From: a virus
Reading direction: 5' to 3' (one strand)
IMG/VR virus record: IMGVR_UViG_3300044769_000068
Span: 1 to 36,619 of that record
Length of the DNA: 36,619 nucleotides
The translations under genes and the position numbers were made by a program. Within the stretch, counting starts at the first letter, position 1, and each line of letters starts with the position of its first letter. This document shows, piece by piece, positions 1 through 36,619 of this stretch. A model generated the notes under the pieces. That model was not told the origin of the DNA, made no database searches, and saw nothing but the letters and a program-made list of their open reading frames with translations.

Positions 1-25
1 GTTTTTCTTCTAATGCACTAATTGG

Positions 26-54
26 TGTACAATCCTCAGACTGTATGATATAGT
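26..54 (+). promoter_or_regulatory. Phage early-type promoter (TGTACA-N17-TATAGT, extended -10 TG)
   Basis: TGTACA 26-31, TGaTATAGT 46-54; the same motif recurs about 16 times upstream of genes. Confidence 0.8.
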
Positions 55-83
55 AGTCTTATCAAATCAAGGAGGTACACAGA

Positions 84-1055
84 ATGGCAGCTAACATCGA
101 AACAATGGCCTACTTCGGCTCCAAGCCTTGGCACGGCCTGGGTGTGGAGGTGCTTCAGCTGATGACTGCTGAGGAATGCCTCCAGAAGGCTGGCCTGGAC
201 TGGACAGTGGAGAAGAGGGAACTGATGACCGTTGACGGCATCCCGGTTCCTGGCCACTACGCCACGGTGCGCACCTCGGACAACTACCCTCTGGGGGTGG
301 TTGGAAAGATCTATTCTCCGGTGCAGAATGTGGAGGCACTGGACTTCATGGACGCTCTCACCAAGTCCGGTGAGGCCAAGTATGAGACTGCTGGCTCCCT
401 CCAGCATGGGAAGCTGGTCTGGATCATGGCCAAGATTCCCAACGGTGGTGGTGTGGATCCGGTGGAGCCCTTTCTGCTCCTCGCCACGTCCCATGACGGC
501 ACCTCTCCGGTGATGGCCACGGCCACAGATGTCCGGGTGGTGTGCAATAACACCCTGAATGCGGCTCTCAAGGGTGCCAAGAACAAGTTCCGGATCCGGC
601 ACACGACCAACTGGGCTGACAAGATTGCTGAGGCTCGGAAGACCCTTTCCGGCTCCCTCCAGTACTTCGAGAAGGCTCACGCCCTGTACGACAAGATGAA
701 GGGCGAGAAGTTCACGGATGAAAATCTTGAGAAGCTGATTCTCAAGGTCTTCAAGGGCACGGATGATGTGGAGGATCTCTCCGCTCGCCAGGTCAAGTCT
801 TATGATGAACTGGTTGCAGACATCTTCCAGCTCTCCCGCACTGGGAAGGGTGTGGATCTCCCCGGTGTCCGTGGCACGGCCTGGGGCGCCTACAACGCCA
901 TCACGGAATTCCTCGACCACAAGTCGGAAGTCAAGGGCCGGAAGGCCTCCTCGGAGGAGGAAGCTATCATGTCCTCAGTCTGGTTCGGCACTATCGCCGA
1001 AAAGAACCAGACGGCAATGGATGAAATCCTGGCCATTACCAAACTGGCCGCCTAA
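84..1055 (+). CDS. DUF932 / TIGR03299-like phage protein
   Basis: SD AGGAGG; motifs PWHGLG, AGLDWTV, YETAGSL, SHDG, VRVVCNNTL, RHT, GTAWGAYNAITE typical of the family. Confidence 0.85.
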   Translation: MAANIETMAYFGSKPWHGLGVEVLQLMTAEECLQKAGLDWTVEKRELMTVDGIPVPGHYATVRTSDNYPLGVVGKIYSPVQNVEALDFMDALTKSGEAKYETAGSLQHGKLVWIMAKIPNGGGVDPVEPFLLLATSHDGTSPVMATATDVRVVCNNTLNAALKGAKNKFRIRHTTNWADKIAEARKTLSGSLQYFEKAHALYDKMKGEKFTDENLEKLILKVFKGTDDVEDLSARQVKSYDELVADIFQLSRTGKGVDLPGVRGTAWGAYNAITEFLDHKSEVKGRKASSEEEAIMSSVWFGTIAEKNQTAMDEILAITKLAA

Positions 1056-1074
1056 CAAGGTGCCTCCAGCAGGG

Positions 1075-1102
1075 GAGGGAGGGCTTCGGCCCTCCCTCTT
1101 TT
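1075..1102 (+). terminator. Rho-independent terminator
   Basis: GAGGGAGGGC-TTCG-GCCCTCCCTC followed by TTTT. Confidence 0.9.
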
Positions 1103-1105
1103 GTA

Positions 1106-1134
1106 TGTACAATCCTTGCCCTGTGTGATACAAT
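1106..1134 (+). promoter_or_regulatory. Phage promoter
   Basis: TGTACA-N17-TACAAT. Confidence 0.75.
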
Positions 1135-1159
1135 AGTCTTATTAAATGGGAGGTTCTAC

Positions 1160-1522
1160 ATGAAAATCTGGCTGGACGACATACGCCCTGAGCCCTTCCC
1201 TCTCAGGGACCATAGAGAAAGCTATCCCTTCGATCGCTATGCTCCCTATGATGTAGTCTGTGTCAATGCGGAGCAGGCGATAGCACTCATTAACCTGGGC
1301 CAAGTGACATTCATCAGCTTTGATCATGACCTGGGTCAGGGCAAAACAGGCTATGATGTGGCCAAGCACATAGAAGAGGGTGCAGTAACAGGAACTATTA
1401 CTACTCCCATCTACTACAAGTGCCACTCGGCTAACCCAGTGGGAAAAGAGAATATCTGCGCTGCAATGGACAATGCGTGGAGGCACTGGGCTGAAAAAAG
1501 CGTTGTACAATTCATGAACTAG
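1160..1522 (+). CDS. Cyclic-phosphate processing receiver-domain protein
   Basis: IWLDDIR...ISFDHDLG...TGYDVA...HSANPVG signature. Confidence 0.75.
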   Translation: MKIWLDDIRPEPFPLRDHRESYPFDRYAPYDVVCVNAEQAIALINLGQVTFISFDHDLGQGKTGYDVAKHIEEGAVTGTITTPIYYKCHSANPVGKENICAAMDNAWRHWAEKSVVQFMN

Positions 1523-1532
1523 GTGATATAAT
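1504..1532 (+). promoter_or_regulatory. Phage promoter
   Basis: TGTACA-N17-TATAAT. Confidence 0.8.
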
Positions 1533-1556
1533 AGTCTTATCAAATGGAGGTGCTAC

Positions 1557-1694
1557 ATGCCCACTCTTGAAGAGATGCACATTGATGAGATGATGGCACG
1601 CTCCCTCGACATCGAGTATACTGAGGCTGAACTAGCCGAGATGGAAGCGGAATACGCTCGCAACATCGGCTACGACTCCGACTTCGGCGAATAA
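1557..1694 (+). CDS. Small acidic protein (45 aa; not in ORF track)
   Basis: SD GGAGG after promoter; MPTLEEMHIDEMMARSLDIEYTEAELAEMEAEYARNIGYDSDFGE. Confidence 0.75.
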   Translation: MPTLEEMHIDEMMARSLDIEYTEAELAEMEAEYARNIGYDSDFGE

Positions 1695-1695
1695 T

Positions 1696-1815
1696 ATGTG
1701 GAGTGATCCAATACTCTTCTGGTCCTGTGTGGTGTGGTGGGGAGTGCTTCTCTTCCTAGCTGTCCAGCAGGTCCGTAGACGCAGGCGGGAGAAGCGGCAG
1801 GCCGAAACGGAATAA
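1696..1815 (+). CDS. Small single-pass membrane peptide (39 aa)
   Basis: MWSDPILFWSCVVWWGVLLFLAVQQVRRRRREKRQAETE, starts 1 nt after the upstream stop. Confidence 0.6.
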   Translation: MWSDPILFWSCVVWWGVLLFLAVQQVRRRRREKRQAETE

Positions 1816-1936
1816 TCGGGCCCAGCCTTGCCGCCTCTCGAACACCAGATACTCGGCGCTCCCCTCGGGCTACCGCGCTCGGTCGCAATGCTGGTGTAAC
1901 GGCTACCTGAAAACGTAAGGGTAGCCATAATATTTG

Positions 1937-1965
1937 TGTACAATCCCTGTTTGGTGTGATATAGT
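1937..1965 (+). promoter_or_regulatory. Phage promoter
   Basis: TGTACA-N17-TATAGT. Confidence 0.8.
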
Positions 1966-1991
1966 AGTCTCATCAAATGCGGAGGTGCCAC

Positions 1992-2129
1992 ATGGAAGAC
2001 TATGAGCCGGACATTGATGAGTGCTACGAGATAGAGTCCGCCCTTGGCTCTGCCGGTATGGGTACGGATGAGTACTACCGGCCCGACATGGACATCGACT
2101 CCCTTCTCCCTAATGAGGAGGTTGAGTGA
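1992..2129 (+). CDS. Small acidic protein (45 aa)
   Basis: SD GGAGG; MEDYEPDIDECYEIESALGSAGMGTDEYYRPDMDIDSLLPNEEVE. Confidence 0.75.
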   Translation: MEDYEPDIDECYEIESALGSAGMGTDEYYRPDMDIDSLLPNEEVE

Positions 2130-2233
2130 TGTGGGGTGATACGGCTGCCCTGGTAGTGATAGTCGCACTGTGGGCGCTCTTCTTCGCAGGGTGCTACACG
2201 GTGCATAGAGCTAAAAAGAGCGGTAAATATTGA
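2129..2233 (+). CDS. Small single-pass membrane peptide (34 aa)
   Basis: TGATG overlap, SD GAGGAGG; MWGDTAALVVIVALWALFFAGCYTVHRAKKSGKY. Confidence 0.65.
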   Translation: MWGDTAALVVIVALWALFFAGCYTVHRAKKSGKY

Positions 2234-2262
2234 TGTACAATCACCGGACTATTTGATATAAT
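2234..2262 (+). promoter_or_regulatory. Phage promoter
   Basis: TGTACA-N17-TATAAT. Confidence 0.8.
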
Positions 2263-2288
2263 GTATCTATCAAATGGAGGTGCTACCC

Positions 2289-2423
2289 ATGAAGAAGTTC
2301 TTCGGCTATGTGCTCAGCTTCAATGACAACCGGTGGTACTGCTTTGAGTGCAAGCGCTTCCAGCCTCGCCAGGTGAAGTTCTGTGTCTACTGCGGCTCCC
2401 AGGAGGTTGACAATGTCGCTTAA
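2289..2423 (+). CDS. Small Zn-ribbon protein (44 aa)
   Basis: SD GGAGG; CFEC...CVYC. Confidence 0.7.
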   Translation: MKKFFGYVLSFNDNRWYCFECKRFQPRQVKFCVYCGSQEVDNVA

Positions 2424-2625
2424 GCTGGAGGACAGGGTGTTCGCCCTCAACAAGTCCCAGGTCTCCAAGCTGGTGAGGACTGGCAAGCTTCCCCTCAGCT
2501 TCCTTGGCGGCAAGTCTATTGTCCGCATCGTCCTCCCTGAGGATCTCTCGGAGAACGTGGTGGTTGTGGATGATGCCGGCGGTCACCTCGGCTACATCTC
2601 TGTCAAGGAGGCGTGGGCGCTGTGA
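2413..2625 (+). CDS. Hypothetical protein
   Basis: SD AGGAGG before ATG 2413. Confidence 0.65.
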   Translation: MSLKLEDRVFALNKSQVSKLVRTGKLPLSFLGGKSIVRIVLPEDLSENVVVVDDAGGHLGYISVKEAWAL

Positions 2626-2786
2626 AAAAGAAGCTTGATGATCCTGTCATCCTTGTCTATGAGCGCTGGGATAGAGAGGTGGGCTGGACTACTCACGAAA
2701 GATGTTGCTCTCGCATTCTTGCCGAAACTAGGCTTAAAAACTCTACTATGACCCGTCACTATCTAGAAATAAGGGAGATGGACTGA
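2622..2786 (+). CDS. Hypothetical protein
   Basis: GTGA overlap with the upstream stop, SD AGGAGG. Confidence 0.5.
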   Translation: MKKKLDDPVILVYERWDREVGWTTHERCCSRILAETRLKNSTMTRHYLEIREMD

Positions 2787-2794
2787 AATAGAGG

Positions 2795-2823
2795 TGTACA
2801 ATCCACTCTTCAGTTGATATAAT
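2795..2823 (+). promoter_or_regulatory. Phage promoter
   Basis: TGTACA-N17-TATAAT. Confidence 0.8.
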
Positions 2824-2852
2824 AGACTCATCAAATGGAGGTGCTACTCTAC

Positions 2853-3041
2853 ATGGGCTATGTGGTCAAGGTAGAAGCCAAGAATGGTGAGGTCCGGTTT
2901 GCTGACCGGAAGGGCTCTGGCTCCAAGAATGCTAATGATGCCCAGATCTTCTACAGCTACCTTCAGGCTACTGAGGTGAGAGACACTATCCAGAAGTGTG
3001 TGGGTGACAAGGCCCATGCTTACCTTGTAGTGCTGCCATAG
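2853..3041 (+). CDS. Hypothetical protein
   Basis: SD GGAGG; start revised to MGYVVK. Confidence 0.7.
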   Translation: MGYVVKVEAKNGEVRFADRKGSGSKNANDAQIFYSYLQATEVRDTIQKCVGDKAHAYLVVLP

Positions 3042-3380
3042 TACACAGCAAGCACTGAGTAAGTGGCTAGTTGTGCTGCTTACTCTCATCATGCTATGTT
3101 GATGTGCTATAAAGCAAGCGCTCAAGAAGTGGCTAGTCGTTCTCTTTGCTGGTGTCATGCCACCCGTCGTACACGGGTCGCAGGTAGGGCGGCGTCGCAG
3201 GTAGAACGGGATCCACTTGGGGACCCCCCTTACAGTATACGGCTGTCGCGCGTGACGATGGGGCCCCAAGGTGGGGAACAAAATCCCTAGCTAGAGCTGC
3301 TCTAGAGCTGCAGATAGTGCTCCCTAGTGTTTCCAAATAGCCTTCTATCTCTCGTGGGAGTAAAACAAAGGAGACTCTAA

Positions 3381-3476
3381 ATGAAAGAAGTCTTTGACAT
3401 TCTGGCTTCCCATCCCATTACCTCTATACTCCTGGGACTTCTTATTCTCGCCATCATCTCTGAACTGAGAGGATAA
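3381..3476 (+). CDS. Small hydrophobic peptide (31 aa)
   Basis: SD AGGAG; MKEVFDILASHPITSILLGLLILAIISELRG. Confidence 0.55.
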   Translation: MKEVFDILASHPITSILLGLLILAIISELRG

Positions 3477-3487
3477 AGACTGCTCTA

Positions 3488-3952
3488 ATGAAGACCTACG
3501 ACTTTAAAGTGGGAGATAAATGCTGGTATCTTAATGGCGGTCTCATCTATACAGGAAAGATCTCCGGTATTGATGAACACTTCTACACGATCGCGCCCAC
3601 CTTTAACGGCGCTGGGCTGCCTGACCCGTGGGAAGTTCACGAGAGGGTGTTCCCGAGACCCTCAGCTGCTAAAGAGGTTCTCGCTCAGACTCGTGACTAC
3701 ATCATATCGATCAAATATGATATGGAATACCTCGAGACTAGCATTGAATTAGCTAGGGAGGTTGATACCATATCGACAGGCTTTGTAGACGTGCTGAACG
3801 AAGGCTCTGGGGAGGGAGAGGCACGCTGCGGTAAGTGCCGGACCAAGTTTGAATGGTCAGTCTTCACCTCTGAGGGAGTGACGTGGGATGAAGAGTCTGG
3901 CAACCACAAGCTTGAATGCCCTGAATGCGCAAAGACCGCGCCTATTGAATGA
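3488..3952 (+). CDS. Hypothetical protein with C-terminal Zn ribbon
   Basis: CGKC...CPEC. Confidence 0.7.
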   Translation: MKTYDFKVGDKCWYLNGGLIYTGKISGIDEHFYTIAPTFNGAGLPDPWEVHERVFPRPSAAKEVLAQTRDYIISIKYDMEYLETSIELAREVDTISTGFVDVLNEGSGEGEARCGKCRTKFEWSVFTSEGVTWDEESGNHKLECPECAKTAPIE

Positions 3953-6876
3953 AATATGTATCTGAAAGGTCAGTGCGGAGATTCATAAAGTTCAAGGGCT
4001 GTTGCTGCTCAAGCTGCCATAATGACGACGATGATGGGCTTGTACAGATGATGGAGTTCTACTTCACCAAGGAACGCTACACTGTTGCTTGCTGCGCTGT
4101 GCTCAATGCACTAGATGAATATCTCAAGGAGAAGAAGTAATGACTAAAAAGCTTCTCTGTGAAGGCGCTTGCTCCAATTATGTGAATGGCTGCCATGGCA
4201 TTGTGAAAAGAGTCCGTGTCAAGGATAAAATGCTATCGCCTTCTCACGACTGGGGGCTCTTCAACTACTGCGATGAAGCGATTGATGAAGATATACGTCG
4301 AGGACTTACTGTGACTATATACAGGGAGAAAAAGTGATGGCTAAGAAAAGGATCATTACTGTGAAGTTAGAGAAGATCAACATCTCCTACATGTGTGGAG
4401 AGATCCCTACTTCTATCGACATCTCTACTGATGACATCCACTCCTCAGAGTCAGAATGCGAGCTCTGTGGCTCTCATGGATCGATGTCTATCTGGATCAA
4501 CAAGTGTCCTCAATGTGGAAAGTATCACGACATCGAAGTAAAGGAGTGGTGACATGGAAAAGACGTGTCCTAACTGCGGAAGAGATCTTAGATGCGTCTT
4601 CACAGGCGCTAGCGTTCTCTTGGGGAGAGAAGACGCAACCCATCAATGCGACATCTTCGGATGCTTTGAGTGTGATCAATACTTCATCTACGGGATGAAC
4701 AAGAACTTAACAGACGTCCCTCCCGACGCTGTAGTTCCCGGCTACACTATCAAGCCCTATCCTGAGAATGCGTACCGAGGCGACTATGCTTCTATTGATA
4801 GCGGCACTGTTGTTCTTCTACCTTCTGCAATCAAGTATATTTCTGAGAAATGCGGTCATGTAGAAGAGATGAAGAGGTACGTTGAAAAGTCTTCTTGGTC
4901 TGTAGATATAAAAGAAGTGAAGAGAGAAGTGAAGAAAGAAGTAAGCAAAGCTTTTGACTACGAGGGCGGAACAAGGGAGTTCTAAATGAAGAAAGTTACT
5001 GTGACTCTGAAGTTAGATTCTGAATTCATCAAGTTTCTCAACTTCTCAGTTCAGCTAGGAGGGCTAAGGCAGAAGCGAGAAATGACTGCCATCGACCAGC
5101 TTGCACTAGTTGTCCTTGGAGAAGCAAGGGGAGCGCTAGTTGAGCAAATTGAAGAAGTTATTTGCCCAACATGGAGACCGCACATTGAAGTGCTCCACGA
5201 TAAGCGCGTAGTGGAGGAAGTATCATGACTCCCTGGAAAGAAATGGAAGATACACAACGAAATCACATCGTAGCGCTTGCAATCACAATTCTAATAGCTC
5301 TTGCTGTAGCAGCTGGAGCGCTTGGCCCTGCATGGTTGACGCATGCTCTTCTATTCCTCTTTGTTTTATTTATGGGAGCAGTCATGTTCACTGCAGTATT
5401 TACAATCGTAAGATTTATCTTAGCAGCTATAACAGGAGAGCTGGGATGAAAGAGGAATGCCCTGATCACGGATATCTTGAAGGCGCAAAGGTTTACTGCG
5501 CTAAGTGCATAGCGACTCGCGGAGAGTCTCGCATAGAAAAAGACTTACGTAAGATTCTAGAGATGCTTGGAGACATTGAGAAGCGAAACAAGAACCCTCA
5601 GTATAGGGAGCTCATTAGGAAGCTTAAGAAGCAGTACGAAAAGTCGCCTAAGTGCCCTTGCTGTGGAAACCCCACGCATGAAAGAGATGGACATCACTGT
5701 CCTGTAAAGGGAGAATGGATATGAGCTATAAGATATGCAAGTACGTCTTCGGTCTTGACAATATGATTCAGATAGCTATGCCTGGTGGATCTAAGATACT
5801 CAAGATAGGGAGAAACCCTGGGCACCCTAAAGGCACTTATTGCATGTGGGCTCTAGTTCTTACTGAAAATCCCATTGTTGAAAGACGCTTTAGAATCTAT
5901 GGTACAGGACACGAGATAGAAGGTCTTACGGGTCTCAACTACATAAGCACCGTCATAGATTATTTCTACGTCTGGCATTTCTTTGAGGTGATATGATGTT
6001 AAAGCCCGGTTGTTACGAATGCAAGTACCGAGGAGAAGTCCCAGGAGATGCTCATAGCTGCTGCAGGCACCCTCAGTCCGGACTTGAAGGCAATCCATTA
6101 GTGGCAATGTTTGCCCTGATGGCATCTGCGCGCAAGCAGCCGATTCCCTTCATTGAACACGCAGCTAAGCTTGGAATAAAAGCTAACGCCAACGGTATTC
6201 AGAGAGGATGGTTCAATTGGCCTTTCAACTTCGATCCTGTGTGGCTTGAAGCCTGCGAAGGATTTACACAGAAGGGAGAGACTAAATGACAGGGATAATG
6301 TTTGGTGCAATGGCCGATCCGTTAAGGAAGCAGCTTGAAATGACGGGAATAGACGCCGGAACTATCAATCATTTACAGCGTGATGTCGACGCAGTAGTGC
6401 GGTTACATGTCAGGGGACTGCTTACTGATTCCGAAGCGAATAAAGCAAGACAACGAGTTGCGAAGAAAATCTTCATTGCAATACGAAGCAAGAAATGAAC
6501 CCAAAGGTATTTCCCACTATTATGATTGCCCTAAGCGCAGCTTCTTCTATCTTTTATGCTTTCGACGGTAATTGGAGAATGACGCTATACTGGCTATCCG
6601 CATCTGTGTTGACTACAGTTGTGACTTACTGAAATGAAGAATTGCAAAGAAGTGCCGCCAGGCAATGCAGTTTGTGATATGTGCAACTCTGGTCGACCTG
6701 ACCTTTGTCGCTACGCGAACACTCAGGGAGCTATGAAAGAGATTGACAATCTCCGTGCAGCGATAGAGTGGGTTTGCAGCGGCAAGATGAGAAAAAGCCA
6801 TCAATGGGATGGGAGCTTTGACTGGGGCGAAGCGTATAAAGATCTCCGCCGCATAGCTGAGGGGAGAGTGCTATGA
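3949..6876 (+). other. Run of overlapping/abutting small hypothetical CDSs, many Cys-rich (3949-4140, 4140-4337, 4334-4552, 4554-4985, 4986-5228, 5225-5449 membrane, 5446-5724, 5715-5996, 5993-6289, 6286-6498, 6634-6876)
   Basis: ATGA/TAATG overlaps, SD motifs, repeated CxxC pairs; no function recognised. Confidence 0.7.
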
Positions 6877-7027
6877 GCAAGTGTATCCGTTGCCGCATCA
6901 ATGAAGCTGTAGTTCCAGACAGAACCATTATGTCTCGGAGAAAAAAGATATGTTTGGAGTGCCATAGGAAAGACTTGAAGAATGATGTTATAATAATACT
7001 TAATTCGTTGAACAAGAAGGAGCAGGC

Positions 7028-7351
7028 ATGAGAAATCGAAAGGGCTTAGCTCTGATTGAAGTTATGATTGCAATAGCTATTATCGGCATCGTTCTTGCTG
7101 TAGCTATTCCTAACTGCACAAAGAGTGGAAAGAGATACAGGCAGCAAGTGGTACAACAAATAGATACTCCGTCTCAATCTGAGTCATGTCGGGCTATCGA
7201 AGTTACTTTAGAGGACAACACTGTGCAATATTTTGAAACGTCTCATATACAAACAAGCTCTGAATGGGTAAACGTACTTAGAGCCGACGGATCAGCTATC
7301 ATGGCAACGTTTCCAAAGAACAGAGTGAAGATGATCAAGGAGATACGATGA
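7028..7351 (+). CDS. Type IV pilin-like protein (prepilin N-terminal cleavage/methylation motif)
   Basis: MRNRKG|LALIEVMIAIAIIGIVLAVAIP: basic leader, G-1, E+5, hydrophobic helix ending in AIP. Confidence 0.8.
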   Translation: MRNRKGLALIEVMIAIAIIGIVLAVAIPNCTKSGKRYRQQVVQQIDTPSQSESCRAIEVTLEDNTVQYFETSHIQTSSEWVNVLRADGSAIMATFPKNRVKMIKEIR

Positions 7352-7651
7352 CACGCATAGAAAAGCAAATGGTTGCAGGGATAGTGTTTCTATTGATCGC
7401 TATAGCATTATTCTCGTATAACGTCAGTAGAGTATTGACTCCTGCTCTCCAGCAAGTAGAAGAGAAGGGATTGAAGTCCGTCGTAATGCCCTTATGGGAG
7501 GGGAAAGGCAAATGACTTCACACGGCATAATGAATATCGTCTGTTTCGTAGTATACGTCTGCATTGGCGTGCTCATAGGAATTGGTTTGAATAATCCATA
7601 TTTGGGAGTAGCGACCTCTCTGTATCTAATCTTCATGAGACAAACGCAGTA

Positions 7652-8104
7652 ATGCATGACATTGCTTTTGGTACTGAGCTGGATCTCCGTGGCGCCGTAG
7701 GAGATGGAAGAGAACATGAGATCAATAAGCTCATGCCCCACTGCATTAGGAAGAGCTCTAGGCTATTCGATTTCTTTGATCCCCGGACAGGAGAGATGTT
7801 TGAAGTCAAGAAGATGAAGATCACCCCGAAACGGAAGGTGAAGATAGATCTCTCCAAGTTTGTAGATTTAACAGATGATGAGCGCGCTATAAACTTCATA
7901 GTCTATTACTTTGACAAAGACAGCGGCTCAGTCCTTGATGTTATAAAGACGACCTATGGCGAGATTGCAGACAAGTTTGTGCCGAAAGGTGTACAATCCG
8001 CCGTCAGAGTAGTATACTCTAAGTTAAAGATAAGACGTGATCAAAGCCGGAGAGGCTTGTATGGTCCAGACTTGGTAATAGATCTCATCAAACTAAGGGG
8101 TTAA
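7652..8104 (+). CDS. Hypothetical protein, possible PD-(D/E)xK nuclease fold
   Basis: FDFFD...FEVKK spacing; weak. Confidence 0.4.
   Translation: MHDIAFGTELDLRGAVGDGREHEINKLMPHCIRKSSRLFDFFDPRTGEMFEVKKMKITPKRKVKIDLSKFVDLTDDERAINFIVYYFDKDSGSVLDVIKTTYGEIADKFVPKGVQSAVRVVYSKLKIRRDQSRRGLYGPDLVIDLIKLRG
7990..8018 (+). promoter_or_regulatory. Phage promoter (intragenic)
   Basis: TGTACA-N17-TATACT. Confidence 0.55.
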
Positions 8105-8107
8105 TGC

Positions 8108-8419
8108 ATGAGCCTTAGAAATTGCTTCTTACAGTGGGTTTCAAAGATATTTGACGTGGCGATCATTACTAGTACACAGCACATTTTAAAGCCAGAGATC
8201 GCCGTCGGCAGGATCTATCTTTTGAAAACATCAGACAATCCGTTTAGCCCTCTCGTACAATCTAAAATACTCGATATAAAGAATGGCTATGTGCAGTACT
8301 GCTTTCTCCGCGAAGACGAGACAGAAATGTCACTAAAGTGGTCAGAGAGAGTCGATATGTTCAAAAGAGTTTACATTGAAAAGAGATACGAATTGAGAGG
8401 TGGAAAACATGTTCGGTAG
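8108..8419 (+). CDS. Hypothetical protein
   Basis: ORF in operon context. Confidence 0.55.
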   Translation: MSLRNCFLQWVSKIFDVAIITSTQHILKPEIAVGRIYLLKTSDNPFSPLVQSKILDIKNGYVQYCFLREDETEMSLKWSERVDMFKRVYIEKRYELRGGKHVR

Positions 8420-8708
8420 ATATAAAGAGCTTAAAGAGTTTCTTGTCGGCCACGGCAGATTGATTGCAAGGCTTGAAAGCGAACTCTATAAGAAGATAGC
8501 AAAAGAAAACGTTGTGGAGTGTGAGGGTTGCGGTTGTTTACTAGCCAAAGATGCGAAGTTCAAGCAACCATCTACAGTAGAGCGCATAGAACCCGCACGT
8601 CGAACTGTGGGCTATTCTGGGGTATATACGCCTCTAGACAACGCAACAGAGCGCATCGTGGAGCATTATAAGTGTTTCACTTGTCAGCCTAAGACAAAAA
8701 GTAAATAA
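8409..8708 (+). CDS. Hypothetical Zn-binding protein
   Basis: SD GAGG; CEGC...CFTC. Confidence 0.6.
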   Translation: MFGRYKELKEFLVGHGRLIARLESELYKKIAKENVVECEGCGCLLAKDAKFKQPSTVERIEPARRTVGYSGVYTPLDNATERIVEHYKCFTCQPKTKSK

Positions 8709-8715
8709 GGAGAAT

Positions 8716-9066
8716 ATGATGGGAAAAACTATCGGAATTGCTTTTGCTGTGCTGTTAGGTATCTTTGCTCTTGGATGGGCTATCCAAGGCAACGATTTCT
8801 TCATGTATAAGTTCTGGGCGCCTAAGTATGAGAACGTTCGGAGAGAAGTGTTTGAAAACACGAAGTCGTATAAGCAAGGGATGATTCAGGAGCTGCAGAA
8901 TATGCAGTTCGAATACGCCAAAGCTACGCCTTCTCAGCGGGATTCGATGGCGTCTATTATTCTTCATCGATCAGCTGATTTTCCTCTAGAAGATATGCCA
9001 GCTGATCTGAGATCATTCATTAGCAGTCTTCGCAGCGATCGTACAAAATCTACGTCGAAGTACTAA
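8716..9066 (+). CDS. Membrane-anchored hypothetical protein
   Basis: N-terminal TM helix, SD AAGGAG. Confidence 0.7.
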   Translation: MMGKTIGIAFAVLLGIFALGWAIQGNDFFMYKFWAPKYENVRREVFENTKSYKQGMIQELQNMQFEYAKATPSQRDSMASIILHRSADFPLEDMPADLRSFISSLRSDRTKSTSKY

Positions 9067-9078
9067 AGGAGAAATAAC

Positions 9079-9576
9079 ATGAAAAGAATTGCAATCGCAT
9101 TGTTTCTGGTCTTTGTCGTTGAATTGACGGGTTGCACGTATAAAGATTCGACCGACCGCATTCAGCAGAAGCAACAGGAGAAGCTCCTAGCGGAAGGATC
9201 TGCTCAGACAGGGATGCCCTCAATCAAGAACTTCAGGGAGCGCAAGCTCCTCAAGGATATTCTCGAGCTCAGAGATCAGGAAGGTCTCACAACTTATACA
9301 TACATCGTAGCTGAGATGACGGGCAAGCTTGTTTTCCTTGGCGAATCTGTAGGCTATGGTATTCCGTATGCTACGCAATATACTAACCCTCAAAAATTTG
9401 AGTGGACTCATTCGAATCTTGGTACTCTCCCGCAAGCCGACCCGAACGGGCTGTTCTCTCCCGCTTCCGCTGAAGGGACTTGGGTTCTTATGAAGGATCC
9501 TGCCAGCAATAGTGTTAAGGTTGTATATGTCGAGCCTCGAATTATTGTGTCGCCTTTCAAGTTGAGTGTAAACTAG
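9079..9576 (+). CDS. Putative lipoprotein
   Basis: Signal peptide with lipobox LTG-C; PQADPNGLFSP motif. Confidence 0.7.
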   Translation: MKRIAIALFLVFVVELTGCTYKDSTDRIQQKQQEKLLAEGSAQTGMPSIKNFRERKLLKDILELRDQEGLTTYTYIVAEMTGKLVFLGESVGYGIPYATQYTNPQKFEWTHSNLGTLPQADPNGLFSPASAEGTWVLMKDPASNSVKVVYVEPRIIVSPFKLSVN

Positions 9577-9582
9577 CTCGAT

Positions 9583-9801
9583 ATGAAATACAAAGACCTT
9601 CTTGATTTCTGTTCGTTGATGCTTGCAACGGAGGCAGACGAAACAGTCTTTGCAGATAAGCATGTCTTATCTGGCGGATATATCGAGAAAGTGTGGGAAA
9701 GAATTCTCATAGCGATCCGTAAGAATGAAGACTTTGATTTTAGAGCGTACTTAGAGCAGCTAGTAGCTGAAAAGCACATCCCTAAAAAGCTATTGCATTG
9801 A
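9583..9801 (+). CDS. Hypothetical protein
   Basis: ORF in operon context. Confidence 0.55.
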   Translation: MKYKDLLDFCSLMLATEADETVFADKHVLSGGYIEKVWERILIAIRKNEDFDFRAYLEQLVAEKHIPKKLLH

Positions 9802-9845
9802 TCGCGCGTGATCTGGAATCAATCTTTGGGCGCGATGCTAGATGA

Positions 9846-9874
9846 TGTACAATACGTTCCTCTTAATATATAAT
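9846..9874 (+). promoter_or_regulatory. Phage promoter
   Basis: TGTACA-N17-TATAAT. Confidence 0.75.
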
Positions 9875-9901
9875 AGTATTAGATAAAAGCGGAGGGACAT
9901 T

Positions 9902-12271
9902 ATGGCAAGACTAATGTATTACATTCCCAAGTCAGGCATCACGTATGATGACGCGGAAGCTGATAATGACTTCCACGCAATTGAAGTGATTAAGGACAGG
10001 GAAGGTGTAAAGCGAGTTCCACCAACTTGGAAGGTTTGGCTTATGAACGAAAAGAATGAATGGATTGAAATAAACCGCCGTGCCATCGCTAGGCACAGAG
10101 CAGAGGCCAAGAGACTTGGATAAGCGCCGCCAAATAGGTAAAGCTATTCTAACGATACTTAAGACTAACTTTAATATTTGTTCGCTTGGCATGATTATTT
10201 CACCACGCATGGTTACTTGGGAATACGCAATACAGTTTCGCAACGATATAAAGAAAAACTGGCGGCCAAGAGTCATACATTACTTTGTTAAAGAGCACGC
10301 TGTGTCGTTTCATAATGGCTATCATGATATTGATGCTACACATGTAGGTGGAGATACAATACTAACGATGGCCGAAAATAGATCACAAGCACCAGAACCG
10401 CCAAAACAAGCTTAGGAGGAATAGCATGTCATTAGCTAATAGTATTGGTACAGCAATTGGAGCAACAGGCATTGTCGTTTTGATTGTGTTGCTAGTCATC
10501 TTTGGACCGCTTATGGGGGTGTGGGCTATTAACACGCTATTTCACACAAATACTGCATACAACTTCTGGACGTGGCTTGCGTCTCTCTTGTTCTTCGGGA
10601 TGCTCAAGTCAGCAACTTCTAAATAAAAGGAGAAAAGAGATGAAGCTTACTTATCACGAAGTGCGCACACTTAGAACGCTTCTGAAGATTGACCCTAAGC
10701 CCGCAGTTAAGAAAATGATGTACTATCAGATTCTTGCGAACATCTTTGACGTCTCAAGGGCTTACGTAATTGACATCAAGAGAGTCCGCGTACGCAAGGG
10801 CATTAGACCGTACGGAAACTAATAGAAAGCGGTTAATTTATACATGGATCCTAAAAGCTCACAAAAGAAAGTAGACAAGGTATTCAAAGACTACTCTTAC
10901 GATCTCCACGATAAGCTGAGAGAAAATGCGGATCTTATCTACAACAAGCTGTTTCCTGTGAAGCCGTACGACCACGAGCTGTTCTCAGCAGTATGTAGCC
11001 GCTTGCTTTTAGAGTTGAGTGTCGTCTTTGCAAAAAGAAAGGGTAAGAAATATGCTAAAGGGAAAGCTAAAAAAACCACGCCATACATCGACGAGCGCAT
11101 CGGCGGCTAAAGAGCCGTGGCTGACTAGAACTCAGAAGATTGTAGCCACAATCATAAGCTGTCTTATCTTGACGGGAATGCTATGGAATTATGGGGCCAA
11201 AGCTGATGCGAGGTATGCAAAGGAAGCTGTGGTGTCAAAAGAACTATCGCAAGTCAAGACTGATATAGCAATGCTTGGAAAAGCCTTCCAGGCAGAACAA
11301 TACGATCGGTCTATTAGCAACAAGCAAGACCTGCTTCTCAAAATCAATCTCAGGCTTAAAGAGAACATTAGCCCGGCTGAAAGAGCTCAATTAGAAGAGG
11401 TTAAGCGTGGTCTTGAGATCGAACTTGAAAAGCTAAAGGATAAACAGAAGAAACTAGTCGACTAGAGGTGCCATCGATGGAAAAAGCGCCCATCATTTAC
11501 AGTGTCGTTGTTAACTATCCTGACGGACCGAAATTTAGAATTCAAGCCCCGCACAAAAAGGGCTTCCCTTCATTGGAGATGTTTCAGCGGGCGGACATGA
11601 TTCTAGACTTGACAAATAAGATTGTATTGAAAGACAAGAATTACAGGCAGTTTCATAAAGTAACGGATGAAGAAATTGCCTTGCATTCGGAGTATCCGCT
11701 TGTTTGTCTAACATGCGTCAATATTAAAAGTCAGAATGGAGTTTGCTACCTATGCTTGGGGAAACCAAAGAACATCAAGAATTGAAAGGTTGGCTTGTTG
11801 GTCGAGTGCAACAAGAAGACGCGTTTGTGCCTGAAATACTTGTCATACGTGGATTTGTAGAAGGCAGATTTACTAAATTCGCGCCGATATACTGGCTTGA
11901 TTTAGACAAGAAAATAGTAATGACCGATGAACATATCTATAAGATGGGCGAGCCTAACGATAAATGGATCAGATCTTTTCTGGCTGCTGGTAATTGCATA
12001 CACGATATCGAAATGAAAGACGACACTCACTAAACTGGAGGATTGCATGATCAGACAAAGCACAGTGATGGCTTGCAGAACACTTCGAGATGCACCTTCG
12101 GCTCCAGAAGCAAATGTAGACATTACATTGTTTGCCAATTACTATGGCACAGTGCAAGAATCTCATCAGTTCAACGACCCTGCTCTTTACACTGACAAGG
12201 GTTTGTGGGAGAGGTTAAAGATCGAATTAAGAGAAATGAAAATTTTCAGGAGAAACAAAAAGCATGCTTAA
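9902..12271 (+). other. Run of small hypothetical CDSs (9902-10123, ~10116-10415, 10426-10626 membrane, 10640-10822 HTH-like, 10844-11110, 11052-11465 TM + coiled coil, 11468-11785, 11743-12033, 12047-12271)
   Basis: Co-oriented ORFs with SD motifs; no function recognised. Confidence 0.65.
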
Positions 12272-12719
12272 AATGATTACTGTGTATTTGTCGGGCCCGA
12301 TGTATCTTGGCAAAGAACAAGCGATGTCGTGGCGCGATGACATCGAATTTCATTTGATTAAGTGGAATAATGATGTTGGACAACTTGCAAGGATTAGAAT
12401 TGAAACGTTGAATCCTTGCAATCGATGGCTTGAAAAGGGTGGCGAACTTGAAGCTGAAGGACCATATGTTGTTCAGATGGACAAGATGGAGATCGCTAAG
12501 TCCGACGTCTTAATCGTCAATGCAACTAATCCTGGTTGGGGCACTCCAATGGAACAATTTATTGGGTGGCAATCTGGTAAAATGGTTATATGTTTTTCCG
12601 ATTGCGACTTTCCGTCAATTTGGGCTAAAGCTCATAGCCACAAGATGTGTCGTACTCACATAGAGGCGATTACGTGGCTGTGTAATGTCGCGTCTAGACA
12701 ATTAGCAAGGGCAGTGTAA
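12264..12719 (+). CDS. Nucleoside 2-deoxyribosyltransferase / nucleotide N-hydrolase-like protein
   Basis: VYLSGPM...WR...NP...D..SDVLIVN...GT.ME pattern. Confidence 0.65.
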   Translation: MLKMITVYLSGPMYLGKEQAMSWRDDIEFHLIKWNNDVGQLARIRIETLNPCNRWLEKGGELEAEGPYVVQMDKMEIAKSDVLIVNATNPGWGTPMEQFIGWQSGKMVICFSDCDFPSIWAKAHSHKMCRTHIEAITWLCNVASRQLARAV

Positions 12720-13624
12720 TGAATCCTTATAATATTTGCTACTGGGATATCTCGGGCGTGTGCAACGCTGCTTGCAAGTATTGTCCTAGTGGAAGCAGAA
12801 ACCTTTTGGGAAATATACACAAGAAGCAGGCAGGATTTCTATCATCAGAGAATTTTAGCGACGGCTTGATTTTTCTTAGAGACAAAGGAGTTATTGATCC
12901 AAAGTCTACGCACATGGGTCTTTATAGCTGGGGAGAGCCGTTTCTACATCCGCAATTTGAAGAGATGATGGACGTCGTTTCGGACTTGCATTTCGGCTAT
13001 TCACTTAGTACCAATGCATCAGTAGTAAAAGAAATACCAAGGCTAGCTCTTCTTAAGCTAATGGAGATAAAATTTTCAATGCCGGGCTTTAGCCAGACAA
13101 GTTATGATAAGCAGCATGGGTTTAATTTTGAAACAATTTGCAGAAACATTATCGATACAGTTAATTATATCAGATGGTTTACTCCAAGTGTTTCATTTAG
13201 CTTAGTGTTCCAAGTGTACGAATCTAATAAGCATGAAATGTACGAGGCTCAATCATTCAGTAACAAGTTGGGCATGCATTTTCAGCCCATTTGGGCTCAT
13301 CTTACTGGTCTTACAATGCCGACGATGGGACCGCCACAGCCAAATGATTTTTGTGTTGATGTATGGGACGAAATTAAGCGCCAGCAACCACCCAATTGGC
13401 TATGCATGCAATACGACATATTAGTTCTGGATGAATATAGTAACGTTGTTCAGTGTTGCGTTTCAGAAAGATCTATTCCAAGCTATGTGTTGGGTAACAT
13501 CAAAGAGATTGATTTTGAGAATTTGAGACATCTGCGCGAAAGCAATCCTATGTGTAAGCAGTGCATCGAATCGGGAACTGGTTTTTTAGCCCACCACGTA
13601 AGTGGCGCATTTAAGAGGATATGA
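12719..13624 (+). CDS. Radical SAM protein with C-terminal SPASM/twitch-like cysteines
   Basis: CNAACKYC, WGEPFLHP, STNA, C-terminal C..CC...CKQC. Confidence 0.85.
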   Translation: MNPYNICYWDISGVCNAACKYCPSGSRNLLGNIHKKQAGFLSSENFSDGLIFLRDKGVIDPKSTHMGLYSWGEPFLHPQFEEMMDVVSDLHFGYSLSTNASVVKEIPRLALLKLMEIKFSMPGFSQTSYDKQHGFNFETICRNIIDTVNYIRWFTPSVSFSLVFQVYESNKHEMYEAQSFSNKLGMHFQPIWAHLTGLTMPTMGPPQPNDFCVDVWDEIKRQQPPNWLCMQYDILVLDEYSNVVQCCVSERSIPSYVLGNIKEIDFENLRHLRESNPMCKQCIESGTGFLAHHVSGAFKRI

Positions 13625-13625
13625 T

Positions 13626-13904
13626 ATGCCATATATTAAGAAAGAGCAGAGAGAAAGAATTCTTAAAGAGTTTGGTCATGGAACTAAATACATTGTGATA
13701 GATGCTATCAATCTCTCGGGCGAACTGAACTACGCTATTACAGTGCTTCTTAATAGATGGCTTGAACGAAATGGCGTCAACTATACAGAACTCAATATGC
13801 TAATGGGCGTGCTTGAATGCGCTAAACTAGAACTGTATAGACGGATTGCCGCCCCGTATGAGGATGAGAAAATACAACAGAATGGAGATGTTTACCCTGT
13901 ATGA
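13626..13904 (+). CDS. Conserved-type phage hypothetical protein
   Basis: MPYIK...GELNY...LECAKLELYRR..APYED.KI..NGDVY. Confidence 0.7.
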   Translation: MPYIKKEQRERILKEFGHGTKYIVIDAINLSGELNYAITVLLNRWLERNGVNYTELNMLMGVLECAKLELYRRIAAPYEDEKIQQNGDVYPV

Positions 13905-14071
13905 AAACTGTTACTATTAACAAAACGATACACGCTGTTACGTATAGATGTATCAAAAGTACAGTTTGTGGCATGCCAATTCCTGAGAACTCGTTGTTCC
14001 TTGAAAGAAAGTCTCTTTGGGAGACAACCTGCGCTAAGTGTAAGAAGATACTCTCGCCCTTAAAATAGTTG

Positions 14072-14100
14072 TGTACAATCAAGACTCCATTTGATATAAT
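14072..14100 (+). promoter_or_regulatory. Phage promoter
   Basis: TGTACA-N17-TATAAT. Confidence 0.8.
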
Positions 14101-14126
14101 GTTTTTATATTAATTAGGAGGTGCAT

Positions 14127-15098
14127 ATGCCCGTCCAGCCGCTTCAACAGATTGCCCCACAAGTTGCCAGAGGTAAGTTCGATGAGTCCTTATGGGCTAA
14201 TCAGAACTATGTTGCTCAAGAGAAGCTCGACGGCGAGCGCTTCAAAATGCATTTCTTTGAAAACGAAAACAGGTTTGATTCCCGTTCGATTTCCAAGAAA
14301 ACTGATCGCTTTACTGAGAAAACGGACAACGTACCACACCTTCGTGACTTTGTAGTGCCCTCGTTGAACGGTACAGTTCTTGATGGCGAAATCAAGTTTG
14401 GTGGAGATAGCATGTCAACCTCAACCATAATGGGCTGTTTGGCCGATGAAGCTGTTAACCGTCAGCGGGAAGCGGGAAAATGGGTTAAGTACTATGTTTT
14501 CGATATCATTTTCTTTAAGGGCAAGGATGTAAGAGATCTTTCATTCATCAAAAGAATGGAGATTTTGCACAAGATATTTAATGACTATTTAGCCTGTAGC
14601 ACAAACTTTATTTTGCCAGTATATACATATGATCACAAGAAACAGTTTTGCGATGATGTCTGGGCTCATGGAGGCGAAGGCGTCATCCTCAAAGATGTTA
14701 GAGCTCCGTATACTGACAAGAAAGCGTGGGTCAAAGTTAAGGCACAGGCGACCTATGATGTCGTCGTTATGGGCTACGAAGAGCCTGAGGCTGAGTCGAT
14801 TAAGAAGGGTGATGACAAGGCTACCATTACTAGACTGGCAGCGAATGGTTGGATTGGCACAGTCGTTTTCGGACAGTATAATAATGGTGAATTGCAGTGC
14901 TTTGGTAAGTGCTCCGGTATGAACGATGCTGATAGAGAGAAGTTCTCTAGGAATAGGGAAAAGATGTTGGGCACGGTCATTAAGATCGAGGCTCAATCAA
15001 GAATCCCTAAGACTGGTTATTTCCGGCATCCTCGGTATCTTGGCATCAGGGAAGATAAGAACGCTGACCAGTGCTTGTTTTACGAAGGAGAGAAATGA
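14127..15098 (+). CDS. ATP-dependent DNA ligase
   Basis: Motif I EKLDGER, III LDGE, IIIa YYVFDI, IV EGVILK, V WVKVK, VI FRHPRY..IREDK; SD AGGAGG. Confidence 0.92.
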   Translation: MPVQPLQQIAPQVARGKFDESLWANQNYVAQEKLDGERFKMHFFENENRFDSRSISKKTDRFTEKTDNVPHLRDFVVPSLNGTVLDGEIKFGGDSMSTSTIMGCLADEAVNRQREAGKWVKYYVFDIIFFKGKDVRDLSFIKRMEILHKIFNDYLACSTNFILPVYTYDHKKQFCDDVWAHGGEGVILKDVRAPYTDKKAWVKVKAQATYDVVVMGYEEPEAESIKKGDDKATITRLAANGWIGTVVFGQYNNGELQCFGKCSGMNDADREKFSRNREKMLGTVIKIEAQSRIPKTGYFRHPRYLGIREDKNADQCLFYEGEK

Positions 15099-15295
15099 CC
15101 ACTACAGTAAAACAACTGATTGAATGGCTCAAAACGCAGGACGAAAACAAGCCAATCCATGTCATGCGGGAATACCACTGTGGTGGTTACATGGGCTATG
15201 CAACTGAATTTGTCGATCTTGTGATCCCTGACGAGCATGATTATTCCCCAAATGCAGATGTTTACGATACGTGGATTTCTTTTGGTGAAAGATAG
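15095..15295 (+). CDS. Hypothetical protein
   Basis: ATGA overlap; MTTTVKQLIEWLK. Confidence 0.6.
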   Translation: MTTTVKQLIEWLKTQDENKPIHVMREYHCGGYMGYATEFVDLVIPDEHDYSPNADVYDTWISFGER

Positions 15296-15298
15296 TCG

Positions 15299-15327
15299 TT
15301 TACAATCCTCTAGTTTTATGATATAAT
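15299..15327 (+). promoter_or_regulatory. Phage promoter variant
   Basis: TTTACA-N17-TATAAT with TG. Confidence 0.7.
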
Positions 15328-15350
15328 GATTTAGATGATGGAGGTGGTGA

Positions 15351-15836
15351 ATGGCTAAGAAGCCTCGTGTAAGAGTTACTGAAGAGAATATAGCAAAAGC
15401 ACGCAAGAAGATTAAGGAAACCCCAAAGAGGGGTAGATGGCCAAGATTTACTGACATTCATAAGTGCGACTTGTCTGACTATATTTCGTGTTTCAACAAC
15501 CCTGAGCTTGTAATTTATCACGAGAAATATAAGAACGCTTGTTTCATAAGAATATTAGAATCTTGGGGACAAATAGTTCTAGTTAAGGACAAGTGGCATC
15601 CCGAACCGACACGAGAAGTAAAAACGCTGGCTACCATAAGATTTTACTGTGAATCTTGGTCGCCGGATAGTGCTACTCCGTTAATAGACACTGAGTGCAT
15701 GTATAGATGCGATAGAGTTTCTTGTCCTTATTATAGGAAGGGTTTCATAACAGAAACGCTTAAAAACAAGACATTTGCTGAAGATATTAAACACGAACTT
15801 AACAAACAACATAATATAAAACAAGAAACCGAGTAG
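15351..15836 (+). CDS. Hypothetical protein
   Basis: SD GGAGG; basic N-terminus. Confidence 0.7.
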   Translation: MAKKPRVRVTEENIAKARKKIKETPKRGRWPRFTDIHKCDLSDYISCFNNPELVIYHEKYKNACFIRILESWGQIVLVKDKWHPEPTREVKTLATIRFYCESWSPDSATPLIDTECMYRCDRVSCPYYRKGFITETLKNKTFAEDIKHELNKQHNIKQETE

Positions 15837-15942
15837 ATTTTAGTAATATAATATATAGTCACGAAGATTAAAGAGGTCGGGTTTGCGGTTATCCACCCAG
15901 GGTTGCTAGCACCTGATTGAGGGTTTTGAAAAAACCGCGCAC

Positions 15943-16016
15943 GCTTACGTAGCATAACGGCTTAATGTCCTACCCTGTCACGGTAGTGGATGCCGGTTCG
16001 AATCCGGTCGTAGGCG
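15943..16016 (+). tRNA. tRNA-Asp(GTC)
   Basis: Cloverleaf; CTACC-ctGTCac-GGTAG; GGTTCGAATCC. Confidence 0.92.
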
Positions 16017-16079
16017 CATCGCTCACCCACCAAAGTGGGAGGAGTGTTCGGAGCCGTCTTACAAAGGCGGTTCCAGTAT

Positions 16080-16155
16080 CCGGGTGTAGCTCAGTCTGGT
16101 TCAGAGCACTGCGTTTGGGGCGCAGGGGTCAGAGGTTCGAATCCTCTTACCCGGA
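16080..16155 (+). tRNA. tRNA-Pro(TGG)
   Basis: Cloverleaf; CTGCG-ttTGGgg-CGCAG. Confidence 0.92.
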
Positions 16156-16355
16156 CATGGGTGATGGTAGAAGCAACGATAGGGTTCGATCCCTACAATA
16201 GCAGAAAGCCTGATCCCACAAACAATTGGGACATGGGTTATTTTCCCCTTTCTCCCAAGGCTCTGTGTTCTCTGCGGAGGCAGTCTACGAAGGATGCTAT
16301 CACTTTTGTAGGACACGCTCCGGTAAACAGCCAGCACGGACGATAGCATATATAT

Positions 16356-16432
16356 CTACGTGTAAGTCAGCCAGGATCTAGACGACTCGGCCTGGAACCG
16401 AGAGGACGCTGGTTCGAATCCAGCCACGTAGA
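16356..16432 (+). tRNA. tRNA-Pro(TGG), atypical C33/A37
   Basis: CTCGG-ccTGGaa-CCGAG; canonical T arm. Confidence 0.8.
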
Positions 16433-16485
16433 CATAGTATACTCACAGAGCCTCTATTTATAAGCGCAAACGCTGTGAGTTTTAT

Positions 16486-16556
16486 GGCCTCATAGGTAAT
16501 TGGTATACCGTCACGTTTACACCGTGAAGTGGGTGGTTCGATTCCATCTGGGGCTA
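16486..16556 (+). tRNA. tRNA-Val(TAC)
   Basis: TCACG-ttTACac-CGTGA. Confidence 0.9.
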
Positions 16557-16609
16557 ATGTTCACTTTTCTTGTATGTTCATGAGACGTGAACATGTAGTA
16601 AAAATGAAC

Positions 16610-16685
16610 GGTGGTCGTGGTGAAGAGGTTTTAACACGGTTGGTTGTGACCCAACTATGCGCGGGTTCGAATCCCGTCGATCACC
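16610..16685 (+). tRNA. tRNA-His(GTG)
   Basis: G-1:C73; GTTGG-ttGTGac-CCAAC. Confidence 0.92.
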
Positions 16686-16702
16686 CAGAAACAGGAGGCA
16701 TC

Positions 16703-17239
16703 ATGGACAGCAGAGTACTTCTCTTAAATTCAAGCTACGAACCAGTAAGCCTTATCAGTGCCGAGCGTGCTATTGTGTTGTGGTATTCAGGTAAGGTCAC
16801 TGTTGTAGCTGAAAGAGATATTACTTGGAGATCAGTTTCTGTTGCCATCAAGGTGCCTTCAGTAGTTAGACTTATAAACTATGTGAGAGGACTTACTGGT
16901 CTTCGAAACATTGTAAAGCTCACTAGAAAGAACATTCTTCTTAGAGATGCTTATACTTGTCAGTACTGCGGTAAGAAAGCTGGCCCTGACAAGCTTAACA
17001 TCGACCACATCGTCCCTAAGGGCCAGGGTGGTAAGAGTGAATGGACCAATTTGGTGACTGCATGTATCCCATGTAATAGCTCTAAGGATTGTCAGACGCC
17101 AAAGCAAGCAGGCATGACTTTGAGAAAGTCGCCAAAGAAGCCAGACTTTTTGGTGTTCACTATTCATCGTCATATCAAGAACGTTCCAGAGGATTGGAGA
17201 TCATATCTCTACTGGAATACGGAAATAGATCAAGCGTAA
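16703..17239 (+). CDS. HNH endonuclease (McrA-like)
   Basis: SD AGGAGG before MDSRVLLLN; RDAYTCQYCG, IDHIVP, WTNLVTACIPCN; the upstream extension in the ORF track overlaps tRNAs. Confidence 0.9.
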   Translation: MDSRVLLLNSSYEPVSLISAERAIVLWYSGKVTVVAERDITWRSVSVAIKVPSVVRLINYVRGLTGLRNIVKLTRKNILLRDAYTCQYCGKKAGPDKLNIDHIVPKGQGGKSEWTNLVTACIPCNSSKDCQTPKQAGMTLRKSPKKPDFLVFTIHRHIKNVPEDWRSYLYWNTEIDQA

Positions 17240-17242
17240 TGG

Positions 17243-17271
17243 TGTACAAATAATTCTACTTGTGATATAGT
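17243..17271 (+). promoter_or_regulatory. Phage promoter
   Basis: TGTACA-N17-TATAGT. Confidence 0.75.
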
Positions 17272-17279
17272 AGAATCAT

Positions 17280-17712
17280 AATCAGGAAGCCCTTGATGTT
17301 GGATGGGCGTTAATAAACTCCTCCCTCCTGGTTATTGTGGCAAGACTCGGCAGACTACCGTTGAAGCCGTTCGCCCTGGATTCAGGGGATGGTGGAGGAA
17401 TCTGGAAGGGATAGCGGCCGCTTACCTTCACGGTCTGATCAACCGCTTGGGCCGATGGTGGGGATCCGAATCCGAGATATAATCGATCCCATTTATTACC
17501 CTTGGTTGCCGGAGCCAAATTGAAAACCGGTGGTTGTGTAGACTAATTAAGGTTTAGGGTAAGCCTCCTGAGTAGCCTAGAGGGCGAAAAGGTGATTTCT
17601 CGAGATAAAAACCCTTTTAGTTTAACTGTGGTTAGAGCGTTAGTAGGTTCATCATTGTTGGCTCATAAAAGCAAGACTAGTTGCCAGATCTAGAAATTAA
17701 AACTGGCTTTTA
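17280..17712 (+). ncRNA. Candidate large structured ncRNA, family unknown
   Basis: No credible ORF; starts right after a promoter; many helices. Confidence 0.5.
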
Positions 17713-17713
17713 T

Positions 17714-17786
17714 GGACCCATATACTAATGGTTAGGTAACGGGCCTTTCAAGTCCGGAGCGGTGAGATCAATACTCCCTGGGTCTA
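17714..17786 (+). tRNA. tRNA-Glu(TTC), atypical T loop ATCAATA
   Basis: CGGGC-ctTTCaa-GTCCG. Confidence 0.8.
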
Positions 17787-17850
17787 ATTATTTATTCAAG
17801 CTTAACGCAAAAAGTTCGAATTATCTCCTAATTTAGAATATAAGGAGATA

Positions 17851-18510
17851 ATGATGAATTGTGAAAAATGTAATAAAGAACATGACGGCAAGTACGGTTC
17901 TGGTAGATTCTGTTCTCGGAAATGCGCCAATAGTAGAATTCGTTCAGAAGAAACTAGAAAGAAAATCGCATTAAATACTACGTATCATTTTGTCGAACGA
18001 GTTTTGTTTAAGTGTGCTCATTGTAAGAAAGAAGTAATTTTTAAAAAATCTTATTTAAAGCTAAAGAAAACGGGATGTTGTTCTAAGTGTTTTCGATTGT
18101 CTAAAGAATATAAGAAAGCATTAAAGAAGGGCTGTTCCAGTAACGGCGGATATAGAGTCGGTTCAGGAAATGGTTTAAGAGGAATATATCAAGGATTTTG
18201 GTGCGACTCGTCTTGGGAGTTAGCTTTTGTAATATATAATATTGATCACCAAATTTCGTTTGAGAGAAATAATAAGCCGTATGTATATGAATTTGAAGGG
18301 CGGAGAAGGTATTACCCAGATTTTATTATAGATGATGTTTTCTATGAAATCAAGGGCTATCATTTTCCAGAAGCCACAAAGGCGAAGTTGAAGTATTTTC
18401 CGCACAAAATAGTTTTAATAGGGAAAAAAGAGATTAAGCCGTATTTAGAATATGTTGAACAAAAATACGGAAAAGATTTTGTAAGGCTCTATGAAGTTTG
18501 CCCTCATTAG
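17851..18510 (+). mobile_element. Free-standing putative homing endonuclease (Zn-finger + PD-(D/E)xK)
   Basis: CEKC/FCSRKC; DSSWELAF; YYPDF...EIKGY; AT-rich relative to flanks. Confidence 0.75.
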
Positions 18511-18542
18511 GCATGGGACGAGGTTCAACTCCTCAAAGGGCG
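18498..18542 (+). pseudogene. 3' remnant of a CAT-anticodon tRNA
   Basis: TGCC-ctCATta-GGCA arm, GAGG-TTCAACT-CCTC T arm and 3' acceptor strand; no 5' half. Confidence 0.55.
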
Positions 18543-18544
18543 CA

Positions 18545-18840
18545 TATGCGCGGTGCCAGAGTGTGTGATGTCCATCGATCACAATGGGCGCTTAGGAAGT
18601 CGGGAAGCGGCGCATGGCTAGAAGGAAACGGTAACGGTGTGGAGGATTGGGACAACCCTGACTCTTTCCCAGTCCAAGCGCGAAGTCGGTCGGTAGCTCA
18701 CTCTAATGAGCAGAAGGCGGCCGCTTGAGTGTAAAATCACTCATCTACGTTGAGAGGTGGCGACGGCCACTTTGAGTAGATTGCCGGAATAACCTATTCT
18801 TTGGGCCAGTCCGATGCAAGCTAAAGCATCGCCCGCATAT
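18545..18840 (+). ncRNA. Candidate structured ncRNA (~295 nt), family unknown
   Basis: Closed by ATGCG/CGCAT; about 7 internal hairpins; no credible ORF. Confidence 0.55.
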
Positions 18841-18842
18841 AT

Positions 18843-18916
18843 GTCCCTGTCATCTAGCAGGCTAAGGATGGTGGCCCCTCAAGCCATCCACAGGGGTTCA
18901 AATCCCCTCAGGGACA
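18843..18916 (+). tRNA. tRNA-Glu(CTC), C33
   Basis: GTGGC-ccCTCaa-GCCAT. Confidence 0.85.
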
Positions 18917-18960
18917 CAAACAGGGGAAGCGATTATCTGTATAAAATATACGCTTAATAC

Positions 18961-19044
18961 GCCGTCGTAGACATCTATGGAGGGTGGCCAGGCTGTAACC
19001 CTGGCGTCTATGAGGCCATCTAGGTTCGATTCCTGGCGGCGGCA
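18961..19044 (+). tRNA. tRNA-Tyr(GTA)
   Basis: CCAGG-ctGTAac-CCTGG, long V arm. Confidence 0.88.
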
Positions 19045-19046
19045 CA

Positions 19047-19122
19047 TGGCGTGGATAATCCGACAAGGGTTAGAGACGGGGTTGACAAGACCTGCGGTCA
19101 CCAGAATTAACTGGCACGTCAA
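19047..19122 (+). ncRNA. Degenerate tRNA-like RNA
   Basis: TGGCGTG/CACGTCA acceptor, TAATCC/GGGTTA D arm, CCAG-AATTAA-CTGG T-like arm; anticodon ambiguous. Confidence 0.5.
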
Positions 19123-19125
19123 CAT

Positions 19126-19200
19126 GGGCTTGTGGTGTTAATGGATTAGCACACTCGGCTTTTAACCGATGGGGTGGGGGTTCGAGTCCTCCCAGGCCTA
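19126..19200 (+). tRNA. tRNA-Lys(TTT)
   Basis: TCGG-ctTTTaa-CCGA. Confidence 0.88.
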
Positions 19201-19203
19201 ATT

Positions 19204-19277
19204 GCTCCGGTAGTATAACGGTTTATTATAGCCGGCTCTTACCCGGTCAGATCGGGGTTCAAATCCTCGTCGGAGCA
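19204..19277 (+). tRNA. tRNA-Lys(CTT)
   Basis: GCCGG-ctCTTac-CCGGT. Confidence 0.9.
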
Positions 19278-19280
19278 CAT

Positions 19281-19352
19281 GTCCTTTTAGTGAAATGGAT
19301 CTCACGCAATGTTCCTACCGTTGAATTGTAGGTTCGATTCCTACAAAGGACA
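19281..19352 (+). tRNA. tRNA-Arg(CCT)
   Basis: CAATG-ttCCTac-CGTTG. Confidence 0.88.
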
Positions 19353-19431
19353 CATATAAGATAGCGCTGGGGTAAGGCTGACCACCCCAGTCCGGTTAGC
19401 TGGTCACTAATTGGACTCCTGGCGCTTATAA

Positions 19432-19628
19432 TAGTCAATCGAGCCATCGCACTACGGTGAGGAAGCTCAGGACATCCCGGAGACCTGTGGGAGGCTAAAG
19501 CCGTCTAACCACTGATACGAAAGCGGGATGCAACGCAAACAGGTCTAGATAAGTCTCGTTCTAAGGACCGGGTTGCGGCCAATAGAGAAATGATGGCATA
19601 AAACAGAATCCTGGCTACTGATTGATTA
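19432..19628 (+). ncRNA. rnpB: Miniature RNase P RNA (type A-like catalytic domain, vestigial S domain)
   Basis: P1 TAGTCAATCG/TGATTGATTA; P2 GCCATC/GATGGC; P3 CAC-TACG-GTG; CR-I GAGGAAGCTCAGGA pairing with CR-V ACAGAATCCTGGCTA (P4); P5 CATCCCG/CGGGATG; P6 GAGAC/GTCTC; P15 with GGT; AGAGAAATGA CR-IV. Confidence 0.85.
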
Positions 19629-19631
19629 CAT

Positions 19632-19704
19632 GCCCTCTTAGTGAAACGGATAATCACGTTGCGCTTCGAACGCAAAGATAGGGGTTCGAATCCTCTAGAG
19701 GGTG
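19632..19704 (+). tRNA. tRNA-Arg(TCG)
   Basis: TTGCG-ctTCGaa-CGCAA. Confidence 0.9.
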
Positions 19705-19709
19705 CATAC

Positions 19710-19785
19710 GGTCGGATAGGATAAGTTGTCCAGTCTAGCAAGTACACCTAGATGGGAGCAGGCTAACGCTCTGCAATGACCACCA
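19710..19785 (+). ncRNA. tRNA-like RNA with 9-nt anticodon loop and encoded CCA
   Basis: GGTCG/TGACC-ACCA; GGATA/TGTCC; TCTAG-caagtacac-CTAGA; GCAGG-ctaacgc-TCTGC. Confidence 0.55.
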
Positions 19786-19788
19786 AAT

Positions 19789-19859
19789 GGGTTGTTCGTC
19801 TAATGGTAAGACAAGTGCCTCCAAAACACTTTATGTGGGTTCGATTCCTACACTTCCCG
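19789..19859 (+). tRNA. tRNA-Trp(CCA)
   Basis: ctCCAaa loop; two U-U mismatches in the acceptor stem. Confidence 0.85.
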
Positions 19860-19870
19860 CAGGAGATAAA

Positions 19871-20458
19871 ATGAGTATTAAAAGCTATTTCACCTGGGCT
19901 CCAAAGTTACCTAAGAAACCCGTGTATGATATGGATGAGGTGATGGAATCTTTTGAGTATCGTAAAGAGACTACATTTGAGAATCACTATTTGAATGTCT
20001 ATTACTGGTTTAAGAGAAACTTTGATTTTCTCTGGACACCAGCCATCGCAAAGGGCTACATAAAGCGCGCATGTCAGATTATCGTTCGTGGATGGAGCGA
20101 TAGAGATATCTGGTCATTAGATTGGACTATCGCTAAGTTTGCTCTACCTAGACTGATCAGACTCAAAGAAGTAATGCACGGTGTTCCCAACTCGATGTTT
20201 GAACCGCTTCCAGAAGGTGAGCATAATCATGATAAAGAGCAAATGGCGGCAGCCGAAAAGAAGTGGAACGAAACGCTTGATGAAATCATTTTTGCTATGG
20301 ACTATATTGCTAATTGTCGTGAGCACGATTATTACCCCAAGAAAAAATGGCCAGAAAAAACCGTTAGAGAAGACTACGTAGAGCTTAGAGCCGTAGAGGA
20401 AAGAGTTCAAAAAGGTTTAGCGTTGTTTGGAACCCACTTCAGAAGTTTGTGGGATTAA
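19871..20458 (+). CDS. Hypothetical phage protein
   Basis: SD AGGAG; start revised to lie downstream of tRNA-Trp. Confidence 0.8.
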   Translation: MSIKSYFTWAPKLPKKPVYDMDEVMESFEYRKETTFENHYLNVYYWFKRNFDFLWTPAIAKGYIKRACQIIVRGWSDRDIWSLDWTIAKFALPRLIRLKEVMHGVPNSMFEPLPEGEHNHDKEQMAAAEKKWNETLDEIIFAMDYIANCREHDYYPKKKWPEKTVREDYVELRAVEERVQKGLALFGTHFRSLWD

Positions 20459-20459
20459 T

Positions 20460-20533
20460 GCCTCGACTAACTCAAATGGTTAGAGTGCGAGTCTGAAAAG
20501 CTCGAAATTCCGGTTCGATTCCGGGGCGAGGCG
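20460..20533 (+). tRNA. tRNA-Phe(GAA)
   Basis: CGAGT-ctGAAaa-GCTCG. Confidence 0.88.
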
Positions 20534-20537
20534 CATT

Positions 20538-20608
20538 GCCGGCGTAGCTCAAAAGTAGAGCAATCGGCTGATAACCGATCGACGGAGGGGCAGTACCTCT
20601 CGACGGCA
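20538..20608 (+). tRNA. tRNA-Ile(GAT), T loop GGCAGTA
   Basis: ATCGG-ctGATaa-CCGAT. Confidence 0.85.
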
Positions 20609-20615
20609 CATTTGT

Positions 20616-20644
20616 TGTACAGCCGCTACAGCTTATGATATAAT
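20616..20644 (+). promoter_or_regulatory. Phage promoter
   Basis: TGTACA-N17-TATAAT. Confidence 0.8.
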
Positions 20645-20671
20645 GTATTCATAAATAATCGAGGTGAGTGC

Positions 20672-21037
20672 ATGTTAGAACTTTTATTCTTTCTAGTCTT
20701 TACGCACTTCGTAATGGATTTTTGCATGCAATCGGATTTTATGTCAAAGTATAAAGGCAAGCTTCCGTTTGTGATGTTTGTGCATGTATTTGTCTGGACG
20801 TTTGCGGTTTGTTGGATGGCAACTTATTTCGGAGCTTTGTCTTGGTGGGCTCCAATTTTCTTGTTTGTGGGACACTGGGCTTGCGATCAATATAAGATTC
20901 ATTTGATCGAAAAAGAAAACTTGAAGGATGAAGCTAATCCGGACGTGCTATCCAGATTAAAGTTCTTGTTTCATGCTGATCAAGTTTGGCATTTAGTTCA
21001 GCTTTTAATTGTAGCAACACTTGGGGTCTTAGTTTAA
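20672..21037 (+). CDS. DUF3307-like membrane protein
   Basis: HFVMDF..Q...K, H...H, HW..D, DQ.WH; hydrophobic segments. Confidence 0.7.
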   Translation: MLELLFFLVFTHFVMDFCMQSDFMSKYKGKLPFVMFVHVFVWTFAVCWMATYFGALSWWAPIFLFVGHWACDQYKIHLIEKENLKDEANPDVLSRLKFLFHADQVWHLVQLLIVATLGVLV

Positions 21038-21093
21038 TGGGAAAACTCTCGGCTTGCACCCGAATGATAAGGGTTCGATTCCCTTAGGCTCCA
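21023..21093 (+). tRNA. tRNA-Ala(TGC)
   Basis: G3:U70; ctTGCac loop. Confidence 0.88.
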
Positions 21094-21183
21094 CATGGGA
21101 GGGTGGCGAGACAGCACTCTCATTCGCCGGCCAGTCTGCAGCTCGGACCGGGATACGAATGCTTGAGCCACCCAACCAGCCAC

Positions 21184-21251
21184 ATTCTGTTAGTTTAATA
21201 AAACGCCTTCTCGTAGAGAAGGAGATGCTGGTAGATGGCCGGCACAGAATA
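21184..21251 (+). ncRNA. Degenerate tRNA-like RNA (GTA at anticodon position)
   Basis: ATTCTGT/ACAGAAT; GTTT-aata-AAAC; CCTTC-tcGTAga-GAAGG; GCTGG-tagatgg-CCGGC. Confidence 0.6.
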
Positions 21252-21323
21252 ATTTTAAACTCAAGGAGGATGTACACATGATAGAGAGTATCTAGTCTGG
21301 CTAGCCAGACATAGGAGGCTATC

Positions 21324-21455
21324 ATGGGTTACTATCCTCATCGAGATAGAACCGCCAAGAACTACGGGGAAATGGGATCCAACCCCAACCGCAAGCGTCG
21401 TGGCAAGAAACGCGGAATGAAGGCTGGCAAGCAGAAGAAAGCTCGTCGAGCCTAA
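21324..21455 (+). CDS. Small highly basic protein (43 aa; not in ORF track)
   Basis: SD AGGAGG; MGYYPHRDRTAKNYGEMGSNPNRKRRGKKRGMKAGKQKKARRA. Confidence 0.7.
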   Translation: MGYYPHRDRTAKNYGEMGSNPNRKRRGKKRGMKAGKQKKARRA

Positions 21456-21536
21456 CAAAAATTTGTCAAAGGCTCAGGACGCTGAGAAATGGGCAAATAG
21501 TGTGGAGTCCCAGGCACTATAAATACTGGGTCATTT

Positions 21537-21608
21537 GGGGCTATAGCTCAGAGGGAGAGCGTTCCGGTGGCATCGGAAAGGCCAAGGGTTCAATCCCCTT
21601 TAGCTCCA
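21537..21608 (+). tRNA. tRNA-Ala(GGC)
   Basis: G3:U70; TTCCG-gtGGCat-CGGAA. Confidence 0.9.
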
Positions 21609-21609
21609 C

Positions 21610-21691
21610 ATTCGGTTCGTCTAATTTAAGGACGCTCTCTACTTTCTGGAAACAGGGGAGGGAAACGCTGGTAAAACAGCACCGAATACCA
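21610..21691 (+). ncRNA. Anticodon-less tRNA-like RNA with encoded CCA
   Basis: ATTCGGT/ACCGAAT-ACCA; D arm; long arm capped by CTG-GAAA-CAG; GCTG-gtaaaa-CAGC. Confidence 0.65.
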
Positions 21692-21694
21692 TAT

Positions 21695-21765
21695 TCCCTT
21701 ATCCTTCAACGGCAGGAGAGGTGACTGTTAATCACTCAATCGAGGTTCGAATCCTCGTAGGGGAG
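21695..21765 (+). tRNA. tRNA-Asn(GTT)
   Basis: GGTGA-ctGTTaa-TCACT. Confidence 0.9.
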
Positions 21766-21787
21766 CATTTCAACAAGGAGGTCTTAT

Positions 21788-22042
21788 ATGCAATGCACAA
21801 ATTGTCATGCTGATATTGGTGCTTGGCTGTTGAAATATAGAGTTATGCCCAAAGTTCGGCTTGATGAAATGTACTTTAAAGAAGAAAAGCTTGTTGCAAA
21901 AATGGACGAATCTGGCATTTATATTGACGGCCAGAAGTTTTACGAACACGAATCTAAAAGATGCCACGAACGATGCCCAAAATGTGGCGCAAAAAATACT
22001 GTAAGAGTAGAGTACGACGAAGTTACTTGGGCGCCCATCTAA
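21788..22042 (+). CDS. Hypothetical Zn-ribbon protein
   Basis: SD AGGAGG; CTNC...CPKC. Confidence 0.7.
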   Translation: MQCTNCHADIGAWLLKYRVMPKVRLDEMYFKEEKLVAKMDESGIYIDGQKFYEHESKRCHERCPKCGAKNTVRVEYDEVTWAPI

Positions 22043-22043
22043 T

Positions 22044-22115
22044 GCGGGTGTAATTCATCGGTAGAATACCTGGTTGCCAACCAGAATGCGGTGGGTTCGA
22101 TTCCCATCACCCGCT
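22044..22115 (+). tRNA. tRNA-Gly(GCC)
   Basis: ttGCCaa loop, U73. Confidence 0.9.
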
Positions 22116-22186
22116 CAATACAATCCCGGGCTTGATATGTAATCAGCCGGCGTCGCGCTGACAAGAATCAAGGTAGTCAGAAGCAA

Positions 22187-22257
22187 GGTTCCTTATGTTA
22201 ATGGTAGACGGTCTCCGTGACATGGAGAAGACAGAAGTTCGATTCTTCTAGGAACCA
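22187..22257 (+). tRNA. tRNA-Val(GAC)
   Basis: TCTCC-gtGACat-GGAGA. Confidence 0.88.
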
Positions 22258-22260
22258 ATT

Positions 22261-22333
22261 GGCCTTGTAGACCAACGGCAGAGTCAACAGTCTGAGAGGC
22301 TGTGCAGTGTGGGTTCGAATCCCACTAGGGCCA
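22261..22333 (+). tRNA. tRNA-Leu(GAG), short variable loop
   Basis: ACAGT-ctGAGag-GCTGT. Confidence 0.88.
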
Positions 22334-22334
22334 C

Positions 22335-22586
22335 ATGCAGAAATCAGAGAACAAAATAAAGCCGATGTACTTTTGGTCAGATGGCTATAAAGAATTCGGC
22401 ATACTAGAACCCGATCACAAGAAAATAAAAGAAGATGAATTAGTAGATGCTAACGAAGAGGAAAGCGAATTTATTTTTGAACCAACAATAAAAATCTCCA
22501 ATAGACAGACTAAGCGAAGGAAACTCAGAAATTTTCTTAAAAGTGAAGTACAAAAAGCGCTTCGGTACGCAAGATTTTATCGCTAA
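22335..22586 (+). CDS. Hypothetical protein
   Basis: ORF between tRNAs. Confidence 0.5.
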   Translation: MQKSENKIKPMYFWSDGYKEFGILEPDHKKIKEDELVDANEEESEFIFEPTIKISNRQTKRRKLRNFLKSEVQKALRYARFYR

Positions 22587-22599
22587 AAGGAGGTCGCGC

Positions 22600-22821
22600 A
22601 TGAGATTCAAAAAGACAACCTGGTACAACATGAAGACCGACAGTGCGAATTATGGCATCAAGATTAAGTATGCAAATCTCAAGTTCTTGGACGTAGCTGA
22701 AAACGGAAAGCCTCTCATTTTTGAAACAGAACTAGAACGGGATGAAAAAATTAAGCAGATAAAGAGAGACAGCAAAGCAAAAGACTTTGAATCAAGAATG
22801 AAGTTTGTCAGAGCGATATAG
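22600..22821 (+). CDS. Hypothetical protein
   Basis: SD AGGAGG before MRFKK. Confidence 0.65.
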   Translation: MRFKKTTWYNMKTDSANYGIKIKYANLKFLDVAENGKPLIFETELERDEKIKQIKRDSKAKDFESRMKFVRAI

Positions 22822-22824
22822 AAC

Positions 22825-22897
22825 GGCCTCGTACCCCAACGGCAGAGGGAACACGTTTAGACCGTGTACAGTGTCGGTTCGAATCCGACCGGGGCTA
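22825..22897 (+). tRNA. tRNA-Leu(TAG), short variable loop
   Basis: ACACG-ttTAGac-CGTGT. Confidence 0.88.
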
Positions 22898-22904
22898 ATG
22901 ATTT

Positions 22905-22981
22905 GCCCGCTTAGGTTAAAACAAGCAAACCGGCGGTTTTGTACATCGCTAATACCGCTGCAAACGCGGTAGCGGGCTCCA
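22905..22981 (+). tRNA. Atypical tRNA-Thr(TGT) with encoded CCA
   Basis: GCCCGCT/AGCGGGC-TCCA; GCGGT-ttTGTac-ATCGC; T loop TGCAAAC; D loop lacks GG. Confidence 0.7.
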
Positions 22982-22987
22982 GCAAAC

Positions 22988-23058
22988 GCACTCATAGTTC
23001 AATGGCAGAACAACTGTTTCGTAAGCAGTAGATCTCGATCCGATTCCGAGTGGGTGCT
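22988..23058 (+). tRNA. tRNA-Thr(CGT)
   Basis: ACTGT-ttCGTaa-GCAGT; T loop TCCGATT. Confidence 0.82.
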
Positions 23059-23156
23059 CATGAAAAAGAATAAACAAAATAAACAGCGGATGTTTTATTG
23101 GCAAGTTTCTAAGAAGAATGGTAAAATCTTTATATGCAAGCTTATAGAGATTAAAC

Positions 23157-23837
23157 ATGAAGAATAGAACAGAAGTAAAGTATGTGATTAAGCTTTATGA
23201 AGCGCAATGGGACAGACACCATAACGAATCGGTCAAGCCATTTTTTGAGCAGCTTCAGAGAGAATGTTTTGACGATGGTGATGGCCACGATCCGCTATTT
23301 TCATATTACGTATTCCAGACGGCAGAAGGAATCGAGGCAGCGCTTAATTACAAGCTCGACGTTGGATTAGATGGCCGGCTAAAGATAGGGTATTTTGGAG
23401 TGCACGGTCAGACAGACCAGATTCAAGCGCTTAAGCCCATCAATAGGATGAAGCTTAGAAATATTTTAATTAAGACGACCAACTTCGACGGGCTGTATTT
23501 CGGTACGTGCGACTTTGCTAATAGAAAAACAGCAGAACTATTGCTGAATAACATATCCACACTCAAGTGGGTCGCTGGCTTTTCTAAGTGGACGCCGTGG
23601 TTGGAAGGTACGATTTGTGATATACTGTTCTTTAGGCTGTTGTTGTCAGGTCGTTTCAGAAGGCCGTCCCATACAAACACCAAGTGGGACATAATGACTA
23701 AGCCAGAGGACGCTGCTAGACACTTGTATGAAATTTATCCAATGGCTGTTGATTTAAAGTTCTCGCTGTTTTATAGAGGGTCTAGCGGCATTAATTCAAC
23801 GTATGATGACTGGACAAATAGGATAATGGCATTATGA
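23157..23837 (+). CDS. Hypothetical protein, possible caspase/CHAT-like fold (DUF6642-like)
   Basis: YFGVHG...LYFGTC...VAGFSK..W: His-Gly and Cys spacing. Confidence 0.5.
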   Translation: MKNRTEVKYVIKLYEAQWDRHHNESVKPFFEQLQRECFDDGDGHDPLFSYYVFQTAEGIEAALNYKLDVGLDGRLKIGYFGVHGQTDQIQALKPINRMKLRNILIKTTNFDGLYFGTCDFANRKTAELLLNNISTLKWVAGFSKWTPWLEGTICDILFFRLLLSGRFRRPSHTNTKWDIMTKPEDAARHLYEIYPMAVDLKFSLFYRGSSGINSTYDDWTNRIMAL

Positions 23838-24070
23838 TAAAATACCTCGTAATCTTTTTTGCATTAGTTCTTACCGACATTGTATGGGCTCTCTACATTA
23901 GATGGGCTGCAAGTGGTAAAGCAATGAAAGCGGGACTTTCGTCTATTCTCATTTATGTCATAGGCGCTTTTACATTCGGTGAGTTCATTAAAGATACGTG
24001 GGTTTTGATTCCTGCCGGATTAGGCTGTTTTGTGGGAACTTACGCAACGATAAAATGGCTAGACAAGTAG
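23834..24070 (+). CDS. Small membrane protein
   Basis: Three hydrophobic segments. Confidence 0.7.
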   Translation: MIKYLVIFFALVLTDIVWALYIRWAASGKAMKAGLSSILIYVIGAFTFGEFIKDTWVLIPAGLGCFVGTYATIKWLDK

Positions 24071-24141
24071 GGTCGTGTAGCTCAATAGTAGAGCAGTCGC
24101 CTTATAAGCGACCGACGAAGGGGCAGAACCTTCTACGACCA
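24071..24141 (+). tRNA. tRNA-Ile(TAT), T loop GGCAGAA
   Basis: GTCGC-ctTATaa-GCGAC. Confidence 0.82.
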
Positions 24142-24159
24142 ATCGACAAGAGGTGAAAA

Positions 24160-24849
24160 ATGTGTAAGCCAGGACATTTATGGATAAACGATCTCAAAAT
24201 TGATACGATAATAGATGTCGGCGCCAATGTTGGTGACTTTTCAAAAGAAATGCGGAAATATAGACCAGAGGCTCTTATCTATGCCTTTGAGCCCTTGCCA
24301 TATGAATACGACGCACTAATTACAGCTTTCAAATACGATAAGCGGTTCAAATCCTTTAATTTAGCTTTATCGGATAAGGAAGCAGTCGTTCCGTTTAACG
24401 TAACAAGTTTTGGCCCTGCAAGTTCTATATTGCAGATGAACGACACTCTAATCGATTATATTAATAATGGGTTTAAGACGAACGTAACTGCATCGCCAAT
24501 TCTTGTTCAAGCAGTTACATTGGACTCAATTTTTGCCGATAGCATTTTGGGTCCATCCCTTTTAGTAAAGATAGACACTCAGGGATTTGAAGACAAAGTA
24601 ATAAAAGGTGGCGAGAAAACTATTCGTAGAGCAAAAGTGTGCTTTCTTGAAACAGAGTTTCAGCCGCTATACAAAGGACAAGCTTTATTTATAGACATAT
24701 TGAATCAAATGGACGCGCTTGGCTTTACTTATTTTGGCGATAAGGATTACGTTTCATATCACCTGACTAATGGTACGGCGCTTTGGCAAGATAGTATTTT
24801 CGTGAACAAAAGTCTCTTGAAGGACGGTGTTTATCAAGGGCTCTCGTAG
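24160..24849 (+). CDS. FkbM-family SAM-dependent methyltransferase
   Basis: IIDVGANVG, YAFEP, ALSD, TLD, KIDTQGFE..VIKGG. Confidence 0.9.
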   Translation: MCKPGHLWINDLKIDTIIDVGANVGDFSKEMRKYRPEALIYAFEPLPYEYDALITAFKYDKRFKSFNLALSDKEAVVPFNVTSFGPASSILQMNDTLIDYINNGFKTNVTASPILVQAVTLDSIFADSILGPSLLVKIDTQGFEDKVIKGGEKTIRRAKVCFLETEFQPLYKGQALFIDILNQMDALGFTYFGDKDYVSYHLTNGTALWQDSIFVNKSLLKDGVYQGLS

Positions 24850-24912
24850 GCCAACGGCAGAGTCAGCAGGCTTAAACCCTGTACAGTGTCAGTTCGAATC
24901 TGACCGGGAGCA
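24840..24912 (+). tRNA. tRNA-Leu(TAA), short variable loop
   Basis: GCAGG-ctTAAac-CCTGT. Confidence 0.88.
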
Positions 24913-24915
24913 CAT

Positions 24916-24987
<72 letters not shown>

Positions 24988-24995
24988 CATTTTGA

Positions 24996-25024
24996 TGTAC
25001 AATCAAATGCATTTGTGGTATAGT
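24996..25024 (+). promoter_or_regulatory. Phage promoter
   Basis: TGTACA-N17-TATAGT. Confidence 0.75.
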
Positions 25025-25080
25025 AGTTATATCAATTGAAAGGAGCCAAAATCCAACGATGGGAAGGAAGACCCACCGCG

Positions 25081-25596
25081 ATGAAAAAGATATTAATAAT
25101 CACGATTATAGCATGTACGGCTTTGTTCGCATCCATGTTTACAAGACCGGATCAGAGATTGTTGCTTACGCTGGATTCGGTGAATCACCCGGATGTGATA
25201 CAAGTAGAAAAGATGATAGACAAGACGGGAGCAGATGTCCCGGCAGTTACAAAAAAGAAAGTGGCCCTTGCTATAGCAGAACATGCTAAATACTATGGAA
25301 TAAAACCAAAGAATTTAGTTGCTATAGCATTTGTTGAGTCAAAATTTCAACCAACCCTTATCAATAGTACAGGCGACCATGGATTGATGCAGATCAATTG
25401 GCCGACTTGGAAGAACAGATTCACAAGAGATCCAAAAGATCTTCTTAACGTCTACAAGAATGTAGAAGTTGCATGCAAAATTATCAATATAAACAAAAGC
25501 ATGGGACAGACTGACTTGGCCGATTATCATTCTTTTAATGATGAACCAAAAGCCATTTATCAGGCTAAATTAAGAGAAGTTCTGAGGAGGCTCTAA
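25081..25596 (+). CDS. Lytic transglycosylase (SLT domain) with N-terminal signal/anchor
   Basis: AIAFVESKF, GLMQIN, NV..AC.I motifs. Confidence 0.85.
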   Translation: MKKILIITIIACTALFASMFTRPDQRLLLTLDSVNHPDVIQVEKMIDKTGADVPAVTKKKVALAIAEHAKYYGIKPKNLVAIAFVESKFQPTLINSTGDHGLMQINWPTWKNRFTRDPKDLLNVYKNVEVACKIININKSMGQTDLADYHSFNDEPKAIYQAKLREVLRRL

Positions 25597-25934
25597 TGTC
25601 TAATACGCTCGACGCTGTAAAGGCAACACTGACGAGAGAGAGAACTGCGCTAGACAAAGAATTGAAGCAGCCTTGGTACGACACATTTGTTTGTGGTGCG
25701 CTTGTCTGCGGGATTGCCGTGGCCATCGTAATCATGTTTTTAGACACGAAGAAATACGCTATTCAAGAGAGAATGACGAGAATGCATATAGAAGCTGTAA
25801 CAGCTACAGATAAAAATTGTAATGATTGTCATTTGGGCGCTTCTTTTGTTAATTTATTCAACCACCCAATGGTGAAAGCTGATGATAATGTCATTACTCT
25901 CATGATGGATAAGGCTAAGATAAAGCGATGGTAA
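25596..25934 (+). CDS. Membrane protein with CxxCH motif
   Basis: TM helix then CNDCH. Confidence 0.6.
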   Translation: MSNTLDAVKATLTRERTALDKELKQPWYDTFVCGALVCGIAVAIVIMFLDTKKYAIQERMTRMHIEAVTATDKNCNDCHLGASFVNLFNHPMVKADDNVITLMMDKAKIKRW

Positions 25935-26052
25935 AAGAATACAAAGAAAAAGAATTTTTTAATTGCGAGTTTTGCCGTTGCAGAACTAATGCAAATCTTC
26001 GTAGATGCTGTGAATTGGGCTACGAGGCTGATTTAAGAAAGAGTAAGAAATT

Positions 26053-26140
26053 AGCGGGTGAATCGGCGGATGTGCAGATACCAGCCTCATAAGCTGGGAG
26101 ACAAAATCTCTAGCCTGTTTAACTCAGGTACCCGCTACCA
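26053..26140 (+). tRNA. CAT-anticodon tRNA with long variable arm and encoded CCA
   Basis: AGCGGGT/ACCCGCT-ACCA; CCAGC-ctCATaa-GCTGG; V arm GAGA-caaaa-TCTC; T loop TTTAACT. Confidence 0.7.
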
Positions 26141-26214
26141 ATAAGCAGTTTCCCTTGCTAAGTGCCGGGGAGTAAAACGAGAGGGTGATAACGCTCCTCT
26201 TGTTCCTGCACAAC

Positions 26215-26286
26215 GGCTTACGAATAAGTATTCAGCTGCGGCTCATAACTGCGGCCTACTCGGGGCGGTACCGAGGTAAGCCACCA
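26215..26286 (+). tRNA. CAT-anticodon tRNA with tRNA-Pyl-like compact architecture
   Basis: GGCTTAC|GAAT-aagt-ATTC|a|GCTGCGG-ctCATaa-CTGCGGC|cta|CTCGG-ggcggta-CCGAG|GTAAGCC-ACCA. Confidence 0.7.
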
Positions 26287-26291
26287 CAAAT

Positions 26292-26362
26292 TGACCTATG
26301 GTGAAACAGTATCACGGTTGGCTTTGAACCAGCAGTCCGAGGGGCGGCACCTCGTGGGTCAG
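26292..26362 (+). tRNA. tRNA-Gln(TTG), T loop GGCGGCA
   Basis: GTTGG-ctTTGaa-CCAGC; U1:A72, G73. Confidence 0.82.
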
Positions 26363-26369
26363 CATACAT

Positions 26370-26440
26370 TGGCACATCGTTCAACGGTAGGACAAACGGC
26401 TCTGACCCGTTCAATCGAGGTTCAAATCCTTGTGTGCCAG
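26370..26440 (+). tRNA. tRNA-Gln(CTG)
   Basis: AACGG-ctCTGac-CCGTT. Confidence 0.9.
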
Positions 26441-26588
26441 CATAAGAAAGCCTGTGGTCATAGAACTCATCAGCCAAGAGCTGAAGGAGATGGGCTAGCC
26501 CTAGTGCGTTAGTCTTGATTTTAGATTGGTGCCAGGTGATGGAATACTGGCTCAAATACCGTTATACCCAGACGGAGCCAATCTTTAC

Positions 26589-26672
26589 GGTAAGGGTCCG
26601 GCATGGACGAGGACACCGGCTTGAACCCGGCTGGCTGTAAAAGGCTCAGGAGTTCGATTCTCCTCCTTATCG
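26589..26672 (+). tRNA. tRNA-Ser(TGA)
   Basis: ctTGAac loop, long V arm, G73. Confidence 0.85.
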
Positions 26673-26768
26673 CACGTGCAAGACAGGAAAAGTCTAAGGA
26701 AATCGCCAACGCCTTAGAGGACTGAGTAATCAACGCAGGGTGGCTCCGGTTGATTCGTCTTGCCGTTT

Positions 26769-26859
26769 GGTGGAATACTCTAGTCTGGTAAGAGGCAGTC
26801 TTGGAAAGGCTGTGCACACGGTGAGAGCCGTTACGTAGGTTCGAACCCTACTTCCACCG
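26769..26859 (+). tRNA. tRNA-Ser(GGA)
   Basis: CAGTC-ttGGAaa-GGCTG, long V arm. Confidence 0.9.
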
Positions 26860-26877
26860 CATAAAAAGGAGAAATGC

Positions 26878-27048
26878 ATGGATGCTGACTTAATTAAAAG
26901 GGTCGTTTCATTATGTGTTGAAGGTCTTACAACAGACGGCGGTCATCACAAACAGTGGTATTTAGAGCAGATTCTTAGATCGATTTCTGGGGCTCGTTAT
27001 CATGAATTTAAACGAGAACATGAATGGGAAAAGGGAATAGCACCATAA
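26878..27048 (+). CDS. Small phage hypothetical protein (56 aa; not in ORF track)
   Basis: SD AGGAG; DGGHHKQWYLEQI...WEKGIAP. Confidence 0.75.
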   Translation: MDADLIKRVVSLCVEGLTTDGGHHKQWYLEQILRSISGARYHEFKREHEWEKGIAP

Positions 27049-27049
27049 C

Positions 27050-27081
27050 GGTAGGGATCCGGCTGGATGAGAAATAGTCTT
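27050..27081 (+). pseudogene. 5' half-remnant of a tRNA-Ser-like gene
   Basis: GGTAGGGATCCGGCTGGATGAG resembles the 5' end of tRNA-Ser(TGA) at 26589. Confidence 0.45.
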
Positions 27082-27168
27082 GGTAAGATGCTAGAGTCTG
27101 GCTAATTAGCTCCGTTTCGAAAGCGGATGGGTGTAAAAGCCACGTGAGTTCGAATCTCACTCTTACCC
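27082..27168 (+). tRNA. tRNA-Ser(CGA)
   Basis: TCCGT-ttCGAaa-GCGGA, long V arm. Confidence 0.88.
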
Positions 27169-27226
27169 ATAAGTAGCAAAAAGCCTCGAACTCTTCCTAA
27201 TTTAGAACATTAGGAGGAAAGAAATC

Positions 27227-27871
27227 ATGTATAAATTCGTAGTCTATAAAACAATAAATCGTATCAATAATCGTTATTATGTTGGTGTTCACAGAACCAA
27301 AGACATAAACGATAGATACTTGGGTTCTGGCATTCTTTTAAAGGTTGCAATCAAGAAGTATGGTAAAGAGAACTTCACAAAAGAGATCCTTGCAATCTTC
27401 GATTCTTATGAAGAAGCTTTCAATAAAGAACGAGAAATTGTTACTCTTGAATTAATAGAAAAGGGCGAATGCTATAACCTTCATTGCGGTGGCGATGGAA
27501 ATTGGGATAGCATCAACTACGGAAAGTTAAAATATCTTCATCCCTCGTCTAATTGGGCTGTCGCAGATAAAAAGATTAAAGAAAGAATGACAAAGGGCGG
27601 TCTAAAGGGATTTAAGCACGCAAGAGAAATTAAATCTCAGATGATAAAAGACGGCCTACTTAAAAATGATTCTTTTAAAGGCAAAAGACATTCAGACGAG
27701 TTTAAGCAAAGATTATCGATTATAATGAAAGAAAAACAATGCGGAGAAAACAATTCACAATACGGGACTTGTTGGATTCATAATGATTCACAGAGCAAGA
27801 AAGTACGAAAAGAAGAGTTGGATGGTTTTATAGAAAGTGGTTGGAAAAAGGGTAGAGTACTCAAGTGGTAA
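27227..27871 (+). mobile_element. Free-standing GIY-YIG homing endonuclease (Seg-like, NUMOD3-type motif)
   Basis: VVYKTIN..N.RYYVGVH...YLGSG...E; FKGKRHSDEFK; AT-rich. Confidence 0.85.
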
Positions 27872-27935
27872 AGAGGGGAGTTTGCTAAACTCTTAGGGTG
27901 TAAAAGCCGCGCAGGTTCGAATCCTGCCTCTATCG
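27851..27935 (+). tRNA. tRNA-Ser(GCT)
   Basis: GGAGT-ttGCTaa-ACTCT, long V arm. Confidence 0.9.
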
Positions 27936-27938
27936 CAC

Positions 27939-28010
27939 GTCCTTGTAGGCTAATGGATAAACCGAATGGCTACGAACCATTCATTGTGAGTTCGAATCTC
28001 GCCGAGGACA
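27939..28010 (+). tRNA. tRNA-Arg(ACG)
   Basis: AATGG-ctACGaa-CCATT. Confidence 0.9.
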
Positions 28011-28011
28011 C

Positions 28012-28191
28012 ATGAAATATTTATACTGGATAAATATCCACTACGCATGTTATGGTATAATAGTACATGACGGCGTAGTAATCGAGGCACCGCCGATTGC
28101 TAAGTGGGCCATTGGTAAGACCTTCGATGATTTCAAGAAGTTCGTCAAGAAAAAAAACGGCCAGATAAAAGGTAAGCATCTGCCGGGTTAG
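28012..28191 (+). CDS. Small phage hypothetical protein (59 aa; not in ORF track)
   Basis: MKYLYWINIHYACYGIIVHDGVVIEAPPIAKWAIGK... Confidence 0.65.
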   Translation: MKYLYWINIHYACYGIIVHDGVVIEAPPIAKWAIGKTFDDFKKFVKKKNGQIKGKHLPG

Positions 28192-28252
28192 TCTAATGGT
28201 AAGACGCCTCTTTGGTAAGGAGGAAACACGAGTCCGATTCTCGTACTTGGCT
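28182..28252 (+). tRNA. tRNA-Thr(GGT)
   Basis: CCTCT-ttGGTaa-GGAGG. Confidence 0.85.
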
Positions 28253-28255
28253 CAT

Positions 28256-28328
28256 GGCTCTTTGGGTGAATGGTTATAGCCAGCTGCCTGCAAAGCAGTG
28301 AAAACTGGTTCAATTCCAGTAAGAGCCT
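28256..28328 (+). tRNA. tRNA-Cys(GCA)
   Basis: GCTGC-ctGCAaa-GCAGT, U73. Confidence 0.9.
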
Positions 28329-28335
28329 CATTTGT

Positions 28336-28364
28336 TGTACAACCGCTGTAATTTATGATATAAT
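28336..28364 (+). promoter_or_regulatory. Phage promoter
   Basis: TGTACA-N17-TATAAT. Confidence 0.8.
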
Positions 28365-28417
28365 GGATTCAAATGGAACAAGGTGATTGTTCCACTTACA
28401 ACAGGGAGGAGATCCCA

Positions 28418-29488
28418 ATGCGAAAATACCAATACGCCGTATTCATTGGCCGGTTCCAGCCACTCCACAATGGACACTTAGAAAACATCCAAAATGCGTT
28501 GAAGATTGCTGACAAGGTTCTTATACTTGTCGGCTCTGCTTTCGCCGCCCGCAACATCCGAAATCCCTTTACATTTGAAGAGCGTAAACGAATGATTCTC
28601 AATTCTTTCGGCTTTAATAGTTGGCGTGACGATCCGCCAAAAGACGAAGAAGGTGTAGTCATATTCAATCGTTTGCTTATTAAACCCGTTAGAGACTTCC
28701 TCTACAACGATCAAGATTGGATCGCTGAAGTACAAGGCGTTGTTAACGAGGAGATCGATCAATTCGATGAGGACGTCAAAGTGGTGCTTGTGGGAATGAA
28801 GAAGGACGATACTACGTTCTATCTTGATATGTTTCCACAGTGGAATTTTGTGGCAACTAATGAGGTTGTAAGCCACGCCGCCACAATTATTAGGGACAAG
28901 TATTTCACTTATGAAATTGATTATCGATTTCTTGATTGCCCTGATCCCGTAAAAGCATTTCTACAGGACTTTAGGCAGACAGAAGATTATATCCATCTTT
29001 CAGATGAGCACTCTTTTGTCAAGAAATATAGAGAGTCTTTCAGCGCTCTTCCGTATCCGCCGACGTTTGTTACAACTGATGCAGTAGTCCTTTGTAACGG
29101 ACACGTGCTGCTTGTCAAACGAAAGGCTAACCCTGGAAAAGGGTTGTGGGCGCTCCCTGGCGGCTTCATCAAACACGACGAGAGGATTGACGATTGTACG
29201 ATTAGAGAGCTTAAAGAAGAGACACGGATCGAGGTTCACAAGAATGTGATTAAAGGGTCTTTTGTGACGTCCAACGTTTTTGACGCTCCAAACAGATCAT
29301 TGAGAGGTCGTACGATTACACACGCTTCGTTATATGTTCTTAGGCAGATTGCTTTGCCTAAGGTGAAGGGAAGCGACGATGCTGAAAAGGCTAAATGGTT
29401 TCCATACGTAGAGTTCTATGACATGGAAGACAAGCTTTATGAAGATCATTTCCACATTGTAAAGCACTTTATTGGATTGGCCCGATAA
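28418..29488 (+). CDS. nadM: Bifunctional NMN adenylyltransferase / ADP-ribose pyrophosphatase (NadM-Nudix)
   Basis: FIGRFQPLHNGH, NPFTFEER; Nudix box GGF...E....CTIRELKEET. Confidence 0.92.
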   Translation: MRKYQYAVFIGRFQPLHNGHLENIQNALKIADKVLILVGSAFAARNIRNPFTFEERKRMILNSFGFNSWRDDPPKDEEGVVIFNRLLIKPVRDFLYNDQDWIAEVQGVVNEEIDQFDEDVKVVLVGMKKDDTTFYLDMFPQWNFVATNEVVSHAATIIRDKYFTYEIDYRFLDCPDPVKAFLQDFRQTEDYIHLSDEHSFVKKYRESFSALPYPPTFVTTDAVVLCNGHVLLVKRKANPGKGLWALPGGFIKHDERIDDCTIRELKEETRIEVHKNVIKGSFVTSNVFDAPNRSLRGRTITHASLYVLRQIALPKVKGSDDAEKAKWFPYVEFYDMEDKLYEDHFHIVKHFIGLAR

Positions 29489-29524
29489 CCGCGGAGAGCG
29501 GTTGGGACAGGAAGGAGATTCCAA

Positions 29525-30901
29525 ATGGATAACATGATTCTTATGACCGACAGCTACAAGGCAAGCCACTGGAAGCAGTATCCGCCAGGTACGACTGATG
29601 TTTATTCTTACATTGAGGCACGGGGTGGGGACTTTCCAGAGACAGTGTTTTTCGGATTACAAATGATTCTTAAGAAGTTCTTTGTCAGGCCGATCACTCA
29701 GGAGATGATTGATGAGGCTGATGAGTTCTTCAAGATACACGGAGAGCCTTTTAACAAGGAAGGGTGGGAGTACATCCTCAAGAAGCATAATGGTTATCTT
29801 CCTCTACGAATCATGGCCGTTCCAGAAGGACGGAGAGTAAACCTCAAGAATATTCTGGTGTCTGTTGAAAATACAGATCCAGAATGCTATTGGCTTACTT
29901 CTTACATCGAGACAGTTCTTATGAGGGCTGTCTGGTATCCGACAACTGTGGCAACCAATTCTTACCGGGCTAAGCGGCTGATCTACGATTTCCTCAAGGC
30001 AACATGCGATGACCCTGATGGGCAGATCATGTTCAGACTTCACGACTTTGGCGGTCGTGGCGTTTCTTCAGGCGAATCGGCTGAGATTGGAGGCGCAGCC
30101 CACTTAGTGAACTTCATGGGTTCTGATACAGTAGAGGGAATTTGGGCTGCCAACAAGTACTACAATGCTGGGATGGCTGGATTTTCTATTCCTGCAGCTG
30201 AGCACAGCACGATTTGTGTTTGGGGCCGAGGAAATGAAGCTGACGCTTATAGAAATATGGTGAATGCTTATGGCGGCCCTGGCAAGATTTATGCTTGTGT
30301 CTCGGATAGCTATGATATTTATAACGCCGCTGACAATATCTGGGGAAAACAACTGAAAGACCTTGTTCTGAAAACGGGTGGTACGTTAGTAGTAAGACCT
30401 GATAGTGGTCATCCGCCTACGGTAGTAGCCCGACTGCTGCAAATCCTTGGCGATCGGTTTGGTTGCACTGTCAATGGAAAAGGCTTTAAAGTATTGAATC
30501 CAGCGATCCGTGTCATCCAAGGCGATGGTTGTACTCTCCAGATGATCAACGAGATTCTTCATGCAATGTGGAAGAATCAGTGGTCTGCAGAGAATGTCGC
30601 TTTCGGAATGGGTGGCGGTCTCTTGCAGAAACTTGACCGCGATACTTTCAAGTTTGCTATGAAGGCATCGTACGCAAAAGTGAATGGCAAAGAGATCCTT
30701 GTCTACAAGGAGCCGATTACTGACGAGGTTAAAATCTCGAAGAAGGGCAAGCTGGCTCTTGTAGAAACAATGGATGGATACGAAACCGTCATGCAAGGCA
30801 CTAAATGGTACGATCGGGACGTCCTTGAAGAAGTATTCCTGAACGGCAAGATTACCAAGGAATACACGTTTGAGGAAGTCAGAAAGAACGTGGCATATTA
30901 A
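29525..30901 (+). CDS. nadV: Nicotinamide phosphoribosyltransferase (NAMPT)
   Basis: TDSYKASHW.QYPP, LHDFGGRG, SIPAAEHS, VSDSYD, VRPDSG, VIQGDG, FGMGGGLLQ. Confidence 0.95.
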   Translation: MDNMILMTDSYKASHWKQYPPGTTDVYSYIEARGGDFPETVFFGLQMILKKFFVRPITQEMIDEADEFFKIHGEPFNKEGWEYILKKHNGYLPLRIMAVPEGRRVNLKNILVSVENTDPECYWLTSYIETVLMRAVWYPTTVATNSYRAKRLIYDFLKATCDDPDGQIMFRLHDFGGRGVSSGESAEIGGAAHLVNFMGSDTVEGIWAANKYYNAGMAGFSIPAAEHSTICVWGRGNEADAYRNMVNAYGGPGKIYACVSDSYDIYNAADNIWGKQLKDLVLKTGGTLVVRPDSGHPPTVVARLLQILGDRFGCTVNGKGFKVLNPAIRVIQGDGCTLQMINEILHAMWKNQWSAENVAFGMGGGLLQKLDRDTFKFAMKASYAKVNGKEILVYKEPITDEVKISKKGKLALVETMDGYETVMQGTKWYDRDVLEEVFLNGKITKEYTFEEVRKNVAY

Positions 30902-30902
30902 T

Positions 30903-31691
30903 ATGAAAGTAATAAATCATAGAGAATTTGCCAATGGGCAAGTCTTTGCATTGAAGCTTTACGACGGGATGCTGATTGAAACGACCGATACGTTCCTTCC
31001 GTTCTATACGAAGGATGCGGCATCTCAGCACGATAATGCTCTTCATAGCAAATACTGGGTGGGCGACCGGTCAGAAAGATGGATGATTGGTGTTTCCACA
31101 ATGTCTGGATGTCCTGTGAAATGCAAGTTTTGTGCCGCGGGTAAGCTAAAACAGTGGAGAAACTTGACGGCCGAAGAGATAGTCAATCAGATTCTCTTCG
31201 TACGAGAACAGAATCACAACAACGATCCTCGGTATTGTAAAGAGTTCAAGGTAAACTACACAAGAATGGGAGAGCCCTTTCTGAACATCTTTGAGGTACA
31301 AAAGGCAATAAGTATGATTAGCCGGATGCACCCTAGTGCTCACCATTATGTGTCGACGATTGGGCTAAAAGGGTCCGACTTCTCATGGATAAAGGACAAC
31401 ATTACGTTACAGATTTCCCTCCATTCGTTGGACGAGGAAAGGCGGAAGTGGCTTATACCAATAAACAACCTGATGACTCTAGAGGAGCTGGGAGCTATCA
31501 GAACGGGTAGTCATTTGAAAACTACAATCAACTTGACACTTGTGGACGAAAAAGACTTTGACATCAAGAAACTCCGCAAATACTTCGATCCCAAGTACTT
31601 CTTCATCAAGCTGTCTCCGATCAATGAGAATGAGATCAGCAAAGGAAATGACTTAGGCAAGGGCGTCATTGAACAACTCAATCTTGTCTAG
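30903..31691 (+). CDS. RlmN/Cfr-like radical SAM protein lacking the C-terminal catalytic Cys segment
   Basis: VSTMSGCPVKCKFCA, RNLTAEEIVNQI, MGEPFLN, VSTIG, LQISLHS...R.WLIP. Confidence 0.85.
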   Translation: MKVINHREFANGQVFALKLYDGMLIETTDTFLPFYTKDAASQHDNALHSKYWVGDRSERWMIGVSTMSGCPVKCKFCAAGKLKQWRNLTAEEIVNQILFVREQNHNNDPRYCKEFKVNYTRMGEPFLNIFEVQKAISMISRMHPSAHHYVSTIGLKGSDFSWIKDNITLQISLHSLDEERRKWLIPINNLMTLEELGAIRTGSHLKTTINLTLVDEKDFDIKKLRKYFDPKYFFIKLSPINENEISKGNDLGKGVIEQLNLV

Positions 31692-31704
31692 AAGGGAGGA
31701 CCAA

Positions 31705-31827
31705 ATGGAAACTATTAAGAAGCAGTTGGCTGAAGAAGGCTATGAGTTTGCGGTCGCTGTCGCAACTCAGGCTGAGATTGAGGCTGGGGCGGCTTGTGGG
31801 CAGTTGTCAATTATTTCTGAAGAATAA
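31705..31827 (+). CDS. 40-aa peptide corresponding to the RlmN/Cfr C-terminus (AACGQL; not in ORF track)
   Basis: Own SD GGGAGG; METIKKQLAEEGYEFAVAVATQAEIEAGAACGQLSIISEE. Confidence 0.85.
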   Translation: METIKKQLAEEGYEFAVAVATQAEIEAGAACGQLSIISEE

Positions 31828-31830
31828 CGA

Positions 31831-31860
31831 TGTACAATTGTGGCAGAAGTATGATATAAT
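31831..31860 (+). promoter_or_regulatory. Phage promoter
   Basis: TGTACA-N18-TATAAT. Confidence 0.7.
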
Positions 31861-32170
31861 GTACTTACAATGGCGGATAGGAGAGATTTTAGTGATCCTG
31901 AGTCCGTCCGGGTGGGCTCCCGTAACTACCAGAACAGCCCATGAGCGCAGTACAGAGAAGTACAGGTTTGGCCGTTCCTGTTAAAAACGGCCAGCCATTA
32001 CGTTTCCTCGTTAGAACACCATAATTTAGTACTTACCGATGTTGCATGGGAGGTTGAAATATGCATACTGTAAGAGAAGCAGTTAGAAAAATTATCGATG
32101 AGTTGCGTGCTCAGATCGAGGCTTCTAAAAAGAAACTCGTGAAAAGGGCTACTCGAAAGAAGTAAGCTGT

Positions 32171-32241
32171 GCCCTTGTAGCTTAATGGAAAAGCAGCGGT
32201 TTTGTAAACCGCCGATGTTGGTTCGATTCCGACCTGGGGCT
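32171..32241 (+). tRNA. tRNA-Thr(TGT)
   Basis: GCGGT-ttTGTaa-ACCGC. Confidence 0.9.
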
Positions 32242-32263
32242 CACCAAATAAAAAGGAGTACGT

Positions 32264-32455
32264 ATGGCTAAAAAGAAAAGTCCGATGACAAAGAGACCGA
32301 GCACGCTGGTCGTAGCACCGGGATGTGAAGCTTGCAGCAAAGTGTGCAAATACAACGGCCCTGTTGCTGATCCTTTTATGGCGGCAGAGTGGAAACGAGA
32401 AGAGCCCTACGGTTGTAATTCAAAACTTACGGGCTTTGGACTAGAAGGAGTATGA
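32264..32455 (+). CDS. Hypothetical protein
   Basis: SD AGGAG. Confidence 0.6.
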   Translation: MAKKKSPMTKRPSTLVVAPGCEACSKVCKYNGPVADPFMAAEWKREEPYGCNSKLTGFGLEGV

Positions 32456-32627
32456 AATGGACGCGCAGAAGATTAAGGAAATTCAGGGATTAATAACTAG
32501 ACATCAAAAAGCAGTTCTGCCTCAGCCGCCACGTCCTGCAGGTCATAATCGTCAGGATGAAGATTTAAATAAGGTGGCAGCCAATGATATTATTGGAAAG
32601 GGTGGAGAGTCAGATCTCCGCAAATAA

Positions 32628-32963
32628 ATGAAAATTGAAATAGACGTCGATCCGTCTAAAAAAGAAATTGTAATTAAAGATGGCGCAGGAAACGAACGCT
32701 ATGTAAAAAGCATCGTCATTTGCGGAGGCGACGCCACAGCTGGGAAGTTTTATTTATTTGGATGGGGCTCTTCTGCAGATGGCGGCTGGGCGTTAGCTCA
32801 TTCGCTAAAGGCTACGGAAGATCCTTTTTACAAGAGGTTGTTCGATCACTTCTTTAGATGGCTGGGAATCAATAACGGGATGGCTATTGTTGGAGAAGAG
32901 CCTGAAGCTATTTTAAAGAGGTGGGAGGCAGAAGACAAGAAAAACACTCCGACGTACAATTAA
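32628..32963 (+). CDS. Hypothetical protein
   Basis: ORF in operon context. Confidence 0.65.
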   Translation: MKIEIDVDPSKKEIVIKDGAGNERYVKSIVICGGDATAGKFYLFGWGSSADGGWALAHSLKATEDPFYKRLFDHFFRWLGINNGMAIVGEEPEAILKRWEAEDKKNTPTYN

Positions 32964-32968
32964 CAAAC

Positions 32969-33041
32969 GCCCTTGTAGGCTAAGTGGATAAACCATCAGG
33001 TTTCTACCCTGAGTTTGGGGGTTCGAGTCCTCCCAAGGGCG
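32969..33041 (+). tRNA. tRNA-Arg(TCT)
   Basis: TCAGG-ttTCTac-CCTGA. Confidence 0.9.
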
Positions 33042-33044
33042 CAT

Positions 33045-33118
33045 GGCTTCGTAGGCCAATTGGCAGAGTCAGCAGGCTCAAACCCTGTTCAGTGTCAGTT
33101 CGAATCTGACCGGAGCCA
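33045..33118 (+). tRNA. tRNA-Leu(CAA), short variable loop
   Basis: GCAGG-ctCAAac-CCTGT. Confidence 0.88.
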
Positions 33119-33140
33119 CATCATACAAAAGGAGACGCAT

Positions 33141-33353
33141 ATGGGATGGCAAGCACGCTTGAAGGATAAGCCCAAGTTTGAGAGAACATGCAATAAGTGC
33201 GGTGGCACAGGAATTAAGAGAAAATACATCTCAGTCAACGGCATTCAGGGAGAAGAAATAAGAAAGTGTAAATGCAGCTTGCCCAAGGTAGAAGCCAAGA
33301 TCATTCCTGCAGAAGTAATAATCGATGCGGACTCAGCTATTCGTTCGTCATAA
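33141..33353 (+). CDS. Small Zn-finger protein
   Basis: SD AGGAG; CNKCGGTG...CKC. Confidence 0.65.
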   Translation: MGWQARLKDKPKFERTCNKCGGTGIKRKYISVNGIQGEEIRKCKCSLPKVEAKIIPAEVIIDADSAIRSS

Positions 33354-33358
33354 ATCGT

Positions 33359-33387
33359 TGTACAATCCTCTATAATTGTTTTATAAT
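33359..33387 (+). promoter_or_regulatory. Phage promoter
   Basis: TGTACA-N17-TATAAT. Confidence 0.75.
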
Positions 33388-33420
33388 GTTTTTAAATAAC
33401 CACCAAAGAGGTGCATTCAC

Positions 33421-34419
33421 ATGTCTGTTTTTCATTCCTACGAAAAAGTTGAACGTCTAGAAAAAGAAGAGTGCGATGGCATTCTCAATGGCATTTGCTA
33501 CATCTTTGAGAAGCTAGACGGTGCTAACGCACAGATCTATCTAGACACTGTCACTAACGAGATTGCGTTCGGTAGTCGCAACCGGGTTCTCGGCATTGGT
33601 GACAATCTTGTCTCGGGAGATTCTTTTAGAGGCTTTGCTGGCTGGGTAAAGGAAAACAAACTCAGCTTAAGCAATTTCTTCACTATTTATCCCGACTATA
33701 TTCTCATGGGCGAGTGGCTTATTAAGCATTCTCTTCCGTACCATGCTTCCGCGTATCAAAATTTCTATGTTTTTGATGTCTACAACACTGTCAAAGAGCG
33801 ATACGTCCGTTTTGCTGACGGCGATGATGCCTACGTGTGGAATACTGTTCAAAAAGCGGGTCTTAAGACTATCAAGCTAGACGACGCGCTCACTAATCCG
33901 ACAATGGAAGATCTGCAGAGAATGCTTGGTATTCCTTCGTACTACGGCGCTCCGTTTCGCGAGGGCATCGTAATTAAGAATTACGATTTCGTGAACAAGT
34001 GGGGTCGCCAGCCTTATGGTAAACTTCTTCATGAAACTTTCAAGGAAGTCAAAGCTACTCCAAAAGCTCCCGCAGGTGAAGACGCAATTGAAAGGGCTGT
34101 TCAGGTTCAGTACGTTACTGAAGCTCGTGTAAATAAGATTTGCTACAAAATCAAGTATCTTGAAGTCTGCAAAATGCCAGAGTTTTCAGCTGACGACAAC
34201 GTTAGTTCTGCTGTAGAGAAATATAGACTTGAAATGAAGCATGTCCCTCAAGTTATCAACATGGTTTGGTATGACATCATCACAGAGGATATGAACGACA
34301 TTCTCAAGCGCCTCAAGGATCCAACTATTAATTTCAAGCTATTGAAGAGACTTGTATTTGAACGGGCAAAGGAATACTATATCCGTAGCCTACAAGAAGG
34401 AGTATTGCATGAAGGGTAG
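33421..34419 (+). CDS. RNA ligase (Rnl2-like nucleotidyltransferase)
   Basis: EKLDGAN, GSRNR, GEW, FYVFDV, EGIVIKN; no OB domain evident. Confidence 0.8.
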   Translation: MSVFHSYEKVERLEKEECDGILNGICYIFEKLDGANAQIYLDTVTNEIAFGSRNRVLGIGDNLVSGDSFRGFAGWVKENKLSLSNFFTIYPDYILMGEWLIKHSLPYHASAYQNFYVFDVYNTVKERYVRFADGDDAYVWNTVQKAGLKTIKLDDALTNPTMEDLQRMLGIPSYYGAPFREGIVIKNYDFVNKWGRQPYGKLLHETFKEVKATPKAPAGEDAIERAVQVQYVTEARVNKICYKIKYLEVCKMPEFSADDNVSSAVEKYRLEMKHVPQVINMVWYDIITEDMNDILKRLKDPTINFKLLKRLVFERAKEYYIRSLQEGVLHEG

Positions 34420-34843
34420 GATGAAACCATCGACCAGGTACGAACGATTCAGAGAAGCGATCCTGGCTAAGTTCAATGAACAGCATAGTCAAAGTCGTCT
34501 CATCACATTCTTAAAAACAAAGGAGAACATCAACAACGAAATCGCATACTGTTGTGACGAGAACGATGCCTTAAAAGATGACGCTATAAGCATGGCGCAT
34601 TCTTATTGGCAGATTTTTAGGTTAGTTAACCGACCCATTTTATTGAGAGATTTGGAGGTGTTTGCTGCCTTTACGTACCCTAGCTTTAACACGGTTTCAA
34701 CAAGAAGTGCTTTTTACACGGCGATATCTGTATTGCATAGCATTAATTTAATTGACTATACATTTAGAGAATTAGATGGACGCCCGGCGGACGTGATTCT
34801 GTTTTCTATCCACGAAGATGAACTAACAACTACGGAGGAGTAA
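34409..34843 (+). CDS. Hypothetical protein
   Basis: SD AAGGAG before MKGRMK. Confidence 0.6.
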   Translation: MKGRMKPSTRYERFREAILAKFNEQHSQSRLITFLKTKENINNEIAYCCDENDALKDDAISMAHSYWQIFRLVNRPILLRDLEVFAAFTYPSFNTVSTRSAFYTAISVLHSINLIDYTFRELDGRPADVILFSIHEDELTTTEE

Positions 34844-34845
34844 AT

Positions 34846-35046
34846 ATGTCTATTGGTAAACAAGCTTATGAAGAAATTGCACAGATTGCCCAGCTGGCAC
34901 TGCAGGACGACGCGGTGAAGTTTTACGATAAGGAAACAAACGCAGCCGGTGGTAGGCTGAGAAAGCACTTGAAGGCGATTGCTGACATTGTGCGGGCCGA
35001 GAAAAAGAATATCCTCGAGGTCAGGAACGGGCGATCAAAGAAGTAA
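34846..35046 (+). CDS. Histone H1-like (Hc1-type) small protein
   Basis: D..KF...N.AAG.RLRK.L..I...R motif. Confidence 0.65.
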   Translation: MSIGKQAYEEIAQIAQLALQDDAVKFYDKETNAAGGRLRKHLKAIADIVRAEKKNILEVRNGRSKK

Positions 35047-35063
35047 TTAGTTCTTGGTTGAAC

Positions 35064-35096
35064 AAGGGTGGCAGCTTTAGGGTTGCCACCCTTTTT
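35064..35096 (+). terminator. Rho-independent terminator
   Basis: AAGGGTGGCAGC/GTTGCCACCCTT followed by a T run. Confidence 0.85.
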
Positions 35097-35116
35097 ACTA
35101 ATATCTGGAGGTAGTT

Positions 35117-35620
35117 ATGAAACAAGTCAAGATTATGGGCATCGACTATTCTGTTGTCCAAGTGGGCGCTACAGAAGTAGTCGAGGCTTTCAAAGACAGT
35201 CCGCATTTTGCTTCCGTCAAAGAATTGGTTGGAGAAAATGGAGAGAATTTTGCGGGTCTTTGTGATGCACAAAAGTGCGTAATCTACATTTTCAAAGATC
35301 TACCTCAAGACAAGAAAGAAAAGGTTTTCGTGCATGAAACAATTGAAGCTACCGATCAAGAGTGTCTCCTTGAGCTGCCGCATTCTAGAATTCAGGAGAT
35401 TACAAATCTCTTGTACATGAATGAGCCGCTTAACTTGAGCGACACTAAGCTTCAGACTGTTTTGACATCGTTTGAAAAGGCAGGCTTGTGGACTTCTGGT
35501 AACACGTTCACTTTCGCCAACAATTTGCATGTTCAGGGAAAGATAAACGTTAAAGGATTACTAGAAGATGATGCTAAAGCAAGTGAAGTTGAACCTGTTT
35601 CTGGGTATAATCAAGGGTAG
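35117..35620 (+). CDS. Hypothetical protein (degenerate HExxH-like HETIE)
   Basis: VKIMG..Y.V...GLC....IYI...HE pattern. Confidence 0.6.
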   Translation: MKQVKIMGIDYSVVQVGATEVVEAFKDSPHFASVKELVGENGENFAGLCDAQKCVIYIFKDLPQDKKEKVFVHETIEATDQECLLELPHSRIQEITNLLYMNEPLNLSDTKLQTVLTSFEKAGLWTSGNTFTFANNLHVQGKINVKGLLEDDAKASEVEPVSGYNQG

Positions 35621-36020
35621 CGTTAACGCGATGATGATTCCTGCCAAACATGGCAAGCGTCTCATTTACTCTGGCGGTTATAGGGCGGCAAAGCAGAAGG
35701 TTCAGAAGTTTTTAGAGGAAAACTACAAGGAGTTGGGTGGTTGCCTAAGCAATCATCCAGAGTTCTATTACACAACTGTAGACTATATAGTCTATGATAA
35801 TTGGCTGACGAAGTCAAGTAAGTATCAAAAGCTCCGGAAGAAGGACGTCGCTAACTTTACTAAGAACTCAGAAGACGTTGTCTTTACGTTTCTGGGCGTT
35901 GACGATTCGTCCATTGTTGATTCACGTATCCGCAAGGCCTTGGTTAAGCCGGGCCACACTGCTTCAATGCAGTGCGTCGTATCTCTATACGAGATGGACC
36001 CTAAGGTGCTGGATGTTTAA
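35568..36020 (+). CDS. RusA-like Holliday junction resolvase
   Basis: SVN...KKDVANFTKNSED...GVDDS.I. Confidence 0.7.
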   Translation: MMLKQVKLNLFLGIIKGSVNAMMIPAKHGKRLIYSGGYRAAKQKVQKFLEENYKELGGCLSNHPEFYYTTVDYIVYDNWLTKSSKYQKLRKKDVANFTKNSEDVVFTFLGVDDSSIVDSRIRKALVKPGHTASMQCVVSLYEMDPKVLDV

Positions 36021-36354
36021 AGATCTCTACTGTTGAATCTTCTTTACTAATCTCCACAACATCAGCGTACATTTCAAGGAAGCCGTAGACTAGCTCGTCT
36101 ACTACTTCTTTCGTTACTTTTGATATCTTTTCTATAACGTAAAGATAAGTTCCAAACCCCAATTGACTATTTAGTCCAAAAGTGAGGTTATCAGCCTCAT
36201 AGCTTTCTAATGGAGGGTTTGAGAACTTATCCTTGATGGACAACCTGAAGTTATACTTTGAATCGTCTGTGCCGATGTCTCTATAGCCATCTGACAGTGA
36301 TTTGATCTTTAGAAGGTATTTGTCACCCGTTATTAAATGCAGTCTTTGTCCCAT
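36001..36354 (-). CDS. Hypothetical protein
   Basis: 117-aa ORF convergent with the + strand block. Confidence 0.65.
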   Translation of the reverse strand: MGQRLHLITGDKYLLKIKSLSDGYRDIGTDDSKYNFRLSIKDKFSNPPLESYEADNLTFGLNSQLGFGTYLYVIEKISKVTKEVVDELVYGFLEMYADVVEISKEDSTVEIFKHPAP

Positions 36355-36401
36355 AAAGTATGCGAGGGCGGCCTTTCGACCGCCCTCTGTCTCCTTGTTT
36401 G

Positions 36402-36619
36402 TTACTTAAGAACAGGCGTTTCAGCAGCCATCCCAAGAGCGGCAGCCTGAGCGCCATGAACTCTTAGGGTAATGAAGTCCGCAACGTTCTGAACTCCCTC
36501 GCCAAGATCAGCGTCCGCATTGACTGCATACGCCGTGTCCCCAGCTGCATCACCCGAAATAACCCAAAAGCCGAAAGCTCCGTCTGGATCTATTTCGAAT
36601 GTGCCATCGCCTGACTGGA
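36402..36619 (-). CDS. C-terminal part of a CDS running off the window
   Basis: Open frame ...DPDGAFGFWVISGDAAGDTAYAVNADADLGEGVQNVADFITLRVHGAQAAALGMAAETPVLK*. Confidence 0.65.
   Translation of the reverse strand, partial: QSGDGTFEIDPDGAFGFWVISGDAAGDTAYAVNADADLGEGVQNVADFITLRVHGAQAAALGMAAETPVLK

Follow-up and report, generated by a model that had tools for sequence, protein, structure and literature searches.

The window, as we term the whole 36,619-nucleotide stretch of DNA analyzed here, carries on its + strand a gene for a miniature RNase P RNA, 197 nt long from P1 to P1', which lies between two tRNA-Arg genes found with ARAGORN and Rfam (Table 1). The upstream tRNA gene ends 78 nt before P1, and the downstream one, which scored 62.2 bits against the Rfam tRNA model, starts 3 nt after the end of P1. 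The array around the gene comprises 37 tRNAs within positions 15943-33119, all on the + strand; ARAGORN identified 33 of these and the other four were seen by Rfam only (16356-16432, 19126-19200, 20538-20608 and 24071-24141). Several tRNA pairs in the array are only 2–3 nt apart (AU or CAU). Two flanking spacers have stable predicted folds (Table 1) and showed no similarity to any other family locus with which they were compared; they may represent tRNAs that have degenerated or small RNAs of the phage. Small unannotated ORFs are numerous near the locus, and genes for NAMPT and an NMNAT-NUDIX fusion (NAD salvage), an RNA ligase, an ATP-dependent DNA ligase and HNH endonucleases are interleaved with the tRNA array (28373-30901, 33421-34419, 14121-15098 and 16529-17239).

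The window belongs to a virus contig of 116 kb from IMG/VR, estimated to be 71% complete, in which a search with a covariance model built in this work (R1, described below) found one copy of the gene. The record encodes portal, tail sheath and tube initiator proteins, DnaE-type and family-A polymerases, DnaB and RNR, and based on its portal, sheath, DnaE, PolA and RNR genes the carrier is a tailed phage, a real myovirus. The portal protein has 40–42% identity to portals of the Herelleviridae, such as those of the Bacillus phages CP-51 and SP8, and the host is possibly a member of the Bacillota. The DnaE-type polymerase is fused to a UDG-like domain and is encoded besides the family-A enzyme (portal and polymerase observations at G000, L257:8892-10580 and L256:7131-11114).

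The catalytic (C) domain is complete in the RNA and has the bacterial/archaeal type-A architecture; P18 and nearly all of the specificity (S) domain are missing. The sequence-only reading that preceded this work had drawn the catalytic core by hand, and a script check found each of its helices where that reading had placed it, with Watson-Crick or G-U pairing at every pair. Of the elements that characterize the bacterial family RF00010, the RNA has the hallmark P4 pseudoknot (CR-I GAGGAA..UC and CR-V ACAGAA....GGCU.A) with its bulged U, the C-domain helices P1, P2, P3, P5, P15 and P16/17 with the P6 pseudoknot, and the substrate-contact nucleotides (the A248 equivalent and the GGU of L15). The S domain of that family (P7-P14 with the CR-II/CR-III T-loop module) and P18 are lacking: the window RNA has no P8, P9, P12, P13, P14, CR-II or CR-III, and about 3 nt stand in place of P18, as do 1–4 nt in all family members. 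The minimum-free-energy fold of the RNA (z = -2.2) yielded P1, P5, P15 and P16 unaided.

Table 1. Positions of the miniature RNase P RNA gene, its neighbors and the structural elements of the RNA in the window.
Feature	Position	Strand	Remarks
tRNA-Arg(CCT)	19281-19353	+	
Spacer	19363-19426		Y-shaped two-hairpin fold, -29 kcal/mol; uncalled by any tool
Miniature RNase P RNA gene	19432-19628	+	
P1	19432-19441 / 19619-19628	+	10 bp, 2 G-U
P2 GCCAUC / GAUGGC	19443-19448 / 19592-19597	+	6 bp
P3 hairpin	19450-19459	+	3 bp, UACG tetraloop; length differs among homologues
J3/4 and P4 5' strand GAGGAAGCUCAGGA (CR-I)	19459-19472	+	Bulged U19467
P4	19464-19472 / 19609-19616	+	8 bp around bulged U19467
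P5 CAUCCCG / CGGGAUG	19473-19479 / 19524-19530	+	
P6 pseudoknot GAGAC / GUCUC (P17 loop)	19480-19484 / 19553-19557	+	
Specificity-domain remnant	19485-19523	+	39 nt between P6 and P5'
Remnant stem	19487-19490 / 19509-19512	+	Internal loop GA / GUCUAA
Remnant hairpin GGC-UAAA-GCC	19493-19502	+	
Remnant mini-hairpin C(GAAA)G	19518-19523	+	
J5/15 GCAA	19530-19533	+	A19532 equivalent to E. coli A248 by alignment
P15	19534-19536 / 19575-19577	+	3 G/C pairs supported
P16/P17	19542-19569	+	
L15 loop GGGUU	19570-19574	+	Contains CCA-binding GGU
GCCAAUAGAGAAAUG (no P18), P2 3' strand, J2/4 AUAAAACAGAA	19578-19608	+	
P4 3' strand UCCUGGCU (CR-V)	19609-19616	+	Pairing, covariation
tRNA-Arg(TCG)	19632-19705	+	
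Spacer	19706-19788		Cloverleaf-like 83-nt fold, -22.5 kcal/mol; uncalled by any tool

The window RNA was compared with E. coli M1 RNA, for which the RefSeq-annotated rnpB gene of 377 nt (L155:321-697) served as the reference. The two RNAs have in common P1-P5 and P15-P17, the P4 and P6 pseudoknots, the bulged U, the GAGGAA and ACAGAA..GGCU sequences, the A248 equivalent, the L15 GGU and the J18/2-like motif AGA.AAAUG. Unlike the 377-nt M1 RNA, the RNA of the window is 197 nt long, virus-encoded and located in a tRNA array, and it has no cognate rnpA. The comparison also agreed with the earlier statement that P18, CR-II and CR-III are absent. CR-I reads GAGGAAAGUCCGGG in E. coli and GAGGAAGCUCAGGA in the window, with U69 corresponding to U19467. 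Two P4 pairs located 5' of this bulge have been swapped together (A67-U359 of E. coli to G-C, and G68-C358 to C-G), which bears out the suggestion that the P4 strands differ from those of E. coli in a compensatory way; the position of G68-C358 is Y-G across the phage family. At J5/15, GCAAGG in E. coli is matched by GCAACG, in which GCAA is equivalent to G246-A249. L15 reads CCCGGGUAGGCU in E. coli (G292, G293 and U294) and ACCGGGUUGCGG in the window, so that the CCA-binding GGU is retained; GGGUU as a whole aligns with E. coli 291-295. From J18/2 through the 3' strand of P4, the sequences are CUAGAUGAAUGA...ACAGAACCCGGCUUA in E. coli and AUAGAGAAAUGA...ACAGAAUCCUGGCUA in the window.

A local Rfam scan with permissive filters, the check that the sequence-only reading had proposed, matched RNaseP_bact_a (RF00010) to positions 19431-19633 with 52.3 bits over the full span of the model (positions 1-367). 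The E value was 2.4e-15 for the 461 nt searched, or approximately 2e-13 when scaled to the 36.6-kb window, and the alignment leaves out about 140 S-domain positions of the model. Since the gathering score of RF00010 is 100 bits, the RNA is not a member of that family by the gathering criterion, and no Rfam 15 family reached its threshold on it. At gathering thresholds only tRNAs were identified in the window, and no RNase P match in the whole record. When matches in the window with E values up to 10 were considered, RF00010 was the sole family listed, together with one lower-scoring overlapping match from the same clan whose family was not displayed. The window RNA therefore has a significant, full-length covariance-model match within the RNase P RNA clan (CL00002), and because it falls short in both the S domain and the gathering score, it is not an ordinary RF00010 member but a virus-borne variant of RNase P RNA.

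In INPHARED we found a single partial relative, from the 595-kb uncultured phage LR756511, with compensatory changes in P1, P2 and P4. To collect homologues from IMG/VR, exact matches were sought to a pattern of CR-I and CR-V separated by a gap of 115-145 nt, and 78 places were obtained. R1 was built from 30 of the sequences found by pattern; it matched 75 of 80 sources at 82–160 bits and did not accept the other five, which had a chance-like appearance by eye. Versions of the pattern with shorter and longer gaps gave 75 further matches, bringing the family obtained from three exact-pattern scans and R1 to 150 matches in IMG/VR with lengths of 153–257 nt. The J18/2-P2-J2/4 motif, when used as a collecting pattern, gave chance matches only. 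The window RNA scored 154.7 bits with R1 (19434-19628), a score that is partly circular as this RNA is among the 30 seed sequences. The Rfam bacterial and archaeal models detected only five of 15 other family members, at 28–44 bits, and a local Rfam scan of the LR756511 relative gave no RNase P match, yet R1 scored it at 120 bits. In members of 153–171 nt the loop closing P5 contains the P6 strand alone, and longer members differ merely by an extended hairpin in the remnant of the S domain.

The family is a phage family. Matching R1 at full length and lying in a co-oriented tRNA array, the two features by which we define it, both hold for the window RNA. Among 62 distinct family loci, 53 contain tRNAs and 35 have a tRNA within 100 nt, and all 707 tRNAs at these loci are co-oriented with the ribozyme gene. 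In about 18 of the 62 homologues a co-oriented tRNA starts no more than 10 nt downstream of P1, as in the window; the gene thus occupies a “tRNA slot” in the array. The same pattern was found at 67 places in representative genomes of 185,579 prokaryote species (one genome each), approximately the number expected by chance, and only four strong R1 matches were obtained from those genomes. All four are on tRNA-rich MAG contigs of 2–13 kb, which are most likely mis-binned phage DNA, and the miniature form is essentially absent from cellular chromosomes.

The family loci held some additional features. In the complete 488-kb phage genome at L208, which has direct terminal repeats, there are two miniature RNase P genes approximately 300 nt apart (1883-2082 and 2375-2616, with 76.6 and 65.3 bits). 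In the tRNA regions of other phages, the neighbors of miniature RNase P genes included tmRNA (119 and 97 bits) and a c-di-GMP-I-GGC riboswitch aptamer, whose 64.5 bits exceed the gathering score; a YrlA-like match was weak, with 37.7 bits. The loci of these structured RNAs are L069:1020-1390, L037:1261-1644, L146:417-497 and L035:1299-1413.

Covariation was assessed in 62 distinct sequences using a model-based alignment in which P4 and P6 were kept as separate pseudoknot brackets. Mean column identity was 41% in a MAFFT alignment of the homologues. Standard pairs occupied 81.1% of cells compared to 56.1% after shuffling, and the covariation score was 0.591, which none of 500 shuffles reached, compared to 0.166 after shuffling. 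When the 3' partners were slid by 1–3 columns, the score fell to 0.07–0.14. R1 treats P4 as a nested helix though P4 crosses P2, and the P2 and P4 pairs were recounted separately; support for these two helices is conservative because the alignment was not fitted to their true pairing. Covariation in P1, P2, P4 and P5, on which the earlier reading had said its interpretation should be judged, was evident. In P1, 72% of cells were paired and all eight tested pairs changed on both sides; in P2, 89–98% of cells were paired and six of six pairs covaried. P4 was paired in 99.8% of cells, and the four of its pairs that are free of the search pattern covaried (GC/AU/CG/UA). The first four pairs of P5 were approximately 100% paired, with 2–42 double changes each.

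The remaining helices behaved similarly, with pairing in 96% of cells in P3 (two of three pairs covarying) and in 98% and 95% of cells in P15 and P16, respectively, in both of which every pair covaried. P15 had originally been drawn as CGCAA/TTGCG; only its three G/C pairs are supported by covariation, and the AA/UU extension falls in the conserved internal loop of L15. P6 was tested apart from the other helices because its register shifts between subfamilies, and J5/7 and the P17 loop were joined by at least five Watson-Crick pairs in a row in 87% of the 62 homologues, in contrast to 6.8% when different sequences were combined and 10.5% when the loop was shuffled. A broader complementarity test for P6, over wide regions and with G-U allowed, did not discriminate. 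Of the unpaired nucleotides, GCAA of J5/15 was nearly invariant in 61 sequences, the GGT of L15 was invariant or nearly so, and AGA.AAAUG, ACAGAA and the bulged U of P4 were conserved. GAGGAAG.UC was also invariant across the family, which was partly forced by the search pattern; more generally, the invariance of GAGGAA..TC and ACAGAA....GGCTA was imposed in part by the patterns with which the homologues were collected.

Together, these data show purifying selection on all the core helices as well as on the nucleotides for catalysis and substrate binding. The RNA is a true, selected homologue of RNase P RNA which has kept every element known to be required for chemistry and for recognition of the acceptor end, and it belongs to a large family of phage RNAs whose genes lie in tRNA arrays in the same direction as the tRNAs. 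The main observation of the sequence-only reading, that of a miniature RNase P RNA with its C domain complete and its S domain nearly gone inside a tRNA array, was upheld by homology, covariation and context. These same data make it extremely improbable that a host rnpB was captured and is now decaying, that the resemblance arose by chance, or that the gene is cellular and its contig mis-binned. In favor of such explanations are the score under the Rfam gathering threshold and the few relatives that the Rfam models see. A relic is contradicted by the covariation, as all helices are kept by compensatory changes in 62 sequences of such low mean identity; the record also encodes phage portal and sheath proteins, and in the species genomes scanned this form is essentially absent from cellular chromosomes.

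The S-domain remnant had the size of about 40 nt noted earlier. It is not arbitrary filler and instead is a conserved module composed of a covarying stem of 4–5 bp, an internal loop with GA opposite GUYNNA(A) and a capping hairpin of variable length. This arrangement of stem, GA, hairpin and GUYNNA(A) was present in nearly all of the 62 homologues, and the inner hairpin was paired in 89–98% of cells and covaried. The subfamily to which the window RNA belongs has an added C(GAAA)G, a tiny GNRA-type hairpin. The 3' strand of the remnant, CCGUCUAACCAC, resembles E. coli 226-240 (CACGGUAAACUCCAC), and we infer that the two may be homologous; the E. coli segment comprises the 3' strand of P7 and A232-A233, which contact the T stem of the tRNA. 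A T-loop or P10/11 A-minor reading of the remnant is speculative. A kink-turn reading of its internal loop was dropped, as the tandem G-A pattern does not fit. The RNA had been proposed to act independently of the tRNA elbow. Its elbow-reading domain has been almost entirely lost, but this independence is uncertain because part of the P7/P10-11 region is still there in conserved form.

The tRNAs of the window look like ordinary RNase P substrates, judging from their genes. A canonical T loop (GTTCRANNC) is present in 31 of the 37, both neighbors of the ribozyme gene included, and six deviate. U(-1) was found in 24 of 37, a strong enrichment given that T makes up 26% of the region, and G(+1) in 31 of 37. 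The proposal that the ribozyme is suited to many tRNAs with non-canonical T loops was consequently weak, and with 31 of 37 T loops canonical we rejected service to aberrant tRNAs as its main rationale. Examples of the deviant T loops are GGGGCAGUACC at 20538 and 24071 and UCCGA in two tRNA-Thr; further tRNAs listed beside these as Rfam-only or deviant in the T loop are at 17713, 22905, 22988 and 28182, the last of which (28182-28253) has a deviant T loop. None of the 37 tRNA genes encodes a 3'-CCA, and the conserved GGU of L15 could therefore pair with its partner only after CCA addition. The precursors of T4 follow an order of this kind.

These features of the array also bear on whether the RNA might be an active ribozyme that works with another partner, either alone or with a phage protein, or on other targets, such as spacers, tRNA-like elements or phage mRNAs. 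Substrate choice would be expected to loosen once the elbow-reading module is lost, and possible targets or partners are at hand in the structured non-tRNA spacers that flank the ribozyme, the six tRNAs with deviant T loops and the numerous small unannotated ORFs nearby. We nevertheless consider such a role unlikely, as the arrays are dominated by canonical tRNAs enriched in U(-1) and G(+1), the flanking spacers are not conserved at other loci and no candidate cofactor was found.

With regard to the protein partner, rnpA (PF00825) was not found in the 116-kb record, as the earlier reading had noted for the window, or in ten large carrier phage genomes, eight of which are at least 95% complete. 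As the record is 71% complete, a phage cofactor could sit in its missing part. The CCA-adding enzyme (PF01743) was also not found in the record. In bacterial holoenzymes the protein binds at P2/P3, the J18/2-like region and J2/4, all of which are retained in the window RNA. The lack of rnpA is consistent with the phage RNA borrowing host RnpA, as had been proposed. Together with the retained protein-binding regions, it also fits a non-catalytic mimic or decoy that keeps the surface for binding RnpA and titrates the host protein or competes with host M1 RNA, by which host tRNA maturation would be reprogrammed or shut down with no cleavage by the phage RNA itself. However, selection has also kept the bulged U, the A248 equivalent, the L15 GGU, P6 and the P15-17 architecture, elements that serve chemistry or substrate docking and are not needed for protein binding, and a place inside an array of putative substrates favors processing. 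A decoy is disfavored by these conserved catalytic and substrate-binding nucleotides, and we regard it as quite improbable.

We therefore return to the reading that we favor, and consider probable, in which the product of this phage gene is a miniature catalytic RNase P RNA that matures the phage pre-tRNAs together with host RnpA. The RNA would be transcribed as part of the tRNA polycistron and released in the manner of a tRNA, and its 3' end would arise when RNase P cuts in front of the downstream tRNA-Arg, at that tRNA's 5' end. It would then assemble with the RnpA protein of the host, as we infer from the lack of a phage rnpA, and its predicted action is to cut the 5' leaders off the phage's own pre-tRNAs. 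Lacking the module that reads the elbow, the ribozyme would rely on contacts between its A248 equivalent and U(-1), between the GGU of L15 and the 3'-CCA, and between the protein and the leader; the CCA would be added post-transcriptionally, given that no tRNA gene in the window encodes it. In this way the phage would have its own means of processing tRNA 5' ends when about 37 tRNAs are made in a burst.

Precedents for such an RNA come from the laboratory. The C domain of E. coli RNase P RNA without its S domain is catalytic with and without protein and needs a P6-like pairing; in engineered C domains of E. coli and Pyrococcus furiosus such a pairing was important and P18 was dispensable (PMC5839562). 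The elements kept and lost in the window RNA are exactly those of these laboratory C domains, which fits the favored reading. On the other hand, ribozymes consisting of the C domain only were less efficient in vitro (PMC5839562), which counts against it. Also against the favored reading are the score below the Rfam gathering threshold and the presence of a conserved GGU without a co-transcribed CCA partner.

RNase P RNA, the ribozyme that trims new tRNAs, is regarded as a universal housekeeping component of cells. Our searches of the full-text literature turned up no description of an RNase P RNA encoded by a virus, and none is reported in studies of diverged CPR RNase P RNAs (PMC8172020) or mycobacterial tRNA clusters (PMC6582537). 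On the evidence of sequence and context, we lean towards the view that the 150 or more matches of 153–257 nt represent a previously undescribed, virus-encoded family of natural C-domain-only RNase P ribozymes that would be catalytically competent, transcribed together with the tRNA array and released from it, and able to recruit host RnpA, so that phages could mature their tRNAs without host rnpB. If this is true, they would be the first RNase P of a virus and, among natural RNase P RNAs of the bacterial type, the smallest. Active members would represent natural experiments in minimal RNase P design, in which the S domain and P18 are dispensable and P6, the L15 GGU and the P4 bulge are not, in agreement with the laboratory truncations. 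They would also add catalytic RNA to the translation-related functions of large phages and provide compact ribozymes of 150–200 nt for studies of mechanism and structure. Annotation pipelines that apply gathering thresholds currently overlook the whole family.

The phage RNA differs in several respects from the small RNase P RNAs that are known. The type-T RNAs of archaea (Thermoproteaceae, Pyrobaculum; PMC3579882; RNaseP-T in Rfam) are also approximately 200 nt with the C domain kept and the S domain mostly lost. Type T, however, belongs to archaeal cells and acts with archaeal proteins, whereas the window RNA is viral and has RF00010 as its best Rfam match; for some of its relatives RF00373 was best, and there was no RNaseP-T match among those listed at E values up to 10. 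Loss of the S domain in the phage RNA appears independent of that in type T. The engineered C-domain ribozymes (Eco CP RPR and the Pfu C domain; PMC5839562) have the same list of parts, including a P6 or “P6-mimic” that matters; they are laboratory truncations of reduced efficiency, in contrast to the phage RNA, which is natural, widespread and selected and has a remnant module of its own. The theta ribozymes (minimal, HDV-like) are likewise phage-encoded, lie beside phage tRNA genes and have been proposed to process tRNAs (PMC10879173). They self-cleave, act on 3' trailers and have an unrelated fold, whereas the phage RNase P RNA would be a trans-acting 5' endonuclease.

RNase P RNAs in MAGs of Micrarchaeota and other DPANN archaea (L097:5713-5920, L102:3629-3845, L120:4580-4779 and L147:3959-4186) are of similar size, approximately 200–228 nt, and have the same spacing from CR-I to CR-V as the phage RNA. 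They scored weakly on R1 (21–33 bits), in contrast to 82–93 bits over the full span of RF00373, whose gathering score is 84 bits. All are in cellular contigs, one of them beside a 23S rRNA gene, and none is in a tRNA array. This looks like a reduction in size of cellular RNase P RNAs, which possibly occurred independently.

Follow-up and report, generated by a model that had tools for sequence, protein, structure and literature searches.

A conserved, ultra-compact tRNA gene with anticodon CAU, probably an elongator tRNA-Met, is paired with an initiator-type gene in a phage tRNA array

The window, the whole stretch of DNA analysed here (36,619 nucleotides), makes up the first 36.6 kb of an IMG/VR viral contig of 116 kb, with an estimated completeness of about 71%. 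Genes for a tail sheath, a portal and a T4-type terminase mark the phage as a myovirus type. Its best matches among cultured phages show 25–28% identity for TerL and 26–37% for the sheath and come from phages of varied hosts; at these levels (TerL at most 28%) no close relative was found among cultured phages, and Bacillus phages occur among the sheath matches only weakly. The phage is uncultured. Between 15.9 and 33.1 kb the + strand carries an array of about 40 tRNA genes with small ORFs in between (33 called by ARAGORN, up to 38 by Rfam), in which all amino acids are represented; no tRNA gene lies on the rest of the 116-kb contig, itself about 71% complete. The array includes a tRNA-Ile(UAU) (24071–24141, + strand), a decoder for AUA, and a gene for an SLT-domain protein (25036–25596) lies 600 bp upstream of the gene that is the subject of this study, hereafter the compact gene. 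A related phage, G001 (111 kb), has 38 tRNAs and the same arrangement of the compact gene, its initiator-type companion (gene A, below) and the tRNA-Ile(UAU). The 116-kb contig (about 71% complete) encodes no MetRS, TilS, PylRS/PheRS-type core (PF01409-type class II), EF-Tu, CCA-adding enzyme or formyltransferase.

Several other elements of the array depart from the usual form. At 21610–21691, 21184–21251 and 19710–19785 (all + strand) lie tRNA-like elements with good acceptor stems and no normal anticodon loop, one of which has a long helix with a GAAA cap and another a 3-nt loop on a stem of 7 bp. The element at 26589–26671 (+ strand), probably a tRNA-Ser(UGA) whose variable arm is long, is missed by ARAGORN and gives a weak match, at 25 bits, to the Rfam tRNA-Sec model. 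A second tRNA-Pro(UGG)-like gene (16356–16432, + strand), found by Rfam and not by ARAGORN in bacterial mode, has the anticodon loop CCUGGAA, which places C rather than U at position 33. In another related phage, L154 (G004:C1), a tRNA with the anticodon CTA, of the amber suppressor type, lies at complement 9182–9256 and adjoins two tRNA-Gln genes; TAG could be read as Gln in that lineage. Finally, 19431–19633 (+ strand), between two tRNA-Arg genes, matches Rfam RNaseP_bact_a at 52.3 bits (gathering score 100; E 1e-13) over the entire model in just 203 nt, and may be a miniature phage RNase P RNA; Rfam finds no RNase P match in the tRNA array of G001.

The compact gene occupies 26215–26286 (+ strand), 72 nt including CCA. 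The 5' strand of its acceptor stem (GGCTTAC, 26215–26221) forms seven Watson–Crick pairs with the 3' strand (GTAAGCC, 26276–26282), and the 3' part of the gene (26276–26286) ends in the discriminator A (26283) and CCA (26284–26286). The D arm (26222–26233), with a 4-bp stem GAAT/ATTC and a 4-nt loop AAGT that has no GG, follows directly on the acceptor stem, positions 8 and 9 (the acceptor/D connector) being absent. A single unpaired A (26234), invariant in 15 of 15 family sequences, separates the D stem from the anticodon arm (26235–26255), which consists of a 7-bp stem GCTGCGG/CTGCGGC and a 7-nt loop CTCATAA with the anticodon CAT at 26244–26246. The variable loop CTA (26256–26258) has three nucleotides, invariant in length and free in sequence, and the T arm (26259–26275) has a 5-bp stem CTCGG/CCGAG and a non-canonical loop GGCGGTA. 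All stems are fully paired, with two G–U pairs, both in the anticodon stem. The earlier note had described the fold in these terms (no connector, a 4-nt D loop without GG, a 7-bp anticodon stem, a 3-nt V loop and the T loop GGCGGTA), and exactly so: the unconstrained MFE fold is this same cloverleaf, at −29.6 kcal/mol. The stability of the single sequence is modest evidence alone, with z = −3.04 and 2 of 200 shuffles folding as well.

Standard scanners miss the gene, as the same note had anticipated. ARAGORN in bacterial mode does not report it even at -ps40, and Rfam RF00005 gives no match at E ≤ 10 in a 1.9-kb search, below the gathering threshold of 29 bits; the neighbouring tRNAs score 40–63 bits with the Rfam tRNA model. 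Only the mitochondrial modes of ARAGORN, -mt and -mtmam, call an mtRNA-Met(cat), at exactly 26215–26286; this call is weak evidence alone, because the mitochondrial mode gives about eight matches per shuffled contig. The same background rate, and a single-sequence z of only −3.0, would be in keeping with a chance cluster of hairpins or a decaying tRNA pseudogene. It is the covariation among homologues that refutes this reading and is decisive for judging the gene real.

Homologues were sought independently of the tRNA, with the neighbouring SLT-domain protein as the query. This search gave six viral loci at 55–78% amino acid identity, and the compact gene, with the same 69-nt architecture, is present in all five of those with sufficient downstream DNA. 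The resulting set of six sequences is unbiased, the tRNA sequence having played no part in the search; 99.3% of its cells pair, compared with 21–41% for slid partners, and double compensatory changes affect 10 of the 23 pairs. The family grew to 15 distinct aligned sequences when viral and metagenome contigs were scanned with patterns. The search pattern let the two halves vary by 12 and 10 nt; despite these wide ranges every sequence has 68 nt plus A73 and an identical architecture. Across the 15, 98.8% of cells pair (24–42% with slid partners), compensatory double changes are found at 11 of 23 pairs, none of 500 shuffles equals the observed score, and RNAalifold independently gives the same cloverleaf. 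Many of the 15 were retrieved with patterns that fixed acceptor positions 1–6 and 63–68 and the anticodon loop, so that the invariance of these columns is informative in the unbiased six only. In these six, acceptor pairs 1–6 are invariant and pair 7:66 covaries (CG, AU, UA), and the anticodon loop CUCAUAA, with U33 and a purine at 37, is invariant.

Double compensatory changes affect three of the four pairs in the D stem (AU/UA/GC, AU/GC and CG/UA) and five of the seven in the anticodon stem, among which the outer pairs 21:41 and 22:40 (alignment positions), those that extend the stem from 5 to 7 bp, covary as GC/CG/AU and GC/GU/AU. The V loop takes nine different triplets among the 15 sequences at a constant length. 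Two T-stem pairs covary and the closing G:C, the equivalent of G53:C61, is invariant, as are A73 and G1:C72 throughout the family. Such a pattern, with a fixed length and double changes in 11 of 23 pairs next to proteins only 55–78% identical, makes a chance or pseudogene origin practically inconceivable. The covarying homologues that the earlier note had proposed to look for are there, at five of five syntenic loci and in 15 sequences, and we judge from them that the compact gene is a real, conserved gene under strong selection for its cloverleaf. A broader scan of viral contigs with the pattern CTCATAA-N15-GGCGGTA gave 108 matches, mostly due to chance, of which about six outside the family passed structural filters. 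The sole match in a scan of genome_contigs (185,579 species) was a canonical tRNA-Met in a Chloroflexota MAG; its likeness is forced by the search pattern and thus gives no clue to the host.

The family loops suggest how the elbow is held. The D loop reads N-A-G-N, with the G at its third position invariant, and the T loop reads N-N-C-R-N-Y-A, where the C, at the position of C56, never varies and 57 is a purine. Judged from this invariance, the elbow is probably held by a pair between the D-loop G and the T-loop C, the equivalent of G19:C56. Moreover, T-loop positions 1 and 5 carry the same base in 15 of 15 sequences (GG in eight, AA in six, UU in one), a state matched by 2 of 100,000 permutations, and a 54–58 homo-pair (G-G, A-A or U-U) may take the place of the T54-A58 reverse-Hoogsteen pair. 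A T loop of the form GGCRGNA together with a D loop without GG recurs in the G001 tRNA-Ile(GAU), in a tRNA-Lys (L031) and in tRNA-like genes of a jumbo phage (G002). Together, the recurrent T loop GGCRGNA and the covarying homo-pair amount to an elbow motif of an alternative kind.

Within the window, three otherwise normal tRNAs on the + strand have the D loop A-AGTA, without GG: tRNA-Ile(GAU) (20538–20608; T loop GGCAGTA), tRNA-Ile(UAU) (24071–24141; GGCAGAA) and tRNA-Gln(UUG) (26292–26362; GGCGGCA). A general rule tying deviant elbows to the putative miniature RNase P RNA was considered and is not supported, because G001 has the compact gene, lacks an RNase P match in its array and has a canonical tRNA-Gln(UUG).

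The encoded CCA is not a conserved part of the gene. Of 17 distinct family sequences, counted with the 3' tail, only five encode it, the remaining tails reading ACAA, ACAT, AATA or AATG, so that most relatives must use a CCA-adding enzyme; this dependence in turn argues that the elbow is still recognisable. As for the array itself, NCCA is encoded directly after the discriminator at both CAU genes of the window, and most canonical tRNA genes (15943–33119, + strand) read CA(T), not CCA, at this point.

The second of these CAU genes, gene A, lies at 26053–26140 (+ strand), where it was revealed by a flexible structural scan and rules out the compact gene as the sole CAU gene of the array. Its acceptor stem, AGCGGGT/ACCCGCT (A1:U72, then G2-C3-G4-G5-G6), is accompanied by a T loop TTTAACT, an encoded ACCA, a Sec-like long irregular D arm with a 4-nt loop and a variable arm of 15 nt in this phage and of 3–4 nt in most relatives; it folds as a cloverleaf with z = −3.65. 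ARAGORN calls it Met(cat) at -ps80; in default mode ARAGORN misses it, as does Rfam. Both CAU genes of the phage are thus overlooked by ARAGORN default and Rfam, and counts of phage tRNAs that rely on standard tools come out too low for Met and fMet.

The compact gene is preceded by gene A at 20 of 20 loci, in some at a distance of just 2 nt. Across these loci the 1:72 of gene A is A:U, CxA or UxC and never G:C, with G2-C71, C3-G70, G4-C69 and A73 all conserved; in G001 the copy shows C1xA72, and three G:C pairs close its anticodon stem. Formylation of an initiator depends on a 1:72 mismatch or weak pair, G2-C71, C3-G70, G4-C69 and A73 (PMC9976931), and three consecutive G:C pairs closing the anticodon stem are given as an initiator feature in PMC6393288. 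Gene A has the weak or mismatched 1:72 and the three acceptor pairs and is, in these respects, of initiator type. The compact gene has a fixed slot in the array of about 40 tRNAs, immediately downstream of an initiator-type CAU tRNA. The earlier note had treated it alone; it is the downstream half of a conserved pair.

Which tRNA does the compact gene encode? Only two CAU loops closed by at least 5 bp occur in the array, those of the compact gene and of gene A. The compact gene has these sequence features of an elongator tRNA-Met: CAU in a 7-nt loop, U33, a purine at 37, A73 and a Watson–Crick 1:72. Its invariant G1:C72 and the lack of a run of three G:C pairs make it the elongator partner of a conserved fMet/Met pair, and the elongator role is the one left for it, since gene A carries the formylation determinants and AUA is served by tRNA-Ile(UAU). 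It keeps what MetRS needs, CAU in a canonical loop and A73; for E. coli MetRS, a tRNA-Val body with CAU is as efficient a substrate as tRNA-Met itself (PMC9976931), which makes charging of the compact tRNA by the host MetRS plausible. We consider it likely, therefore, that the compact gene encodes a phage elongator tRNA-Met(CAU) with an ultra-compact core that is charged by the host MetRS.

Against this stands the loss of U8, A14, G18 and T54-Psi55-A58, which are normally contacted by many processing and modification enzymes and by the ribosome, and no experiment that we found shows a bacterial ribosome using a tRNA with a 7-bp anticodon stem. A canonical tRNA-Met elsewhere in the genome cannot be strictly excluded, the contig being about 71% complete, but all tRNAs cluster at 15.9–33.1 kb. 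Moreover, genes of a related type in other phages (L040-type, below) combine the same D arm with initiator-like acceptors, so a compact body does not by itself signify an elongator. They also lend some substance to the converse assignment, in which the compact gene would be the initiator and gene A an elongator or have another role: in L040-type genes, whose D arm is identical, the acceptor opens with A1:U72 or C1xA72 and continues with GCGGGG. The compact family, however, has an invariant strong G1:C72 and U:A at 4:69, the pairs next to its anticodon loop are C:G, G-U and G:C with no run of three G:C pairs, and it is gene A that has the weak or mismatched 1:72 with G2-C71, C3-G70 and G4-C69. 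The converse assignment is accordingly highly improbable.

The earlier note had proposed a structurally orthogonal Met/Ile2 tRNA. That this is a genuine CAU tRNA is borne out; of the two identities Met is favoured over Ile2. Orthogonality finds no support: MetRS, TilS, a PylRS/PheRS-type core, EF-Tu and a CCA enzyme are all absent from the 116-kb contig, and the compact gene must use host enzymes. As a tRNA-Ile2, it would acquire lysidine at C34 through the host TilS, be charged by IleRS and read AUA. CAU with A37/A38 and A73 are common to tRNA-Ile2 and tRNA-Met, and the anticodon sequence alone does not separate the two (PMC9976931). An AUA decoder, tRNA-Ile(UAU), is already present at 24071–24141, however, and in G001 as well; no TilS was found on the contig; and an otherwise complete set would be left without an elongator tRNA-Met. 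In addition, E. coli TilS reportedly uses C4:G69/C5:G68 (Ikeda-type studies), unlike the U4:A69 and U5:A68 of the compact acceptor stem. The tRNA-Ile(UAU) of the array and these acceptor pairs make Met much more likely than Ile2, an identity that we regard as improbable.

The compact gene might also not serve translation at all and instead encode a tRNA mimic, acting as a decoy or sponge for a host nuclease directed at tRNA-Met or for another tRNA-binding defence protein, or as processing punctuation. A bacterial Schlafen defence nuclease does cut tRNA-Met(CAU) in the anticodon arm (PMC13056530), the window holds tRNA-like elements without a usable anticodon loop (21610–21691 and 21184–21251), and the deviant core might impair use by the ribosome. 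A decoy for an anticodon-arm nuclease, however, need not keep an invariant acceptor stem, A73, G53:C61 and a 12-bp acceptor/T stack, nor an exact 7-nt loop with U33 and A37; its altered anticodon stem makes it a poorer, not a better, imitation of the host tRNA, and its constant place beside an initiator-type gene, where elongator Met is otherwise missing from the array, suits a part in translation. A mimic is thus quite unlikely, and the decoy for anticodon nucleases put forward in the earlier note leaves the invariant acceptor stem, A73 and the canonical anticodon loop unexplained.

The architecture has precedents. The tRNA-Pyl of Methanomethylophilus alvus lacks the acceptor/D connector; its D loop measures 4 nt, its anticodon stem 6 bp and its V loop 3 nt. 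The core of the compact gene matches it as reviewed in PMC7609411, in agreement with the tRNA-Pyl-like compact fold first proposed for it. Indeed, the compact gene shows each element of the tRNA-Pyl core (a connector of 0–1 base, a D loop of 4–5 nt, a long anticodon stem and a 3-nt V loop). In contrast, tRNA-Pyl of the M. alvus type has CUA and G73 where the compact gene has CAU and A73 (PMC7609411); the 6-bp anticodon stem of tRNA-Pyl, bulge-broken in M. alvus, corresponds to an unbroken 7 bp; and tRNA-Pyl has a dedicated PylRS, whereas no PylRS is encoded on the 116-kb contig (about 71% complete). The compact gene resembles tRNA-Pyl in architecture only and is not a member.

Mammalian mt-tRNA-Ser(UCN), of type I, resembles the compact gene in its reduced connector and small D loop, in the extension of its anticodon stem and in a V loop of 3 nt, and keeps its L shape despite the reduced core (PMC7609411). 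It differs in having one connector base, a 6-bp stem and the conserved G18G19/T-Psi-C, and in being organellar and serine-specific. With canonical bacterial elongator tRNA-Met the compact gene has in common the loop CUCAUAA, A73, a paired 1:72, G53:C61, the 7-bp acceptor stem and the 5-bp T stem; it lacks the U8/N9, the 7–11 nt D loop with GG and the 5-bp anticodon stem of the canonical molecule, and has a V region of 3 instead of 5 nt and GGCGGUA instead of a T-Psi-C-R-A loop. Of the canonical U8/N9, G18G19, 5-bp stem and T-loop features it retains only C56, R57 and G53:C61. The compact gene thus combines the most reduced states of its precedents with a seventh anticodon-stem pair; the phrases "7-bp anticodon stem" and "7 bp anticodon stem" have no occurrence among the roughly 8.4 million papers and preprints searched.

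Compact CAU genes are also found outside the family. The family model, R1, detects them in unrelated viral contigs, at 51 bits in L024 and at 36–41 bits in L098, L022, L040 and L010, and two of these genes occupy tRNA slots in the arrays of other phages; a CAU element of a jumbo phage (L087) fits the architecture, is missed by R1 and is a candidate only. Blastn of the compact gene, L024, L010 and L022 against cultured phages gave nothing. The L040 gene is about 82% identical to tRNA-Met(cat) genes of the Bacillus subtilis Herelleviridae phages Goe3, BSP38 and 010DV004. L040-type genes share the AAGT D loop and GGCGGTA T loop of the compact gene, and a scan for the exact D arm found more of them in the large phage contigs L163, L164 and L166, with compensatory changes elsewhere and initiator-like acceptors.

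The Bacillus-phage genes, from Bastillevirinae such as vB_BsuM-Goe3 (Goe3_c06100; KY368640 32240–32307; L161:1497–1564) and 010DV004 (gene 211; MZ501260; L160:1496–1565), are 68–70 nt long, lie in phage tRNA clusters and are called by ARAGORN in bacterial mode. Like the compact gene they have the CTCATAA loop, the D stem GAAT/ATTC, a 4-nt D loop, A73, a shortened acceptor/D junction and an elongated anticodon stem. Unlike it, they have one connector base (none in the compact gene), a 6-bp anticodon stem (7 bp), a 4-nt V loop (3 nt), a D loop UGGU and a T loop TTCGAYT, where the compact gene has neither GG nor T-Psi-C, and an acceptor that starts with U1:A72 rather than G1:C72. Model R1 does not reach these genes; it is through the L040-type genes that the window family is linked to them, and common descent is plausible.

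There is a graded series, from the semi-compact Bacillus-phage genes with a canonical elbow, through L040-type genes of the same layout with the AAGT/GGCGGTA elbow, to the window family with no connector, a 7-bp anticodon stem and a 3-nt V loop, and compact bodies occur with initiator-like as well as elongator-like acceptors. Semi-compact tRNA-Met genes were thus already annotated in cultured Bacillus phages, and the compact gene is an extreme variant; no paper commenting on the semi-compact form was found in the literature searched.

If the compact gene is an elongator tRNA-Met, its path can be proposed in outline. It would be part of the array's transcript, from which RNase P and 3' processing would release it, with the CCA encoded here and, in most relatives, added by a host enzyme. 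The host MetRS would charge it through CAU, the canonical CUCAUAA loop and A73; EF-Tu would carry it, as the paired G1:C72 and the intact 12-bp acceptor/T helix suggest; and it would read internal AUG codons. The two extra anticodon-stem pairs would use the normal positions 26/44 and 45 and probably offset the missing connector and the tiny D loop, leaving the distance from anticodon to elbow near normal, as in tRNA-Pyl and mammalian mt-tRNA-Ser(UCN). Bacterial Schlafen cleaves tRNA-Met(CAU) at positions 29–32 and 39–41 (PMC13056530). Conceivably, then, the compact core and alternative elbow are an adaptation that helps the Met-tRNA escape host immunity directed at tRNAs, or a purge of host tRNAs that the phage induces, so that anticodon-arm cutters such as Schlafen, or elbow-reading nucleases, would be thwarted and MetRS, EF-Tu and the ribosome would still accept it; we hold this idea to be rather doubtful. 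Were it true, phages would have reached independently a tRNA-Pyl-like scaffold as a nuclease-proof chassis, with both acceptor types.

On the elongator reading, phages would use the compact architecture for an ordinary amino acid, and bacterial translation probably tolerates a tRNA far more compact than textbooks assume. If functional, the compact gene would be a natural example of a 7-bp anticodon stem and, to our knowledge, the most compact cloverleaf tRNA known to work with the bacterial translation apparatus. Because cultured B. subtilis phages carry semi-compact relatives, the question is within reach of experiment, and the compact family offers natural scaffolds for tRNA engineering.

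Follow-up and report, generated by a model that had tools for sequence, protein, structure and literature searches.

A phage RlmN/Cfr-like radical SAM protein whose putative methyl-carrier cysteine lies on a separate, conserved 40-residue protein

RlmN and Cfr are the paradigm enzymes for radical methylation at sp2 carbons; in both, two cysteines are held to be indispensable. In RlmN, SAM methylates C355, the methyl group is converted to a methylene radical by a 5'-deoxyadenosyl radical, and this methylene radical attacks the adenosine at C2 or C8 (PMC9692996). Resolution of the protein-RNA crosslink cannot do without C118 (C105 in Cfr), which most likely acts as the general base; its mutation in either enzyme halts turnover and leaves that crosslink trapped, as in the C118A variant (PMC9692996). 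A phage record of 116 kb from IMG/VR, estimated to be 71% complete, raises the question of what becomes of this chemistry when the first cysteine is encoded by a separate small gene and the second is missing altogether. Here we describe the gene pair in the window, by which we mean the whole analysed stretch of 36,619 nucleotides (positions 1 to 36,619 of the record), together with its relatives in other phages, and weigh the ways in which the two products might act.

A radical SAM core and its cysteine loop on two genes

The features of the locus are collected in Table 1. A preliminary description of this DNA had reported a 262-residue radical SAM ORF and, 13 nucleotides on and in another frame, a 40-residue ORF with its own Shine-Dalgarno sequence, and this is indeed what the sequence contains: the peptide ORF is out of frame with the core ORF (offset 802 nt), and its Shine-Dalgarno sequence, AAGGGAGG, lies inside the spacer, five nucleotides before the ATG at 31705. 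The EAGAACGQLS motif said to end the small protein is also present, although the wording needs amendment in that IISEE continues after it.

Table 1. The gene pair, its key codons and the two genes upstream
Feature	Position	Strand	Basis or remark
NMNAT-Nudix gene	28373..29488	+	Pfam match
NAMPT gene	29525..30901	+	Pfam match; stop 1 nt before core ATG
Core gene, RlmN/Cfr-like radical SAM protein, 262 aa	30903..31691	+	ATG 30903, TAG 31689-31691
Gly63 codon (ggt) at the position of RlmN resolving Cys118	31089..31091	+	Alignments
Codons of the CxxxCxxC [4Fe-4S] motif, C70/C74/C77, CPVKCKFC	31110..31133	+	Read from sequence
Spacer between core and peptide genes, 13 nt	31692..31704	+	AAGGGAGGACCAA (read from sequence)
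Peptide gene, 40-aa acidic protein with AACGQL loop	31705..31827	+	ORF list, homologues, read-through model
Peptide Cys31 codon, equivalent to RlmN methyl-carrier Cys355	31795..31797	+	Invariant in GAACGQL; aligns with GGGCGQL of single-chain relatives

The core is readily placed among radical SAM proteins. It has the CxxxCxxC motif (C70, C74 and C77) in a partial TIM-barrel core that matches the RlmN structure, and the Radical_SAM entry of Pfam (PF04055) matches it at 30.4 bits. The models for the two specific enzymes score well below their cut-offs, TIGR00048 (RlmN) giving 78.9 bits where the cut-off is 290, and the CfrAB model 61.9 bits where it is 530. An AF2 model of the window core (alignment A2; mean pLDDT 89.2) matches residues 80-328 of Escherichia coli RlmN (3rf9_A) with a Z score of 22.6 and an rmsd of 2.5 Å for 225 residues, compared with Z scores of 15.8 for Cfr and no more than 12.1 for unrelated radical SAM enzymes. 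The N-terminal helical (HhH2-like) RNA-binding domain of RlmN is absent: residue 1 of the model falls at RlmN residue 80, and only 62 residues precede Gly63.

Two features expected of an RlmN/Cfr-type enzyme are not found in the core polypeptide. The chain stops at residue 262, and the methyl-carrier cysteine is found in trans, at Cys31 of the peptide. The position of the resolving or general-base cysteine, seven residues before the first cluster cysteine (C70), is occupied by Gly63, the window reading WMIGVSTMSGC and the host RlmN genes TLCVSSQVGC; the replacement of the first conserved cysteine that had been read from IGVSTMSGC is thus borne out. It had also been pointed out that another cysteine filling the resolving position would speak against a persistent crosslink. 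Alignments of the split-type family contain no fourth conserved cysteine in either core or peptide, the conserved cysteine columns of the cores (38 sequences) being the three cluster ligands only, and no substitute base for Cys118 was identified in the family.

The window peptide has a pI of 4.2 and consists of a helix, a strand and then the AACGQL loop. Strong acidity is a property of the peptides as a family (median net charge -6, pI 4.1), whereas the split-type cores are basic (median pI 8.2). Fourteen columns of the peptide alignment are invariant, among them the cysteine of G-A-A-C-G-Q-L. The window peptide and that of a relative (core identity 83%) differ synonymously at 10 codons and non-synonymously at 6; together with the invariant columns, these counts show the peptide to be under purifying selection.

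Alignment with single-chain phage relatives (the fused clade, see below) shows the peptide to be collinear with their C-terminus. A structural view of the same correspondence came from a relative 65% identical (locus L013), in which core and peptide lie in one frame, so that the two could be modelled as one chain by reading through a single TAA, with an alignment that included fused-clade proteins. The model has a pLDDT of 84.6 and a pTM of 0.87; the peptide helix reaches a pLDDT of about 83 but the Cys loop only 60-64, that is, moderate confidence. Its residues 1-307 match residues 80-362 of tRNA-crosslinked RlmN (5hr7_A) with a Z score of 26.8, the top structure matches being tied within 1 Z, the corresponding values being 18.1 for Cfr and at most 13.8 for unrelated radical SAM enzymes. 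Since the model reaches RlmN residue 362, the peptide corresponds approximately to RlmN 326-362, a segment that includes C355. RlmN residues 1-79 have no counterpart in this model or in that of the window core.

Conservation of the split and of the missing cysteine

Two adjacent ORFs in different frames immediately suggest a trivial explanation, namely that the split is an artefact or a sign of decay: the reads might contain a frameshift error, the gene might be newly pseudogenised, or programmed frameshifting or read-through might restore a single chain. The distribution of the design argues strongly otherwise. The identical 40-residue ORF is called on 11 contigs, and the two-gene design is seen at about 130 phage loci drawn from three collections, being kept down to a core identity of around 37%. 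A scan of viral contigs (IMG/VR) yielded 80 loci, 78 of which have a peptide gene on the same strand, whether overlapping the core gene, abutting it in any frame or sitting 0.3-5.6 kb downstream. Scanning 185,579 species genomes added 44 split-type loci, mostly on MAG or phage contigs; the peptide gene is present at 43 of these and in one case lies upstream of the core.

Six GenBank phages likewise carry a separate peptide gene. In Kehishuvirus tikkala (core 65% identical to that of the window) and in Moorella phage MTATph1 (43%) the truncated core is followed by a peptide gene with the AACGQL loop, of 43 and 40 residues respectively, while in Pectobacterium phage Arno18 and Yersinia phage P778 the peptide module comes one gene further downstream. 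The sizes of both products are well maintained: nearly all of the 2,065 core clusters at 90% identity are of 260-265 residues, the 264 clusters of free-standing peptide relatives span 37-61 residues, and an exhaustive search with the peptide profile returned 132 representatives at the 50% level. A 93-residue ORF of Vibrio phage D479 (L004:3300-3581) is made of two tandem peptide modules, each with an AACGQM loop.

Given the identical ORF on 11 contigs and some 130 loci with differing junctions, the split can be neither sequencing error nor chance. The reading frames vary from locus to locus, and the genes may overlap, be spaced, be separated by other genes or occur in reversed order, so that no single recoding signal could serve them all. 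No C-terminally fused split-type form was found in length-extended or exhaustive profile searches. Longer peptide matches were considered as candidate fusions to the core and set aside, being over-called starts or read-throughs of neighbouring genes; two long multi-repeat matches to the peptide profile (P0350 and P0365) have no cysteine and are unrelated ATQAE(V/I)DAG repeat proteins. The preliminary description had named two findings that would undo its case, a frameshift error in the reads and close homologues that are all single-chain, the latter indicating pseudogenisation. Neither obtains: the junctions and repeated contig calls rule against the first, and the close homologues are all split. 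To judge from the assembled sequences, the reading as artefact or decay is refuted for practical purposes, and we attach a negligible probability to it.

One fusion of another kind does exist. A protein of 315 residues (P0375), present on two contigs from two sequencing runs (L229:44-991 and L230:140-1087), has a permuted arrangement in which an N-terminal peptide module is joined through a linker of about 20 residues to a core of the Gly type. Another radical SAM gene lies downstream of it.

The missing cysteine is as regular a feature as the split. Glycine occupies the Cys118 position in every split-type core that was scored, comprising 76 from IMG/VR, 42 from the genome collection, six from GenBank and that of the window. 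A second phage clade consists of single-chain proteins and was sampled at 80 loci (median length 315 residues); here cysteine is found at the Cys118 position in all 78 scored sequences, and the fused GGGCGQ loop in 76 of the 78. Whether split and glycine go together had been proposed as a check on the original observation, and in the sampled loci split with Gly and fused with Cys co-occur without exception.

A quick maximum-likelihood tree, midpoint-rooted and with long branches meeting at the root, separates the split clade, the fused clade and canonical RlmN with SH-aLRT supports of 89, 97 and 100. Split and Cys-to-Gly change fall on one branch of this tree, which indicates a single evolutionary event that was then strictly maintained, rather than repeated convergence. 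Closest to the split clade in the tree is a small single-chain group (L218-L220), about 31% identical to the window core; its members have a fused CGQ loop and a cysteine two residues nearer the cluster (MT[VI]CTM[AS]GC).

Genomic neighbourhood and candidate targets

The gene order in the window is NMNAT-Nudix, NAMPT, core, peptide. Promoter-like sites of the form TGTACA-N17/18-TG-TATAAT, at 28336-28364 and 31831-31860, bracket the four genes and occur only before the first and after the last, giving the stretch 28336-31860 the appearance of one transcription unit. Two contigs encoding a core protein 85% identical to that of the window preserve the gene order. NAMPT or NMNAT genes lie within 5-6 kb at four other split-type loci (L010, L014, L092 and L093, of which L092 belongs to the window's own lineage). 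The fused clade shows a similar tendency, with NAMPT within 5 kb at 23 of 80 loci and NMNAT-Nudix at 17 of 80, spread over 8 of 21 clusters at 70% identity and in varying order. As background, the NAD+ salvage pathway NARP2 is carried by about 1.1% of phage genomes (10.1101/2024.02.11.579819), and we found NAMPT-like matches in 2,019 of 50,697 phage records. The linkage of the RlmN-like genes to NAD+ salvage thus appears enriched, the PhoH control scan for such linkage comprising 4 loci only, but it is not obligatory. Salvage genes as necessary partners were rejected, since three of the five complete GenBank carrier phages have no NAMPT and in the other two it is 13-27 kb away. The frequent association is also a hint that the pair may act in host take-over or counter-defence.

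A different set of genes is found between core and peptide at 21 of the 80 viral loci, where a MoaA/viperin-like second radical SAM gene of about 255 codons and a gene for a 148-residue class I methyltransferase intervene (for example L049:6780-7968, L075, L077 and L010:7208-9096). A spacing of 1.1-1.2 kb at many of the genome-collection loci (about 17) suggests the same four-gene arrangement. One of these viral loci (L010) has, between core and peptide, a third radical SAM gene, twin proteins of 81-82 residues, an NT5C-type nucleotidase and a Tpt1/KptA RNA 2'-phosphotransferase as well. No intervening radical SAM gene with small methyltransferase was found in the window's record, at its 71% completeness. 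The window does contain a radical SAM-like ORF elsewhere (12719-13624; 301 residues), with CNAACKYC near its N-terminus and scores of 20.5-20.9 bits, below the Pfam cut-off. It was considered as a counterpart of the second radical SAM gene and proved to be unrelated.

The window pair sits inside an array of 33 tRNA genes (15943-33119) predicted by ARAGORN, with Rfam also giving 33 matches at the gathering score. All but one of the ARAGORN tRNAs (32 of 33) have A37, the sole G37 being that of tRNA-Pro(TGG). The tRNA-Leu(GAG) and tRNA-Leu(TAG) of the array have A37; their bacterial counterparts usually have G37. Tempting as tRNA might be as a target, tRNA linkage as a general trait was rejected, with a tRNA gene within 5-6 kb at just 6 of 88 loci of the split set and 10 of 80 loci of the fused clade. 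Beyond the tRNAs, Rfam found no structured RNA around the pair. Other genes in this part of the window include a GIY-YIG/NUMOD3 homing-endonuclease-like ORF (27227-27871) and an FkbM-type methyltransferase (24160-24849) among the tRNA genes, an RNA ligase-family gene adjoining the array (33421-34419) and, further upstream, an ATP-dependent DNA ligase-family gene (14121-15098).

Four isolate genomes that bear the element also have a canonical RlmN, readily told apart by its TIGR00048 score of 346-366 bits against 75-90 for the split-type cores. In hosts with an RlmN of their own, plain m2A formation would be redundant, which makes simple duplication of the host activity unlikely. Furthermore, since the core is without the N-terminal RNA-binding domain of RlmN, RNA as the target is an assumption.

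Possible chemistry and comparison with known systems

How, then, might the two proteins act? The reading that we take up first, and to which we give an even chance, is that of a single RlmN/Cfr-type (class A) radical SAM enzyme made from both genes as two chains, with the peptide recycled and methylation as the net outcome. A two-chain methyltransferase had been suggested at the outset; the two-chain part of that suggestion has gained support from the conserved split, the collinear peptide and the read-through model, while methyltransferase activity is something that we infer. The core, assigned to RlmN 80-325, would hold the [4Fe-4S] cluster and the SAM site. The acidic peptide would use its helix and β-strand to dock on the basic core, much as residues 326-362 sit in RlmN, and docking would put its single cysteine at the active site. 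By analogy with RlmN, one SAM would methylate this cysteine and a second would be cleaved to a 5'-deoxyadenosyl radical, which would take a hydrogen from the S-methyl group; the methylene radical so formed would attack an adenine-type substrate, RNA being its most plausible context, at one of its sp2 carbons. Because the general-base cysteine is a glycine, product release would have to proceed by way of another residue, water or a partner enzyme, and the peptide would then be free for another round.

The charge complementarity of basic cores and acidic peptides favours assembly of the two chains, and the permuted fusion, which keeps the glycine, implies that the peptide can be used one-to-one in cis. 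Tight conservation of the docking helix and strand, and the fact that the peptide gene is normally single-copy, point to a recyclable subunit. A difficulty for a two-chain methylase is that RlmN and Cfr need the resolving cysteine, in place of which this family offers no fourth conserved cysteine.

That difficulty would vanish if the peptide were a consumable co-substrate, the Cys-S-CH2-adenine link being either the end product or an intermediate passed to other enzymes and the detached cysteine segment allowing the core to turn over, a reading that strikes us as possible though rather unlikely. Each reaction would leave a 40-residue peptide covalently attached to RNA or nucleotide, in effect the RlmN C118A trap occurring in nature. 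The loss of the resolving cysteine on the same branch as separation of the cysteine segment, and the strict retention of both, are what would be expected if the crosslink stays unresolved, and mutants of C118 in RlmN and C105 in Cfr do trap it (PMC9692996). That the peptide gene has its own strong Shine-Dalgarno sequence while the core depends on being coupled to the gene before it is consistent with such use, as are the tandem modules of Vibrio phage D479. So too is the presence, at about one third of loci, of the second radical SAM gene and the small methyltransferase gene between core and peptide, whose products could process an adduct. Against this, the fused P0375 would be a single-turnover protein, which weakens the adduct idea somewhat, the peptide gene is not normally multiplied, the co-occurrence of split and glycine counts as one event, and adduct chemistry is not visible from sequence.

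Put most specifically, the pair would be a peptide-conjugating system and not a methyltransferase: each 40-residue protein would serve once only, ending as a thioether in which a methylene derived from SAM bridges its cysteine and C2 or C8 of adenine in RNA or in an adenine nucleotide, and the split would be an adaptation for turnover of a core without a resolving cysteine. We put this forward tentatively, and regard it as rather unlikely.

It had also been proposed that the peptide is a RiPP-like substrate, a precursor that the radical SAM enzyme would turn into a bioactive peptide by modifying the cysteine. A small peptide encoded beside a radical SAM gene, with further radical SAM and methyltransferase genes at some loci, naturally brings such systems to mind. 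The peptide is, however, homologous over its whole length to the C-terminal segment missing from the enzyme itself and is conserved end to end, rather than being composed of a leader and a variable core. Moreover, according to Pfam, the core matches no peptide-recognition or SPASM family, and among the neighbours common across lineages there is no protease or exporter gene. The proposal therefore looks very improbable.

Among known systems the closest is RlmN, the dual-specificity C2-methyltransferase of 23S rRNA A2503 and tRNA A37 (PDB 3RF9/3RFA, 4PL1, 5HR6/5HR7 and 6FZ6). The phage pair shares with it the radical SAM core fold (Z 22-27), the CxxxCxxC, GEP and SxH core motifs, and an (A/G)ACGQL methyl-carrier loop that follows a helix and a strand. 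It departs from RlmN in having the Cys loop on a separate 40-residue product, Gly for Cys118, no equivalent of residues 1-79, and a short acidic tail in place of the basic C-terminal tail of RlmN. Cfr, the C8-methyltransferase of 23S rRNA A2503 (NF000424/TIGR04432; PDB 9P0P), has the same class A radical SAM methylase fold (Z 15.8-18.1) and the same two-cysteine logic, but is a single chain with both cysteines and more distant than RlmN. The sequence and structure comparisons hold no pointer to C8 over C2 chemistry.

The single-chain phage clade, of about 310 residues and exemplified by Stenotrophomonas phage ANB28 (XMQ95057), Salmonella phage Arash (gp133c) and Vibrio phage 166E36-1, is likewise phage-borne and devoid of the RlmN N-terminal domain, is about 30% identical to the window core and is often found beside NAMPT and NMNAT genes. 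It differs in being one polypeptide with a Cys118 equivalent and a fused GGGCGQL loop, and it forms a separate clade. A full-text search of the literature turned up no account of an RlmN-like enzyme that is split or phage-encoded.

A further comparison is with the laboratory mutants RlmN C118A/S and Cfr C105A, in which, as here, the resolving cysteine is gone and the methyl-carrier cysteine is kept. Those mutants are dead-end traps stuck to RNA, whereas this large phage family maintains the same state under selection, with its carrier cysteine on a detachable chain of 40 residues. The family therefore probably completes the reaction differently from RlmN, whether through a new way of resolving the Cys-CH2-adenine intermediate or as a natural enzyme for covalent peptide tagging of a nucleic acid or nucleotide. 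Either outcome should be of interest to radical SAM enzymologists and phage biologists alike and, at 262 and 40 residues, the pair is small enough to be directly testable in vitro.
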